A DNA stretch of 52,980 bases from Bacteroidales bacterium (GTDB lineage Bacteria > Bacteroidota > Bacteroidia > Bacteroidales > S143-32), in NCBI GenBank assembly GCA_015489405.1, contig WFZU01000029.1, positions 1 to 52,980 of the forward strand, read 5' to 3'. A program made the position numbers and the translations under genes. Below are positions 1-52,980 of the stretch, piece by piece (positions within the stretch are counted from its first letter, which is position 1; the number at the start of each line of letters is the position of its first letter). The notes below the pieces were generated by a model. That model was not told the origin of the DNA, ran no database searches, and was given only the letters and a program-made list of their open reading frames with translations.

Positions 1-43
1 ATCAACGATTGATCCAAAAACTGTACAATTGCACATAACTATA

Positions 44-217
44 TTATACCCCGACAAAACCCCAAAATTTGTCGTTTTTTATGTCAATATTGAGGTTTAA
101 ATCCTCAATGGGAGATATGATATTACGTTTTACAGTATTACTTACGTGGGTATATATCATGCTTGTTTGGATGTTTTTGTGTCCCGGATATTTTGTTGTT
201 TGACGCCTACCTTCATA
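44..217 (-). pseudogene. C-terminal remnant (57 codons) of a tyrosine recombinase/integrase
   Basis: Hand translation of the minus strand gives YEGRRQTTKYPGHKNIQTSMIYTHVSNTVKRNIISPIEDLNLNIDIKNDKFWGFVGV*. An in-frame TGA lies immediately upstream. GHxxIxTxxIYTHV, containing the catalytic Tyr, is the box II signature of tyrosine recombinases. No N-terminal part is present, and the fragment is too short for the ORF track. Confidence 0.55.
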
Positions 218-290
218 TCAAATAATTACTATCGCGGCAAAGGTAAATAAATTTTTATTCACCAAAAAAGATAAAAAAAAATCATTTCAC

Positions 291-388
291 AACCAAAGAC
301 TTTACTTTTGTCAATGCGATGTATTGAGCTTGCCGAAATAAAGTTTTGAGTATGAGTATAACGAAGAGTCCGGTAATTATAGAAAGAC
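291..388 (+). repeat. Interspersed palindromic repeat, copy A (right half only)
   Basis: It aligns by eye with the right half of the copies at 34206-34353 and 6864-7045: TTTGTCAATGCGATGTATTGAGCTTGCCGAAATAAAGTTTTGAGTATGAGTATAACG...ATTATAGAAAG. The left arm is missing. Confidence 0.7.
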
Positions 389-474
389 TTTATCAGTTTG
401 TGCAATCATGTTTATTACACTAAGATGTAAGGTCCTACAAATTGCCGGAAAAACAAATAAGAATACCTGTTTTG

Positions 475-1257
475 TCATTTTTTAGCAGGGAACATTCGTG
501 TGAATACCCAATTGTGTTCGCTGCTCAACGGCTCGTTATAGGCATATCCTTCCCAATCGAAAAGTTTCAATTCTTCCGGATTGTGAATTTTATTTTTAAT
601 CATAAAGCGCACCATAAGTCCACGGGCATATTTCCCGTACATACTGAAAAAACGGTATTGCCCGTCTTTCAATTCTTTGAATTGGAAATGAATAACGGGA
701 TATTTTAATTTTGCCGTGTCCACGGCTTCAAAATATTCTTTGCTGGCGAGATTAAGCACTACCGGCGTATTGTCATTGCTCAATACCTCATTAATATGAG
801 CCGTGATTTTGTCAGACCAAAAATCGTATAAATCCCTTGCTTTTCCGACACTGACTTTGCGTCCCATTTCCATACGGTAGGCTTGGATCAAATCCATAGG
901 TCGCAATATGCCGTGCAAACCGGACAATATCCGGAGATGTTTGCCCGCAAAGAGCATCTCGTCTTCCGTGAAAGAAGCGGCTTGCAAGCCCCGGTACGCA
1001 TCTCCCATAAAAGTATAGACCGCCGCTTTGGCATTCTCTTCCGTGAAGGGCAAGTGCCAATTTTGAAAGCGTTCATAATTTAATTCCGCCAGACTCTCAC
1101 TGATTTTCATCAATTGCATCAGTTGGTGCGGATTATATTTTCTGATTTCTTCAATGACTTTCAATGAATCCTCCGGAAACAGCGGTTGTGTGGGAGGAAC
1201 GGCATAGCTTACCGCTTTGAGATTCAATCTTTTTGCAGGAGACAAGAGTGCTAACAT
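475..1257 (-). CDS. yaaA: YaaA-family (UPF0246/DUF328) peroxide stress protein
   Basis: The ORF is 475-1296. The internal start MLALLSPAKRLN matches the canonical YaaA N-terminus, and the ATG at 1257 was verified. Length and conserved blocks (SPAK, GDAYRGL, LRILSGLHG, NLASKEY) fit the family. Confidence 0.85.
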   Translation of the reverse strand: MLALLSPAKRLNLKAVSYAVPPTQPLFPEDSLKVIEEIRKYNPHQLMQLMKISESLAELNYERFQNWHLPFTEENAKAAVYTFMGDAYRGLQAASFTEDEMLFAGKHLRILSGLHGILRPMDLIQAYRMEMGRKVSVGKARDLYDFWSDKITAHINEVLSNDNTPVVLNLASKEYFEAVDTAKLKYPVIHFQFKELKDGQYRFFSMYGKYARGLMVRFMIKNKIHNPEELKLFDWEGYAYNEPLSSEHNWVFTRMFPAKK

Positions 1258-1368
1258 AATTTTATTTTTTCCCGTAGAACAAATGCACTGTTCCACTTGT
1301 TCAATTTTTATCCGTTTTAAACTTTCTTCATACTATTTTTTATCTACTTTCGCAAAAAAAATGAAAAT

Positions 1369-4300
1369 ATGAAATTCATCAAGACAGTCTTCTTGTTTCT
1401 TCTTTCATTTATCTTTGCCGGACTCCACGCCGGAGGTGTGATAAATCATCATTTATACGTAAAAATCCAACCGGAGACTTCTTCTATCGAAGTCATTGAC
1501 AGCTTGGATTTGAAGGATATGGAATTGCGCGAATTTCTTTTAAACTCCGCTTTTCAAGTAACTACCAAGACCCCGGGCGCGCATTTGACAAAGTTGAAAG
1601 AAAACGTAAAAGCCGGAGACATCGGAATGGATCACGATGCAGACGAGAAAAAAGACGACATTCAATTGACCCGCTGGCAGATCACGGGAAATCCCTCTCT
1701 CATTGTGCTTTCTTACCAAGGAAATATCAAATCCGTAATAGAACAGAGCAAAGCCAATTATCAGCGCGGCTTCGCCGAATCGTCGGGAATCATCAGCGAC
1801 ATTGGCATTTATTTAGCCGGTTCCACCTATTGGGTGCCGCAGTTTGACGGCGTTTTGTCCAAATTTGTACTTACGACCGAACTTCCTTCTCAATGGAAAA
1901 CCGTTTCGCAAGGGAAGCGTATTTTTGAAAAATCCGGAGACAAGCATATTGATACTTGGAAATGCGATAAACCGCAAGAAGAAATTTTCCTGATAGGAGC
2001 TAAATTTTATGAATATTCCTATCAAATGAACAACGGTATTCTCGCTATGGCATTTTTGCGGAGCGATGATGAGGCTTTGGCAAACAAATATTTGGAAGTA
2101 ACCGAGCAATATATGGATATGTATCAAGGATTATTGGGAAATTATCCTTATTCGAAATTTGCCTTGGTAGAAAATTTTTGGGAGACCGGCTACGGGATGC
2201 CTTCGTTCACTTTGCTGGGTGAAAAGATTATCCGTTTCCCGTTTATTTTATATTCTTCCTACCCGCACGAGCTACTGCATAACTGGTGGGGAAACAGTGT
2301 ATATGTGGATTTTGACGCCGGCAATTGGTGCGAAGGCACCACGGCTTTTATGGCAGATCATCTGATCAAGGAGCAACGGGGTGCCGGCGAAGAATACCGC
2401 CGTTCCATTCTCCAAAAATTCAGCAATTTTGTAAATCCCGGAAATGATTTTCCATTGTCGGAGTTCGTCTCCCGCCACGACGGTCCGAGCGAGGCTATCG
2501 GTTACGGCAAAGCACTGATGATGTGGCAGATGTTGCGTAGAAAATTGGGAGACCAAACTTTTGTCGAGGGAATGCGGAAATTTTATCAAAAGAATATTTT
2601 TCATTTTGCCTCTTATGACGATATCCGCCGGGCAATGGAAGAAGTGTCCGGAGAAGACTTGCAGGCATTCTTTGCCCAATGGGTTAAACGGAAAGGGGCA
2701 CCCGAACTGGCTATTGAGCGGCTCGTCCAAGAAAAATACGGAAACAACTACCGGATCAGGATTAGCCTGAAACAAGTGCAAGAGCAAGCCGTGTTTGATT
2801 TGGATATTCCTATCGGGATTGCTACGCAAAAGGGTACGCTAACGAAAGTGGTCAATATGAACCGGCGGCAACAGGAATTTCAGCTGTTTCTGAAAGACAA
2901 ACCGCTTAAAGTAGTCGTGGACCCGCAATATGATGTATTCCGGATATTAAATCCCGCCGAAGTGCCTCCTACTTTGAGTAAAATATGGGGCAGCGAAGAA
3001 AATGTGTTTATTCTCCCTTCCCAAGCAAGCAAAAGCCGCAAAAAAGCCTATCGCAATTTTGCAGAAAAATGGAAAGAGGCTGATAATGACCATTTCACTA
3101 TCGTTTTTGACAATGAGATTACACAACTTCCTTCGGAAAAAACGGCTTGGGTACTGGGTTTTGAAAATCGCTTTGCCTCTGCTTTCCGAGAAAGCCTGAA
3201 AGGCTATCATGCCGGATATAGTGAAGATTCGGTTTATTTCGGAAAGCAATCTTTGGCGAAAAAGAACACAGCTTTTGTTTATACACTCTTCAAAAAGAAT
3301 GACATACGGAAGCAAGATATTTTCATTGCTTTTGACAATACAAATGCGATAGCCGGTCTGATTCGCAAACTGCCGCACTACGGGAAATACAGCTATCTGG
3401 CTTTCACCGGAGACGAGCCGGTCAATGTAGCAAAGGGGGAATGGGCAGTGGTCAATTCTCCTTTGGTACGTGTTTTGGACGAAAAGGGAAGCAAGATGAG
3501 TGTAAGGGAAAAACGTGCACCCTTAGCTGAACTGAAGCCGGTATTTTCGAAAAAGAAAATGATGAATACCATCAAATTTCTGGCTTCGCCGGAATTGAAA
3601 GGTCGAGGCTTGGGAACGCCGGAATTGGAAAAGGCAACAACATATATCGAAGAAAGATTTAAGGAGGCGGGGCTACATCCTCCCGGAGAGAATTACCGGC
3701 AGACTTTTACCCACGTCTTTGATGACAAGGGGAAGATGACGCTGACCAATGTCGTAGGCTATATTCCGGGAAACGACCCGGAGTTGAAAAATGATGTCGT
3801 AGTCTTGTCCGCTCACTATGACCACCTTGGTTTGGGGTGGCCTGATGTACATCAAGGAGATGAAGGGAAGATACATCCCGGGGCGGATGACAATGCGAGC
3901 GGGGTGGCTATTTTATTGGAATTGGCGCGCACGATGGGCAAAACCGTCAAACCCAAACGCACTATCGTCTTTCTTGCTTGTACGGGAGAGGAAGCCGGAT
4001 TGATTGGCTCCCGCTATTTTGTAAAACATTTCAAAGACTATTTCAAGGGGGAGATTTTTGCAGACCTCAATATCGATACGGATGGAAGTTTGTTTGATAA
4101 GAAATTGATGGTGCTTAACGCCAATACTGCCAAAGAATGGAAATATATTTTCATGGGTACCGATTATACGACCGGAGTCCGCTCGGAAGTCATATCGCAG
4201 GATCTGGATGCCAGTGATCAGGTTGCTTTCATTGAAAAACAAATACCTGCGGTACAATTATTTACGGGTGCTACCCCAAACTATCACCGTCCTACGGATA

Positions 4301-4710
4301 CACCGGAAAAGATTGACGGGAAAGGCTTGGTCAAAGTGGCTAGCGTGAGCAAGGAGGTCATCACTTATTTGGCAGACAGGGAGGATCCGATGCCCTTCAC
4401 GGGAACGGGGGCAGAAGCCCACAGGGAGAAGCAAAAACGCGGCGGCAGAAAGGTGAGCACGGGTTCGGTGCCGGATTTCGCCTACGGCGGAAAAGGTGTA
4501 AAAATAGGAAGTTTGATCCCCGGCTCTGCCGGTGAGAAAGCCGGTCTGAAAGTCAATGATATTATTATTGCAGTGGACGGTCAGAAGGTAGAAAATTTGA
4601 AAGATTATTCGATACTGTTGAAAAAATATGCTCCCGGCGATAAGGTTGCATTTAAAGTCATACGGAACGGGAAAGAAAAAATTATCCGTATGAAGTTGGG
4701 CGCACGGTAG
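1369..4710 (+). CDS. Secreted multidomain metallopeptidase: M1-like gluzincin domain + M28 aminopeptidase domain + C-terminal PDZ
   Basis: Signal peptide MKFIKTVFLFLLSFIFAGLHA. M1-like zinc site HELLHNWWG...WCEG. M28 motifs AHYDHLG, GADDNASGVAILLELAR and TGEEAGLIGSRYF. PDZ-like GSAGEKAGLKVNDIIIAVDGQKV at the C-terminus. Confidence 0.8.
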   Translation: MKFIKTVFLFLLSFIFAGLHAGGVINHHLYVKIQPETSSIEVIDSLDLKDMELREFLLNSAFQVTTKTPGAHLTKLKENVKAGDIGMDHDADEKKDDIQLTRWQITGNPSLIVLSYQGNIKSVIEQSKANYQRGFAESSGIISDIGIYLAGSTYWVPQFDGVLSKFVLTTELPSQWKTVSQGKRIFEKSGDKHIDTWKCDKPQEEIFLIGAKFYEYSYQMNNGILAMAFLRSDDEALANKYLEVTEQYMDMYQGLLGNYPYSKFALVENFWETGYGMPSFTLLGEKIIRFPFILYSSYPHELLHNWWGNSVYVDFDAGNWCEGTTAFMADHLIKEQRGAGEEYRRSILQKFSNFVNPGNDFPLSEFVSRHDGPSEAIGYGKALMMWQMLRRKLGDQTFVEGMRKFYQKNIFHFASYDDIRRAMEEVSGEDLQAFFAQWVKRKGAPELAIERLVQEKYGNNYRIRISLKQVQEQAVFDLDIPIGIATQKGTLTKVVNMNRRQQEFQLFLKDKPLKVVVDPQYDVFRILNPAEVPPTLSKIWGSEENVFILPSQASKSRKKAYRNFAEKWKEADNDHFTIVFDNEITQLPSEKTAWVLGFENRFASAFRESLKGYHAGYSEDSVYFGKQSLAKKNTAFVYTLFKKNDIRKQDIFIAFDNTNAIAGLIRKLPHYGKYSYLAFTGDEPVNVAKGEWAVVNSPLVRVLDEKGSKMSVREKRAPLAELKPVFSKKKMMNTIKFLASPELKGRGLGTPELEKATTYIEERFKEAGLHPPGENYRQTFTHVFDDKGKMTLTNVVGYIPGNDPELKNDVVVLSAHYDHLGLGWPDVHQGDEGKIHPGADDNASGVAILLELARTMGKTVKPKRTIVFLACTGEEAGLIGSRYFVKHFKDYFKGEIFADLNIDTDGSLFDKKLMVLNANTAKEWKYIFMGTDYTTGVRSEVISQDLDASDQVAFIEKQIPAVQLFTGATPNYHRPTDTPEKIDGKGLVKVASVSKEVITYLADREDPMPFTGTGAEAHREKQKRGGRKVSTGSVPDFAYGGKGVKIGSLIPGSAGEKAGLKVNDIIIAVDGQKVENLKDYSILLKKYAPGDKVAFKVIRNGKEKIIRMKLGAR

Positions 4711-4791
4711 GCAAAAATTGCTTGTCTGTTTTTCCCGCAAGGGAGAAATGCAAAAATCTTTTTTGGAAATAAAAAATTAAAGATAACAGAT

Positions 4792-6867
4792 ATGAAAAAA
4801 ACGATGTTGATAATGTTGCTCGCAAGTATCATTATGTATTCTTGCGGTTCGCAACCGGTAAAAAAAGAGAAAAAAGAAATGGAAAAAGAAACGAAGGTGA
4901 AAGTGGATACATTTACGTATTTGGTTGAACAGTTTGCCGACCTTAAAATCATGCGTTATAAGGTGGACGGATTTAAACAATTGCCCCTGCAAGAGAAAAA
5001 GCTTATTTACTATTTAAGTCAAGCGGCTCTCAGCGGAAGGGATATTATCTGGGACCAAAATTATAAATATAATCTATTGATACGCAGGAGTCTGGAAGCG
5101 ATATACAAAAATTTTGAAGGAGACAGAAATACGGATGAGTTTAAGGCTTTTGAGAAATATCTCAAACAAGTTTGGTTTGCCAACGGCATTCACCACCACT
5201 ATTCGATGGATAAATTTCAGCCGGATTTTACCCCGGAATATTTTAGCAAACTTATTGCGGCTTCGCCGGAAGCGCATTTTCCCGAATTGAAAGGATACAA
5301 TAAGGCTTCGCTCATTCAAAAACTGACTTCGCTTATTTTTGATCCGGAGATTGCTCCGAAACGTTTGAGCCTGGACAATAGTAAGGATATGATAAAGGCT
5401 TCGGCTTGTAATTTTTATGAAAATGTAAGCCAAAAAGAGGCGGAAGCTTTTTATGACAAAGTAAAACAAAAGGTGGATAAAGAGCATCCCATCGCCTACG
5501 GTTTAAATTCCAAACTGGTGAAGGAGAAGGGGCATATCGTGGAAAAGATCTACAAAGTGGACGGTATGTATTCGGCGGCAATCGAGAAAATTATTTTCTG
5601 GTTGAAAAAGGCGGAAAATGTAGCCGTCAATGATTTGCAGCGTAAACACATCCGGAAACTTATTGAATTTTATGAAACCGGCGATTTGAAAACATTTGAC
5701 GATTACAGCATATTGTGGGCGGAAGATACGATTTCGAATGTAGATTTTGTTAACGGCTTTATCGAAACTTATGGCGACCCGCTGGGACTCAAAGGCAGCT
5801 GGGAATCCTTGGTAAACTTTAAGAATATGGAGGCTACCCACCGTGCGGAAATTATCAGTGAGAATGCGCAATGGTTTGAAGATCATTCTCCGGTAGATAA
5901 ACGTTTCAAGAAAGCAAAAGTGAAAGGTGTTTCCGCCAAAGTGATTACTGCGGCACAATTGGGGGGAGATACCTATCCTTCCACTCCCATCGGAGTCAAT
6001 CTTCCCAATTCGGACTGGATACGCAAAGAGCATGGCAGCAAGTCCGTAAGTCTGGAAAATATTGTGGAAGCCTACGACAAAGCCTCCGAAAGCAGCGGTT
6101 TCAAAGAAGAGTTCTACTATTCTCAGACCGAAATTGAACGGGCAAAGAAATACGGTTCTTTAGCCGACAAATTGCACACGGATTTGCACGAAATATTGGG
6201 GCACGGTTCGGGGCAATTGTTAGCGGGAACGAGTCCGGATGCGCTCAAAAACTACTCTTCCACCCTCGAAGAAGCCCGTGCAGACTTATTTGCGCTGTAT
6301 TATCTGGCAGATAAAAAGATGCAAGATTTGGGGCTCGTAGATAGTGATGATTTGGCGAAAGCCGAATATTATTCCTATATTCTGAATGGTCTGATGACTC
6401 AACTCAAACGCATTGAGCCGGGCAAAGACATCGAAGAAGCCCACATGCGCAATCGTCAGCTTATCGCCAAATGGGTCTTTGAGAAAGGTGCGAAGGATAA
6501 GGTTATCGAATGGGTCAAAAAGGATGGCAAAACCTTCATCAAAGTCAATGACTACGGAAAATTGCGTGAACTTTTCGGAAAACTTCTGGCAGAAGTTCAA
6601 CGGATAAAATCCGAAGGAGATTTTGCCGCCGGTAAAGAATTGGTTGAAAAGTATGGTGTCAAAGTGAACCCGCAACTGCACAAGGAGGTCTTGGAGCGTT
6701 TCAATAAGCTGCATATTGCTCCTTACGGCGGTTTTATCAATCCGGTTTATAAAGCGGTAGAAAAAGACGGAAAAATCATCGATGTGAAGATTGAATATCC
6801 GATGGATTTTGCAAAACAGAATTTGTACTATTCGGAACATTATTCCTTTTTGCCTACAATCAATTAG
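4792..6867 (+). CDS. Dipeptidyl-peptidase III family (M49) zinc peptidase, lipoprotein-like signal
   Basis: Both M49 signature motifs are present: HEILGH (HExxGH) and EEARAD (EExxAE/D). The N-terminal signal has Cys (IIMYSCGS). The TAG stop at 6865-6867 lies inside the terminus of the adjacent repeat. Confidence 0.85.
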   Translation: MKKTMLIMLLASIIMYSCGSQPVKKEKKEMEKETKVKVDTFTYLVEQFADLKIMRYKVDGFKQLPLQEKKLIYYLSQAALSGRDIIWDQNYKYNLLIRRSLEAIYKNFEGDRNTDEFKAFEKYLKQVWFANGIHHHYSMDKFQPDFTPEYFSKLIAASPEAHFPELKGYNKASLIQKLTSLIFDPEIAPKRLSLDNSKDMIKASACNFYENVSQKEAEAFYDKVKQKVDKEHPIAYGLNSKLVKEKGHIVEKIYKVDGMYSAAIEKIIFWLKKAENVAVNDLQRKHIRKLIEFYETGDLKTFDDYSILWAEDTISNVDFVNGFIETYGDPLGLKGSWESLVNFKNMEATHRAEIISENAQWFEDHSPVDKRFKKAKVKGVSAKVITAAQLGGDTYPSTPIGVNLPNSDWIRKEHGSKSVSLENIVEAYDKASESSGFKEEFYYSQTEIERAKKYGSLADKLHTDLHEILGHGSGQLLAGTSPDALKNYSSTLEEARADLFALYYLADKKMQDLGLVDSDDLAKAEYYSYILNGLMTQLKRIEPGKDIEEAHMRNRQLIAKWVFEKGAKDKVIEWVKKDGKTFIKVNDYGKLRELFGKLLAEVQRIKSEGDFAAGKELVEKYGVKVNPQLHKEVLERFNKLHIAPYGGFINPVYKAVEKDGKIIDVKIEYPMDFAKQNLYYSEHYSFLPTIN

Positions 6868-7045
6868 CGCGTGTCCATAAAGGTAAGAATCTGATCCGGA
6901 ATGTTCAAGAACAAGCCTGTCTACCGTATGTACAGGCAAGGCTTGCGAAATGCCCAAAATCAAGGAGTTGACTTCTGTCAATGTGTTACATTGAGCTTGC
7001 CGAAATGAAGTTTTGAGTATGAGCGTAACAATTTATTGGACATTA
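6864..7045 (+). repeat. Interspersed palindromic repeat, copy B (full core, right terminus truncated)
   Basis: TTAGCGCGTGTCCATAAAG...TTCAAGAACAAG...CAAGGAGTTGACTTCTGTCAATGTGTTACATTGAGCTTGCCGAAATGAAGTTTTGAGTATGAGCGTAAC...TTATTGGACATTA. The core is near-identical to the copy at 52549-52708. It carries a small internal hairpin insert, CCTGTCTACCGTATGTACAGG. Confidence 0.85.
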
Positions 7046-7057
7046 GGCGGATGTTGT

Positions 7058-7642
7058 TTATTTCTTTCCGGTAAGTCGCCGGTGAATAGAAAGAATTTGC
7101 GGCAACAGAAGTCTCTTGCCGTCGTTTACAATGACTTCATCGGCTAAGGCTGTTTTCCGGGATTCTTCCCATTGGTTTTGGACACGTTGCAGGACTGCTT
7201 CACGGCTCGTATGGTCTCTTTTCATGACTCTTTCGAGACGTAGTTCCAAGGGAGCGCTAACAACGATAATTTTGTCAAAAAGGTGTTCAAATGAATTTTC
7301 AAAGAGGATTGCGGCTTCCTGGATGGCATAAGGAATATCTCCGCATTGTGCAAACCAAATTTCCATATCTTTCTGCAAAGCAGGATGAATATTTTGATTG
7401 AGAAAAGCAAGCTCTTCTTTCGATTGAAAAACGATAGATGCCAGTTTTTTACGCCGGATATGTCCGGCTTCCATAATGTCCGCTCCGTAACGTTTTACCA
7501 GACGTTGTTGAACCTCCGGACTATCCAATATAATTTTGGCACGTTCATCGGCATAATAAACCGGCACGCCGAGCTCTTCAAACACTTTGCATACAAGCGA
7601 CTTCCCGCTACCGATATTTCCGGTCAAGCCCACTCTTATCAT
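7058..7642 (-). CDS. coaE: Dephospho-CoA kinase
   Basis: The N-terminal P-loop GLTGNIGSGKS, the length of 194 aa, and the overall CoaE pattern. Confidence 0.9.
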   Translation of the reverse strand: MIRVGLTGNIGSGKSLVCKVFEELGVPVYYADERAKIILDSPEVQQRLVKRYGADIMEAGHIRRKKLASIVFQSKEELAFLNQNIHPALQKDMEIWFAQCGDIPYAIQEAAILFENSFEHLFDKIIVVSAPLELRLERVMKRDHTSREAVLQRVQNQWEESRKTALADEVIVNDGKRLLLPQILSIHRRLTGKK

Positions 7643-7643
7643 C

Positions 7644-8618
7644 TTATTGCGAAACTTTTAAGAGTACAAAATCCAAGGAATCCGGCTCTATCTGCAAGAT
7701 ATTAAGATATTCCGGTTTTTGAAATACCACTACCGGAAGAACCCTCCGCCGGTTGAGATGCGTGGTGTCCACTCCCAAGATAATTTGAGCTTCAGAAAAA
7801 GATTTTACGGCTTTCAAGGGCAAGCGGTAATGTATTTTCACTTGTCCGGGGAGCAATCTTATATGCTTGTTATCGTAAGAATTTTTATCAATGCTTACGA
7901 TAGCCTCTTTGTTGATAAAACGTCCGGCGGTATAGGTCAGGCGTATTTGATTGCGATCGGCTTTAACCCCTTCGGGTAAAACAATCCCGGTAGTTTGAGT
8001 TTGTTTGCCTTCTTTATGGACTATCGGCACCTCTTTGAGACGAACGGCTGTAATCGTGTCAATCACTTTCGGATTTCCGTAAATCCTTATCCCTGCAGGC
8101 GAAGGAACGGGAGGATATAAATAAGACCAAGCATTATCCGTATGTATCGCGCCGCTTACATCAATGTTGACTTTACGGGAAGCCAGAGGCGTCTTATGGA
8201 AACGTATATATGCCGGTTTCACCGTAAAATGTAACTTCTTTTCAGCCCCTATCCTATCGCTGAGGAGTTGGTGCATATTTACCTTCCCTTTTTTGCCGGA
8301 CAATTCATTATCGTTGATGACAAAAGTATGCAGTTCCATATTTGATTTCCATATGCGGATACTCGCAGGGTCCGGAAGCCGGACAATGAAAGTACTGTCC
8401 GAAAGATATGTCAGCGTATCCTTGACGCCGGAATTAAGCATAATCCGGTATTGCAATTGCAAGCTTTGACGGGGATTAAAATCCAATAAAAACCACGCAC
8501 TCACGGAAATCCCGAGGAAAACGATAAAAATCAGAAAACGGTTCCCTGACGGAGATTTATAAGAATCCGTATCCTTTTGCGGATATAAGCGAGGTCTGTA
8601 TTTTTGTACCATATACAA
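7644..8618 (-). CDS. YbbR-like domain membrane-anchored protein
   Basis: One N-terminal TM helix followed by a repetitive beta-rich region. Its position between yajC and coaE is the conserved Bacteroidota arrangement. The family assignment rests on synteny and architecture only. Confidence 0.5.
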   Translation of the reverse strand: MYMVQKYRPRLYPQKDTDSYKSPSGNRFLIFIVFLGISVSAWFLLDFNPRQSLQLQYRIMLNSGVKDTLTYLSDSTFIVRLPDPASIRIWKSNMELHTFVINDNELSGKKGKVNMHQLLSDRIGAEKKLHFTVKPAYIRFHKTPLASRKVNIDVSGAIHTDNAWSYLYPPVPSPAGIRIYGNPKVIDTITAVRLKEVPIVHKEGKQTQTTGIVLPEGVKADRNQIRLTYTAGRFINKEAIVSIDKNSYDNKHIRLLPGQVKIHYRLPLKAVKSFSEAQIILGVDTTHLNRRRVLPVVVFQKPEYLNILQIEPDSLDFVLLKVSQ

Positions 8619-8722
8619 AGTTTAATCCCCAAAGAACAAACAAAAGGGACAACGCACGAAAAAAGCATCATCACATCCGGCTTCCGCTGGAACGAATGCC
8701 GGATTCTTTTACCGGAAAGGCT

Positions 8723-9052
8723 TTATTTTTTATCCAACGGGCTCTCACCATTCAGTGCGATAGAGCTCTTTTCAACTCTAAGTTTGACATTATTGTCCAC
8801 CTCAATCAGAAATGTAGTGTCATCCACTTGTACGATTTTTCCGTGAATACCTCCTGCGGTAATCACTTTATCCCCTTTTTTCAAGCTCTCGCGATATTTA
8901 CGTTCCTCCTTTGCTTTTTTCATCTGCGGACGAATGAAGAAGAAGTAAAAGACTCCGATAAAAAGGGCAATCATCAGCAGGTTCATACCGCCTGCACCAC
9001 CTTGTCCACCTTCGGGCGGAGCCATAAGAATAATGGAATTAATAAAATTCAT
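8723..9052 (-). CDS. yajC: Preprotein translocase subunit YajC
   Basis: TM helix followed by FFFIRPQMKKAKE...LKKGDKVITAGGIHGKIV, a typical YajC sequence. Length 109 aa. Confidence 0.9.
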   Translation of the reverse strand: MNFINSIILMAPPEGGQGGAGGMNLLMIALFIGVFYFFFIRPQMKKAKEERKYRESLKKGDKVITAGGIHGKIVQVDDTTFLIEVDNNVKLRVEKSSIALNGESPLDKK

Positions 9053-9089
9053 TGTTAATTTATTTTGTTCGTATTTGTAATTTCTATTT

Positions 9090-9542
9090 TTATCTCTCCG
9101 GACTATCCAAATCTGCGGTGATCGTTAATATCACACGATTGGGTTTTGCATTGGTCAAAACCGTAGCCCTTTTGGTTTGATGTCCGTGTCTTCCTTTGGT
9201 GTCGAAAGTCAAAGTAATAGAGCCTTCTTCGCCCGGGCGAATGGGTTTGTCTGAATATTCGGATACGGTACAACCGCAAGAAGTGCTCACATCCGAGATA
9301 ATCAGGTCGCTTTTGCCCGTATTCTTGAAGTAAAAAGTGTTTACCAAAATTTCGCCGGCTTCTGCATGCCCGAAATCATATTTGGTGCTCCTTTTAAATT
9401 CCATTACCGGAAGATTGCCCTTGACATTTTCTTTTGATGCGGTTGCCGGATTTGTAACATCGCCGGCATTAATTTCATGCTTGGATTCTCCGCAGGAGAA
9501 TATAATTGCACTGAGCAGAAGTAAAAATGCTATCTTCTTCAT
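9090..9542 (-). CDS. DUF1573 domain-containing lipoprotein
   Basis: Start moved to MKKIAFLLLLSAIIFSCG (ATG at 9542 verified; this avoids overlap with ilvE). The DUF1573 pattern F.F.N.G...L.I..V..SCGCT is present. Confidence 0.75.
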   Translation of the reverse strand: MKKIAFLLLLSAIIFSCGESKHEINAGDVTNPATASKENVKGNLPVMEFKRSTKYDFGHAEAGEILVNTFYFKNTGKSDLIISDVSTSCGCTVSEYSDKPIRPGEEGSITLTFDTKGRHGHQTKRATVLTNAKPNRVILTITADLDSPER

Positions 9543-9552
9543 TGTTAAATAA

Positions 9553-10569
9553 TTATAGTATAGTGTTCCAGTTAAACTTATCTTCTGTTTCACCCTCTTG
9601 AATGCCTTTCAGACGTTGATAAAGTTTCGTAGAAACGGGACCGGGTTTTCCGTCCGGACAATAGGTAAATTCTTGACCTGTTTCGCGCTCTACAATCCTT
9701 TTGATGGGAGAAATAACGGCAGCCGTACCACAGGCACCGACTTCTTCAAAATCTCCCAATTCACTGACAGCCACTTTGCGTTGTTCTACTTTCAAGCCCA
9801 TATCGGCAGCCAATTCACGCAAACTCAAATTGGTGATGGAAGGGAGAATACTGTTGGATTTGGGTGTGATATAAGTATTGTCTTTAATAGCGAAGAAGTT
9901 TGCCGGACCGGCTTCATCAATATATTTCTTTTCGCAGGCATCTAAGTAGAGTACCGTGGCAAAGCCCTCTTTGTGGGCTCTTTCGGAAGAAACCAAGCTG
10001 GCAGCATAATTCCCACCCACTTTGATATGTCCCGTTCCCCGGGGAGCTGCGCGGTCATAGTCTCTGATAATTTGGATGTCCACCGGATTAAATCCTTCTT
10101 TGAAATAAGGACCAACCGGACCGGCAAACATCAAAAAGAGATACTCTTCTGCCGGTTTGACGCCTACTTGCGGACCGCTACCAATCAGAAGCGGACGGAC
10201 ATAGAGTGCGGCGCCCAATCCTGCCGGAGGTACAAACTCCTCGTTAAGCAAGACAACTTTTTTCAACATTTCAAAAAACAGTTCCGAGGGCGGTGGCTGC
10301 ATCATAATGCCGCGAGCGGAATTTTGCATCCTCTTCGCATTCTCTTCCCAACGGAAGATACGAATCTTGTTATCTTTGCCGCGAAATACCTTTAAACCCT
10401 CAAAGGCTTCTTGCCCGTAGTGCAAGGCAGTCGCAGCCATGTGAATGTTGATGTGTTCGGAAGAAGAAACTTCTATCTCTCCCCATTTCCCGTCCCGGTA
10501 GTAACAGCGAACATTATAGTTCGTCTTGTAATAACCGAATGGCAAATTTGCCCAATCTATATTTTTCAT
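9553..10569 (-). CDS. ilvE: Branched-chain amino acid aminotransferase (class IV)
   Basis: 338 aa with conserved blocks YGQEAFEGLKVFR, LYVRPLLIG, IKVGGNYAASL and GACGTAAVISPI. Confidence 0.9.
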   Translation of the reverse strand: MKNIDWANLPFGYYKTNYNVRCYYRDGKWGEIEVSSSEHINIHMAATALHYGQEAFEGLKVFRGKDNKIRIFRWEENAKRMQNSARGIMMQPPPSELFFEMLKKVVLLNEEFVPPAGLGAALYVRPLLIGSGPQVGVKPAEEYLFLMFAGPVGPYFKEGFNPVDIQIIRDYDRAAPRGTGHIKVGGNYAASLVSSERAHKEGFATVLYLDACEKKYIDEAGPANFFAIKDNTYITPKSNSILPSITNLSLRELAADMGLKVEQRKVAVSELGDFEEVGACGTAAVISPIKRIVERETGQEFTYCPDGKPGPVSTKLYQRLKGIQEGETEDKFNWNTIL

Positions 10570-10633
10570 AAGCTTAAATTTATAAGTATGTAATTCATAT
10601 TCTCTGCTTCAAACAATCCTTTTTGCAAGACTG

Positions 10634-10641
10634 CAAATTTA
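10634..10641 (-). promoter_or_regulatory. Candidate Bacteroidota -7 promoter box (TAAATTTG) for ilvE
   Basis: The reverse complement of CAAATTTA matches the TAnnTTTG consensus, about 65 nt upstream of the ilvE ATG. Confidence 0.35.
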
Positions 10642-10682
10642 TATCTTTTTTAATGGCAAAATAATTTTTCTTTTCACGATGT

Positions 10683-10698
10683 TATCTTTGTAAATTTG
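10683..10698 (+). promoter_or_regulatory. Two adjacent candidate -7 boxes (TATCTTTG, TAAATTTG) for the 1006-aa gene
   Basis: Both match TAnnTTTG and lie 16-24 nt upstream of the ATG at 10715, which implies a short leader. Confidence 0.35.
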
Positions 10699-10714
10699 CA
10701 AAAAAATAAGTGAA

Positions 10715-13700
10715 ATGTTTGAAGATAATAAGCCTGCGGATTCCGTCAAATTGTCCAATCAACACTTGTTGTTGCAATTGATAACCAAAGAAATTAACAA
10801 GCGCGATATTTATCATGATTTGATGCCTTTTAAGGTGAAAGAGATTTTGCTGATTGCCGATTTATACGATGCCTACAGTATCGAGCAGGAAGGGCGCGTA
10901 ACGGATGTAATGTTGGGAGAATACGCCAATCTTAATTTGAGTTCTCTCCCCCGTATCACGACCGTCAATACCAATGATGAAGCCTTGGCAAGGATTAATA
11001 ATTCTGCCCGTAAGTTTGATATGGTCATTATGATGGTTGGCGTGAATAAACAGTCTGCGGTACAAACTGCCCGGCTCATCCGGCAGGAGAAACCCAAATT
11101 GCCCATTTTTCTACTGCTCAACAACAACAGTAATTTGGCTCTCTTCGATAAGGAGGAGATAAAATCTTTGTTTCATCAAACCTTTATCTGGAATGGTGAT
11201 TCAAGTGTGTTTTTCTCAATGGTAAAAACCTTGGAGGATTCCAAAAATGTAAAAAATGACATTAAAATTGCTTCGGTGGGTATCATCCTGTTGGTGGAAG
11301 ATTCTCCGCTTTATTATTCCCGCTATCTTCCGGTGCTATATAAACTAATTTTTAAACAGACGCAAGATAATGTGTCGGAGATTAGCAAGGACAAACTATA
11401 TAAGATATTGAAGATAAGGGCACGCCCGAAAGTATTGCTGGCGACTACTTACGAAGAAGCGATGGCAGTCTTTAAGAAGTATCCGGATAATATCATTGGG
11501 CTTATTTCGGATGTGCGTTTCCCCAAAAATAAAATGCTTACGGCGGATGCCGGTTTTAAACTTATTCAGCGTATTAAGAAAACGCATCCGGCGCTGGCAA
11601 TCATTATGCAATCTTCGGAAAAGCGTAATAGCGCACTTGCCGAACAACTGGACGTGTGTTTCATGGATAAAAATTCGGATAATATTGAGGTGGAATTAAA
11701 GGAATTTATCCGGTCAAGGTTAGGTTTCGGTGATTTTATCTTCCGCGATGAGGAGGGCAATACGTATGGGAAAGCCCGTAATGTTCAAGAATTTCAACGG
11801 CTTATCAAAGAGGTGCCTGCTGATGTTGTCTATTATCATGCCACCCACCATCATTTTTCCATGTGGGCAATGGCACGCAGCGAGATTCAACTTTCCAAAA
11901 TTCTGGGACGAAAAAGTGTGCAAGATTTTGCAAAGAAAGAGGATATCCGCTCCTATCTTGTTCAATCTTTGGAAAAGTTTATGGATGACAGTCCCCGCGG
12001 CAAGGTGATTCCGTATTCCAAAGAAGGATTTATGGATGAACGAAATATCATCATGCTTGCCGATGGAGCGCTCGGTGGCAAAGGCAGGGGAATAGCCTTT
12101 CTCAATTCCCTGATACACCGTTTTGATTTCCACTCTTTAGTCCCCAACATTCACATCAAAATACCCCGCACGGCAATTATCGGAACGAATGAATTTATCC
12201 GCTTTATGGATAAAAACGCTTTGCATTTTGTCAAAGAAAAAGACCTCAGTGACCGGGAGGTGAAGGAGTTTTTTCTCCAAGGTGAAATTTCAACGCTCCT
12301 GAAAACCCGTTTACGTAGTATTCTGAAAAATTACACGCTCCCCATAGCCATACGTTCTTCCGGACTTTTTGAGGACAGCCTGTTGCAGCCTTTTGCAGGC
12401 ATCTTTGAGACCTATTTGTTGCCCAACAATCATCCCGATTTGGAAGTCCGTCTCCAACAAGTCATGGATGCCATCAAAATGGTTTATGCTTCCGTTTATT
12501 CGGAAAAGGCAAAGAGTTATATCAAAGCTATTAACTATAAGATTGATGAGGAAAAAATGGCCATTGTCATTCAAGAGGTGGTGGGAAGACAATATGGGAA
12601 CCTCTTTTATCCGCATATAAGCGGAGTGGCACAATCATACAATTTCTATCCTTACGGGCACATGAAACCCGAAGAAGGTTTTTCTGTAATGTCTTTTGGA
12701 TTAGGAACTTATGTGGTGGAAGGCGAAAAGGCATTCCGCTATTCTCCCCGCTACCCGACGACCCAATTATTGTCTTTGGAAGACCAAGTGGCTAATTCGC
12801 AAACCTATTTTTATGCGGTGGATTTGAGTAAAAATACCTTGCATATCACCGAAGGGGAAATGGCGGGATTGGCAAAGAAGGATTTGTACGTTGCGGAAAG
12901 ACAAAATACCTTGCGCCACTGCGTCTCTACCTACGATGCCAACAGCCATATGTTGTCCGCAGGACTGGACAAGCCGGGACCGCGCGTGGTTGATTTTGCC
13001 AATGTCATAAAGTATAATTACGCACCCGTATCCAAGGTGCAGGAAGTCTTTTTGGATGTATTGCCGGATGCTTTCGGTACTCCGGTGGAGATAGAGTTTG
13101 CAGTGGATTTGACCAAGGATAAGAACGGGCTGGCAAGTTTCTATCTTTTGCAAGTAAAACCGATGTTAAAAGCCCATGACGACACCTCCTTTAATAAGGC
13201 TGATTTTGATAAAGAGCATCTCGTGCTGTTCACGAAAAAAGGGATGGGTAACGGAACGGTTGATTATATCTCCGATGTAATCTATATCGACAACGAACTT
13301 TTTCAAAATTCACAAACGGAAAAGATGGCGGAGGAAATCGACCGGCTCAATAAAAAGATGCAAGCCGAAGGACGGCAATATATTCTTATCGGTCCCGGAC
13401 GCTGGGGGACGCGCGACAAGTGGATCGGTATTCCTATCCAGTGGGCACAAATATCCAATGCCAAAGTCATTGTGGAAACGAGCCTCGAAGGCTTTCCGCT
13501 GGAAGCCTCTTTCGGGTCGCACTTTTTTCATAATGTTACCACGATGAATATCGGTTATTTTTCGGTCTTGCATTCCGATAAGGAAAGTTTTATCAATTAT
13601 GACCTGTTAGCGCGCCAGCAATTGCTGGAAAAAACAAACTATTTCAGACACGTCCGTTTTAAGGAGCCCCTGCGAATCATTATGGACGGGAAAAAACGGG

Positions 13701-13735
13701 AAGCGATTATCGTGGAAAATACTTCTGCAAAATGA
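10715..13735 (+). CDS. Receiver-domain / PEP-pyruvate-binding (PPDK N-terminal, ATP-grasp) domain protein
   Basis: The N-terminus has one degenerate and one intact CheY-like receiver. The first (ILLIADLYD...FDMVIMMVG) lacks the phospho-acceptor Asp. The second (IILLVEDSP...IGLISDVRFP) keeps it. The central region resembles the PpsA/PPDK nucleotide-binding domain (ADGALGGKGRGIAFLN, IRSSGLFED). The C-terminus has GPGRWGTRD. I could not find a phosphohistidine swivel motif (TSHAA-like). Confidence 0.7.
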   Translation: MFEDNKPADSVKLSNQHLLLQLITKEINKRDIYHDLMPFKVKEILLIADLYDAYSIEQEGRVTDVMLGEYANLNLSSLPRITTVNTNDEALARINNSARKFDMVIMMVGVNKQSAVQTARLIRQEKPKLPIFLLLNNNSNLALFDKEEIKSLFHQTFIWNGDSSVFFSMVKTLEDSKNVKNDIKIASVGIILLVEDSPLYYSRYLPVLYKLIFKQTQDNVSEISKDKLYKILKIRARPKVLLATTYEEAMAVFKKYPDNIIGLISDVRFPKNKMLTADAGFKLIQRIKKTHPALAIIMQSSEKRNSALAEQLDVCFMDKNSDNIEVELKEFIRSRLGFGDFIFRDEEGNTYGKARNVQEFQRLIKEVPADVVYYHATHHHFSMWAMARSEIQLSKILGRKSVQDFAKKEDIRSYLVQSLEKFMDDSPRGKVIPYSKEGFMDERNIIMLADGALGGKGRGIAFLNSLIHRFDFHSLVPNIHIKIPRTAIIGTNEFIRFMDKNALHFVKEKDLSDREVKEFFLQGEISTLLKTRLRSILKNYTLPIAIRSSGLFEDSLLQPFAGIFETYLLPNNHPDLEVRLQQVMDAIKMVYASVYSEKAKSYIKAINYKIDEEKMAIVIQEVVGRQYGNLFYPHISGVAQSYNFYPYGHMKPEEGFSVMSFGLGTYVVEGEKAFRYSPRYPTTQLLSLEDQVANSQTYFYAVDLSKNTLHITEGEMAGLAKKDLYVAERQNTLRHCVSTYDANSHMLSAGLDKPGPRVVDFANVIKYNYAPVSKVQEVFLDVLPDAFGTPVEIEFAVDLTKDKNGLASFYLLQVKPMLKAHDDTSFNKADFDKEHLVLFTKKGMGNGTVDYISDVIYIDNELFQNSQTEKMAEEIDRLNKKMQAEGRQYILIGPGRWGTRDKWIGIPIQWAQISNAKVIVETSLEGFPLEASFGSHFFHNVTTMNIGYFSVLHSDKESFINYDLLARQQLLEKTNYFRHVRFKEPLRIIMDGKKREAIIVENTSAK

Positions 13736-13792
13736 TATTTGAACATTTCTGATATTAATATACATTTGCACGAAAAAAAAAGACAAGAAAAT

Positions 13793-14344
13793 ATGAGAGA
13801 AGATGTATTGAAACTTTGGCCTGAATTGAATTGGATCAAAGATACGGAATTGCGTGAGAAGACAGCAAAAGTATGGGAAATGGCATTGGACCGGAGCGTA
13901 TTAAGTCCGGAAGATTTACAGCGGATTCCTTTTACTTTGTTGGTCGGTCCGGACTTGAAGGTAACATTTATGGACCACAAACGTTCGGTCGTTCACATTG
14001 CCCGGGATGCGGGCGAAAAAATCAATGCGATGTATCACGGGGAACTGACCTGCGATATGGATGTGCTTATTTCCGGTGCCATTCTTTGCGATGTGGGAAA
14101 ATTGCTGGAATATGAATTGGACGAAAACGGCAATGCCGTACAAGGAACCTACGGAAAATATGTCCGGCATCCTTTTTCCGGAGTGAGTATTGCCGAGGAA
14201 GCCGGTGTCCCGCCGGCAGTTTGCCATATTATTGCGGCACACGCCGGAGAAGGAAATATGATCAAACGCACGACAGAGGCTTATGTCGTTCATCATGCGG
14301 ATTTTATGACTTTTTTGCCTTTCAAAGAACGTTTGAAAATATAA
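13793..14344 (+). CDS. HD-superfamily phosphohydrolase-like protein (atypical CD instead of HD doublet)
   Basis: The ORF track start at 13739 is a TTG, so the ATG at 13793 is preferred. The residue spacing H...(C)DVGK...H...HAGEG...HHAD resembles the HD domain, but the HD doublet reads CD (AILCDVGK). Confidence 0.5.
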   Translation: MREDVLKLWPELNWIKDTELREKTAKVWEMALDRSVLSPEDLQRIPFTLLVGPDLKVTFMDHKRSVVHIARDAGEKINAMYHGELTCDMDVLISGAILCDVGKLLEYELDENGNAVQGTYGKYVRHPFSGVSIAEEAGVPPAVCHIIAAHAGEGNMIKRTTEAYVVHHADFMTFLPFKERLKI

Positions 14345-14583
14345 GCATTGATTGAAATCATTTGTAAAAACGTGATATTCAGATATATCTGAATGCTTGT
14401 TGCAAAAAAACAGATGTATGTGTCAAGGTCTCCCGGGATTGACTTTAATGCTCCTGCGTACATTGTGAAAAAAAAGGACAGGAAAAATTTGCTAATTCCA
14501 TTTTATCTATAAATTTGCCGCTGTGAATTTTTGAAAGAGAGACATTGAGGAAACATTAATTCGTTGAAAAAATTTGATTAGGT

Positions 14584-15393
14584 ATGAAAATGAACTTTAT
14601 CAGCAAACTTATTATCCTGTCTTTGTTGATGACAGGTATTTTTGTTTATGGACAAGAGAAAAAAAATTCGTCATCCGTAAAAGTAAATGCGGGAGCGGAT
14701 GTAGTCAGTCGTTATGTATGGCGCGGATTGCAGTTTGGCGGAAATGCTCCTGCCCTTCAGCCGGGGATTTCTTTAAATTACAATAATTTGGAGATTGGAG
14801 CATGGGGGTCTTATTCGCTGAGTGGATTAAATGTTTCACAAGAGATGGACCTTTATGTGAGCTATGCATTCGGGAGTTCGTTCAGTGCTATATTGACCGA
14901 TTATTACTTTCCGGATGAAAGTGCTGATTATAAGTATTTTAGATATGGTGAGGGTACCGGGCATGTATTGGAAGCCGGACTTTCTTTTAAGGGGACGAAG
15001 AATCTCCCGTTAAGCCTGAGTGCTTATATGAATTTCTATGGCGGGGATGCCTCCAGACTCGGGAGCGACCCCTCGGATACGCTCACATTCAATAAAGTTA
15101 CGGGAATACAATACTCCAATTATGTTGAATTGGGCTACGCCAAAACAATAGGAGGCGTTGATTGTAATCTGTTTATGGGTTTTACGCTCAGCAATCCTAA
15201 ACCGGCGGACACGCAAACCGGATTTGTCGGAGAAACCGGATTTTACGGCGATGGTGCCGGTATCATTAATCTGGGGATCACCGCCCAAAAGTCACTGCCT
15301 TTATCCAACAAATATTCTCTTCCTATCACTGCTTCATTAATAACCAATCCGCAAGCAGAAAAAGTATATTTTGTTTTTGGAATTTCAATTTAA
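14584..15393 (+). CDS. Outer-membrane beta-barrel protein (TorF-like putative porin) upstream of amt
   Basis: Signal peptide, alternating beta-strand pattern, C-terminal aromatic-rich strand (YFVFGISI), and the motif VVSRYVWRGLQFG. Function is inferred from its position ahead of amt. Confidence 0.5.
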   Translation: MKMNFISKLIILSLLMTGIFVYGQEKKNSSSVKVNAGADVVSRYVWRGLQFGGNAPALQPGISLNYNNLEIGAWGSYSLSGLNVSQEMDLYVSYAFGSSFSAILTDYYFPDESADYKYFRYGEGTGHVLEAGLSFKGTKNLPLSLSAYMNFYGGDASRLGSDPSDTLTFNKVTGIQYSNYVELGYAKTIGGVDCNLFMGFTLSNPKPADTQTGFVGETGFYGDGAGIINLGITAQKSLPLSNKYSLPITASLITNPQAEKVYFVFGISI

Positions 15394-15414
15394 TGTGTGC
15401 CAAAGGTAGATAAT

Positions 15415-15441
15415 TTCCCGGCTTTTGCCGGAATTTATTTT
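15415..15441 (+). terminator. Intercistronic hairpin plus T-rich tract between the porin gene and amt (possible attenuator)
   Basis: CCGGC-TTTT-GCCGG followed by AATTTATTTTG. Confidence 0.3.
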
Positions 15442-15490
15442 GCCGGTAGTGACATACAAAACATTATTTTTTAATTAAATATTAAGTTTT

Positions 15491-16717
15491 ATGGGTTTTG
15501 ATACAGGTACAACGACCTTTATGATTTTATCAACCAGTTTGGTCATGTTGATGACGCCGGGTTTGGCATTCTTTTATGGCGGCTTGGCAAGTAAGCGGAA
15601 TATTCTGGGAATTATGATGCAGACGTTTGCGTCCCTGGGTATTACAACGATGTTGTGGATTTCTTTCGGATACTCCTTGTGTTTTAGTGGAGGTGAAGGA
15701 AGTATTATTGGTAATTTTGATTGGGCATTTTTAAACGGGATCCCCTTTTCGCAAGCATATAGTGGAGCGGGCGGACAATATCCCACCTATATTTTTATTG
15801 CCTATCAGATGATGTTTGCGATTATCACTCCGGCTTTGATTACGGGTGCTTTCGTCAACAGGGTTACGTTTAAATCCTATTTAATTTTCTTGGTAGTATG
15901 GCAAATTTTTGTTTACTATCCCTTCGTCCATATGGTATGGGGTGGCGGACTGCTCGCCAAATGGGGAGTCGTTGATTTTGCCGGTGGTTTGGTAGTACAC
16001 GCTACGGCAGGATTGGCTGCTTTAGCTTCTGTTTTTTACGTAGGGAAAAGAAAAACCGATGTAGAAGCACCTCCCAACAGCATTCCGTTGGTCGCTATCG
16101 GTACCGGACTTTTGTGGTTCGGTTGGTATGGATTTAATGCCGGAAGCGAGCTGAAAGTAGATGATATTACTACATTAGCCTTTTTGAATACGGACACGGC
16201 TGCTTCTTTTGCGGCGGTTACTTGGTTGTTTATTGAATGGGTTCACGTAGGTAAACCGAAATTCGTAGGCTTGCTTACCGGTTCGGTTGCCGGTCTGGCA
16301 ACGATTACCCCTGCTGCGGGTTTTGTCCCTTTGTGGGCTGCTATCATTATCGGTATTGCCGCTTCAACCGTGGCGTATATTGCCGTTAATATGAAAAACA
16401 AACTCGGTTGGGACGATGCTTTGGACGTATGGGGAGTACACGGAATGGGAGGTATTACCGGTATGATATTGCTGGGTGTATTTGCCTCTTCAAAAATCAA
16501 TCCGGATGTTAGCGGTCTCCTCGAAGGCAATGTTTCTTTCTTTTTCAAAGAAACCGTTTCCGTACTTGGCGGCGCACTTTATGCCTTTATCTTCACTTAT
16601 TTGATGTTGGCTATCATTAATAAAATCACGCCGGTCAAAGTATCCGAAGAGGTGGAAAGCGCTGGTATTGACATTGCGTTACACGGAGAAAAGGCGTATG
16701 ATGAAGGTTCATTATAA
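15491..16717 (+). CDS. amt: Ammonium transporter (Amt family)
   Basis: 408 aa and polytopic. Amt signatures are present: VDFAGGLVVHATAG, WFGWYGFNAGS and GVHGMGGITG. Confidence 0.92.
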   Translation: MGFDTGTTTFMILSTSLVMLMTPGLAFFYGGLASKRNILGIMMQTFASLGITTMLWISFGYSLCFSGGEGSIIGNFDWAFLNGIPFSQAYSGAGGQYPTYIFIAYQMMFAIITPALITGAFVNRVTFKSYLIFLVVWQIFVYYPFVHMVWGGGLLAKWGVVDFAGGLVVHATAGLAALASVFYVGKRKTDVEAPPNSIPLVAIGTGLLWFGWYGFNAGSELKVDDITTLAFLNTDTAASFAAVTWLFIEWVHVGKPKFVGLLTGSVAGLATITPAAGFVPLWAAIIIGIAASTVAYIAVNMKNKLGWDDALDVWGVHGMGGITGMILLGVFASSKINPDVSGLLEGNVSFFFKETVSVLGGALYAFIFTYLMLAIINKITPVKVSEEVESAGIDIALHGEKAYDEGSL

Positions 16718-16759
16718 GCAGTTACGCTTGGAAAAATAGTTTTCAATTCGTTGAGGAGG

Positions 16760-16797
16760 AAGCTCCCGGGAACACGATTTCCGGGAGCTTTTTTTTT
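16760..16797 (+). terminator. Rho-independent terminator of amt
   Basis: AGCTCCCGG-N11-CCGGGAGCT followed by a run of 9 T. Confidence 0.8.
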
Positions 16798-16864
16798 GGG
16801 GAAAATATGCTAAAACAAAGATTTGTCAAAACAGGAAGAATCGTCTATAAACCACTATTCCGGG

Positions 16865-17050
16865 GCTGTCTATAATGTCCAATAATTTCGTTACGCTCAT
16901 GCTCAAAACTTCATTTCGGCAAGCTCAATGTAACACATTGACAAAGGTCAACTCCTTGGTTTTGAGCATTTCGCAAGCCCTGCTTGTGCTTACGGCAGAC
17001 GAGCTTGTTCTTAAACATCCTAACTCAGACGCTTAACTTTATGGAGAAGC
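16865..17050 (-). repeat. Interspersed palindromic repeat, copy C (full length, inverted orientation)
   Basis: GCTGTCTATAATGTCCAATAA...GTTACGCTCATGCTCAAAACTTCATTTCGGCAAGCTCAATGTAACACATTGACAAAGGTCAACTCCTTGGTTTTGAGC...CTTTATGGAGAAGC is the reverse complement of the copy B/F1 consensus. Confidence 0.85.
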
Positions 17051-17277
17051 TCTAATCATATTATCATGTCTATGCTTACGTTTTTTTGATTGAAGAATCA
17101 GGAACACCGGTTGACGATTTTAGATTCTTTTTGCGAAAGTGTATTTCTAATATCGCTGTTCGTTATTCATTATTAGTCCTGTTATACTTATTAATTCGCT
17201 GAAATACAAGGTAATATGTATCTATTATTGTACAATTGAATAATGTTTCCCCCGGCAAATAGAGATAGTCTAATTTT

Positions 17278-17313
17278 GAGACAAAAAAATATGATTATTT
17301 ATTTTTTTGTCTC
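17278..17313. terminator. Perfect 12-bp A/T-rich hairpin (possible bidirectional terminator or insulator)
   Basis: GAGACAAAAAAA-N12-TTTTTTTGTCTC, sitting just upstream of the candidate promoter of the 17379 gene. Confidence 0.35.
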
Positions 17314-17324
17314 GCTTTATTTTG

Positions 17325-17332
17325 TACTTTTG
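17325..17332 (+). promoter_or_regulatory. Candidate -7 promoter box (TACTTTTG)
   Basis: Matches TAnnTTTG, 47 nt upstream of the ATG at 17379. Confidence 0.4.
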
Positions 17333-17378
17333 CGGTGTAAAATAAAAATTGGAGGGGTTGAAAGCATCCGTGTCATAC

Positions 17379-17966
17379 ATGCTATTGTTGCTCGGAGCTT
17401 TTCTGACTACTGCACTCTTTGCGCAGCAGAAAAGCCAAGGGGGGATTTATCTCAATAAAAAAACACATTTTATTATTTCCAATAAGACCCAAGTGGTTAC
17501 TCCCGCTAACCTCAATATTCACTCTTCTATCACAGGAAAAGGTCAATTGAAGTTATGCGGTAAAAAACAATCCGATATTGACGCCCACAATCAAAGCATA
17601 GAGAATTTAACCATAGTCAAAGATGAAATGACGCCCACCCGGCTTATTTCAGCTATACACATTACGAATTCTTTCAATGTAGAAAGCGGGACGCTCTGCC
17701 TTTTTGATTATGATATGTTTCTGGAAAATGATGCAAAGCTGAATATCGGGAAATTCGCTCATGTCCGGTATTTGGGAAGTGGAAAAATCATTCACAACGC
17801 ACATCCGCAATTATTGGTTAATCAGTACTCCCCCTTTCAACTGAAACTCTTTCTCTCCGGCGAGCCCGGAAACACGTCTCCCGGGGAATATGAAAAAGAA
17901 GGCTTTTACTACTCATCTATAAAGATTCGAAATTTTAACAGGAAACCTCCTACCCCTCCCGCATAA
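17379..17966 (+). CDS. Hypothetical secreted protein (no recognisable family)
   Basis: The ORF track start at 17349 is a TTG. The ATG at 17379 gives the signal peptide MLLLLGAFLTTALFAQQ. The C-terminus is Pro-rich (RKPPTPPA). I recognise no motifs. Confidence 0.55.
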   Translation: MLLLLGAFLTTALFAQQKSQGGIYLNKKTHFIISNKTQVVTPANLNIHSSITGKGQLKLCGKKQSDIDAHNQSIENLTIVKDEMTPTRLISAIHITNSFNVESGTLCLFDYDMFLENDAKLNIGKFAHVRYLGSGKIIHNAHPQLLVNQYSPFQLKLFLSGEPGNTSPGEYEKEGFYYSSIKIRNFNRKPPTPPA

Positions 17967-18083
17967 TTTATCATCTAAACGTAGCAGCACACAAAGTCTT
18001 CTCTTTTTGAAAGGGAAGCAATGATTTATAAAACGGGTATGTCCCGTCAAAAGTAAAGATTCATATATTAAAAAGTAAAGAAA

Positions 18084-19157
18084 ATGAAAAAAATAAGTAT
18101 ACTATTAGTAATGATTATGGCAGCCTTTGCTGTCAACGCACAGGTAGCTATCAACAAAGACGGAAGTGCACCGGATGCCGGTTCTATCCTTCACGTGAAA
18201 AATAATGTAGGTAGTCAATTTATCTTTTCCGATTCGTATGGAAATTTAAGATTGCAAAATGAGAGTACTTCCAATGGAGGTGGAAATGCATACATCGAAT
18301 TTGGTAATTCTTCCGGTTCGGGCGGAAGTTTTTCTTCCGTCGGATACATCGGGAAGGTTCACAATAATTCGAATCTCCATATTCAAGCAATGAGTGCCGG
18401 AATTACGTTCAGGGTCGGGACTTCTACATATAGCCGTATTGATCCTTCAGGAAATTGGGGAATAGGAACAACGCTTCCAACTGTCAGACTGGATGTAAGC
18501 GGAGATGCAAAAACTTCCGGCGACATCACTTCCGGTGGGGATATTTCCGCTACCGGTGATGTTACTGCCAGTGGTGATCTTTGGGGAACGAATGGATATT
18601 TGACTGATAATTTGGAAGTCGGAGGCAACTCTACTTTGTCAGGGCAAGTTTCCATAGGAGGAGCAACTATGGGAGCAAGACAACTTGCTATCGAAGCCGG
18701 AAGTAATATAGGTGTCTACGTCGGGAATAACGGTTCATACGCATCTATCTACGCTACTAACGCCGGAACCGGTCCTGCTTTGTATGTTAATTTAGGAAAT
18801 ATTGAATTACATAATTCCTCTTCATTAGACATTGCCGGAACAGGAGAAGTCAATCGTGCGGCACAAGGGAGTGCTGATTTAATTCCTATTGCTTATGGGA
18901 TTGTAAACTCAGATGGAACAACTTCTAATGCAGGGACAGGAAACTGGAGTGCTAGCTGGACTAATGGTCGTTATGAAATTACAATTACGGGAGAGAACTT
19001 CTATTATAGTAACTATATTGTTGTAGCGAATAATATTGGAAGCCCATCAATGTCTATTTCATACGGTTCTCAAAATGGAAAGCTGGTTATCTATCCAAAG
19101 AATTCATCAGGAAGTGTTGTACAAGACAATTTCAGTTTTGTGGTTTACAAACCATAA
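18084..19157 (+). CDS. Hypothetical secreted protein with xGDxxx hexapeptide repeats (tail-fibre-like)
   Basis: Signal peptide MKKISILLVMIMAAFAVNAQ. Five consecutive hexapeptides follow: SGDAKT SGDITS GGDISA TGDVTA SGDLWG. The protein is Gly/Ser/Asn-rich. The N-terminal AINKDGSAPDAGSILHV resembles Bacteroidota tail-fibre-domain proteins. Confidence 0.6.
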   Translation: MKKISILLVMIMAAFAVNAQVAINKDGSAPDAGSILHVKNNVGSQFIFSDSYGNLRLQNESTSNGGGNAYIEFGNSSGSGGSFSSVGYIGKVHNNSNLHIQAMSAGITFRVGTSTYSRIDPSGNWGIGTTLPTVRLDVSGDAKTSGDITSGGDISATGDVTASGDLWGTNGYLTDNLEVGGNSTLSGQVSIGGATMGARQLAIEAGSNIGVYVGNNGSYASIYATNAGTGPALYVNLGNIELHNSSSLDIAGTGEVNRAAQGSADLIPIAYGIVNSDGTTSNAGTGNWSASWTNGRYEITITGENFYYSNYIVVANNIGSPSMSISYGSQNGKLVIYPKNSSGSVVQDNFSFVVYKP

Positions 19158-19180
19158 CAAATATGATTCTTACAAAAAAA

Positions 19181-19208
19181 GCACCCTCAAAAAAAGGGTG
19201 CTTTTTTT
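19181..19208 (+). terminator. Rho-independent terminator (A-run/T-run flanked, potentially bidirectional)
   Basis: GCACCCT-N7-AGGGTGC followed by T7 and preceded by A7. Confidence 0.8.
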
Positions 19209-19352
19209 ATTTCATAAAAACACGCTCAAAATACACGAGTCATTGAAGAAAAGATTTTTCAAAAATCTGCTTCATAGAAGATTTGTTTTTGCTATTCCGT
19301 ATGAGGACTTCCGTAGCCTCAAATTTTCCGTATTTCCTGTCCATTCTTTTTA

Positions 19353-19360
19353 TACCTTTG
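19353..19360 (+). promoter_or_regulatory. Candidate -7 promoter box (TACCTTTG) for the GH31 gene
   Basis: Matches TAnnTTTG, 16 nt upstream of the ATG at 19376. Confidence 0.35.
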
Positions 19361-19375
19361 GCTCGCAATAAAAAA

Positions 19376-22165
19376 ATGACAAACTTGAGATATTTCCGGG
19401 CTTTTTGGTTATTGTTGCTCTCCCTGACAGTCAGAGGGCAAGCGGTCGAACTTATTCCCGCCAATCCCTCTTTGGACGACAGCGTGAAGGTCATTCTCTA
19501 TGCTGACCGGGGCAACAAAGCCTTGCAAGATTTTGACGGAGAAGTCTATATGTTTTCCGGTGTTTTAACTGCCGGCAGCAAGGATTCCGGCGATTGGAAA
19601 CACCCTATAGGGAAAAAGGATGCGCCGGATGAGAAACTTCAAATGAAAGCTCTGGCAAAAGATATCTATGCTTTCCAAATGCGTAATATCCGGGACTTTT
19701 ACCATATTCCCGGAGGGGAAAAAGTGCAGCAATTGGTTTTCGCCTTTCACAACCGGGACGGGAGCATTATTGCCAAAAAGAAAAACGGGGAATATTTTAC
19801 CGTACCGGTAAATGATTATTTCCCGGAATTAAAAAAATTGGACACGGCAAGCTATTTTCAACGGCAATTTATTTCGTATCAATACCAATGGGGAAAGTTG
19901 ACTATAGAAACCAACCACGGCAAACTCCTGCTACAAGCCTATACCAACGACATCATCAAAATCAGCAACCGGCTGACGCCCGTGCTTACGGATTCGTCTA
20001 ATGCCGTCATTCTCCCTGCCTCCAACATTCAAATGAAGATCGAAGAAAGCGAGCAGCGTATTACGGTCGAAGCCGGAAATTTTCAAATTGAGATTGAGAA
20101 ATTTCCGGTGCGGCTCCGTTTTTCCTATCGCAATCATCTTATTCTCGAAGAGGAAAAGGGATATTACAAGGAAAAAGAGAAGTCGGGCTTGTACTTTGCC
20201 ATTCAACAGAATGAAAAATTTTGGGGACTGGGTGAACGCGCTATTCCCGGTGCGCTGAACGGGGAGCGTTACGAACTCTATAACAATGCCCCCGGAAGGT
20301 ATGAAACGGGAGCCAAAAATCTCGATTATTCCGTCCCTCTCCTGCTCTCCTCGCAAAAATATATGTTGTTTTTTGACAACCCCTCCAAAGGCACTGTGGA
20401 CATTGGACATACGAATGCGCATGTCCTGCAGTGGGAAGGCTTGGGTGCCAATAATACGTATTTTCTTGCCGGAGGGAAAAACTACCGTGACATTTTGAAA
20501 GCCTATTTCAAACTTACCGGCAGACAGAAAATCCCTCCCCGGTGGGCTTTTGGCAATATTCTTTACGGAATGTCCTCCGGCGCCGGTGAAATTCCCGCCC
20601 GTGAAGTCGAAAACATACAAAATGCCCGTTTCCCTGCAGATGCTCTTATACTTAATTTACGGGTAGCCGGCACAAGTCCGGGAAAGCAAAGTAGCCGCCG
20701 CACTATCGAACATCTTAAACAAAAGGGAATCAAAACAATAGGGCTCACCAGTCCCTATTTGCCGGATACGTCAAAAGATTTTAGCCTCTTGGACAGACAA
20801 GGCTTATTTGCCAAAGACAAAATCGGAAAAACCTATATCCTTAGCGATACTTCCTCCTTAGGACACTGTGCTTTGATTGATATTTTTAAGCCGGGGGCAC
20901 AATCTTGGGTTTGGAAAGACTATCAACAACAAATCTCCCTTGGACAGGATGCACTTTGTGAAGATGCCGGTGAACCGGAAATACACCCGCCGGATATGTA
21001 TCATGTAGCGGGAAAGGCTGATGAAATCCACAATCTGTATGCCCATTACCGGGAAAAATTATGGTATGAAGGATACCGGAAAGAATATCCGGGGAAAAGG
21101 TTGTTTACCTTAAATAGTGCCGGCTATGCCGGTTCGCAACGATATTCCGTCTTTCCGTGGGCAAGGGATGTCCGGCGTACTTGGAGCGGCTTGCAAGCCC
21201 AGATTCCGGTGATGTTGCATGCAAGCGTCTCGGGTCTCCCCTACATTCACACGGTCGCCGGTGGCATTAAGCCGCAAGAAAAAGATGCGGAACTCTTTAT
21301 CCGTTGGTTACAGCTGGCAGCCTTCACCCCTGTTCTCCGAACGAGCGAAACGGATCTAAGCTCCGTAGCAAGGCTTTTTCCGGATTCTACCCAAAAGATA
21401 ATCCGGCAAGTGATAAATGAACGTTACCGCCTTCTCCCCTATTTCTACACCTTGGCTTGGAAACAAGCAACGCTTGGAGAACTTCTGATTAAACCCCTGT
21501 TTTTCAATTATCCGAAGGAGTCACCGGCATACAATTTCAAGGACACGTATTTGTTGGGCGACCGCTTGCTCATTCATCCTGTCCTGTATGCTCACAAGGA
21601 ATGGAGCAACATTTATTTACCCAAAGGCTTATGGTACGATTATTATTCGGGCGAAGCCTATACCGGGGAAAATATTATCCGTTACCGGAACAGCATTCAA
21701 CATATTCCGGTCTTTGTGCGTGCCGGAAGCTTTATAGCTAAAGTCCGCCCCGTATTGTCCATGGACCAATACCGTACGGATACTCTTTGGATAAGCTACT
21801 ACCCTACCCACCGTGAAGGAACATACAATTCACGCATCTACGAAGATGACGGACATACACGGAATGCCTGGAAAAAGCAGAAATTTGAGATTATGAGTTT
21901 CTTTGCGGGGGAAAATGATAAAGAACTCAATATCCGTTTTCAGAAACAATTTTTTGAATATGACGGAAGAATCGCAAAACGAAGAATCATACTCCGCATT
22001 CTTTCCCCCGGTTTCCGCATAAAAAAAGTTGAGATTAACGGCAAAAAAATATTGCCGGAAGCGAAAGCCAAAGGGGATGCTTACTATGTTTCCGGCGAAG
22101 ATGATATTCTCCTGTATTTTCCTTGGGGAGATAAAGATCTTACGATAGATTTGAAGAGTCATTGA
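19376..22165 (+). CDS. Glycoside hydrolase family 31 (alpha-glucosidase/alpha-xylosidase-like), secreted
   Basis: Start moved to MTNLRYFRAFWLLLLSLTVRGQ (signal peptide; ATG at 19376 verified). GH31-like blocks are present: WGLGER, the nucleophile region DALCEDAGEPE, GSQRYSVFPWARD and IPVFVRAGSFI. The sequence is divergent from the canonical WxDMNE motif. Confidence 0.7.
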   Translation: MTNLRYFRAFWLLLLSLTVRGQAVELIPANPSLDDSVKVILYADRGNKALQDFDGEVYMFSGVLTAGSKDSGDWKHPIGKKDAPDEKLQMKALAKDIYAFQMRNIRDFYHIPGGEKVQQLVFAFHNRDGSIIAKKKNGEYFTVPVNDYFPELKKLDTASYFQRQFISYQYQWGKLTIETNHGKLLLQAYTNDIIKISNRLTPVLTDSSNAVILPASNIQMKIEESEQRITVEAGNFQIEIEKFPVRLRFSYRNHLILEEEKGYYKEKEKSGLYFAIQQNEKFWGLGERAIPGALNGERYELYNNAPGRYETGAKNLDYSVPLLLSSQKYMLFFDNPSKGTVDIGHTNAHVLQWEGLGANNTYFLAGGKNYRDILKAYFKLTGRQKIPPRWAFGNILYGMSSGAGEIPAREVENIQNARFPADALILNLRVAGTSPGKQSSRRTIEHLKQKGIKTIGLTSPYLPDTSKDFSLLDRQGLFAKDKIGKTYILSDTSSLGHCALIDIFKPGAQSWVWKDYQQQISLGQDALCEDAGEPEIHPPDMYHVAGKADEIHNLYAHYREKLWYEGYRKEYPGKRLFTLNSAGYAGSQRYSVFPWARDVRRTWSGLQAQIPVMLHASVSGLPYIHTVAGGIKPQEKDAELFIRWLQLAAFTPVLRTSETDLSSVARLFPDSTQKIIRQVINERYRLLPYFYTLAWKQATLGELLIKPLFFNYPKESPAYNFKDTYLLGDRLLIHPVLYAHKEWSNIYLPKGLWYDYYSGEAYTGENIIRYRNSIQHIPVFVRAGSFIAKVRPVLSMDQYRTDTLWISYYPTHREGTYNSRIYEDDGHTRNAWKKQKFEIMSFFAGENDKELNIRFQKQFFEYDGRIAKRRIILRILSPGFRIKKVEINGKKILPEAKAKGDAYYVSGEDDILLYFPWGDKDLTIDLKSH

Positions 22166-22244
22166 CCCCTTTGTATGCGGCACCTCCCCACCGGCAAAAA
22201 ATTCAGGCTTTCACATCATCGCACAATGAACAGGATACCCCCTC

Positions 22245-24614
22245 CTACAATTTTAATCGATTGGTCATAAACGTAACGAAAACGACAATCGAAATAGAAC
22301 TCAAGGGCATCAATATGGCAGCGATGATAGGATTCAACATACCGGTTACGGCAAAGCCGAGCCCCACAATATTATAAGCTATTGCCAGGGCAAAACTCAT
22401 ATAAATAATCTGTTTGGTACGTTGTGCATACCTCAAATACAAAGGCAATTTGGAAAACCGGGAAGCCTTCATAATAATATCGCTCGAAGGAGTAAACACA
22501 TTGGTATCCTCCGAAATAGCAATCCCTACATTGCTTTGCCGGAGAGCGCCCGCATCATTCAATCCGTCTCCCATCATCAGCACCCGCTGCCCGGAGGCTT
22601 GGAGACGTTCGATAAAGTCTGTTTTATCATGCACCGACTGATTGAAATACAATTCTGTCCCGTCAGGCAAAAGTTTCCTTAATTCTTTCTCTTCGTGATT
22701 GTTATCTCCGGACAAGATGACCAGTTTGTATTTCCGGCTCAGCTGTTCCAACACTTCTTTTATCGCTTTGCGAAATCCGGCTTCAAAAACGAAGGTTTCC
22801 CTCACTTCCCCATTGACGGCGAAAAACACCTTTGTGCGGGCATCCGTATTTTCCGTTTTCACAAAAGAAGCCGAACCCAGACGGTATTCGTTGCCTTGAT
22901 AATTGGCGATAATGCCTTTGCCGGTAATTTCCAACAGATTCTCCACAGCAAGCTCTTTTTCGTCCGAAAATTGTTGATAAAGCAAGCGGCTCAAAGGATG
23001 ATTGGAGGCTTTAGCCATGGCTCTGACGATACGTTTTTCCTCCTCCGTCAAATTATTGCGAAGCGGATGCACCTTATACTTGGATTGCTCCGTGATGGTT
23101 CCGGTTTTATCAAAAACGATGGTATCTATATGCGTCATATCTTCCAATACGCGCGCATTTTTCAAATAAAAATGATCATAGCCGAAATTGCGCAACATAT
23201 TGCCGAAAGCAAAGGGCGCCGACAGCGCCAAAGCACAAGGACAAGCTACGATAAGTATGGAGGATATTACCCAAACCGCAGTGGCAAGACCTGCCGAAAC
23301 ATACCAGTAGATTCCCGCTGCCAAAGCGATAGACAAAATAGCCAAAGTAAAATGTTTGCTCACTTTATCCGTAATGGATTGGATATGTTCCCCGTTGTCT
23401 TTGGTAAAAATATCCCGGCTCCACAATTTCGTCAAATAGCTGTTGTCCACATCTTTGACAGCCTCCATTTCCAGATAATCACCGATTTGTTTGCCTCCGG
23501 CTAAAATTTTATCCCCCACATTTTTCTCCACCGGCATAGACTCTCCGGTAACAAAACTGTAATCAATAAGGGCTTTTCCTTTGAGCAAAACCGAATCCAC
23601 CGGCACAATCTCCTGATTCCTGATAAGCAAGCGGTCGCCCGGCTTTACGTCTTTTACTTCAACTATTTTTTCTTTTCCATTTTCAATAAGCGTAATAGCA
23701 ATAGGAAAATAGGATTTGTAGTCCCGTTCAAACGAAAGAGCTTCATAGGTTTTTCCTTGATACCATTTTCCCAACAGGAGAAAAAACACCAAGCCGGACA
23801 GGGAGTCCAAATATCCGATTCCCGTACCGGTAATAATATCATACAAACTTTGCAAGAATAAGGTAATGATGCCTGTCGCCACCAGTATATCCACACTCAT
23901 AAACCGGTGTTTCAAGCCCTTGTAGGCAGAGCGAAAATAATCCGAAGCACAATAGACAATAACCGGAATGCTCAAAGCGACACTCAACCAACCGAACAGA
24001 TGACGATATCGTAAAGGCACAATCTCCGCCCCTTGAAAATATTCAGGCAAATTATAGACCATTATGTTCATAAAGGCAAAGCCGGCAACGCCTATTTTCA
24101 TCAGCAGGCTCTTGTCTTGCGTGGGTTTGGCTGAATTATTTTCCAATTTTTCGAGATTCAATTCGGGAATATAATGAATCGCTGCCAACAATTCAACCAC
24201 TTGGCGGAGAGATATTTTCTTTTCCAGAAAATTGATACTCACCTCTTTGCGGGGAAAATTCACAAATGAATGCTGAATGTTCTCATTGAGCGTATGCAGG
24301 TTCTCAAGGAGCCAGATGCACGAAGCGCAGTGAATAGAGGGAATATGCAAGGTTACTTTGGCAATTTCTCCATCCGAAAACTCTATTAATTTCTCTTTGA
24401 CCGAGTCTAAATCCAAAAAAGCATATTTCTGTTCGTGAGCTTCTGTCTCTACCTTTATTCCCGGCAGTTTTTCAAACTCATAATATTGCTTCATATCCTT
24501 CTCATGGAGAAGTTGATATACGGTCTTGCAGCCATGACAGCAAAAAGGTTTTCCGTCAAACATGACCGGATTTTTTCCGCAATCTTCACCGCAATGCACA
24601 CAGATTTTTCCCAT
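22245..24614 (-). CDS. ccoI: Heavy-metal (copper) translocating P1B-type ATPase, CcoI/FixI-like
   Basis: N-terminal Cys-rich metal-binding domain CVHCGEDC...CCHGCKTVY, an HMA-like CASC, the transmembrane CPC motif (ACPCALALS), the phosphorylation site DKTGTIT, and the hinge GDGLNDAGAL. Confidence 0.85.
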   Translation of the reverse strand: MGKICVHCGEDCGKNPVMFDGKPFCCHGCKTVYQLLHEKDMKQYYEFEKLPGIKVETEAHEQKYAFLDLDSVKEKLIEFSDGEIAKVTLHIPSIHCASCIWLLENLHTLNENIQHSFVNFPRKEVSINFLEKKISLRQVVELLAAIHYIPELNLEKLENNSAKPTQDKSLLMKIGVAGFAFMNIMVYNLPEYFQGAEIVPLRYRHLFGWLSVALSIPVIVYCASDYFRSAYKGLKHRFMSVDILVATGIITLFLQSLYDIITGTGIGYLDSLSGLVFFLLLGKWYQGKTYEALSFERDYKSYFPIAITLIENGKEKIVEVKDVKPGDRLLIRNQEIVPVDSVLLKGKALIDYSFVTGESMPVEKNVGDKILAGGKQIGDYLEMEAVKDVDNSYLTKLWSRDIFTKDNGEHIQSITDKVSKHFTLAILSIALAAGIYWYVSAGLATAVWVISSILIVACPCALALSAPFAFGNMLRNFGYDHFYLKNARVLEDMTHIDTIVFDKTGTITEQSKYKVHPLRNNLTEEEKRIVRAMAKASNHPLSRLLYQQFSDEKELAVENLLEITGKGIIANYQGNEYRLGSASFVKTENTDARTKVFFAVNGEVRETFVFEAGFRKAIKEVLEQLSRKYKLVILSGDNNHEEKELRKLLPDGTELYFNQSVHDKTDFIERLQASGQRVLMMGDGLNDAGALRQSNVGIAISEDTNVFTPSSDIIMKASRFSKLPLYLRYAQRTKQIIYMSFALAIAYNIVGLGFAVTGMLNPIIAAILMPLSSISIVVFVTFMTNRLKL

Positions 24615-24683
24615 ATCGTTTTTTTGTATCAGCCGGTCTGTCTATTTCCGGAATATCCGGTAAAAACAAGACAATAAATTGCG

Positions 24684-25118
24684 CTAATTTTTCATTCTTT
24701 CCAAAGCCATTTGTATGGGTTCGTGGTGGTCAAAAGCAAGTTCGGGCAGATTACCTGCGTCAAACCATTGAGCTTCTGCTGCGTCATCCCCGGCTTTTAC
24801 GGATGAATTTTCCATAGTGGTCATCCCCCAAAAAGTAATGGTAATCGTACGACCGCGCGGGTCTCTTCCGGGCGTACCGAAAGTATGAAGTTGTTGCAAA
24901 CGTACACCTCGCAGGCCGGTCTCTTCTTCCAATTCACGGAGGACTGCCTCTTCACAGGTTTCCTCCATTTCCAGATAGCCTCCCGGTAGCGCCCACATTC
25001 CTTCAAAAGGATAATGCTTCCGCCGGATGAGGAGGACTTCAAGTTTCTCCTCATTTTTTCTAAATACAACCGCATCCACCGTTACCGCCGGACGGGGCCA
25101 TTCATATGTATAACTCAT
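24684..25118 (-). CDS. NUDIX hydrolase
   Basis: Nudix box GGYLEMEETCEEAVLRELEEETGL. Length 144 aa. Confidence 0.85.
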   Translation of the reverse strand: MSYTYEWPRPAVTVDAVVFRKNEEKLEVLLIRRKHYPFEGMWALPGGYLEMEETCEEAVLRELEEETGLRGVRLQQLHTFGTPGRDPRGRTITITFWGMTTMENSSVKAGDDAAEAQWFDAGNLPELAFDHHEPIQMALERMKN

Positions 25119-25195
25119 ATTTTTATCTTTTTATCAACACAAACATTCTTTTCATCCGGGCACTCATAGGGCTATCGACAGAATCAAGCGTACTT

Positions 25196-26599
25196 TTATC
25201 CAATGTGAATGCCCGCATGCAGCGCAAGCCGCAAGAAAATAATCAAACCGAAAGTGGCAAGAAAGAGTTTTTTCTCAATCGTAATTCGCGGTTCTTCATC
25301 CATATCCGCAAAATACATGGGACCGAAGGACTTTATCATTCCAATCATAGGTATCAATACAATAAACACCCCCATGGACTTCAATATATCAAACCACATC
25401 TCATCAATCGTTTCAAAGTAAAAGTCCGAGGGTATTTTCATCAATATGATTATTATGGTACCAATAATCATCGGTGCAACGATTTGACTATTAACAAAAT
25501 ACTTTTTATTCTTGGCGTCAATGTATCCAAAATAATGTTGTGCGGAACTATAAAAACTCTTTGCCAACAAAGAGCCCAATGCGACCAAGGCAAATAAGCC
25601 GATAAAGGAATAAACCATCTTTCCGGTATCCATATAATACATATAGGAAATCACCCAGCCGAAGCCCTGTTCGAGCAAAGTCCCGAAAAATAAAGCCCCA
25701 AACATAGCATTTACCCCATGTACGGCACCCCATAAATAAAACAAGCGGATCAGCGTTCCTTTTTCGGAATACATGGAATAGAGCAAAATGAAAATGGCAC
25801 TCAACAGTATTCCCGTGAGCGGGATAATACTGAAAAGGATTTTTACGGCATCCATGGTCCACGCATCCACACTTATATCAAAGTAAAGTTTATTGTAAAA
25901 AAGGATTAGTTTATAGTCAAAATTCATTGAGACCAGAATGCGAATTAATTGTCCCAAAATAAATATCAGAAAATAGGATAGCAGAAACATACTCAATGAG
26001 TTGAGCATAATTGCGTAATAATTGCGCTTCTTTTCCCTGTCCTCCGGCACACCAAACATCCGTTTGATAGCATCTTTTACTTTCACCGGCGTCAAAGACC
26101 GCAAACCTATCCAAAAATGGAGAAGGCTACGTTTTACAAATACTTTTAACAGCCGCCTGCGCCGTTTACGGTTAAATTGTTTGAGTTTTTTCTCTTTCTC
26201 TTTTTGTTTTCTAATGTTCTCCCTTTCTATCCGGCGTTGTTCTTCCAGTCTTTTTTTGTATTCCAGCTGTTCTTTTTCTTCCTCTTCTTTATTGACAGCG
26301 GTTTTCTTCAAGACAAAAGCGGGTTTGCTTTCTTCTTCTTGGGGAAGCATCTGTAGTTGCTCCCTTTCCAAGGCAAGTTCTTCTTTTTCCCGTCTCCGCC
26401 TTAATCTTTCCTGTTTCCTTTCCAGTTCCTTTTGAAGTTTTAGTTTTCTTTTGGCTTCCTGCTCTTGCAGCCGGCGTTCCCGTTTTTCCTTCTTGATTTG
26501 CTCTTTGATTCTTTTTTTGATAATTCTCTTCTTATAACGCAAAAAACGCAAGCGTCTGTATATCTTGTACGTAGTGCTGTATGTTCTTTTTTGCTTCAT
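25196..26599 (-). CDS. Polytopic membrane protein with a roughly 150-aa Lys/Arg/Glu-rich N-terminal region (unknown function)
   Basis: The N-terminus is almost entirely K/R/E/Q (e.g. KKRIKEQIKKEKRERRLQEQEAKRKLKLQKELERKQERLRRRREKEE). About 7-8 hydrophobic helices follow. I recognise no family. Confidence 0.6.
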   Translation of the reverse strand: MKQKRTYSTTYKIYRRLRFLRYKKRIIKKRIKEQIKKEKRERRLQEQEAKRKLKLQKELERKQERLRRRREKEELALEREQLQMLPQEEESKPAFVLKKTAVNKEEEEKEQLEYKKRLEEQRRIERENIRKQKEKEKKLKQFNRKRRRRLLKVFVKRSLLHFWIGLRSLTPVKVKDAIKRMFGVPEDREKKRNYYAIMLNSLSMFLLSYFLIFILGQLIRILVSMNFDYKLILFYNKLYFDISVDAWTMDAVKILFSIIPLTGILLSAIFILLYSMYSEKGTLIRLFYLWGAVHGVNAMFGALFFGTLLEQGFGWVISYMYYMDTGKMVYSFIGLFALVALGSLLAKSFYSSAQHYFGYIDAKNKKYFVNSQIVAPMIIGTIIIILMKIPSDFYFETIDEMWFDILKSMGVFIVLIPMIGMIKSFGPMYFADMDEEPRITIEKKLFLATFGLIIFLRLALHAGIHIG

Positions 26600-26615
26600 A
26601 AGACAGAATGGGATA

Positions 26616-26642
26616 AGAAAAACGCCCGGAAAGGGCGTTTTC
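26616..26642 (-). terminator. Rho-independent terminator after the alpha-oxoamine synthase gene
   Basis: AAAACGCCC-GGAAA-GGGCGTTTT. On the minus strand the hairpin is followed by TTTTTCTT. Confidence 0.7.
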
Positions 26643-26660
26643 GTATGATAATTTTATAGA

Positions 26661-27908
26661 TTAAACGGTCATTTTCACCATTTGCGACAAATCATATTCG
26701 TTATTTTTCAACTTTCTTTTTACTTCGGCGAATGCATTGACCGTATATTCCACATCTTCCATCGTGTGGGCAGCGGTAGGAATAAGGCGAATCATGATGA
26801 CCCCTTTGGGAACTACCGGATAAACCACAATCGACGTAAACAGACGATAATTTTCGCGCAAATCATAGATGATATGGGTAGCCTCGGGCAGTCCGCCGCT
26901 AAAATAGACCGGAGTAACCGGAGATTTCGTTTTTCCCAAATCAAAGCCTTGCGCTCTCAATCCACTTTGCAACGCATTGACAATTTTCCACAACTTATCT
27001 TTTTGAACATTGTCCCTGCGAATCATATCCAAACGTTTGAGGGCACCGATCACCATTGCCATAGGGAGGGATTTGGCAAACACTTGTGAACGCATATTAT
27101 ACATCAAGTATTTGATCAATTTCTCTTCTCCTGCGACGAAAGCGCCTATCCCCGCCATGGATTTGGCAAAGGTAGCAAAGTAAATATCCACTTGATCTTG
27201 CACTCCGAAATGTTCGTCTGTTCCGGCTCCGGTCGGTCCCATCGTCCCAAACCCGTGTGCATCATCGATGAAGAGTTTAAACTCATATTTCTCTTTCAAA
27301 CGGACGATTTCATCCAATTTTCCAAGGTCGCCTGCCATTCCGTAAACCCCTTCGGTAATGACAAGGACTCCACCGCCGTTTTCATCCGCTAATTTGGTAG
27401 CTCTTTGCAATTGTTTTTCGAGCTTTTCCATATCATTATGCGGGTACACAAAACGTTTTCCGAAATGTAATTGCATTCCGTCCAGGATACAGGCGTGAGC
27501 CTCCGAATCATATACGATTACATCCCTCCTGCTCACCAAAGCTTGAATGATGGAAACCATTCCCTGATAACCGAAATTCAGCAAATAAGCGGCAGGACGA
27601 TTGACGAATGCCGCCAATTCGGCTTCCAATTGTTCGTGATAGTCCGTATGACCGGACATCATCCGGGCACCCATGGGATAAGCTAATCCCCAATCTTTGG
27701 CAGCCTTGGCATCGGCTTCCCGTACTTCGGGGTGATTGGCTAAACCAAGGTAATTGTTAATGCTCCAATTAAGCATCTCTTTCCCCATAAACTCCATTCG
27801 CGGGGCAATCTCCCCTTTCAGTTTAGGAAAGGAAAAATAGCCGTGCGCATCATCCATGTATTGTCCCAAAGGACCTAAATTCTCTTCAAATTTTTTAAAT
27901 AAATCCAT
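26661..27908 (-). CDS. PLP-dependent alpha-oxoamine synthase family (serine palmitoyltransferase / KBL / BioF-like)
   Basis: Start moved to MDLFKKFEENLGP (ATG at 27908 verified). Family blocks are present: NNYLGLANHP, ITEGVYGMAGD, IDDAHGFG, and the PLP-lysine motif ATFAKSMAG. Substrate cannot be assigned from sequence alone. Confidence 0.8.
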   Translation of the reverse strand: MDLFKKFEENLGPLGQYMDDAHGYFSFPKLKGEIAPRMEFMGKEMLNWSINNYLGLANHPEVREADAKAAKDWGLAYPMGARMMSGHTDYHEQLEAELAAFVNRPAAYLLNFGYQGMVSIIQALVSRRDVIVYDSEAHACILDGMQLHFGKRFVYPHNDMEKLEKQLQRATKLADENGGGVLVITEGVYGMAGDLGKLDEIVRLKEKYEFKLFIDDAHGFGTMGPTGAGTDEHFGVQDQVDIYFATFAKSMAGIGAFVAGEEKLIKYLMYNMRSQVFAKSLPMAMVIGALKRLDMIRRDNVQKDKLWKIVNALQSGLRAQGFDLGKTKSPVTPVYFSGGLPEATHIIYDLRENYRLFTSIVVYPVVPKGVIMIRLIPTAAHTMEDVEYTVNAFAEVKRKLKNNEYDLSQMVKMTV

Positions 27909-27981
27909 ATGATAATTGTTTTGTTTTATGAGGGGGAATGAAAGGAAGACAAGTCCACCGGACAAACCACCTGTATTTTAA

Positions 27982-28632
27982 TTATTTATTCTCTTCCTGA
28001 ATTTTGAAAGCTATACTCAGCAGTCCGCGAAAATCTTTTTCGTGATAATTGACCGCCAAATCTTCCGGATACAATTCTTTCAATTTTGTTACCACTTTCC
28101 CATCCATTTCATTCACATCTCCGTGGCATTTCAGACATACCCCTTTGACAAGCAAGGGTTTGTAATAAATTACATAATCCTCACCATCCAAGGTGCGGAA
28201 ATTAGTAAATGCTTTAATCTCTTTGGTCGCTCCGTAATGATAGTCCACCGTAGCCAAGAGTTGGTCTTCATAAGAGTCCGGTTTATTTTTGGGATTCCGG
28301 TACAATTGGCTGATACGCTTAATGCGAACGTGATATTTATCTTCTATTTTCCGGGTCAGCGGAAGTGCTTGCGTATTACACATTTGAATGGCTGCGACAG
28401 CTCCCCCTTCTTGGAGATTTTTCTTCAACTCCTTTTGCAAAGATTGCAACAAATCCTTACTGATTTTATCCCCCAGTTGCATTATGCTGTCCACTTGCGT
28501 GAAAATCTTTTTGGAAGATTTCTCTTGCTTGCCATTATTTCCGGTCTTTGCCGTTTCTTGATGCGACACGGATGTCCCGCAGGAAGAAAGGAAAAACAAA
28601 GCGATCACCACCCCACATAGAATCTTTTTCAT
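27982..28632 (-). CDS. DUF3365-like periplasmic protein with a c-type heme motif
   Basis: Lipoprotein-type signal (FFLSSCG) and a single CxxCH motif (CLKCHGD). The overall pattern matches DUF3365/Tll0287-like proteins. Confidence 0.65.
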   Translation of the reverse strand: MKKILCGVVIALFFLSSCGTSVSHQETAKTGNNGKQEKSSKKIFTQVDSIMQLGDKISKDLLQSLQKELKKNLQEGGAVAAIQMCNTQALPLTRKIEDKYHVRIKRISQLYRNPKNKPDSYEDQLLATVDYHYGATKEIKAFTNFRTLDGEDYVIYYKPLLVKGVCLKCHGDVNEMDGKVVTKLKELYPEDLAVNYHEKDFRGLLSIAFKIQEENK

Positions 28633-28696
28633 ATATTTCCTATTTCTTTATATTTCAACTATTTACGATGTAATACACCAATCTTTTTAACGGCAG

Positions 28697-28704
28697 CAAA
28701 GCTA
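28697..28704 (-). promoter_or_regulatory. Candidate -7 promoter box (TAGCTTTG) for the DUF3365 gene
   Basis: The reverse complement of CAAAGCTA matches TAnnTTTG, about 65 nt upstream of the ATG at 28632. Confidence 0.35.
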
Positions 28705-28781
28705 CAAATATTTTTATATACAATTTGCAATTTTTTTGTGAGTTTTAACGGACAAAGATGTAAAAAAATGAGGTTGAAAAT

Positions 28782-28859
28782 CTGTCTATAATGTCCAATA
28801 AAACCTTACACTCCTGCTCAACGTAACACATTGACGGGAAGAAACTTTGTTCTGAAAAC
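28782..28859 (-). repeat. Interspersed palindromic repeat, copy D (short deletion variant, inverted)
   Basis: CTGTCTATAATGTCCAATAAAACCTTACACTCCTGCTCAACGTAACACATTGAC...TTTGTTCTGAAAACT. It shares the terminus and the GTAACACATTGAC core but lacks the GCCGAAAT segment. It abuts the stop codon of the TonB-dependent receptor. Confidence 0.65.
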
Positions 28860-30746
28860 TCATTGCTTTCGCTTTCGACCGGAAAAATCAATATCCCAAG
28901 AACAGCGCAATTCATAATAACGCAATGGCATCGGATAGTAGGCTATCCATTGATAGTCCGCATTGAAAAGATTATTAACTTTAAAATATATCCGTAATTT
29001 GTGCCGGTGCAATTGCCACATTTTCGAAATAGATACGTCTGTAACATAGTGAGCAGGAAGAGAATAGCTATTGTCAGTTTTAGTAAAGAATGAAGAAGTA
29101 TAACGGCTTATGAGATGCAAACGGAATCCCCGGAAAGAAAGTACATTGGACAAAGACATTTGCAGCGGAGGGACGTAAGGCATCAGATATTCTTTGTTTT
29201 TGGCGAGCGTATAAGTCGTTTCCATACTCATACGGTAATCCCAACTACCGGACACATAGCGCCCCTCAATATGTGACTCCAAACCGCGGGAAATGACCTT
29301 CCCCAGATTGACCGGTCGCCAAACACCTCCCGAAGGCAACCATACGATACGTTCATCAAATGCGTAATAAAATGCCGTTACGTTCATTGCTATTCTAAAA
29401 CTTTTTCCCGCCTGCGGGCGGAAATTCATACCCAGTTCATAGTTCTTGGACCTTTCCGGCAGCAAGTGCTCGTTGCCCAGCGGCATCCAGTACAAATCGT
29501 TGAATGTAGGAAGGCGGTAATTGGTGGAAAAATGCAATTTCAAACGCAAGGAGTGGGAAATATTGACCGCCGAATTAAAGGAAAACAAGACCGGCGAGCG
29601 GGGCAAAACAAATTCTTTGGAAACCAGCAGGTTAGTTGTCAATCCGGTCGTTTGAATTTTAGCTCCGAGACGGGCGCCCCCTTGCCGTCTGCGAGGCGAA
29701 AGAGCATAATTGTTGCTCGAAGCCCACTCATACGTGTAATACAAGCCCGACAGAAGCGATATATAACGATTAAAAGCCCGGCTGACATTCAGATTATGCT
29801 GCCAAACCTTCGTCTGCATATATGAATCCACGGCCAATTGGGCGATACTGTCCGGATCGGCGTAATGCATCCCCGACCATAGCAAAGAAGATTGAAAACG
29901 CAATTGGAAAGCCTCCTTCAGATAGACATATTTTACAAAAAAACGGCGGTTGATTCCGGACTGCAAAGCATCGTTTGTGCTGCTTGTCAGAGATCCCGGC
30001 ACCTCTGACGCAATGCTGTCCAACCAAATTCCGGATTGGAAATATTGGTGTTCATCAATCCGGTAGCCCATATCTTGGATATAAGATATTTTCCGTTTGG
30101 CAGCGTGCTGCCGCAATCGAAGAATTTCGTGTAAATCGTAATAGGGAAACCTATTTTTATCATTGAATACCTCCAATTGCGAACGGATATAAAACTTTTT
30201 TCCACCCCTCCGGTAATTCAAAGCAGTCCGTACATTTTGAATGCTACTTATGGAAAGATTGCAGCCGAGCCGGTTTTCCGCTTTGAAGAGCGGCTTATTT
30301 GTCAAGAATACACCCCCGCTCATATTACCGGCTCCCAAGATAGCCGCACCGCCTCCTTGCTGCACACTGATTTCGTCAAAGGCACCTGCCGGCAAAGCGG
30401 ATATATCCAACATTCCCAGATTGGGCGAACGAAGCGGAATAGCATTCCAATAAATGACATTCTGATTAGCACCTAAACCTCTGAATCCCAGTGTGGAAAT
30501 AGCTCCCGGTCCATAACTTTTAACAAAGACCGAAGCCGATGTTTGCAAGAGTTCGTCCAGATTGTTTAAAGCATACTCTTGCATACGGATACGGTCAATA
30601 TTTCTAACATCCAATCCTTCCGAAAGCAAGGAAAGAGGAGTGTCCACAATCCGTATTTCGTGCAGGCGGATACTCGTGTCTGCTTCGTTTTGTGCAAAAA
30701 TAATCCAAGGAAAAAGCAAAAAGAATATGCCGGACAGAAGTCTCAT
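28860..30746 (-). CDS. TonB-dependent receptor, BtuB-sized (candidate cobalamin receptor)
   Basis: The ORF track start at 30755 is a TTG, so the ATG at 30746 is preferred (MRLLSGIFFLLFPWIIFAQ). Plug-domain blocks VFVKSYGPGAISTLGFRGLGANQNVIYWNAIPL are present, followed by a 22-strand-sized barrel. It is the last gene of a cobalamin-riboswitch operon. The C-terminus continues 7 aa (SGRKRKQ) past the usual terminal Phe. Confidence 0.8.
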   Translation of the reverse strand: MRLLSGIFFLLFPWIIFAQNEADTSIRLHEIRIVDTPLSLLSEGLDVRNIDRIRMQEYALNNLDELLQTSASVFVKSYGPGAISTLGFRGLGANQNVIYWNAIPLRSPNLGMLDISALPAGAFDEISVQQGGGAAILGAGNMSGGVFLTNKPLFKAENRLGCNLSISSIQNVRTALNYRRGGKKFYIRSQLEVFNDKNRFPYYDLHEILRLRQHAAKRKISYIQDMGYRIDEHQYFQSGIWLDSIASEVPGSLTSSTNDALQSGINRRFFVKYVYLKEAFQLRFQSSLLWSGMHYADPDSIAQLAVDSYMQTKVWQHNLNVSRAFNRYISLLSGLYYTYEWASSNNYALSPRRRQGGARLGAKIQTTGLTTNLLVSKEFVLPRSPVLFSFNSAVNISHSLRLKLHFSTNYRLPTFNDLYWMPLGNEHLLPERSKNYELGMNFRPQAGKSFRIAMNVTAFYYAFDERIVWLPSGGVWRPVNLGKVISRGLESHIEGRYVSGSWDYRMSMETTYTLAKNKEYLMPYVPPLQMSLSNVLSFRGFRLHLISRYTSSFFTKTDNSYSLPAHYVTDVSISKMWQLHRHKLRIYFKVNNLFNADYQWIAYYPMPLRYYELRCSWDIDFSGRKRKQ

Positions 30747-30751
30747 GGGAC

Positions 30752-31735
30752 TCAATATTTAAGCAATTTTATTGCGGTCTGCTTTTCACCGGAGAGTTTC
30801 AAGAAATATACGCCCGGAGACAAATAATGCAGATCTGTACGGCTGCCATTCGTAAGCATCAGCTCTTGCAACGAATTTCCGCTAACATCATAAAGGCGAG
30901 CCTTATACATTTCCCCGCCGGGCAAATAAAAACGTACAAAATCTTTCACAGGATTGGGCACCAAGGAAATCTCCGGCATAGTGCTCTCTCCCACCGCCGC
31001 ATTGTTTACATCGTGAATGACGCCCAAGGCATCTAAATCAAAGCCTCCTCCGGGGAAGGGAGTCGGAAAGGGATCGTTCACAATATTTCCTTGACTGTCA
31101 TAAGTGGCATAAGCACTGTCTATGGAACCGACCACATCCACGATAGCCACATCCGTGATATGCATCACATCCAAATCTTCCAAACCTTGCATTTCTTGTA
31201 AGTCAAAAGGAGTGCCGAAAAGCATACGGTATTTTCCCGCAAGATTATGTAGCAATGTGGCATCCAAGGTGTCAAATGTACCTACCTGGGTATTCGTCGG
31301 CGTCAGGGAGACCGACGGGAAACGAAAAAAATGTTCCCCGTCCGAACTCACTTCCACAAAAGCCAATTCCAAAAAACTATCACTAAATCCATTCTCAAAA
31401 ACAGCAAAATCAAAGCCTTCTCCGTCAGCCAGCGGGGGCTCAAAATGAAACAGGGCACGCCCTCCGTCTCCCAGACTCAACACGCTACCGTCCGCTTGTC
31501 CCAAGGCATCTTCCGGCTCTCCGTAACTCACAAGTCCCAGCGTGGTATCGGCAATATTTTGCCAAGAGGGAAAATATTGGCACTCGTCCGCCCAACGGAC
31601 AAAGACATTACTGTCTGCGGCAATGGCAGTAGAGCCTTCCTGCCCCGCCGGAGGAGCAAATTGCCCGGAGATGCTTTGCCCCCAAGAGAGCAAAGCAATC
31701 AGGCAAAGATGCATTATATATCTCCTTAACATCAC
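30752..31735 (-). CDS. T9SS C-terminal-sorting-domain protein, unknown N-terminal domain
   Basis: Signal peptide, then about 240 aa with no motif I recognise (FAVFENGFSDSFLELAFVEVSSDG). The C-terminus is a typical type A Por sorting domain (SLVPNPVKDFVRFYL...LSPGVYFLKLSGEKQTAIKLLKY). Confidence 0.75.
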   Translation of the reverse strand: MMLRRYIMHLCLIALLSWGQSISGQFAPPAGQEGSTAIAADSNVFVRWADECQYFPSWQNIADTTLGLVSYGEPEDALGQADGSVLSLGDGGRALFHFEPPLADGEGFDFAVFENGFSDSFLELAFVEVSSDGEHFFRFPSVSLTPTNTQVGTFDTLDATLLHNLAGKYRMLFGTPFDLQEMQGLEDLDVMHITDVAIVDVVGSIDSAYATYDSQGNIVNDPFPTPFPGGGFDLDALGVIHDVNNAAVGESTMPEISLVPNPVKDFVRFYLPGGEMYKARLYDVSGNSLQELMLTNGSRTDLHYLSPGVYFLKLSGEKQTAIKLLKY

Positions 31736-31758
31736 TGTTTTTGTATAAAGAGTAAAAG

Positions 31759-33420
31759 CTATTGTTTTATAAATTTACGGCTAATGTTTCCTGCGGAAGA
31801 ATAAATTTTGAGGAAATATACCCCGGGGCGTAAAGAAGACAGCGACAAGACGGCGAAGTCTGAGTCCGGCATTTCCATGCGAACACGTTCTCCTTGCAAG
31901 GAATATATTTCAATTTTTTGCATGTCTATACCACTGATTTTAAGCTGATTGACAACCGGATTGGGATATAATTCCACCTTTACGGAAGTTTCTGCAATGC
32001 CATTGGGGTCTAAGGCTGCTACGGGCACCTGCGGAGCTGTCGCCGGATTGAAGTCCGTCATCGAACATCCGAACCACGCACCATCCTCCAACTCCGTTGA
32101 GATTCCCATATTCATTGCCCAGTCCGGCGTACTCTCTCCGGACCAAGTGGACCAATACAAACCTGCTTGGCTTCCCGCATGCGTAAACGTTGCGGATTCA
32201 TACGCCAGCGATGAGAGAAAACCACCACTCATATCTGCTGAAAGACGTTCATCTGCATTCACAATTTCATTGATCATATCTTCGGCGGTTGCCGTGCCGT
32301 CCCAACGGTATCCCCAAGCCAAGGCTTCCGGCTCCACGCCATCGTTCCAATCCACGACAAAGAGCGCTTGTTTGCTACCACTTCCAACCCAATATTGGAC
32401 ATCGTCGAAAGTGAAGTCCGCACGAATATCCAACAGCAATGCTTCGGTAGAGATACCCGCCTCAAAACTGCCGATATTTTCGCCTGCGGCGGAATAAATA
32501 AAGCCATCACCGGAGGACATATAATCTGTTTCCGCTACATAGAAACGCTCGTTCAACGAATCATAGACAGCAGCGGAAATGCCCGAAGTAGCCGGCGCCA
32601 CAATATTTTCATCCGTTACGCTTTGACCGGACAAATCGAAAGAAGCGATATTTCCATCCAACAACAGGTAAAGCGTATTTTGGTGTCTGTCCAATCCCTT
32701 TCCGACGACGTGGGACAAGACGGTGGTCGTTGCTTCTGCGGTCGTAGGATCATACGTACTGATAGAACCGGTCGAAGCGCCCCAGGGAGTACGGTTGACC
32801 GAATAGATTTTTCCGTCATAGACGAACAAATCAAAAATGCCTACTGCATCCGTTCCCAGATTATCTTCGCGCACCAATTGATAGTTGTTATCGATGACAG
32901 CCAATTTTCCTTCGGTTCCTGCCCAGCCGCCATTCACGGCGACATAGAGCGTATCGCCTGCCATAACCAGATCAGCCGCATCGCCCGACATTCCTTCGAC
33001 ATCTGCCACCCAGGAAAGTCCGGACGTTTCAAACACCCGTACATATACTCCATCTTCGGGGCTTATCCAGCGGCTGGCATACAATTTTCCGTTATCAACA
33101 AGCAATTGGTTCACATTGCTGCAAGCCACTATCGCCAAACGTTCTTTTGTATCCACATCATATTTGGCAATAGAATCCTGAGCCGCCACATACAGATTGG
33201 AACCCTCCAAGACCATATCTTGAATGGACTCCGTATTCACGCCTCCGAAAACGACCGTCGTATCTTGCACAGGCTGATATGCCGCAAGGCTAAGGTGATC
33301 GTCCGGATTTCCATAGACTCCGCCGGAACCGATCAACAACTGATTGACAAATTGCTGTGCATGGCTTTGCATACTTACCGCAAATATTAACACCAGGATA
33401 AACAAGTAATTTTTTTTCAT
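31759..33420 (-). CDS. T9SS C-terminal-sorting-domain protein: repetitive beta-propeller-like N-terminal region plus a Trp-rich middle domain
   Basis: Signal peptide MKKNYLFILVLIFAVSMQSHAQ. Repeated LYVA/YVAV/IYSV strand motifs spaced about 40-50 aa apart suggest a propeller. The middle domain reads WGYRWDG...LYWSTWSGE...LEDGAWFGCSM. The C-terminal Por sorting domain is VELYPNPVVNQLKI...LRPGVYFLKIYS. It is the first gene after the cobalamin riboswitch. Confidence 0.75.
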   Translation of the reverse strand: MKKNYLFILVLIFAVSMQSHAQQFVNQLLIGSGGVYGNPDDHLSLAAYQPVQDTTVVFGGVNTESIQDMVLEGSNLYVAAQDSIAKYDVDTKERLAIVACSNVNQLLVDNGKLYASRWISPEDGVYVRVFETSGLSWVADVEGMSGDAADLVMAGDTLYVAVNGGWAGTEGKLAVIDNNYQLVREDNLGTDAVGIFDLFVYDGKIYSVNRTPWGASTGSISTYDPTTAEATTTVLSHVVGKGLDRHQNTLYLLLDGNIASFDLSGQSVTDENIVAPATSGISAAVYDSLNERFYVAETDYMSSGDGFIYSAAGENIGSFEAGISTEALLLDIRADFTFDDVQYWVGSGSKQALFVVDWNDGVEPEALAWGYRWDGTATAEDMINEIVNADERLSADMSGGFLSSLAYESATFTHAGSQAGLYWSTWSGESTPDWAMNMGISTELEDGAWFGCSMTDFNPATAPQVPVAALDPNGIAETSVKVELYPNPVVNQLKISGIDMQKIEIYSLQGERVRMEMPDSDFAVLSLSSLRPGVYFLKIYSSAGNISRKFIKQ

Positions 33421-33679
33421 ACAACTAATTTTTTAAATTTCTATTTAATTCCTACTTCGTTCTCTAATCACATTTTTACGTGTATTCGCCGGCGAAAATT
33501 CCGGAGCAAAAATATCACCTATCCAACATTACGGTAGCTTATCATCCGAGAATCCCCGGAGGCAAATCTTCACAAACTACACACGCCCATAAAATCAATA
33601 AAAAAACTCACAAGGCAAACAAAATAAAACGCTAAGAGCATCCAATTTCAACTTTTCACCCGAAAGTTTTGAAATTTAC

Positions 33680-33845
33680 ACTTCTGGCAGGTCTTCTGAC
33701 TTTCCTCGATGTTGCCGGTGCCTTCCCATCCTCTATTCCGGACAGTGGCGTGGAAAACAACACTTTTTATACGAGGTACACAGCAGCGGGTACTGTTGCC
33801 GATTTTCACGGCATTCCCATTTTAAGCAGCATGCACCAAAAATGT
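33680..33845 (-). promoter_or_regulatory. Cobalamin (B12) riboswitch
   Basis: The minus strand reads GGTGCATGCTGCTTAAAATGGGAATGCCGTGAAAATCGGCAACAGTACCCGCTGCTGT...CACGCCACTGTCCGGAATAGAGGATGGGAAGGCACCGG...GAAAGTCAGAAGACCTGCCAG. These are the conserved AAnnGGGAA, GTGAAAATC, CCCGC-GCTGT, B12-box GCCACTG...GGGAAGGC and AGTCAGnAGACCTGCC elements of the cobalamin riboswitch, in the right order and spacing. Confidence 0.9.
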
Positions 33846-33849
33846 ACGG

Positions 33850-33857
33850 CAAAAGTA
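33850..33857 (-). promoter_or_regulatory. Candidate -7 promoter box (TACTTTTG) driving the riboswitch operon
   Basis: The reverse complement of CAAAAGTA matches TAnnTTTG and lies immediately upstream of the riboswitch 5' end. Confidence 0.5.
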
Positions 33858-33942
33858 ATTCTTTTTTCAAAAAAACAAATACTTTTGTAAAAATTTATTT
33901 GGCTAACAGCCGGAATAATAAACGTATAAAAAATTTAGCTTT

Positions 33943-34209
33943 ATGGAAATACAAAACACCGGGAAGTTCCGGCTGATCATCGAAGGAGAAGAAGCCGTAT
34001 GTGAATATTACTTCAAGGATCATCAAACTATGGTTTTCCCTCACACCTTCGTGCCTCCGGCGCATCGAGGCAGAGGAATTGCATCGAAATTGATAAAGGC
34101 GGCAATGGAATTTGCCAAAGCAAATAACTTCGTTATCGTTCCCCTCTGTTCCGCCGTAGTAGCCTATGTCCAACGGCATCCCGAATATCAAATTTTGTTG
34201 AAAAAATAG
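33943..34209 (+). CDS. Small GNAT-family N-acetyltransferase (YjdJ-like, 88 aa)
   Basis: HTFVPPAHRGRGIASKLIKAAMEFAKANNFVIVPLCSAV matches the acetyl-CoA binding R-x-x-G-x-G/A motif and the single-domain YjdJ-type architecture. The stop codon TAG lies inside the terminus of repeat copy E. Confidence 0.75.
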   Translation: MEIQNTGKFRLIIEGEEAVCEYYFKDHQTMVFPHTFVPPAHRGRGIASKLIKAAMEFAKANNFVIVPLCSAVVAYVQRHPEYQILLKK

Positions 34210-34353
34210 AGCTTGTCTATAATGTTCAAGAACAAGGCTTACGAAATACTCAAAACCAAGGAGTTGACATTTGTCAATGCGATGTATTGAGCCCGCCGAA
34301 ATAAGGTTTTGAGTATGAGCGTAACGCAGAAGTCGGACACTATAGACAAGCTC
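34206..34353 (+). repeat. Interspersed palindromic repeat, copy E (compact complete copy)
   Basis: Terminal inverted repeats are GAGCTTGTCTATAATG and CACTATAGACAAGCTC. The internal inverted repeat is TACTCAAAACC / GGTTTTGAGTA. There is a central TTGAC-ATT-TGTCAA palindrome and the core ATGCGATGTATTGAGCCCGCCGAAATAAGG. Confidence 0.9.
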
Positions 34354-34445
34354 AAAATAAGCATCTGTGTTTATTTTGCCGGTGCTATAATATTTTGCCA
34401 AAAACGGCGTTGAAGAGATAGTAAAATATAATTCGGACTATTATT

Positions 34446-37400
34446 ATGAAGAAACTGATTATTCTCAATTTTGTTTTTCTTTTCTGTGCATCCGTTTCAT
34501 TAGTACAAGCACAACGCTATTCCGTACAATTGAAGTGGAATACCATCCAAATAGACAGGGCAAACGGCACCCCGCAAAAAATACTGAGCTTTCAAGATGC
34601 TTCCTACGAAGAAGGCTCTGATCTTCCGGTATTTTACAAGCGTATTCCGGTCGCTCCCGGACTTCGTTACCAAGCCGATATCACACATATCCGCTACGAA
34701 CCTGTCTTTGACGAGTCTATGCTCTCAAAATTGAAGGATAAGGCGAAGAATCAACTTGCGGTCAAAACCTACACCGCCCAAGCCGGCAAGGAGACCTTTC
34801 TTATCGTGGAATTTCTTCCTTTCGTAAAGGACCCTGCCAGCGGTTTTATCAACAAAGTTGTTTCCTTTGATATTCGTCTCCGGTCAAAAGGCGCAAAAGA
34901 CCTGCAAAAAGGCAAGAAATATGCAGAAAATTCGGTTCTTGCGCAAGGCGATTGGTACAAAATATCGGTAAACAACACCGGCATCTATAAATTGACTTAT
35001 TCCGATTTGCAATCTTTGGGAATAGCGGTGAGCAGTATCAATCCGCAACAGTTGAAAATCTACGGGAACGGGGGCGGAATGCTACCGGAGGATATTACGG
35101 CACCGAGATATGACGACTTGCAAGAGAACGCTATTTACGTTTACGGTGAAGAGGATGGCGTTTTTAATGAAGGAGACTACATTTTGTTTTACGGCAAGGG
35201 ACCCGACACTGAAATGTATTCGTTAGACGGGAATTTCAGCTATCAAAAAAATATCTATACCGGTGAGGTTGATTATTTTATCACCGTCAGTGAGGGAGCC
35301 GGCAAACGCATCGGCATTCAAGCACAAAGCACGGCCGCGGCTACATACACCGTAAACAGCTACGACTATCTCTATCATCACGAATCGGAAGAATACAATC
35401 TTAACCGTTCCGGAAAGATGTGGGTAGGAGAAAAATTTGATTTTACGACCTCCTATGAGTTCCCCATTGACATTCCCAATCTTGATCTTAATAGCCCCGT
35501 GGAATTGAAATTCAATCTGGCAGCACAATCCAAAACGGTCAGTCAATTCAGTTTCTACATCAACAACTCTTTTTTAACGTCCAAAACGGTCTCTAAACTA
35601 CCCGGCGGTGCCTTTGGCGATGTCGGAACTATTGCCAGCGGCACCAAAACGTTCGATGCTCCGGGCAACAATTTTACACTGAAAATAGAATATATTAAAC
35701 CCCTCTCCACTTCCGTCGGTTATTTGGACTTCTTCTCGCTCAAAACTATCTGTCATCTGCAATTCGGGAGCGGACAACTTCCGTTTCGCAGTATTGCCGG
35801 CGTGGGCGAAGGAAATGTCAGCCAATTTGAAATCAGCACCGCAAATCCGGACTTGCGCATTTGGGATGTAAGCGATCCGCTTAATGTTCAACAGCAAGAT
35901 TTTAACTTTGCCGGCGGGAAAGCTCAATTTAAACTTGCCACCAATCATTTACATGAGTTTGTAGCTTTTGACGGGAGCGCTTTCCTGCAAGCGGGGCTTA
36001 TCGGAAATGTCCCCAATCAAAATTTGCATGCCGTTAGGGACAAGAATATGATCATCATCAGCTATCCTGATTTTGTCAATCAAGCAGAACGTCTGGCAAA
36101 TTTCCATGCTACAAAAGACAATTTTAGTACGGCTATCGTTACACCGCAACAAATCTACAACGAATTTAGCAATGGCGTACAAGACGTTACCGCTATCCGT
36201 GATTTCTTGAAGATGGTGTTTGATAATTCCATTTCCGGCACTCCCCTGCAATACGTCCTCCTTTTCGGAGATGCTTCTTATGATTACAAAGGCATCCTTT
36301 ATCCCCATGCAAATCTCGTACCCGTCTGGGAAAACGCCGACAGTCCGATGAGTCAAACCGTCTCCTACGCTACGGATGATTTCTTTGCCCAACTAACAGA
36401 CGATGACTTGCTGGATATATCCTTGGGACGCTTCCCTGTCAATACGCCGGATGAAGCAAAAGATGCGGTGGATAAAACTTTTAACTACGTCAATAAAAGC
36501 AAAGAGGTCTTCGGAGACTGGCGCAACGTATCTTGTCTCATAGCCGATGATGAAGAAGGTGGTTTGTTTGTCAACCAATGCGAAGAATTAGCGGATATTA
36601 TTGCCCAAAAAGACAGCACTATCAATATCGATAAGATCTATTTGGATGCCTACCAACAAGAAGCAACTCCTTCCGGACAACGTTATAAAGACGTAGAAGA
36701 CGCTATTAGCCGGAGGCTCAGTAAAGGAACCCTCATCCTAAACTATGTAGGACACGGAGGGGAAGCCGGATGGGCACATGAAAGGATTGTCAAAATCAGT
36801 GATATTGCCAACTGGGACAATACCTACCGGCTCCCTCTCTTTATCACGGCTACTTGCGAACTGACCCGTTTTGACAATCCCGGAAGACTTTCCGCCGGAG
36901 AATTGATGTTTACCAATCCTAAAGGTGGCGCCATTGCCCTTTATACGACCACGCGTCCTACTTTCGGCGGTGCCAATCACGCGTTGAGTAAAAGAATATA
37001 CACCAACGCATTACAAAAGTTTGATGGAGAACAACTTAGTATGGGAGAGGTATTGCGCAAATCCAAAAACAATACCAAGAAAGGAATCAATAGTTTCAAG
37101 TATGTTTTTGTCGGAGATCCGGCTATCAAACTGGCTCTTCCCGGACAAAAGGTAAATGTTACGGAAGTCTCGGTGGACACTATCAAAGCCCTTGCCTATG
37201 TGCAAATTCACGGCAATGTGAGCAACGAAGCGGGAGATGTTTTTAATGATTTCAACGGGGAAGCAGACATTAAAGTTTTTGACAAATTTGTCAATTACAA
37301 AACCTTGGGCAATGACCCCAACAGTCCTATTGAAACTTTCCAAGAACAAGACCACGTAATTTACAATGGAAAAGCCAGTGTCATCAATGGAAAATGGCAA

Positions 37401-38201
37401 GTGGATTTTATCGTCCCCAAAGACATCATTTATGCTTATGGAATGGGAAAGATAAGCCTTTACGCACACAATGATGAATTTGATGCTGCCGGCTATCAGG
37501 ATATTGTAGTCGGAGGTATTCAAGAAGGGGGCATCGCAGACGACACTCCCCCCGAAGTTCAGATTTCCATTAATGACTGGTTGTTTGAAAACGGAGGGGT
37601 TACCAATGAAAACCCCATTATGCTTGCCAAGACGTATGACGAAAGCGGCATCAACACCTCCGGTTCGGGCATAGGGCACAATCTTGAGCTAACTTTGGAC
37701 AACACTAAAACCTTTGTCGTAAATGACTTCTACGAAACCGAATTGAATGATTTTACACACGGACACATCACCTACCCTCTTTACGGACTGTCTGACGGAC
37801 CTCATACGATGACCCTGCGTGTTTGGGATGTTTTCAACAACTCCAACACGGCAAGCATTGATTTTATCGTGGTGCCATCGCAACAAATGGCAATTAAATA
37901 TCTCATGAACTATCCCAATCCGTTCTCTTATGCGATGGGAACTCATTTCAGTTTTCAGCATAATCAATCGGAGGATCAGATCGATGTGGAACTCCAAATC
38001 TACTCCACTTCCGGACGCTTGGTAAATATCATCAAAGACTTCTCGGAAGGAGGAAATTACGTGTATAAGTCCGGTGCTTGGGATGGGAAAGACATGAACG
38101 GTAATCTTATCAAAAGCGGCACCTACATCTATAAATTGGTAGTCCGCAATGCCGCCGGAAAATATGAGACGGCTACCAGCAAGCTGGTTTATATTCGCTA
38201 A
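34446..38201 (+). CDS. porU: PorU-like C25-family cysteine peptidase (T9SS sortase family), paralog 1
   Basis: 1251 aa with a signal peptide. The propeptide-like block is GIYKLTYSDLQSLGI...IYGNGGGMLPE. The C25 catalytic dyad context is LNYVGHGGEAGW (His) and LFITATCELTRFD (Cys). The C-terminal beta-sandwich/CTD-like end is YPNPFSY...GTYIYKLVV. The symbol is assigned on family resemblance only. Confidence 0.7.
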   Translation: MKKLIILNFVFLFCASVSLVQAQRYSVQLKWNTIQIDRANGTPQKILSFQDASYEEGSDLPVFYKRIPVAPGLRYQADITHIRYEPVFDESMLSKLKDKAKNQLAVKTYTAQAGKETFLIVEFLPFVKDPASGFINKVVSFDIRLRSKGAKDLQKGKKYAENSVLAQGDWYKISVNNTGIYKLTYSDLQSLGIAVSSINPQQLKIYGNGGGMLPEDITAPRYDDLQENAIYVYGEEDGVFNEGDYILFYGKGPDTEMYSLDGNFSYQKNIYTGEVDYFITVSEGAGKRIGIQAQSTAAATYTVNSYDYLYHHESEEYNLNRSGKMWVGEKFDFTTSYEFPIDIPNLDLNSPVELKFNLAAQSKTVSQFSFYINNSFLTSKTVSKLPGGAFGDVGTIASGTKTFDAPGNNFTLKIEYIKPLSTSVGYLDFFSLKTICHLQFGSGQLPFRSIAGVGEGNVSQFEISTANPDLRIWDVSDPLNVQQQDFNFAGGKAQFKLATNHLHEFVAFDGSAFLQAGLIGNVPNQNLHAVRDKNMIIISYPDFVNQAERLANFHATKDNFSTAIVTPQQIYNEFSNGVQDVTAIRDFLKMVFDNSISGTPLQYVLLFGDASYDYKGILYPHANLVPVWENADSPMSQTVSYATDDFFAQLTDDDLLDISLGRFPVNTPDEAKDAVDKTFNYVNKSKEVFGDWRNVSCLIADDEEGGLFVNQCEELADIIAQKDSTINIDKIYLDAYQQEATPSGQRYKDVEDAISRRLSKGTLILNYVGHGGEAGWAHERIVKISDIANWDNTYRLPLFITATCELTRFDNPGRLSAGELMFTNPKGGAIALYTTTRPTFGGANHALSKRIYTNALQKFDGEQLSMGEVLRKSKNNTKKGINSFKYVFVGDPAIKLALPGQKVNVTEVSVDTIKALAYVQIHGNVSNEAGDVFNDFNGEADIKVFDKFVNYKTLGNDPNSPIETFQEQDHVIYNGKASVINGKWQVDFIVPKDIIYAYGMGKISLYAHNDEFDAAGYQDIVVGGIQEGGIADDTPPEVQISINDWLFENGGVTNENPIMLAKTYDESGINTSGSGIGHNLELTLDNTKTFVVNDFYETELNDFTHGHITYPLYGLSDGPHTMTLRVWDVFNNSNTASIDFIVVPSQQMAIKYLMNYPNPFSYAMGTHFSFQHNQSEDQIDVELQIYSTSGRLVNIIKDFSEGGNYVYKSGAWDGKDMNGNLIKSGTYIYKLVVRNAAGKYETATSKLVYIR

Positions 38202-38299
38202 AACAGATTCATTATGTCTATTGACAATTGAAAAGTAATAACCGCCGGATGACAAAGAAATATTTTACTATCTTTGCATCCGGTTTTTATGGCAAAAAT

Positions 38300-41200
38300 A
38301 TGAAACAAAAATATATTTTCCTTTTATTTCTTTTCATCGGGGGCTTACAGTCCGTTTTTGCCCAAGAAGAGAAGACTATTACGACTGAATTTCACTGGAA
38401 CGGAGTGCAGCAAGCGGGCGGTATCCCTTTTCTCTCTTGCGAAGAAGCCCAAGACCTCACGCCGGAGGGACTTCCGGTGTACGCTCTTGTTGAAGCCGGA
38501 GAGGCTGCCGGCATATCCGTTTCTTATACGATAAAAGCATTTTCCCCCCTTAGCGAAGAAGAGAAAGCATTCGTCTCATCGATAGAACTTCCTGCTTTTC
38601 ATATTGAGAAAAAGCTCCGTCATTTTCGCAAACAAGCCCGTTGGGTCATCTCTTTCATCCCTTTGGCTATCAACGAAAAAACGCACCAATGGGAAAAGAT
38701 ACGTTCCATAGAAATAAAGATTCAAACTGAGCCGGACACCAAATCTCCCATTCACCAACAAATAAACTATGCCGAACAGTCCGTACTCCGGCAAGGAACC
38801 TGGCATAAAATATCCGTGGATACCACCGGCATATTCAAAATTTCGTACCAAGATTTCGTGGACTATGGCATAAATCCGGACGATATTGTGCCTGAAAATA
38901 TACGGATTTTCGGTAACGGCGGACGCAATATGCCGGAAACTCTTTCGTTACCGCGGGAAGATGATTTAAAAGAGCTCTCCATTGACGTGGAAGACGGTAA
39001 TGACGGTTCTTTTGACCCGGGCGATTTCGTTTTGTTTTACGCCACAGGTCCGGAAAACAGGGACTTCGTCAATCAGGAATACTATCGCTATTCACCTAAT
39101 ATTTATACCCGGAAGTCCTACTATTTCTTGACCCTCGATCAAGGTAGCGGTCTTCGTATTCCTACCGATGACACCCCCCTTACACCTACGGACACCATCA
39201 ACAGTTTCCCGGATGTTCTCCACTATGAGGTAGATGAAGAAAACCTTATAGCCTCCGGCAAAAGGTGGTACGGACATGCGTTGGGCGAAGGCGAATCCTT
39301 AAATTTTACGATGCACCTGCAAAATCCTGTCCCCAATACGGAATACCGGATTGAATATGCGCTGGCAGCACGCATCTTTTCCAATGGGAAAGTGGCTTTT
39401 ACAATCAACCAAAATGTGGGTGACAGCAATATTATCTTTTTCAAACCGAACCTTTTCAAAGTAGCTCACAGGCATGAGAAGCATTATTCTTTTCCGCTCA
39501 CTTCAGAAGATCTCAACTTCTCTTTTTTCTGCCTGCCCAACAATCCTTCATCCAAAATATGGTTTGATTATTTGACGCTTACCTATCAAAGACAATTAAT
39601 TTTTGATTCCGGAGCGATGCAATTTATTGATTTTGCCAAAGAGGGCAACAAACGTTCACTTTTCCGGATACAATCCCCACCGGATGCCGGCGTATGGGAT
39701 GTCAGTACTCCCAATGCTCCGGTAGCTATTCAGACCGCATACGACGATGGAATACTCTCTTTTGTCCGGCAGATTAACAATACAAATACATTTGTGATAC
39801 TGGACAAGGGCGCTTCTTTTCCACATCCTCATTATGAGTCTCCCGTTACTCCCCAAAATATCCATGCGGCAGCGACAGCGGATATGGTCATAGTAGCTCC
39901 GGAAGCATACCTTCCGCAAGCGCAACGATTGGCGGATCTCCATGCTGCTAAAGACGGATTGAGTTGTCTCGTGTTGAGCGACCAAAATGTCTATAATGAG
40001 TTTTCTTCCGGGAAAATGACCCCTGTTGCCATCCGGAATATGATGAAATTTTTCTATGATAAATACCCGGACAACTATCCTAAATACTTGCTGCTTATGG
40101 CAGACGGAAGTTATGATTACAAAGGAATATTGGGCACAACCGAAAACCAAATCCCCCCTTTTGAGACCCTGCAATCGCTTATGAAAACGAACTCTGTTGT
40201 GATTGAAGATTTTTTCGGTTGTCTGGATGATGACGAAGGAGACGACGGGGAGGGTATTGTGGATATTGCCACCGGCAGAATGTGTGTTTCCTCTTATGAG
40301 CAGGCTAAACAGATGGTTGACAAAATAGAGAAATACATGAATGACAGTGAAATATGCGGAGATTGGCAGCGTAAAATATGCTTTATTGCGGACGACGAGG
40401 AAGGCAACCTGTTCCTGTCGCAAGCTGACACCATAGCAGTTCGTACCCGGAGAACAAATCCGGATATAGAGAATGTAAAAATCTATTTTGACACATATCA
40501 ACAACAGCAGACCCCTAATGGAGACCGGTATCCGGACGTAAATCAACGTATCAACCAAACCATAGACCGGGGTGCCCTGATTGTTAATTATATCGGTCAT
40601 GGTAGTGAAATAGGCTGGTCGGAAGAGCGCGTCTTGGATATTTCGATGATTAATTCGTGGAACAACAACCGCTATCCTCTCTTTGTAACGGCTACGTGCG
40701 AATTTAGCAAATTTGACGATGTCAATAAGATTTCCGGAGGCGAACTCACATATCTCAATCCTCATGGTGGTGCTATTGCCATGATTACTACGTACCGCTT
40801 GGCTTGGGCAGGCGCCAATAACATTCTGAATAAAAAGTTTTTTAACAATCTTTTCAATATCCAAGACAATAATTTTCTCAGACTTGGCGACATTTATATT
40901 TTATCCAAGAATGTAGGAGCTACGAGCCGTAAAAATATCGGCATACTCGGTGACCCGGCGCTTCGCCTTGCGCTGCCCTCCTACCGGATAAAAGATTTTA
41001 CGATAAGCAATCAAACTGCTCTTGATACGCTGCAATCGTTGATGGAAGTAAATTTTGAAGCAAAAGTTTATGACCTCAATGATAATTTTATGCAGGATTT
41101 TAATGGAAATGCCGAAATACAACTTTTTGACAAGAAACAAAAAATCCACACATTGGGGAACGATTCGCCGGAATTAAAGACGACCTACTACGTACAAAAT

Positions 41201-42049
41201 ACCCTGTTGAACAAAGTTATTGTTCCGGTAGATTCGGGAACTATTTCAGGCTCCATCTTTGTCCCCTTGGACATGGAACAAGAATACGGACAAGGATTGT
41301 TCAGACTGTTTGCCAAAGACGGAGGCAAAACGGCTATGGGCTCCTTTGATGATTTTATGCTCGGCGGCACCGATGCCGACGCAAGCATTGACAACACTCC
41401 CCCCGCAATTTCCTTGTATATCAATGATAATAGCTTCCGGAATGGGGATACGATTTCGAATGAAGCTGTTCTGTTGGCAAATTTGAGCGATGAGCATGGA
41501 ATAAATATTTCCAATCAAGGATTAGGGCATGACCTCTTTATGTACATTGACGATGATTTCGGAAACCCCATTCTGCTTCCGGACTATTATCATCCGGAAT
41601 CCGGCGCTATCTGTTGCGGCTCTGTAACTTATGCTTTGGAGCAGTTGGAAACCGGACAACATACGATACAGCTCTTTGCCTGGGATAACTACAATAACCG
41701 GGGCAGTGCAAATATCTCTTTCTATTTCCTGAAAGAAAAAGAAATTATCAGAAATAGAATTTACGTTGCTCCCAACCCCTTGGAGCAATCTACAAGTTTT
41801 TATTTTTCCGATGCGCCGGACTACGAAAACTTTGATATACAGCTGTTTATCTACGACTTGAACGGCAAAGAACGCTACCGCTACGAAAATTCCGTATTTA
41901 CCCTACGGGGAGATTATAAGTTGTTCTCTTGGGACGGCAGGGACCTGCAAGGACATCGCTTGCCTGCGGGAGTATATCTCTATTATGCTATCATCCGTGA
42001 TGAATTAGGGCATCGCTTCATCCAATCTCAAAAAATTATTGTCCGTTAA
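38300..42049 (+). CDS. PorU-like C25-family cysteine peptidase (T9SS sortase family), paralog 2
   Basis: The ORF track start at 38228 is a TTG. The ATG at 38300 gives the signal peptide MKQKYIFLLFLFIGGLQSVFAQ. It is collinear with paralog 1 (GIFKISYQDFVDYGI, IFGNGGRNMPE, YDYKGIL, IADDEEGNLF, VNYIGHGSEIGW, LFVTATCEFSKFD, GDPALRLALP, DNTPPAI) and has a CTD-like end (VAPNPLEQSTSFYF...GVYLYYAII). Confidence 0.7.
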   Translation: MKQKYIFLLFLFIGGLQSVFAQEEKTITTEFHWNGVQQAGGIPFLSCEEAQDLTPEGLPVYALVEAGEAAGISVSYTIKAFSPLSEEEKAFVSSIELPAFHIEKKLRHFRKQARWVISFIPLAINEKTHQWEKIRSIEIKIQTEPDTKSPIHQQINYAEQSVLRQGTWHKISVDTTGIFKISYQDFVDYGINPDDIVPENIRIFGNGGRNMPETLSLPREDDLKELSIDVEDGNDGSFDPGDFVLFYATGPENRDFVNQEYYRYSPNIYTRKSYYFLTLDQGSGLRIPTDDTPLTPTDTINSFPDVLHYEVDEENLIASGKRWYGHALGEGESLNFTMHLQNPVPNTEYRIEYALAARIFSNGKVAFTINQNVGDSNIIFFKPNLFKVAHRHEKHYSFPLTSEDLNFSFFCLPNNPSSKIWFDYLTLTYQRQLIFDSGAMQFIDFAKEGNKRSLFRIQSPPDAGVWDVSTPNAPVAIQTAYDDGILSFVRQINNTNTFVILDKGASFPHPHYESPVTPQNIHAAATADMVIVAPEAYLPQAQRLADLHAAKDGLSCLVLSDQNVYNEFSSGKMTPVAIRNMMKFFYDKYPDNYPKYLLLMADGSYDYKGILGTTENQIPPFETLQSLMKTNSVVIEDFFGCLDDDEGDDGEGIVDIATGRMCVSSYEQAKQMVDKIEKYMNDSEICGDWQRKICFIADDEEGNLFLSQADTIAVRTRRTNPDIENVKIYFDTYQQQQTPNGDRYPDVNQRINQTIDRGALIVNYIGHGSEIGWSEERVLDISMINSWNNNRYPLFVTATCEFSKFDDVNKISGGELTYLNPHGGAIAMITTYRLAWAGANNILNKKFFNNLFNIQDNNFLRLGDIYILSKNVGATSRKNIGILGDPALRLALPSYRIKDFTISNQTALDTLQSLMEVNFEAKVYDLNDNFMQDFNGNAEIQLFDKKQKIHTLGNDSPELKTTYYVQNTLLNKVIVPVDSGTISGSIFVPLDMEQEYGQGLFRLFAKDGGKTAMGSFDDFMLGGTDADASIDNTPPAISLYINDNSFRNGDTISNEAVLLANLSDEHGINISNQGLGHDLFMYIDDDFGNPILLPDYYHPESGAICCGSVTYALEQLETGQHTIQLFAWDNYNNRGSANISFYFLKEKEIIRNRIYVAPNPLEQSTSFYFSDAPDYENFDIQLFIYDLNGKERYRYENSVFTLRGDYKLFSWDGRDLQGHRLPAGVYLYYAIIRDELGHRFIQSQKIIVR

Positions 42050-42054
42050 TACTT

Positions 42055-42744
42055 ATGAAACATTTCCCCGTAAACCAATGGGCTGTAGAAGACCGTCCGA
42101 GAGAAAAATTGCGTAACAAAGGTAGAAAGGCACTTACCGACGCCGAGCTTCTTGCCATTCTTTTAGGTTCAGGCTCACGTGATGAAACGGTATTGGAACT
42201 CTCCCAAAGAATATTGCGGGACCATAATAATAATCCGTATATTCTTTCCCGGCTTTCCATCGACCAATTGATGCAATATAAAGGTATCGGAGAAGCCAAA
42301 GCCATCACTGTCATCGCCGCATTGGAATTGGGAAACCGTATCCGCACTTTCAAGGCAAGTCAGAAAAAAATCAATTCCAGCAAAACAGCTTTTGAATATT
42401 TTCATGGAATCTTGGGACAAAATAATCATGAAGAATTTCATATTTTGCTGCTCAACCGTTCCAATCATGTCATCCGTCCGGTAAAAATCAGTGAAGGCGG
42501 CTTTGCCGGCACACTTGTTGACCCCAAAAAACTTTTTAAAATTGCCTTGGAAAATGCCGCTTCCTCAATGATTTTATGCCACAATCATCCCTCCGGAAAT
42601 ATACAGCCCTCCCAAGAAGATATACGTCTGACCAAACGCCTTGTGGAAGCAGGGAAACTCCTGACATTGGAGGTATTAGACCACATTATTATCGGTGGAA
42701 ACGACTATTACAGTTTTGCCGATGAAGGGAAAATCGAGCGATAG
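42055..42744 (+). CDS. radC: RadC-family JAMM-domain protein
   Basis: N-terminal HhH region (LTDAELLAILLGSG) and the JAMM motif LCHNHPSGNIQPSQED. Length 229 aa. Confidence 0.9.
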   Translation: MKHFPVNQWAVEDRPREKLRNKGRKALTDAELLAILLGSGSRDETVLELSQRILRDHNNNPYILSRLSIDQLMQYKGIGEAKAITVIAALELGNRIRTFKASQKKINSSKTAFEYFHGILGQNNHEEFHILLLNRSNHVIRPVKISEGGFAGTLVDPKKLFKIALENAASSMILCHNHPSGNIQPSQEDIRLTKRLVEAGKLLTLEVLDHIIIGGNDYYSFADEGKIER

Positions 42745-42770
42745 GGATTGCCCTTTTGCCACGGAAGTCA

Positions 42771-43496
42771 TCATTTTTCTTGCGAAGATTCAAGCAACTT
42801 GCGGATAATCTCCGCCGCCATAAAATTGCCAAACAAAACCGGCATATAGGAGATAGTGCCTGCCGTTGTCTTTTTATTTCTCTCGTTCTCAGTATATTGA
42901 ATTTTCTCCTTACTCACATATTCCGGAGAGAACACCACTCGCACCCCTTTATGAATATTCAGTTTATGCAACCGTTTGCGCAGCATTCTACCGAAGCGGC
43001 AACCGTATGATTTGGATATATCCGCTACCTGTATCTGCGAAGGGTCCAGCTTCCCTCCCGCCCCCAAGGAACTGACCAACGGAACATTATGTCGCAATCC
43101 ATAGGAAATGAGCGCCACTTTGGGTTGGAGCGTATCGATAGCATCTGCGATGATATCCACCCCTCCGGGAAAAAGACTCTCGATATTCTCCTCAAAGATA
43201 AAATCCGAAAAAGTGTTCAGCTGTATTTCCGGATTAATAGCTCGCAAGCGTGTCTCCCAAGCTATGATTTTTTGCATTCCGACCGTGTTATGATCAGCAA
43301 TCAACTGCCGGTTAATATTCCCGTGCGTAATAATGTCCGCATCCAGAATGCTCAACTTCCCTATTCCGGCTCTCGCCAATGATTCGGCACAACTGCCGCC
43401 AACGCCACCCATTCCGGCGACAAAGACGTGCGCCTCTTTCAATTGTTGCAATTTTTCTTCTCCCAACAGCAAACGGGTTCTCTGTTGCCAATCCAT
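42771..43496 (-). CDS. tcdA: tRNA threonylcarbamoyladenosine dehydratase (ThiF/E1-like)
   Basis: Rossmann motif VAGMGGVGGSCAESLARAGIGKLSILDAD. The length of 241 aa and the sequence pattern are typical of TcdA/CsdL. Confidence 0.8.
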   Translation of the reverse strand: MDWQQRTRLLLGEEKLQQLKEAHVFVAGMGGVGGSCAESLARAGIGKLSILDADIITHGNINRQLIADHNTVGMQKIIAWETRLRAINPEIQLNTFSDFIFEENIESLFPGGVDIIADAIDTLQPKVALISYGLRHNVPLVSSLGAGGKLDPSQIQVADISKSYGCRFGRMLRKRLHKLNIHKGVRVVFSPEYVSKEKIQYTENERNKKTTAGTISYMPVLFGNFMAAEIIRKLLESSQEK

Positions 43497-43551
43497 ATTT
43501 TCATTTTCTGATTACCATCTCCATTCTTTCCGGATAGCCGGAATGCGGCTG

Positions 43552-43559
43552 CAAAAGTA
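43552..43559 (-). promoter_or_regulatory. Candidate -7 promoter box (TACTTTTG) for tcdA
   Basis: The reverse complement of CAAAAGTA matches TAnnTTTG, about 56 nt upstream of the ATG at 43496. Confidence 0.35.
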
Positions 43560-43804
43560 GATAAAAGTTTGAATGATAACATAGCGATTTAACAGCCTGA
43601 AAAAAATACTGCCGCTCATAGACCGGGAATTGCTCTGAACAGAATATTTTCTCCGCAGGAAGAAAAAAAGTGATTTTTTAGTGGTAAGATATTTTTTATT
43701 ACTTTTACAACGTAAAATGATACGGACAGCTCCCCGGGGAAAACACTCCTTTCAATCATTTTTTTCGCCGGAGGCGCATTGAGTATCAGCAAAATAAGAA
43801 TGGA

Positions 43805-46117
43805 ATGATAAAGGAAAAATATCACGAGAGTGCCGTTATCACAGCACAAGGAAAAGTCCGTTATATCGGTGATTTGGATTTTGGGACTCAGATGTTGGAG
43901 GCATATATTGTCAGGAGCCCTTTTGCCAGAGCCGGTCTTTATTCTTTTGATTTGGAGGCAGCAAAGGGAGTAGAAGGTGTTTTTGCCGTGCTCTCCTACA
44001 AAGATATTCCCGGCACAAACCAAATGGGACCTATCGCTCACGATGAGCCATGCTTGGTGGAGAAAGAAATCTTTTTTAAGGGGCAACCGCTCTTTCTCAT
44101 TGCGGCACGAGACAGGAAAACGGCAAAACAAGCCGCCCGCCTGATACAAACCGACCTCCGGGAACAAAAAGCTATCCTGACACTGGATGAGGCAATACAA
44201 GCCGGTGAACATATCGGCACGCCCCGGAAAATAGAACGAGGCAATACCGGCGAAGCGTTGGCAAATTCTTCCAATACTTTGGAAGGCGAACTGTACACCG
44301 GAGGGCAAGAACATTGGTATCTCGAGACCCATATTTCCGTTGCCGTCCCCGGAGAAGACAGCGAGATGAAAGTCTATGCTTCCACCCAACACCCTTCGGA
44401 GACCCAAGCTATCGTAGCGGAAGTCCTGGGGATACAACGCAACGAAGTGGAAGTGGAAACCCGCCGTATGGGAGGCGCTTTCGGAGGGAAGGAAACCCAA
44501 GCGAATCACTATGCCGCATATGCCGCCCTCTTGGCAAAACATACCGGCAGACCGGTACGACTGCAACTCGAACGTGAAGAAGACCAGGCAAATACGGGAA
44601 AAAGACACCCTTTCAAAATACGCTATAAAGCCGGATTTTCCGGTGACGGAAAGATACATGCCCTCGATATCGAGCTGCTGGCAGACGGAGGAAGCAGCCT
44701 GGACCTTTCGGGTGCCATCCTCGAACGTGCTATGTTTCATGTGGACAATACGTACTATATTCCCAACATGCGCGTCAGGGGAATGATTTACCGTACCAAC
44801 AAACCTTCCAATACCGCTTTCAGAGGATTCGGAGGACCGCAGGGCATCGTCGCCATAGAAAATATCATTGAAGAAGTAGCCCGCCGTTGCCGTTTAGACC
44901 CGTATGATGTCCGGAAGCGCAATTTTTACACGGGAAAAAATAATGTCACCCACTACCTCCAAAAAGTGGAAAATATACGTTTGCCCCTCTTGGAGGAAAA
45001 ATTATCGGAAAAGGTAAACTATCGTGAAAGAAGGAAACAAGTTCAAGTTTTCAACCGGCAACATACCTACCGGAAAAGAGGACTGGCAATGCAAGCCCTG
45101 AAATTCGGAATTTCTTTTACGACCAGCTTTTTAAACCAAGCGGGCGCCCTGGTGAATATTTACCAAGACGGCACCCTGCTCGTCAATCACGGTGGCACCG
45201 AAATGGGACAAGGCTTACATACTAAAATCAGGCGTATTGCAGCCTTGGAAATGGGAATAGACGAAAGCCATATTAAAGTGAATGCTACCAACACTTCCAA
45301 AGTTCCCAACACTTCCGCCACGGCGGCTTCTTCGGGGACAGACCTCAATGGTATGGCAGTAAAAAATGCCGTGGACAAACTCAAAAAACGCTTGGCAAAC
45401 TTCTTTTTGCAAACCAAAAAAAGTGAGGCGCCCTTGGAGTCGGTAATATTCCAAGACGGAAAAGTATTTTTGAGAGAGCAGCCGGAGGTAAGCATTGATT
45501 TTGCAAAACTCGTGCAAGAGGCATATTTCGCACAGATAAGTTTAAGCGCCACAGGATTTTATAAAACACCGGACATATATTATGACAAATCAAAAGGAGC
45601 AGGGAAACCCTTTCATTATTTTGCTTTCGGCATAGTCATTTCGGAAGTGGAAGTCAACATCCTGACCGGAGAGACCAAAGTCTTGTCCGTCGATATAGTG
45701 CATGACGCCGGCAAAAGTATTCATCCGGAGATTGATTTGGGACAGGTAGAAGGTGGTTTTGTACAAGGTATGGGCTGGGTACTCTACGAAGAATTGCGCT
45801 ACGATGAAAAGGGGCGCTTATTGACCGATTCGCCCGGCACCTATAAGATTCCGGCTTTCCCGGATATTCCGGAACATTTTAGTGCCGTTCTCTTAAAGTC
45901 CGCACCTAATCCCAATACTATTCGTCAGAGCAAGGCGGTCGGCGAACCTCCGTTTATGTTAGCCATCTCCGTATGGCTGGCAGTCAAAGATGCGCTGGCT
46001 TCCGTCTATGACTATCACATAGAAGCGCCCTTGCAACTGCCGGCAACGGGTGAGGAAATTTTGAGCACCTTGGAAAGGATGAGAAAAGATGCGGCTGTCC
46101 GTTTGAAATCAAGCTAA
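43805..46117 (+). CDS. xdhB: Xanthine dehydrogenase/oxidase family molybdopterin-binding large subunit (XdhB-like)
   Basis: 770 aa. Conserved blocks of the Mo-hydroxylase large subunit are present: GGQEHWYLET, RRMGGAFGGKETQ, FRGFGGPQG, GGTEMGQGLHTK and SKAVGEPPF. No FAD or 2Fe-2S subunit gene is adjacent. Confidence 0.85.
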   Translation: MIKEKYHESAVITAQGKVRYIGDLDFGTQMLEAYIVRSPFARAGLYSFDLEAAKGVEGVFAVLSYKDIPGTNQMGPIAHDEPCLVEKEIFFKGQPLFLIAARDRKTAKQAARLIQTDLREQKAILTLDEAIQAGEHIGTPRKIERGNTGEALANSSNTLEGELYTGGQEHWYLETHISVAVPGEDSEMKVYASTQHPSETQAIVAEVLGIQRNEVEVETRRMGGAFGGKETQANHYAAYAALLAKHTGRPVRLQLEREEDQANTGKRHPFKIRYKAGFSGDGKIHALDIELLADGGSSLDLSGAILERAMFHVDNTYYIPNMRVRGMIYRTNKPSNTAFRGFGGPQGIVAIENIIEEVARRCRLDPYDVRKRNFYTGKNNVTHYLQKVENIRLPLLEEKLSEKVNYRERRKQVQVFNRQHTYRKRGLAMQALKFGISFTTSFLNQAGALVNIYQDGTLLVNHGGTEMGQGLHTKIRRIAALEMGIDESHIKVNATNTSKVPNTSATAASSGTDLNGMAVKNAVDKLKKRLANFFLQTKKSEAPLESVIFQDGKVFLREQPEVSIDFAKLVQEAYFAQISLSATGFYKTPDIYYDKSKGAGKPFHYFAFGIVISEVEVNILTGETKVLSVDIVHDAGKSIHPEIDLGQVEGGFVQGMGWVLYEELRYDEKGRLLTDSPGTYKIPAFPDIPEHFSAVLLKSAPNPNTIRQSKAVGEPPFMLAISVWLAVKDALASVYDYHIEAPLQLPATGEEILSTLERMRKDAAVRLKSS

Positions 46118-46402
46118 AAAGATGATGTCTTCGACAATCCGCTTTCCGTGATAATCAATGAATTTCTGCATTATTTCGCTTTTACGGTATTGCAAATCAT
46201 TGCGCAAAGCGGCGGATTTCAGTTTTACAAAGAGTTTGTTGTCTTTTACGTAAAGTTGAAGAGTTTGACCGGCAACCTCCTCCCCCATTACAGGCGCCCA
46301 CGACAATCGCAAATCGCTTTCCGACAGCTTCTTGCGCATTCCGTAAGCCTCAATAAGTTCGTTGAGCAGGTCTTCAATTTTTTTCTCTTCCCGGTGCCAC
46401 AT
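46109..46402 (-). CDS. DUF721 domain-containing protein
   Basis: 97 aa, immediately downstream of recF, which is the conserved position. The sequence WAPVMGEEVAGQT...LFVKLKSAALRNDL fits DUF721. Confidence 0.7.
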   Translation of the reverse strand: MWHREEKKIEDLLNELIEAYGMRKKLSESDLRLSWAPVMGEEVAGQTLQLYVKDNKLFVKLKSAALRNDLQYRKSEIMQKFIDYHGKRIVEDIIFLA

Positions 46403-46403
46403 T

Positions 46404-47516
46404 TCAATCGAATTTACGGACTATTTTGCCTTGGGATATTTCATATACGGTGTGCTCCGCATCAATATCGTCAAAGATACTCAATATACGGTCTTGATGT
46501 GTGTCGGTAATAAAAATCTGTCCGAAATCATCGTGTTTGACCATTTCGATAAGTTGTTTTACGCGCTCTTCATCCAATTTGTCAAAGATGTCATCCATCA
46601 AAAGTATCGGTTTCAAGTGTGTGATATTGTGAATGTATTCAAATTGTGCCAATTTAAGTGCTATCACATAGGATTTCTGTTGTCCTTGCGAACCGAACCT
46701 TTTGACCGGAAAGCCTTCAATCATAAAACGGAGGTCATCTTTATGAATACCCTTGGAGGTATAATGAAGACGGATATCATCCTCTATGGATGAGCGAAGA
46801 AGTTCTTCCATTCCCTGTTTAAACAGATCCGAATGATAACTCAAACTTACCTTTTCTTTGCCCTGCGAGATAAGATTGAAATATTTTTGAAAGATAGGGG
46901 TAAAAAGTTCAATAAAATGCCTTCTTTTTTCAAAGATTTCCGTTCCCAATTGAGCCATCTGCGGGTCCCAAAGCGCAATATTGGCTTTCTCTTTCTCCGT
47001 AGGAGCAAAATACTGTTTCAGCAAAGCATTTCGCTGCTTTAATACTTTATTGTAGCGAATTAATTGGGAAAGATAAGCAGGATCAAATTGTGCAATTACC
47101 GAGTCAATATATTTCCGGCGGACATCGCTCCCTTCATTGATCAAATCCCGGTCGTAAGGACTTATCATTACCAAGGGTATTTTCCCGATATGTTGCGTAA
47201 GTTTGGTATAAAGTTTATCGTTCCATTTGATGTTTTTTTTCTCCCCCTTACGGAAGGTAATACTGAGGCTAACCGGTTCTTTTTCACTATTTTGATAGTT
47301 TGCATGAATAGCGAAAAAATCTTCTCCGTGCCGGATAGCGGCAGAATCCGTATTGGTAAAATAACTTTTGGTAAACGAAAGATAATAAATCGCATCCAAT
47401 ACATTCGTTTTCCCACTGGCATTGAGACCGGTCAAACAATTGATTTTGCGGCAGAAATCAAAGCTTTCTTCTTCGTAATTTTTAAAATTAATCAGTTTCA
47501 GTTTTTCGAGATACAT
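46404..47516 (-). CDS. recF: DNA replication and repair protein RecF
   Basis: Start moved to MYLEKLKLINFKNY. Walker A is GLNASGKTNVLDAIY, the signature is SQGQQKS, and Walker B is ILLMDDIFDKLD. Confidence 0.9.
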   Translation of the reverse strand: MYLEKLKLINFKNYEEESFDFCRKINCLTGLNASGKTNVLDAIYYLSFTKSYFTNTDSAAIRHGEDFFAIHANYQNSEKEPVSLSITFRKGEKKNIKWNDKLYTKLTQHIGKIPLVMISPYDRDLINEGSDVRRKYIDSVIAQFDPAYLSQLIRYNKVLKQRNALLKQYFAPTEKEKANIALWDPQMAQLGTEIFEKRRHFIELFTPIFQKYFNLISQGKEKVSLSYHSDLFKQGMEELLRSSIEDDIRLHYTSKGIHKDDLRFMIEGFPVKRFGSQGQQKSYVIALKLAQFEYIHNITHLKPILLMDDIFDKLDEERVKQLIEMVKHDDFGQIFITDTHQDRILSIFDDIDAEHTVYEISQGKIVRKFD

Positions 47517-48370
47517 AATTTTTCTATTGTTTTCTTTACTTCTTCCATCAGCCATTGCGGTGTAGAGGTTGCCCCGCTGATTCCGACCGACTTTTTATGC
47601 TCAAACCAAGCGCTTTGCAATTCAGCGGGCGAAGTAATCTTGTGTGTATCCGGGTGCACCTCTTTGACTACACTGTATAAATATTTTCCGTTGGAACTTT
47701 TGCGTCCACTGACAAAAATAATTACCTCGAAGTCTTTGACAAAACGGCGCAGCTTGGGAGCCCGGTTGGCTACCTGACCACAGACCGATTTCTTCACAAA
47801 GAGGGACACTCCCGCTTTCATATTTTTCCGGATATTATCCGCCAGGACTTCATATTGCTCCCCCGATTTGGTCGTTTGAGAAAAAAGATATACGGGACGG
47901 GCAAAATCTATCGCTTGAATATCATCCGGCTGACTTACGATAATCGCCTTTTCTCCGGTTTGCCCTTTCAGCCCTATTGCTTCCGGATGACCGGAGTCTC
48001 CGAAAATGACAATCTGTCCGTTGTTTTTTTGGGCTTCTTCGTAATATTTCCGGATGTTTTTTTGCAAATTCAGGACAATCGGACAAGTAGCATCAATTAA
48101 TTGTATGTCAAGCGATTGCACTTTACGATAAGTCTCCGGATGTTCGCCGTGCGCTCTAAAAAGCAATTTCTTACCCTTGATATCGGGAAGGAAAGATTTA
48201 TCGATAAAACGAATGCCGGCTTCTTCCAACCTTTTTATCTCGGCTTCATTATGTACAATGTCCCCCAAACAATATAAAGGTTCGTCCGGACTTAGCTCTT
48301 TTTGAGCTATTTCAATAGCATTGACTACCCCGAAACAAAATCCCGCATCTTTCTCTATTTCTATCTTCAT
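47498..48370 (-). CDS. ispH: 4-hydroxy-3-methylbut-2-enyl diphosphate reductase
   Basis: GFCFGVVNAIE (first Cys ligand), ATCPIV (second Cys ligand) and the SVCGQV region. Length 290 aa. Confidence 0.9.
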   Translation of the reverse strand: MKIEIEKDAGFCFGVVNAIEIAQKELSPDEPLYCLGDIVHNEAEIKRLEEAGIRFIDKSFLPDIKGKKLLFRAHGEHPETYRKVQSLDIQLIDATCPIVLNLQKNIRKYYEEAQKNNGQIVIFGDSGHPEAIGLKGQTGEKAIIVSQPDDIQAIDFARPVYLFSQTTKSGEQYEVLADNIRKNMKAGVSLFVKKSVCGQVANRAPKLRRFVKDFEVIIFVSGRKSSNGKYLYSVVKEVHPDTHKITSPAELQSAWFEHKKSVGISGATSTPQWLMEEVKKTIEKLCISKN

Positions 48371-48560
48371 TTACTTTTCTTTTCAATGCGAAAGTACAAA
48401 ATATTCACTTTGACCACAGCAAAAATTCTTAGTCCCTTCTCCCCTTTTGATTCGCAGAGAGTTTTACGGCAAGCCGCAATAACTTTCCATTATCATTGAA
48501 AAAGGGAAGAATCTGCCTTGCAGAATAAAGAAAATTCCCTTCGTCGAGCATCCATAGCGA

Positions 48561-48617
48561 AAAAAAAGCCTCTTGAAAGCATCGACACCAAAGGTATTAC
48601 TATACTTTCAAAAGGCT
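48561..48617 (-). terminator. Rho-independent terminator of the 1206-aa gene
   Basis: On the minus strand, AGCCTTTTGAAAG pairs with CTTTCAAGAGGCT across a long loop (imperfect stem of about 13 bp), followed by T8. Confidence 0.55.
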
Positions 48618-48639
48618 CAACAAATGTTGTTTACGGAGT

Positions 48640-51600
48640 TTACTCGACAATAAACTTTTCGACCGATTGGGTTTGCGTATCTTTGTCTATCAGATTGATA
48701 AAATACACTCCTTTGTTCCAATCTTTTACACTAATTTCTTCCAATTTATCATGTTGTACGTCATCATAGAGGACATCTCCGAGAATAGAAGTAATGCGTA
48801 TGCGATAATGAGAGCTATTCGATTTGACAAAAAGTGTTTTGCTGACCGGATTCGGATAAACGGAAAAACGTTTATATGCCGGTATATCCTTGGTACTCAA
48901 TGGCATATCAACAAATTCAATATCGTCAATATAGAAATTGTTTCCGAAATTGTTCACCAATGCCAAAGCAATTTTCACATTATTCATTCCGGTATATTGC
49001 GGAAAATGAACGGATAAATACATGCTCCAATCCTCTGCTCCCTGGGGTGTAAAGGCATAGTTTGCAACCGGATCAACGGTTTCAAAATACCCATCTTCGG
49101 AAACATAAAAAGAAGTAATCTTATCCCAGGAAGCGCCACAATCCGTGGAACCGTAAATATGCAAGGTATCCGAATATCCGGTAAAGCGGCGTGCATACGA
49201 ATGTTTAAATATCAATGTGGGCGTTTCGACGACATTGGTAAAATCCAAAGGAGGTGAGATTAACCAATCTACCGAACCTGCTTGGGAATAATAATCGTAC
49301 AGATTGAGTTTCAAGGCTTTATTATCCGCCTCTTCCCTTGGAGCCGTAGCAATTTCCCAAGTAATCATTCCATCGGGATTTTCAATAGACCAGGCGCTGT
49401 TATCCGGCTCTTCCATATTTTCAAAGTCTTCGGAATAAGGCAATTCAAAACCTCCGGAGGATAAAAAGTCTGATTTTTCGAGACTTTGTGAACCATTGAC
49501 ATTAGTTGCGGTCAAGGTAACCGAATACACTCCGGACTCATCCAGGCTTATGACCGGATTTTGAGAGGCAGCGGATGTCCCGTTAAGAAAGGTTACCGTA
49601 TTGGGACTAAACTCCCAGTTCCAAGAGACCGGACAGAAAATACTTTCGTCGTACAACTCAATAGCATCACCGGTACAAGCAACCGGATTGGGAGAAGAGA
49701 AATCCACTTCGGGAAACAATCCGGCATCCACCGTAATATATCCTTCCACGGTCTTGGTATCCTGTCCGGAGGCATTGCTGACCTCCAGGCTCACCGCGTA
49801 CGTACCTGCAGCGGGGAAAGTGATTCCGGACGGATTTTGCTCGGTGGAAGTGGAAGGCGTTCCGCCGGTGAAAGTCCATTGCCAGGTGAATGGATTTCCG
49901 GTGGATTGATCCGTAAAATTGACGGCACAGCCCGGAGCAGTAGTCTGATAATCAACGCTGAAATCCGCCACAGGCGCTTCGTTCCATACGGGTGATTCCC
50001 ATAAACCACGCCCGTAAGTGCCTGCCCGTACCCTGTCATTGGAAGGGTCATCTTCGTCGTGGAAATACTCCACCTCATTCACGGAAGCATCCATAGGAAG
50101 TCCCGAGGAAAACGGCACCCAATCATCCATATTTTTATCCCGGTAGAAGACGCCCAAATCCGTACCGATATACAAGCCTTGTGTGCCATGGGCATAATAG
50201 ACAACCGAATTAATATTTACGCTTGGCAGACTTCCGCTAATGTCTTCCCATACGGTACCCCGGTCTTCCGAACGGTAAATCTTAGTCCCTTGTCCTATCC
50301 ATACGACATCCGGATTATCCGGGTCTGTCTCGATAGTGAAAATATCATTGTTGTTGGGGACAAAAGACGCTAAGGGAACCCATGCAGGAGCATCGTCCAT
50401 CACATTATCGGAACGATATAATTTTTTCCCTCTGGCATAATAGAAAATACCGGGATCGGCACGGGATGCTTCTACAACCTCAATAGAGCCCCCGCCGATG
50501 GTGGTTATTTTTTCCCAACTAACCGAAGAGGTAACACTCGTAGTACGCCAAATATTATTCATTCCGACAAACATAGTGTTGTGGTCAAACTCACTCAAAC
50601 AATAAGGAGTAATCCAGCCGCCGGACTCATTCATTCCGTTCACACCGTCGCCGGCAATCTGAACATTATTGCCATTGTTTACAATCCGGTCTATATTTCC
50701 GTAATAGAGTTCCGCATAACTAAATCCAAGGTTGGTATGATCCACCAGGCAATCCATTCCGTCACCGCCCATTACTTTTTTCCAATAGCTTCCGAGGTAG
50801 GTCGCAGTTCCATTGTCTTGCGCCCCTACCATAACCTTGTGCGCATTAGTTTTACTTCCTCCGATGCGGTACACCTGTTGAATACTCAAATTATTTGAAA
50901 TCGCATGCCAAGTATTACCTCCGTCTGCGGTATAAAAAATCCCCCCGTCATTGCCGGCATAAATCCGGTTATTCAACGGATTATATTCCAGGACATGCAA
51001 GTCTGCGTGCACATGCGGGACTCCACAACCGCCATACCAATGGGAGTTAATCTGCCATGTGCTTCCGCCGTCGCTTGACTTCCAACAATTGACTCCACCG
51101 GCATAAATGGAATTTTGCATGGAAGGATTGGTCGTAATATCCAAATCATACCATGCTTGTCCGCTGGAGCCTCCGTAACATTCCCACCCCATGATATTGG
51201 GAGAGGTAGATTTTAATGTGAAACTATTTCCACTGTTAGTCGATTTGTAAAGCGCATTAAATTCATTCCCTCCGGTCAAAAGAAAATATACGATACTCGG
51301 ATTTTCCGGAGTTACGGCAATTACCGAACGGGCACCATTCATTATATTGCCGGAAATATCATTCCAGGATTCGCCGGCATCCGTAGATTTATAGATTTTT
51401 CCACCTTTGGTGGCATATATTACATTGCTACTGAAAGGTTTATAAACCAATTCTCTAAAATTACCGGTCATCTTAATCTCCCAGTTTTGCCCCCCATCGG
51501 TAGTTTTGAAAATTCCGCCGGAGGTGCCTGCCAATAGGATATCCGGGTTGTTTATGTCTTGAATTAATCTTCCGACGGTAACATTTCCCATTCCATTGTT

Positions 51601-52260
51601 CATCAATGTCCAAGATTGCCCGTTGTCGGTAGATTTAAACACGCCCATACCAACGGCATCTCCGGCATCACGGTCTCCACTTCCGAAATAGATAATAGCA
51701 GGATTGTCATAGTCCACGACAATGGAAGAAACGCCCATAGTGGGCAAATAATCCGTAAGACTTTCCCAATAATCACCCCCGTTAGTAGTCCGCCACAAGC
51801 CGCCGGCGGGGGTTCCCACGTAAATGATGTCTTCATCCGTTGGATGAAATGCAATGGCATTGACCCTGCCGACACCGCCTCCTCCAACTACGTCATAAGT
51901 AGGTCCCAAATTAGTCCATTCACCGGAGTTTTTGGACAGTTTCCCTTTCTCTACGAAATATTTTTGATATTCCTTGTAGATATAATCCGCCGGGATGCGG
52001 CTACCATCCGGACGGATATGCCGTTTGGCATTCCACTCCCAGCGTTTAAACTGTTTCCAGCCCTTCTCTTGAGTCATATCTTTCCCCTCATAGTAAAGAT
52101 TAAAGGCTTTTTGCACTTCATAGAAATTAACATCCGGATCAAGCATCATCCCGCGCCAATAAGGATGCTTCCGGTATTCATCATCCGAATGTTTTTGCGC
52201 TGATAATGAAAATGTTATAGCAAATATTGCTACCAAAATAAAAAAGATTTTTCTTGTCAT
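48640..52260 (-). CDS. Large T9SS-sorted protein: Sortilin/VPS10-type BNR (Asp-box) beta-propellers + PKD repeats + jelly-roll-like domain + Por C-terminal sorting domain
   Basis: Signal peptide. At least seven SxDxGxTW Asp-boxes are present (STDNGQSWT, TTDGGQNWE, STDAGESWN, SSDGGSTWQ, TADGGNTWH, SEDRGTVWE, STDCGASWD). There are two PKD-like repeats (VADFSVDY...FTDQSTGNPFTWQWTF and VDFSSPNP...WNWEF). The C-terminal sorting domain is FSVYPNPVSKTLFV...GVYFINLI. Confidence 0.8.
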   Translation of the reverse strand: MTRKIFFILVAIFAITFSLSAQKHSDDEYRKHPYWRGMMLDPDVNFYEVQKAFNLYYEGKDMTQEKGWKQFKRWEWNAKRHIRPDGSRIPADYIYKEYQKYFVEKGKLSKNSGEWTNLGPTYDVVGGGGVGRVNAIAFHPTDEDIIYVGTPAGGLWRTTNGGDYWESLTDYLPTMGVSSIVVDYDNPAIIYFGSGDRDAGDAVGMGVFKSTDNGQSWTLMNNGMGNVTVGRLIQDINNPDILLAGTSGGIFKTTDGGQNWEIKMTGNFRELVYKPFSSNVIYATKGGKIYKSTDAGESWNDISGNIMNGARSVIAVTPENPSIVYFLLTGGNEFNALYKSTNSGNSFTLKSTSPNIMGWECYGGSSGQAWYDLDITTNPSMQNSIYAGGVNCWKSSDGGSTWQINSHWYGGCGVPHVHADLHVLEYNPLNNRIYAGNDGGIFYTADGGNTWHAISNNLSIQQVYRIGGSKTNAHKVMVGAQDNGTATYLGSYWKKVMGGDGMDCLVDHTNLGFSYAELYYGNIDRIVNNGNNVQIAGDGVNGMNESGGWITPYCLSEFDHNTMFVGMNNIWRTTSVTSSVSWEKITTIGGGSIEVVEASRADPGIFYYARGKKLYRSDNVMDDAPAWVPLASFVPNNNDIFTIETDPDNPDVVWIGQGTKIYRSEDRGTVWEDISGSLPSVNINSVVYYAHGTQGLYIGTDLGVFYRDKNMDDWVPFSSGLPMDASVNEVEYFHDEDDPSNDRVRAGTYGRGLWESPVWNEAPVADFSVDYQTTAPGCAVNFTDQSTGNPFTWQWTFTGGTPSTSTEQNPSGITFPAAGTYAVSLEVSNASGQDTKTVEGYITVDAGLFPEVDFSSPNPVACTGDAIELYDESIFCPVSWNWEFSPNTVTFLNGTSAASQNPVISLDESGVYSVTLTATNVNGSQSLEKSDFLSSGGFELPYSEDFENMEEPDNSAWSIENPDGMITWEIATAPREEADNKALKLNLYDYYSQAGSVDWLISPPLDFTNVVETPTLIFKHSYARRFTGYSDTLHIYGSTDCGASWDKITSFYVSEDGYFETVDPVANYAFTPQGAEDWSMYLSVHFPQYTGMNNVKIALALVNNFGNNFYIDDIEFVDMPLSTKDIPAYKRFSVYPNPVSKTLFVKSNSSHYRIRITSILGDVLYDDVQHDKLEEISVKDWNKGVYFINLIDKDTQTQSVEKFIVE

Positions 52261-52548
52261 CGTATTTCTAACTTTTGTTGTTTTACATTAGTCGTCTGTA
52301 CCGGGCTCACCTTACAATCACCTGCCGTGGCAAAGATCCAAAGGCTTCATTGTTACCATAACCTTCAGGAACTTCTTTCAGCAAGCCCGTATGGCTGACC
52401 GCAGACTCAGACCACTTACTCGATTTATAAGGGAAGAAACGGGGGGTAGCACTTCGATTGCAAACAAAAGGAAAAGCCACCCCTAATCACTTGCCCTGCG
52501 AAAGCAAGACAAGCATGCCGGGAAAAAGTTGCATGCAGAATATTTAGT

Positions 52549-52708
52549 GCCTGTCCATAAAGTCGGGAGTCTAGGCTGGAATATTCAAGAACAAGGCTTG
52601 CGAAATACTCAAAATCAAGGAGTTGACTTCTGTCAATGTGTTACATTGAGCTTGCCGAAATGAAGTTTTGAATATAAGCGTAACGAAGTTATTGGATATT
52701 ATAGACAG
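52549..52708 (+). repeat. Interspersed palindromic repeat, copy F1 (full length)
   Basis: GCCTGTCCATAAAG...TTCAAGAACAAGGCTTGCGAAATACTCAAAATCAAGGAGTTGACTTCTGTCAATGTGTTACATTGAGCTTGCCGAAATGAAGTTTTGAATATAAGCGTAACG...TTATTGGATATTATAGACAG. Confidence 0.9.
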
Positions 52709-52718
52709 ACTCTATTTA

Positions 52719-52859
52719 GAGCTTGTCTATAATGTCCGACTTCTGCGTTACGCTCGTTCTGAAACCAGTCATTGACGTAAGTCAACTCCTTTGCTTTCAG
52801 AACTTCACAAGCCTTGAATTCGAACATTATAGCTCAAGCTCTTGACTTTATGGACAGAC
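52719..52859 (-). repeat. Interspersed palindromic repeat, copy F2 (short-core variant, inverted, head-to-head with F1)
   Basis: GAGCTTGTCTATAATGTCCGACTTCTGCGTTACGCTC is the reverse complement of the right end of copy E. The sequence ends ...GAACATTATAGCTCAAGCTCTTGACTTTATGGACAG. It lacks the GCCGAAAT core segment. Confidence 0.8.
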
Positions 52860-52873
52860 ACTATTTACAGCTT

Positions 52874-52980
52874 TTAATCCTCCGGTGCAAACATCGGATC
52901 CCATACAGGAAGTTTGATAGTCTCCTGCTCAAAAAGCTTGAGCGTAGCGGGAGAAACAAATTTCTTATTCACTACCAGAC
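52874..52980 (-). CDS. 3' end of an unidentified gene (partial, runs off the window)
   Basis: Hand translation of the minus strand gives ...LVVNKKFVSPATLKLFEQETIKLPVWDPMFAPED* with the stop at 52874-52876. The frame is open to the window edge. Only 35 codons are visible and no family is recognised. Confidence 0.35.
   Translation of the reverse strand, partial: LVVNKKFVSPATLKLFEQETIKLPVWDPMFAPED

Follow-up and report, generated by a model that had tools for sequence, protein, structure and literature searches.

An operon with a cobalamin riboswitch, encoding a BtuB-like receptor and two proteins with T9SS sorting domains, in a Bacteroidales bacterium

Can the machinery with which Bacteroidota capture cobalamin (B12) at the cell surface be delivered by the T9SS? 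The question is raised by a 52,980-nucleotide stretch of DNA from a Bacteroidales bacterium (the window), in which the initial annotation described a cobalamin riboswitch and three minus-strand genes, and proposed a T9SS-exported B12 capture system. To our knowledge, all mechanistic work on surface B12 capture in Bacteroidota has so far come from Bacteroides. Bacteroides is without a T9SS and uses lipoproteins. The locus described here is likely to be an operon for cobamide uptake at the outer membrane, repressed by B12, in a Bacteroidota species that has a T9SS. Its features are the following.

33850-33879, minus strand: predicted Bacteroidetes-type promoter, read from the sequence (-33 box TTTG, 33879-33876; -7 box TACTTTTG, of the form TAnnTTTG, 33857-33850)
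33669-33855, minus strand: cobalamin riboswitch aptamer RF00174, covariance-model match over the full model length
33591-33668, minus strand: putative expression platform, from conservation in the related locus L082 and in A-type leaders
31759-33420, minus strand: gene A, 553 aa, with a signal peptide at aa 1-22
32422-33351, minus strand: predicted BtuG-like seven-bladed propeller of A, aa 24-333, from predicted structure and Foldseek
32011-32418, minus strand: putative DUF4430-related domain of A, aa ~335-470 (~135 aa), from family profiles
31762-31977, minus strand: T9SS type A CTD of A, aa 482-553 (TIGR04183, PF18962)
30752-31735, minus strand: gene B, 327 aa from GTG, beginning with a signal peptide
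30986-31663, minus strand: conserved uncharacterised all-beta domain of B, aa 25-250
30755-30967, minus strand: T9SS type A CTD of B, aa 257-327 (TIGR04183, PF18962)
28860-30755, minus strand: gene C, 631 aa with TTG as start codon and 628 aa with the ATG at 30746
34446-38201 and 38228-42049, plus strand: two tandem PorU T9SS sortase paralogs (NF033707), context outside the operon

Genes A, B and C are tightly packed downstream of the riboswitch, and the intergenic gaps of 23 nt and 5 nt given earlier were confirmed from the coordinates, the second being alternatively an overlap. The second codon of gene B is ATG, and the database version of the protein begins 7 codons further in (320 aa). Within the 53-kb window neither btuFCD nor a canonical BtuG lipoprotein was found.

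The riboswitch that had been recognized in the sequence on the minus strand was recovered with a covariance model. The RF00174 match scores 93.8 bits (gathering score 31.5, E 4e-22), extends over model positions 1-189 of 189 and is the sole Rfam match within the window. The aptamer contains the B12 box AGUCAGAAGACCUGCC, and our own covariance model R1 scores 151 bits. The TAnnTTTG promoter box reported directly upstream is indeed present; together with the TTTG box it abuts the aptamer on its upstream side, and the position of the two boxes predicts a transcription start at ~33845, at the 5' edge of the aptamer P1 helix. The promoter stretch shows no change in the closest relative, L082. The aptamer and the ATG of gene A are separated by about 248 nt, close to the earlier estimate of about 260 nt. 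Within this leader the expression platform differs from that of L082 by 1 mismatch, the remaining leader having diverged. It comprises a hairpin with a UUCGGG loop (about 33670-33650), the UUCGGG being invariant in 20 A-type leaders, and a long-range helix in which AAAACUUUCGGGUGAA (33670-33655) pairs with UUUGCCUUGUGAGUUUU (33619-33603), followed by a U-rich tract at 33606-33591. The long-range helix and the alternative helices are kept in the 20 leaders. The leader fold is thermodynamically undistinctive (z -0.26), and the usual start-proximal hairpin is absent from this leader. The platform would be expected to switch expression off in the presence of B12.

The description of C as a BtuB-sized TonB receptor was borne out. 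It consists of Plug (PF07715) and TonB_dep_Rec_b-barrel (PF00593) domains, a 22-strand barrel family, and its only PDB sequence matches at E ≤ 1e-3 are BtuB proteins of B. thetaiotaomicron, BtuB1-3 (8p97, 8p98, 8bmx_C, 8blw), with E values of 7e-37 to 4e-36 for 8p97, 8p98 and 8bmx_C. Scores against the BtuB equivalog models are low (TIGR01779, 61.9 bits versus 599.7; NF007926, 38.4 versus 836), these models being, as we take it, centred on proteobacterial BtuB.

Protein A had been credited with a propeller-like repeat pattern, and its AlphaFold2 model (mean pLDDT 86.7 for the whole protein) contains 28 strands arranged as 7 blades of 4 in residues 24-333. In a Foldseek search against the PDB, ranks 1-13 are all members of the BtuG family (among them 3dsm, 8okv, 8bmz, 8bmx_D, 8bai, 8bmy, 8bn0 and 8p97_B), with E values of 1e-16 to 8e-15 and target TM scores of 0.73-0.78; the next-ranked match has E 3e-13 and TM 0.51. 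As modelled, A is structurally a BtuG-type propeller. Membership of the BtuG sequence family was recovered in part: the fold agrees, and an HMM of the A propeller matches proteins whose DUF5074 identity was confirmed by Pfam, whereas Pfam DUF5074 (PF16819) itself gives no match to A at E ≤ 0.1. The proteins matched by the HMM are without a CTD, and in the related loci their genes follow that of the receptor; the best of them (L034_6329) is matched over its full length with E 8e-15, in a search set of only about 5,000 ORFs. DUF5074 proteins with a CTD also occur among the relatives (L039, 57 bits). An hhalign comparison of the A propeller with one DUF5074 sequence was uninformative. Several of the 13 top-ranked PDB entries are BtuG structures that were solved with bound cobalamin.

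The middle domain of A is probably a relative of DUF4430, which forms the C-terminal part of B12 binders of the transcobalamin type (PMC4350170). Pfam DUF4430 (PF14478) does not match A at E ≤ 0.1 and gives weak matches in 2 of 19 aligned relatives of the domain. Many relatives found with the A-middle profile nevertheless pass the Pfam DUF4430 threshold, and do so inside the homologous region: the A-middle profile covers 101-213 and DUF4430 147-214 in P0373, and 24-138 and 80-139, respectively, in P0392. An hhalign comparison gives 99.7-99.8%. The predicted topology is beta-beta-beta-alpha-beta5, with a conserved WVGxG...AWGYR motif in an N-terminal extension. The links of A to both DUF5074 and DUF4430 rest on fold prediction and family profiles; the protein may bind corrinoids.

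The C-terminal B12-binding domain of BtuH was considered for B and for the A middle domain and is not supported by sequence similarity to the solved BtuH2 structure: profiles A1, A4 and A7 did not match BtuH when run against all PDB sequences at E ≤ 10, and BtuH is absent from the Foldseek top 50 for A and B with the whole proteins as queries.

How A and B would reach the surface is indicated by their termini. Both proteins were said to have a signal peptide and a Por/T9SS type A CTD and to lack a lipoprotein Cys, and this holds. The N-terminus of A, MKKNYLFILVLIFAVSMQSHAQ|Q, is a Sec-type signal peptide with neither lipobox nor Cys, so the N-terminal lipid anchor of BtuG is absent and a T9SS CTD is found instead (TIGR04183, 49.7 bits over residues 484-553, cut-off 23; PF18962, 42.2 bits, cut-off 27). 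The N-terminus of B, MMLRRYIMHLCLIALLSWGQSISG|Q, is likewise a Sec-type signal peptide without a lipobox, the sole Cys of the protein being located inside the signal hydrophobic core and not after a lipobox. Its CTD scores 39.3 bits with TIGR04183 (260-323; cut-off 23) and 29.9 with PF18962 (cut-off 27), and the modelled domain superposes on 8glk_D with a target TM of 0.81. By these profiles, both proteins carry bona fide T9SS type A CTDs in place of lipoboxes, and any tether would therefore be C-terminal, with a polarity opposite to that of an N-terminal lipid anchor. The adjacent PorU genes (NF033707, 1231 and 1066 bits, cut-off 420; Peptidase_C25 in both) show that machinery for processing type A CTDs is present in the organism. 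The tandem PorU arrangement is also present in L082. The two sortases are the only T9SS core genes in the window, the remaining ones lying outside it.

Protein B, in which the initial annotation could place no motif, remains without one: its 225-aa domain has no relative in Pfam, NCBIfam or the PDB, and profile searches against all PDB sequences gave no match. Foldseek returned generic jellyroll/Ig matches (TM ≤ 0.31), the best of them modules of carbohydrate-active enzymes. Identity with DUF4465/BtuJ (PF14717) was considered and rejected on the missing Pfam match, an hhalign probability of only 0.45% (A7 versus A8) and the presence of both as separate modules within P0251.

The company that B keeps was examined in related loci, in 80 of which the B gene is intact. 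A cobalamin riboswitch lies upstream on the same strand in 61 of these; the other 19 include about 10 contigs that end upstream, and at 10 loci RF00174 was not found despite ample upstream sequence. A BtuB-like receptor is encoded within 6 kb in 54 of the 80. The linkage, across about 80 genomes, spans Bacteroidales, Flavobacteriales, Chitinophagales and one Chlorobiota MAG. Across Bacteroidota, the B family is thus linked with both cobalamin riboswitches and receptors of the BtuB type. The partner of B is a propeller with a CTD (22 loci), a DUF4465/BtuJ-like protein with a CTD (25 loci) or a DUF4430-like protein with a CTD. The B domain is fused to DUF4465 (P0251; L037, L050, L072), to DUF4430 (P0253, P0319) or to the A-middle domain (P0064, P0066), is duplicated in tandem in P0194 and, in phyla that have no T9SS, is joined to PEP-CTERM anchors (P0303, P0332). 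When grouped at 50% identity, the family comprises at least 1,433 clusters. B would be an uncharacterised core component of the capture system and may itself bind B12.

These data support the operon as a new form of the BtuB/BtuG capture system of Bacteroides, one in which T9SS sorting replaces lipid anchors. The B. thetaiotaomicron loci, with their binders BtuH, BtuJ and BtuK (PMC10404256, PMC8941943, PMC12751083, PMC13616437), share with it a cobalamin riboswitch, here as the predicted control element, a Bacteroides-type BtuB receptor, a seven-bladed propeller of the BtuG fold and extra extracellular proteins encoded in the operon. They differ in that the accessory proteins here are not lipoproteins and both have T9SS type A CTDs, in that no counterpart of the B family was identified in B. 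thetaiotaomicron, and in that btuFCD is absent from the operon here. The BtuGH chimera resembles A as a propeller fused to a second putative B12-binding module, which in A is DUF4430-related and not a BtuH domain. Compared with the C-terminal (beta) domain of transcobalamin and intrinsic factor, to which it is linked via intermediate sequences, the A middle domain has no direct Pfam match, has the N-terminal extension and lacks an alpha-barrel partner domain; it is found by itself, as tandem arrays, or followed by a T9SS, PEP-CTERM or dockerin tail. With the DUF4465/BtuJ family (PF14717, IPR027828) the connection is one of position: no DUF4465 domain is encoded in the window, and DUF4465 proteins with a CTD take the place of A beside B in sister operons, where they match solved B12-binding DUF4465 structures (9hmu, 9fct, 9i2l) with E values of 1e-36 to 3e-14. 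The surface haem acquisition proteins of Porphyromonas gingivalis are an example of T9SS-dependent nutrient capture. They too are type A CTD cargo serving nutrient uptake at the surface beside a TonB-dependent receptor; they differ in ligand class and belong to unrelated protein families, and predicted riboswitch control is a feature of the present locus. IPR026444 is presumably the T9SS C-terminal sorting domain. It has been noted, without elaboration, on 229 of 824 DUF4465 proteins, 88 of the 824 having a PEP-CTERM domain (PMC12751083). The claim that a T9SS route for vitamin capture is undescribed should therefore be toned down.

A working model can be drawn up as follows. At low intracellular cobalamin the riboswitch would leave the leader permissive, and A, B and C would be made from one transcript. 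C would insert in the outer membrane; A and B would cross the inner membrane via Sec, their type A CTDs would be recognised, and the T9SS would move them across the outer membrane. PorU would then remove the CTD, so that A and B are displayed on the surface or partly released. A would capture corrinoids via its BtuG-type propeller and probably also via the transcobalamin-beta-like module, and B, the most conserved of the set, would act together with the receptor, as one more protein that binds corrinoids or hands them on. The cargo would pass to C for TonB-driven import.

For the B domain we judge the case evenly balanced that it represents a widespread and new type of extracellular module for corrinoid binding or transfer. 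It would then be the core partner of BtuB in those environmental and gut Bacteroidota that have a T9SS, with PEP-CTERM-anchored versions in other phyla, and in these organisms the whole lipoprotein relay known from Bacteroides would be deployed via the T9SS. A credible if less probable possibility is that B serves a B12 uptake operon without binding the vitamin, as an adaptor docking T9SS-displayed binders onto BtuB, as a receptor lid, or as a BtuL-like vesicle or envelope factor. B resembles no known B12-binding fold or family, and BtuL of B. thetaiotaomicron shows no cobalamin binding although it is riboswitch-regulated (PMC12751083, PMC13616437). Nearly always, B is found beside a protein that can be recognised as a binder (propeller, DUF4465 or DUF4430-like), and the 51-63% identity of B across sampled loci, against 24-29% for binders or receptor, is typical of fixed protein-protein contacts. 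Loci exist, however, in which B has a receptor as its only companion, or in which B alone directly follows the riboswitch (L081, L076, L011, L054, L058; directly in L081 and L076), and repeated fusion with B12-binding modules and tandem duplication are typical of ligand-binding modules. The PEP-CTERM versions in phyla without a T9SS also count against an accessory role, since they imply that B is not T9SS-specific machinery.

Where A and B end up is a separate matter. Release instead of anchoring is possible for type A CTD proteins, and many such substrates of Flavobacteriia turn up in the culture supernatant; A and B might accordingly be soluble 'cobalophores' which, like hemophores, scavenge at a distance and return corrinoids to BtuB. 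Nothing in the sequence separates anchoring from release. Against release, type A CTD cargo in Porphyromonas is by default attached to anionic LPS in a PorU-dependent manner. Vesicle-borne BtuJ extends the capture range of B. thetaiotaomicron (PMC12751083) and so shows that distant capture is under selection, but BtuG, to which A is structurally related, sits on BtuB as a stable cap (PMC10404256). Release in place of anchoring is considered unlikely. A third reading, in which A and B would be usual cargo of the T9SS (adhesins or glycan-binding proteins, for example) placed by chance between riboswitch and receptor, can draw on the generic nature of beta-propellers and jellyroll sandwiches and on the carbohydrate-active enzyme modules among the best Foldseek matches of B. 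It is disfavoured and very improbable given that riboswitch linkage recurs at 61 of 80 loci in several orders and a Chlorobiota MAG, that the best PDB fold matches of A are specifically BtuG, that B is fused to DUF4465 and DUF4430, and that the intergenic gaps are 5-23 nt. The T9SS-exported capture system first proposed is favoured by the riboswitch, the BtuG fold, the BtuB-like receptor, the CTDs, the PorU pair and the family linkage. Of the outcomes named beforehand as speaking against it none was observed, the RF00174 match being significant and the structural matches of A being BtuG.

Scavenging of B12 shapes competition in gut, rumen, marine and freshwater communities. The locus and its about 80 relatives suggest that most other Bacteroidota use T9SS cargo for B12 capture; vitamin acquisition would then be a physiological role of the T9SS, and T9SS mutants are predicted to be B12-starved. 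The B family, very large, strongly conserved and unannotated, belongs to the cobalamin regulon and offers a concrete target in the search for new B12-binding folds or new principles of receptor docking. A further CTD protein is encoded in the window at 48640-52260.

The three adjacent minus-strand genes A, B and C probably form a B12-regulated, T9SS-dependent extracellular capture module that would feed a BtuB-like receptor. The initial annotation had proposed a T9SS-sorted B12 capture system here; that interpretation is supported overall, and every element it described was recovered in place. The features of the operon are as follows.

33879-33876 and 33857-33850, minus strand: predicted promoter, read from the sequence, with a Bacteroidetes -33 box TTTG and a -7 box TACTTTTG, respectively
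33669-33855, minus strand: cobalamin riboswitch aptamer (RF00174)
31759-33420, minus strand: gene A, propeller protein of 553 aa
30752-31735, minus strand: gene B, all-beta protein of 327 aa from a GTG start, the second codon being ATG
28860-30755, minus strand: gene C, TonB-dependent receptor of 631 aa from TTG, or 628 aa from an ATG at 30746

The aptamer matched the full length of the Rfam model (positions 1-189 of 189) with 93.8 bits against a gathering score of 31.5 (E 4e-22), and was the sole Rfam match above gathering score in the whole window. Both promoter boxes lie directly 5' of it, the -7 box as had been claimed, and the promoter stretch is without differences in L082, the locus most closely related to this one. 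Scans for intrinsic terminators and sigma-70 promoters yielded nothing beyond background. The genes are separated by gaps of 23 and 5 nt, in agreement with the tight three-gene operon described earlier. A and B each carry an N-terminal Sec signal peptide without a lipobox and a T9SS type A C-terminal sorting domain (CTD), scoring 49.7 and 39.3 bits, respectively, with TIGR04183 (cut-off 23) and above threshold with PF18962; the predicted export signals, without a lipoprotein cysteine, were thereby confirmed.

The minimum-free-energy fold of the leader was undistinguished (z -0.26), and as single-sequence folding was not distinctive the expression platform was examined by comparative alignment of 20 leaders. 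Conserved features are a hairpin whose UUCGGG loop is invariant and a long-range helix, AAAGCUUUCGGG x CCUGUGAGUUUU; most relatives add a mutually exclusive hairpin, GUUUUGAGGUU...AACCUUAAAAC, and behind it a U-run whose end lies 5-8 nt short of the AUG. The layout in the relatives reads as a putative terminator or sequestor plus anti-terminator, and by analogy we infer that B12 would repress the operon. The leader in the window keeps the UUCGGG hairpin, the long-range helix and a U-rich tract (33606-33591); the start-proximal hairpin of most relatives is absent from it in the alignment. The aptamer-to-ATG distance is about 248 nt in the window and in L082, against about 100-120 nt in 18 relatives with A-type operons. 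Compared with these 18, the leader has about 140 nt extra between the platform elements and the start codon (33421-33590, minus strand). The first 75 nt or so 3' of the aptamer differ from L082 by one mismatch and the remaining leader has diverged, so that the extra stretch differs there while platform and promoter are near-identical. A 6-codon ORF, ATGGGCGTGTGTAGTTTGTGA (33590-33570, minus strand), lies roughly where the relatives have their start codon.

Protein C carries Plug and TonB-barrel domains, and its only PDB sequence relatives at E <= 1e-3 are BtuB structures of B. thetaiotaomicron (8p97, 8p98 and 8bmx_C at E 7e-37 to 4e-36; also 8blw). As it falls well below the cut-offs of the BtuB equivalog models, its sequence identifies it as a Bacteroides-type BtuB-like receptor and not an ortholog of the E. 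coli type, in keeping with the BtuB-sized TonB receptor first reported.

In the N-terminal 480 residues of protein A no Pfam, NCBIfam or PDB sequence match was found, only the CTD being matched. An AlphaFold2 model built on a 45-sequence alignment (mean pLDDT 86.7) has 28 strands arranged as a propeller of seven blades (24-333), which bears out the propeller-like repeat pattern noted at the outset; an alpha/beta domain (about 340-455) and then the CTD come after it. When the model was compared with the PDB by Foldseek, ranks 1-13 were all BtuG-family propellers (E 1e-16 to 8e-15, target TM 0.73-0.78), namely 3dsm, 8okv (BT2095 in a structure with cyanocobalamin), 8bmz, 8bai, 8bmy and 8bn0 (BT1954/BtuG2), as well as BtuG chains from 8bmx and 8p97, which are BtuB-BtuG complexes; the next match was a generic YVTN propeller (E 3e-13, TM 0.51). 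An alignment of A set against one DUF5074 sequence in hhalign gave nothing, and this comparison was replaced by Foldseek and an HMM of the A propeller. The HMM detects the CTD-less proteins encoded after the receptor in related loci, which are DUF5074 proteins by Pfam (best match E 8e-15 along the full length, among about 5,000 ORFs searched). Together, the structural and HMM matches indicate that A carries a predicted, divergent BtuG-type propeller. DUF5074 (PF16819) is the beta-propeller family whose genes are found together with those for DUF4465 and BtuB (PMC13398666).

The middle domain of A (about 335-470) matches no Pfam DUF4430 model directly in the window protein, and its link to that family, as read from sequence, is therefore only transitive, through relatives. 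The middle-domain profile matches 247 proteins, many of which pass the Pfam DUF4430 threshold within their A-homologous part (P0373: profile 101-213, DUF4430 147-214; P0392: profile 24-138, DUF4430 80-139); hhalign supports the link at 99.7-99.8%. DUF4430 is the C-terminal domain of transcobalamin-type B12 carriers (PMC4350170). For a relationship of the middle domain to BtuH, profile searches of PDB sequences at E <= 10 gave no support. In having a further putative corrinoid module behind its propeller, A resembles the BtuGH chimera of B. thetaiotaomicron (PMC13616437); unlike the chimera, A has another second domain and a T9SS tail. Elsewhere a CTD follows either a middle domain standing by itself or a tandem array of two or three, and the middle domain is also found fused to the B domain. 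Genes with two or three copies plus CTD stand ahead of B, directly behind a cobalamin riboswitch, in four rumen and gut Bacteroidales loci (L016 and L024, both 5379-7004; L052, 5659-6918; L061, 5814-7004), with no receptor detected within 6 kb.

Protein B is annotated in the sources solely as 'T9SS type A sorting domain-containing protein', and direct searches of Pfam, NCBIfam and PDB sequences matched its CTD alone. Its 225-aa N-terminal domain has no relative in these collections, family profiles at E <= 10 included. The structure model is confident (pLDDT 88.1); with the whole chain Foldseek returned generic matches to two-domain beta-sandwiches of jellyroll plus Ig type only (TM <= 0.31), and neither DUF4465, BtuH nor BtuG was among the top 50. 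A relationship to DUF4465/BtuJ was rejected (hhalign 0.45%, the two being separate modules in the fusion protein P0251; solved DUF4465 structures were part of the PDB sequence set), and for one to BtuH profile searches of PDB sequences gave no support either. The family is very large and tightly conserved: no fewer than 7,990 clusters (90% identity) match it, and of the 50%-identity representatives 1,854 do so with E <= 1e-3, or 1,433 with E <= 1e-10.

A scan of GTDB species representatives gave at least 573 relatives of B, and 80 loci, from Bacteroidales, Flavobacteriales (among them Mesonia ostreae and Mariniflexile gromovii, both cultured), Chitinophagales and one Chlorobiota MAG, were examined in detail; B identity across sampled loci is 51-63%. 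RF00174 was found by Rfam in 7 of 9 loci tested, and with a covariance model built from these riboswitches 61 of the 80 intact-B loci were seen to have a cobalamin riboswitch 5' of B, in every case on the strand of B. In about 10 of the remaining 19 the contig breaks off immediately ahead of the cluster; RF00174 is absent from ten B loci with ample upstream sequence. One locus whose B homolog lacks a cobalamin riboswitch, L015, has an FMN riboswitch (RF00050, 122 bits) at 11799-11926 on the plus strand, about 4 kb downstream of that homolog. A BtuB-like receptor lies within 6 kb of B in 54 of the 80. Operons of 22 loci run from the riboswitch through a propeller protein (with or without middle domain) with CTD to B and the receptor, sometimes followed by a CTD-less DUF5074 protein. 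In 25 loci, again with the riboswitch first, a DUF4465 protein with CTD precedes B, the receptor standing either last or directly behind the riboswitch; against 9hmu, 9fct and 9i2l, B12-binding DUF4465 proteins of solved structure, these partners score E 1e-36 to 3e-14. Other types comprise a riboswitch, one to three middle domains with CTD, and B; B and receptor only; and a riboswitch directly ahead of B (L081, L076). B is also fused in one polypeptide with DUF4465 (P0251 and loci L037, L050 and L072), DUF4430 (P0253, P0319), the middle domain of A (P0064, P0066) and itself (P0194).

By genomic context, this linkage and these fusions assign B to the cobalamin regulon and to the outside of the cell. 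That B itself binds or transfers corrinoids is an evenly balanced proposition; the main alternative, held more tentatively, is that B would be an adaptor or structural component of the system. Outside Bacteroidota, B domains have PEP-CTERM tails (P0303, P0332) and middle domains PEP-CTERM or dockerin tails; such carriers, which include P0389 and P0067-P0072 with PEP-CTERM and/or dockerin repeats, are in some cases named Phycisphaerae or Pirellulales in the sources. The same extracellular modules therefore appear with different anchoring systems across phyla.

In Bacteroides, riboswitch-controlled BtuB with the surface corrinoid binders BtuG, BtuH, BtuJ and BtuK, all lipoproteins, is well established (PMC10404256, PMC8941943, PMC12751083, PMC13616437, 10.1101/2025.07.01.662609). 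Searches of the literature on T9SS with BtuG/BtuH, cobalamin riboswitch or B12/BtuB found no paper describing T9SS-delivered B12 capture. We take IPR026444 to be the T9SS sorting domain and IPR013424 to be PEP-CTERM. The nearest prior notice is one sentence, a domain co-occurrence count, by which, out of 824 DUF4465 proteins, 229 have IPR026444 and 88 have IPR013424, 'C-terminal extracellular targeting motifs' (PMC12751083); given these counts, the initial claim that the route is undescribed has to be softened, since it has been noticed in part, though not studied. To our knowledge and in the literature searched, no description exists of the BtuG fold in T9SS-sorted form, of a DUF4430-related module in a B12-capture setting or of the B family.

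The other genes considered in the window are listed below.

34446-38201, plus strand: PorU sortase, full length, 1251 aa (NF033707, 1231 bits)
38228-42049, plus strand: PorU sortase paralog, full length, 1273 aa (NF033707, 1066 bits)
48640-52260, minus strand: T9SS cargo of 1206 aa with Sortilin/BNR repeats, a PKD domain and a type A CTD
27982-28632, minus strand: Tll0287-like protein (PF11845) of 216 aa with a lipoprotein-type signal LSSCG and a haem-c-like motif CLKCH
26661-27965, minus strand: PLP-dependent acyltransferase of the BioF/Kbl/serine-palmitoyltransferase group
25196-26599, minus strand: ORF of 467 aa with an extremely Lys/Glu/Arg-rich low-complexity N-terminal part of about 170 residues, then a polytopic membrane domain

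The tandem PorU genes are divergent from the B12 operon and lie immediately upstream of it; judged from them, the host possesses the enzyme for the processing of type A CTDs. L082 has a PorU gene in the corresponding position and behind it another ORF, truncated where the locus ends. Elsewhere in the 53-kb window, no btuFCD genes and no additional binder were found. The Tll0287-like gene, 228 nt downstream of the receptor, was ruled out as a member of the system and is probably unrelated to the operon, because it is syntenic in none of 81 related loci, nor in L082. The 467-aa ORF has no Pfam or NCBIfam match. The best match of the acyltransferase is the Bacteroidota serine palmitoyltransferase model, at 304 bits under a cut-off of 640 bits, and it may be a sphingolipid-synthesis gene.

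Follow-up and report, generated by a model that had tools for sequence, protein, structure and literature searches.

A Bacteroidales MITE family with a conserved hairpin core, very probably mobilized in trans by an ISNCY-type transposase

The DNA analysed here (the window) is a stretch of 52,980 nt that constitutes contig C29 of a 2.50-Mb draft assembly of a Bacteroidales bacterium (genome G000; 302 contigs, 42.5% G+C). The locus of interest contains a cobalamin riboswitch (RF00174, 93.8 bits) at 33669-33855 (-), which lies on the opposite strand just upstream of a short intergenic repeat; a small ORF (33943-34209) stands between the two. This ORF ends exactly where the repeat begins: its TAG stop codon (34207-34209) is composed of the last TA of an AAAATA hexamer and the first G of the element. 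Counted with its terminal TA dinucleotides, the element occupies 34207-34355 (+). The same AAAATA recurs directly beyond its right end, a target-site duplication that the first-pass annotation of this sequence had overlooked.

That annotation had listed seven copies of the repeat, and the family proved to be real: repeat finding, MAFFT alignment, nhmmer, and a covariance model (R1) recovered the copies, which amount to five full or near-full ones and two fragments (Table 1). All seven listed copies were retrieved; the one at 28782-28859, however, is merely a decayed remnant that nhmmer misses at E <= 1e-3.

Table 1. The repeat copies of the window and the target hexamers of the copy beside the riboswitch
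Feature	Position	Strand	Remarks
MITE body (G...C), the copy beside the riboswitch	34209-34353	+	126+24-nt variant without the outer left repeat; covariance model R1 79 bits, E = 7e-15
Left target copy AAAATA of this MITE	34203-34208	.	
Right target copy AAAATA of this MITE	34354-34359	.	6/6 identical to the left copy
196-nt-class copy, both internal inserts	6865-7050	+	nhmmer, alignment, covariance model
Full 196-nt-class copy	16861-17055	-	nhmmer E = 6e-64
171-nt-class copy (body only)	52547-52712	+	nhmmer, covariance model
147-nt-class copy (body only)	52719-52861	-	R1 167 bits, E = 2e-33; with ends about 52717-52863
Truncated copy, right half only (model positions 91-192)	287-388	+	nhmmer E = 1e-20
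Degenerate remnant; retains a right end (GGACATTATAGACAGA) and some of the 24-nt insert	28782-28859	-	31-33-nt inverted matches at 81-82%, alignment

The other complete or nearly complete copies differ in how well their borders have been preserved. The span of the first 196-nt-class copy varies with the method (about 6864-7050; 6892-7051 (+) by the covariance model); its right end has decayed beyond GGACATTA, its left hexamer is CAATTA (6861-6866), and the TAG at its terminus (6865-6867) serves the upstream ORF 4792-6867 as stop codon. The second, which the covariance model places at 16860-17024 (-), is flanked by the hexamers TGATTA and GGAATA, alike in four of six positions. The 171-nt-class copy (about 52545-52712 with its ends; 52548-52712 (+) by the covariance model) is bounded by TATTTA at 52541-52546 and 52713-52718, and the latter hexamer is also the junction through which it is stacked upon the inverted 147-nt-class copy. 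A third TATTTA follows at 52862-52867, and this pair of elements (52547-52861) is thus joined and flanked by three identical hexamers.

The basic unit of the family, represented by about 100 paired copies, is 147 nt long. In the 171-nt class, GTCAAT is followed by an insert of 24 nt (GCGATGCATTGAGCTTGCCGAAAA); the 196-nt class has, besides this, a 25-nt hairpin insert; and a 126-nt class lacks the outer left repeat and begins at the inner, degenerate copy of that repeat. Hence there are not two length classes, as had been supposed, but four (126, 147, 171, and 196 nt), generated by one left-end deletion and two internal inserts. The terminal inverted repeats noted in the first-pass annotation were confirmed as an 18-nt sequence, TAGWGYYTGTCYATAAWG, with about 1,100 anchors genome-wide. 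The left arm bears this end motif twice in tandem (the inner version degenerate) and the right arm once, and in 104 sequences the helix formed by the ends shows 93% pairing. The core of the basic unit is a central hairpin of about 50 nt, whose internal ACTCAAAAYC/GRTTTTGAGT stem and apical TTGAC/GTCAA stem likewise stand as originally described. What does not stand is the belief that the core is better conserved than the arms: the claim came from seven copies, and genome-wide the ends are the best conserved part (majority-base frequency 0.90-0.92 versus 0.86 in the core). Two core variants, ACTCAAAAC/GTTTTGAGT and TTCTGAAAG/GTTTCAGAA, coexist in the genome together with chimeras between them. 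The element had been judged to be devoid of coding capacity, and indeed no reading frame is conserved across the order. An encoded peptide was considered and rejected, since paired indels disrupt the open 37-codon frame of the consensus in roughly half of the 30 genomes compared.

The family extends far beyond the window and far beyond chance. The 2.5-Mb genome contains 305-320 nhmmer matches, of which 246 are at least 120 nt long, and together they account for 43.5 kb or 1.7% of the assembly. Of the 604 contig ends, 96 have a copy no more than 200 nt away, and many matches break contigs. Some contig ends overlap with small differences (C132/C152, C29 end/C184, C34/C124, and C27/C87), and the assembly therefore mixes closely related strains. 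Core-less mini copies of about 63 nt that retain both ends were also encountered (C74:5049, C196:282, C263:615, and on C243 and C159); they are rare relative to the roughly 250 core-bearing copies.

The element sits in a TAWWTA hexamer that is present on both sides, so that the flanks read TA-NN-TA next to the G...C body; TAATTA, TATTTA, and TAAATA are the favoured hexamers. The central NN agrees between left and right in 53 of the 95 isolated copies; when the right flanks were shuffled 2000 times, the average was 13.7 and no trial exceeded 28. Where both flanks are TANNTA with a non-palindromic NN, 15 are direct repeats and one is inverted. In an independent set of 94 elements from about 45 other genomes, 69 have one and the same hexamer left and right, and 80 the same NN. 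At least the central two bases are thus duplicated; the outer TA pairs, conserved left and right alike, may belong either to the duplication or to the element, and 2, 4, or 6 duplicated bases would all fit the sequence.

Insertion into a TAWWTA hexamer would leave one copy of the hexamer on each side of the element. Each insertion would in this way recreate its own target, and later insertions could land there and build up arrays with one hexamer between neighbours. Exactly one hexamer is in fact found in 41 of the 52 junctions between neighbouring copies. The strain-variant contigs that overlap at one locus provide a further view of the process: C132 has two units and C152 has one, and besides this whole MITE unit a 24-nt insert and 8 nt of flank distinguish the contigs. 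A paralogous (not orthologous) sequence on C27 has the uninterrupted site CCT-TAGCTA-TGG. Sites of one kind thus occur with no unit, with one, and with two, which is consistent with the addition of one body plus one hexamer by each insertion and with reuse of the hexamer so recreated. The orthologue of the window's gene at 4792-6867 in the congener G001 ends in ...ATCAATTAA without the element, at a place where the downstream synteny differs; this ending is compatible with such a mode of insertion. A short AT-rich repeat (GGCATAAAATTTTCAGCA...TGGTTAAAATTTTTAACGC; C27:7519-7640 and C132:5560-5600) that occurs in at least two places is itself a host of MITE insertions, and on C27 it is fused to the truncated left arm of a MITE.

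These features bear directly on the classification of the family, which the first-pass annotation had called both MITE-like and REP/BIME-like. The former label is apt: the copies have inverted ends and a duplicated target, and they are non-coding and highly multi-copy. The latter would require a REP/BIME or REPIN type of repeat moved by a RAYT (Y1 HUH) transposase, or else a hairpin element of the IS200/IS605 type. Such an origin could be suggested by the ability of the whole unit to fold as one long hairpin, by ends that carry a TAG reminiscent of the REP GTAG, and by the abundance and intergenic location of the copies. HUH transposases, however, make no target-site duplication, and here there is a clear one on both sides; no Y1 (RAYT-type) transposase was found in the genome, where the profile PF01797 has no match, but this profile does have matches in 14 of 20 genomes that lack the element; and the orientation of the copies is not significantly linked to GC skew. 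We consider a REP-like or IS200-like origin to be extremely improbable. The resemblance that remains is a general one, in that REP/BIME and REPIN-RAYT systems also consist of abundant, hairpin-forming, intergenic palindromic units that are enriched after genes. But REPs are 20-40 nt long, are not accompanied by a target duplication, and depend on a single-copy Y1 transposase, and none of these three descriptions applies to this MITE.

The window's own genome did not reveal an autonomous partner for the MITE. Among ends paired at distances of 400-4000 nt and among orphan ends, no transposase was found between MITE ends in that genome; these configurations proved to be ordinary genes flanked by two MITEs, truncated copies, or the 63-nt mini copies. 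The same was true of the closed genome G295, where all 14 apparently solo ends belong to MITEs with a diverged partner end and no coding element lies between ends, and of 526 kb of public contigs surrounding copies, which contained no coding element between MITE ends. Two end pairs about 1.16 kb apart in these public contigs enclose an NAD-kinase gene and a glycosyltransferase gene and were dismissed as fortuitous. One locus of the genome (L175) does contain an N-terminally truncated IS4/IS1634-like DDE transposase gene and an adjoining RhuM-family gene (C288:297-1616 (-) and 1875-2879 (+)), and the TAG stop of the former is supplied by a MITE end. As a partner this gene was rejected: it has homologues in just 3 of 41 genomes, and the intact homologue (in G186) has no matching ends.

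In the related genomes G305 and G111, however, an element was found that encodes a transposase and has the MITE's own ends; the first-pass annotation had proposed a search for such a partner. A search with the NCBIfam profile NF033593 (transpos_ISNCY_1) of 21 MITE-bearing and 20 MITE-free genomes gave matches above the cut-off in only three of the 41, all of them MITE-bearing (G305, G128, and G111). One copy in G305 (L199) has the structure TAATTA|GTGTCTGTCTATTAAC...ACTTTATAGACAGACAC|TAATTA; a second (L198), with the same ends, lies between TAAGTA hexamers, and two stacked MITEs follow it; and the copy in G111 (L180), whose terminal 22 nt form a perfect inverted repeat (ATTAATTAGTGTCTGTCCATAA), is inserted at the stop codon of the gene upstream of it. 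This insertion sequence (IS) is about 1.65 kb long. Its ORFs (443-452 aa) reach 332-351 bits against NF033593, for which the cut-off is 325; they also match DDE_Tnp_1 and, more weakly, the IS5 and IS1182 models. Its transposase is a DDE enzyme of the ISNCY family. The IS and the MITE share a terminal inverted repeat of 17-22 nt (TAGTGTCTGTCYATAA...), a flanking duplication (TAATTA/TAAGTA for the IS), and the habit of landing on stop codons (L180). Unlike the IS, the MITE has no transposase gene, and it has a second, inner end repeat in its left arm and the conserved hairpin core. Nothing is common to the two beyond the 17-22 nt of each end, and since the core has no counterpart in the IS, the MITE is no simple deletion derivative of it.

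From the identity of ends and target, we infer that the MITE family is very probably moved in trans by the DDE transposase of this 1.65-kb ISNCY element, an enzyme related to those of IS5 and IS1182. A rival source would be an IS630/Tc1-mariner-type element with a TA duplication, as in Correia or RUP elements. The TA in the flanks would be accounted for in this manner, and the MITE's end, TA-GTGYYTGTCCATAAAG, resembles Tc1-type ends. Yet the duplicated bases extend beyond TA to include the central NN; the profile PF13358 (DDE_3) has no match in the window's genome or in five of the six other MITE-bearing genomes tested, and its single match (in G025) has no matching ends; and the ISNCY element, with ends that match exactly, exists. 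An IS630/Tc1-type parentage therefore has hardly any claim on our belief.

The ISNCY transposase as the source of mobility leaves the window's genome in an ambiguous position. It contains no NF033593 match (the best tblastn hit has E = 0.05), and a repeated sequence of 1.65 kb would probably fall below its smallest contig of roughly 2 kb; its copies are either orphaned or served by an unassembled copy of the IS. The closed genome G295 has about 45 MITE copies and no NF033593 gene, and thus the presence of the MITE is not tied to that of the IS. A second ISNCY-type IS (L178; G305:C1:41222-42514 and six more copies) was noticed in the course of this work; it encodes a 511-aa transposase and has the ends TAGTGCCAGCCAGAAAAC between TATATA hexamers. 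It has the terminal TAGTG and the type of target in common with the MITE's partner and differs from it in the rest of the end sequence.

The position of the copies relative to genes was examined with a crude ORF caller (1854 ORFs, 88% coding). An overlap of more than 60 nt with an ORF occurs in just 8 of 214 clusters of copies. Clusters are over-represented between convergent genes (32 in 241 gaps) by comparison with tandem genes (63 in 1128) and divergent ones (9 in 183). The earlier impression that copies always lie 3' of a gene thus reflects a strong bias but not a rule, as 9 of the 104 placed clusters are located between divergent genes. The contact with the upstream gene is frequently intimate: in 35 of 77 cases its stop codon is formed by the terminal TA and the first G of the element, and in 10 further cases the outer hexamer supplies it with its first TAA. 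The corresponding count for other genomes is 37 of 52. This arrangement follows from the choice of target, because TAWWTA often overlaps TAA and TAG stop codons and the element itself begins with a G, and hence many copies come to lie exactly on a stop codon and leave the protein unchanged. Such a self-recreating, stop-overlapping target explains both the stop codons apparently supplied by repeats and the head-to-tail or head-to-head arrays in the window, and it makes the family a clean example of a transposon target with these two properties.

There is also a preferred orientation. The strand that runs in the same direction as the IS transposase gene is antisense to the upstream gene in 56 of the 77 cases here (56:21, p = 8e-5), and the same bias recurs in other genomes (37 of 52; 37:15, p = 0.003). 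The orientation of the hexamer itself does not account for this bias, and an effect of the replicating strand was set aside, the association with GC skew being not significant (p = 0.15).

The second feature of the family that calls for explanation is the preservation of its core. In a set of 104 distinct sequences, its central helix of 9 bp and apical helix of 6 bp show 97-98% pairing. The first-pass annotation had raised the question of structural covariation, and the central hairpin is indeed kept by two-sided changes: in about 45 genomes these affect all nine pairs of one helix and five of the six of the other (14 of 15 in all). The covariation score was never reached in 500 shuffles, and slid controls drop to 33-50% pairing; the alignment scored was fitted to the model, and the same swaps are plain in the MAFFT alignment and in the raw sequences. 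Neither the conservation of the core nor the orientation bias is explained by transposition alone. The two-sided changes and the bias lend real weight to the suspicion, voiced in the first-pass annotation, that the structure is selected; a protein-binding site, an effect on RNA stability, a terminator, and an sRNA are the candidate functions.

Could the element then be primarily an RNA? It might be a structured RNA selected by the host, or a cis-acting 3' UTR module (a stabiliser, a processing site, or an insulator), for which the transposon ends are a mere vehicle. Such a role would be in keeping with the nearly invariant pairing of the central helices, the two-sided changes and the failure of any shuffle to match their score, and with an orientation bias that appears independently here and in other genomes. 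The two strands also fold unequally as RNA (-41.6 kcal/mol for the strand that is usually antisense versus -32.9 kcal/mol for the other), and G-U pairs outnumber A-C pairs in the core (23:11) but not in the ends (47:51), an excess that is suggestive and not significant. On the other hand, it is the more stable strand that is usually antisense to the upstream gene; the copies correspond to no Rfam family; they are without terminator-like or promoter-like features, a simple scan of them having found no terminator and no sigma-70-type promoter (Bacteroidota promoters lie outside the scan's model); and compensatory change in a palindrome has other possible sources, namely templated repair and selection, in the course of transposition, for a single-stranded or cruciform DNA form. 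We therefore judge a host-selected RNA to be unlikely, although it is a more credible proposition than either of the alternative transposon types discussed above.

Within the framework of a MITE moved by the ISNCY transposase, the core of roughly 50 nt may perhaps be more than passenger DNA. Our tentative suggestion, to which we attach distinctly less than even weight, is that it is a selected, strand-aware module that the MITE lineage needs for its spread or for its tolerance by the host. This could take either of two forms. In the first, a single-stranded or cruciform DNA fold would bring together, in one transposase complex, the two ends of a 147-bp element that is too short to loop. In the second, the fold would act in the 3' UTR of the upstream gene, where it could render the insert harmless in transcripts and one orientation would be better tolerated. 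If the core is indeed selected, this would explain why the IS does without it, why core-less mini copies are rare, and why the fold and the orientation bias have both been kept across dozens of genera. With its conserved hairpin and biased orientation, the family offers an opportunity to test what allows very short transposons to move or to be tolerated.

The kind of element described here is in itself ordinary and well known; what is added is an unusually well-kept hairpin. One analogy is with the Correia elements (CREE/NEMIS) of Neisseria, which are 100-160 nt long, have inverted ends, and are present in hundreds of copies that make up about 2% of a small genome. The two families are alike in size, inverted ends, and copy number in a small genome, in having length classes that differ by internal segments, in their potential to form a hairpin over the whole length, and in their location between genes and in transcripts. 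Correia elements have a TA duplication and 26-nt ends, as well as promoter, IHF-site, and RNase III features, and are not known to have a cognate transposase. This MITE differs in its 6-nt TAWWTA target, in the sequence of its ends, and in the existence of a cognate IS.

The family is widely dispersed in the order. With the covariance model R1, full-length relatives were detected in 95 of 401 sampled genomes, belonging to 71 of 236 genera; the first relatives recognized, in three other families, had the same 146-nt layout, TAATTA flanks, and compensatory changes. In a pattern scan that included the genomes of named species, the carriers were almost all MAGs of uncultured Bacteroidales or Bacteroidota from environmental samples. 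Full-length copies were also seen on contigs of MAGs labelled Caldiserica and Chitinophaga pinensis (L075 on PXBT01000109.1; L071 and L122 on CAMBDK01...), which could reflect mis-binning, mislabelling, or transfer beyond the Bacteroidales. Rfam 15 gave the cobalamin riboswitch as its sole match in the window and only chance-level miRNA matches in the copies; plasmid and phage records contained no blastn match to the element; and a search of the open full-text literature for the end sequences returned unrelated primers only. By these measures the family seems to be undescribed. The MITEs of Porphyromonas gingivalis (MITE239 and BrickBuilt/MITE464; PMC2575886, PMC5771137) are likewise non-autonomous and belong to the same order; neither paper was among the matches of the full-text search for the ends of the present element.

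The link between an orphan MITE family spread over an order and a transposase of ISNCY type closes a gap for a group of insertion sequences that is poorly characterised. There is a practical aspect as well: at 1.7% of the genome and near about one contig end in six, the family is a source of fragmentation in Bacteroidales MAGs, in which it also produces spurious small ORFs. A second conserved non-coding sequence of the genome, TTTACCTTTGC...TTATTATGAGGGTAGGTGGCGGACAACAAAATATCCGGGTCAAGGAGC, was observed behind a Bacteroidota-type TAnnTTTG box (C120:~2073, C123:~16294, and C288:~1690-1790); it may represent a common promoter and leader, or a small RNA.
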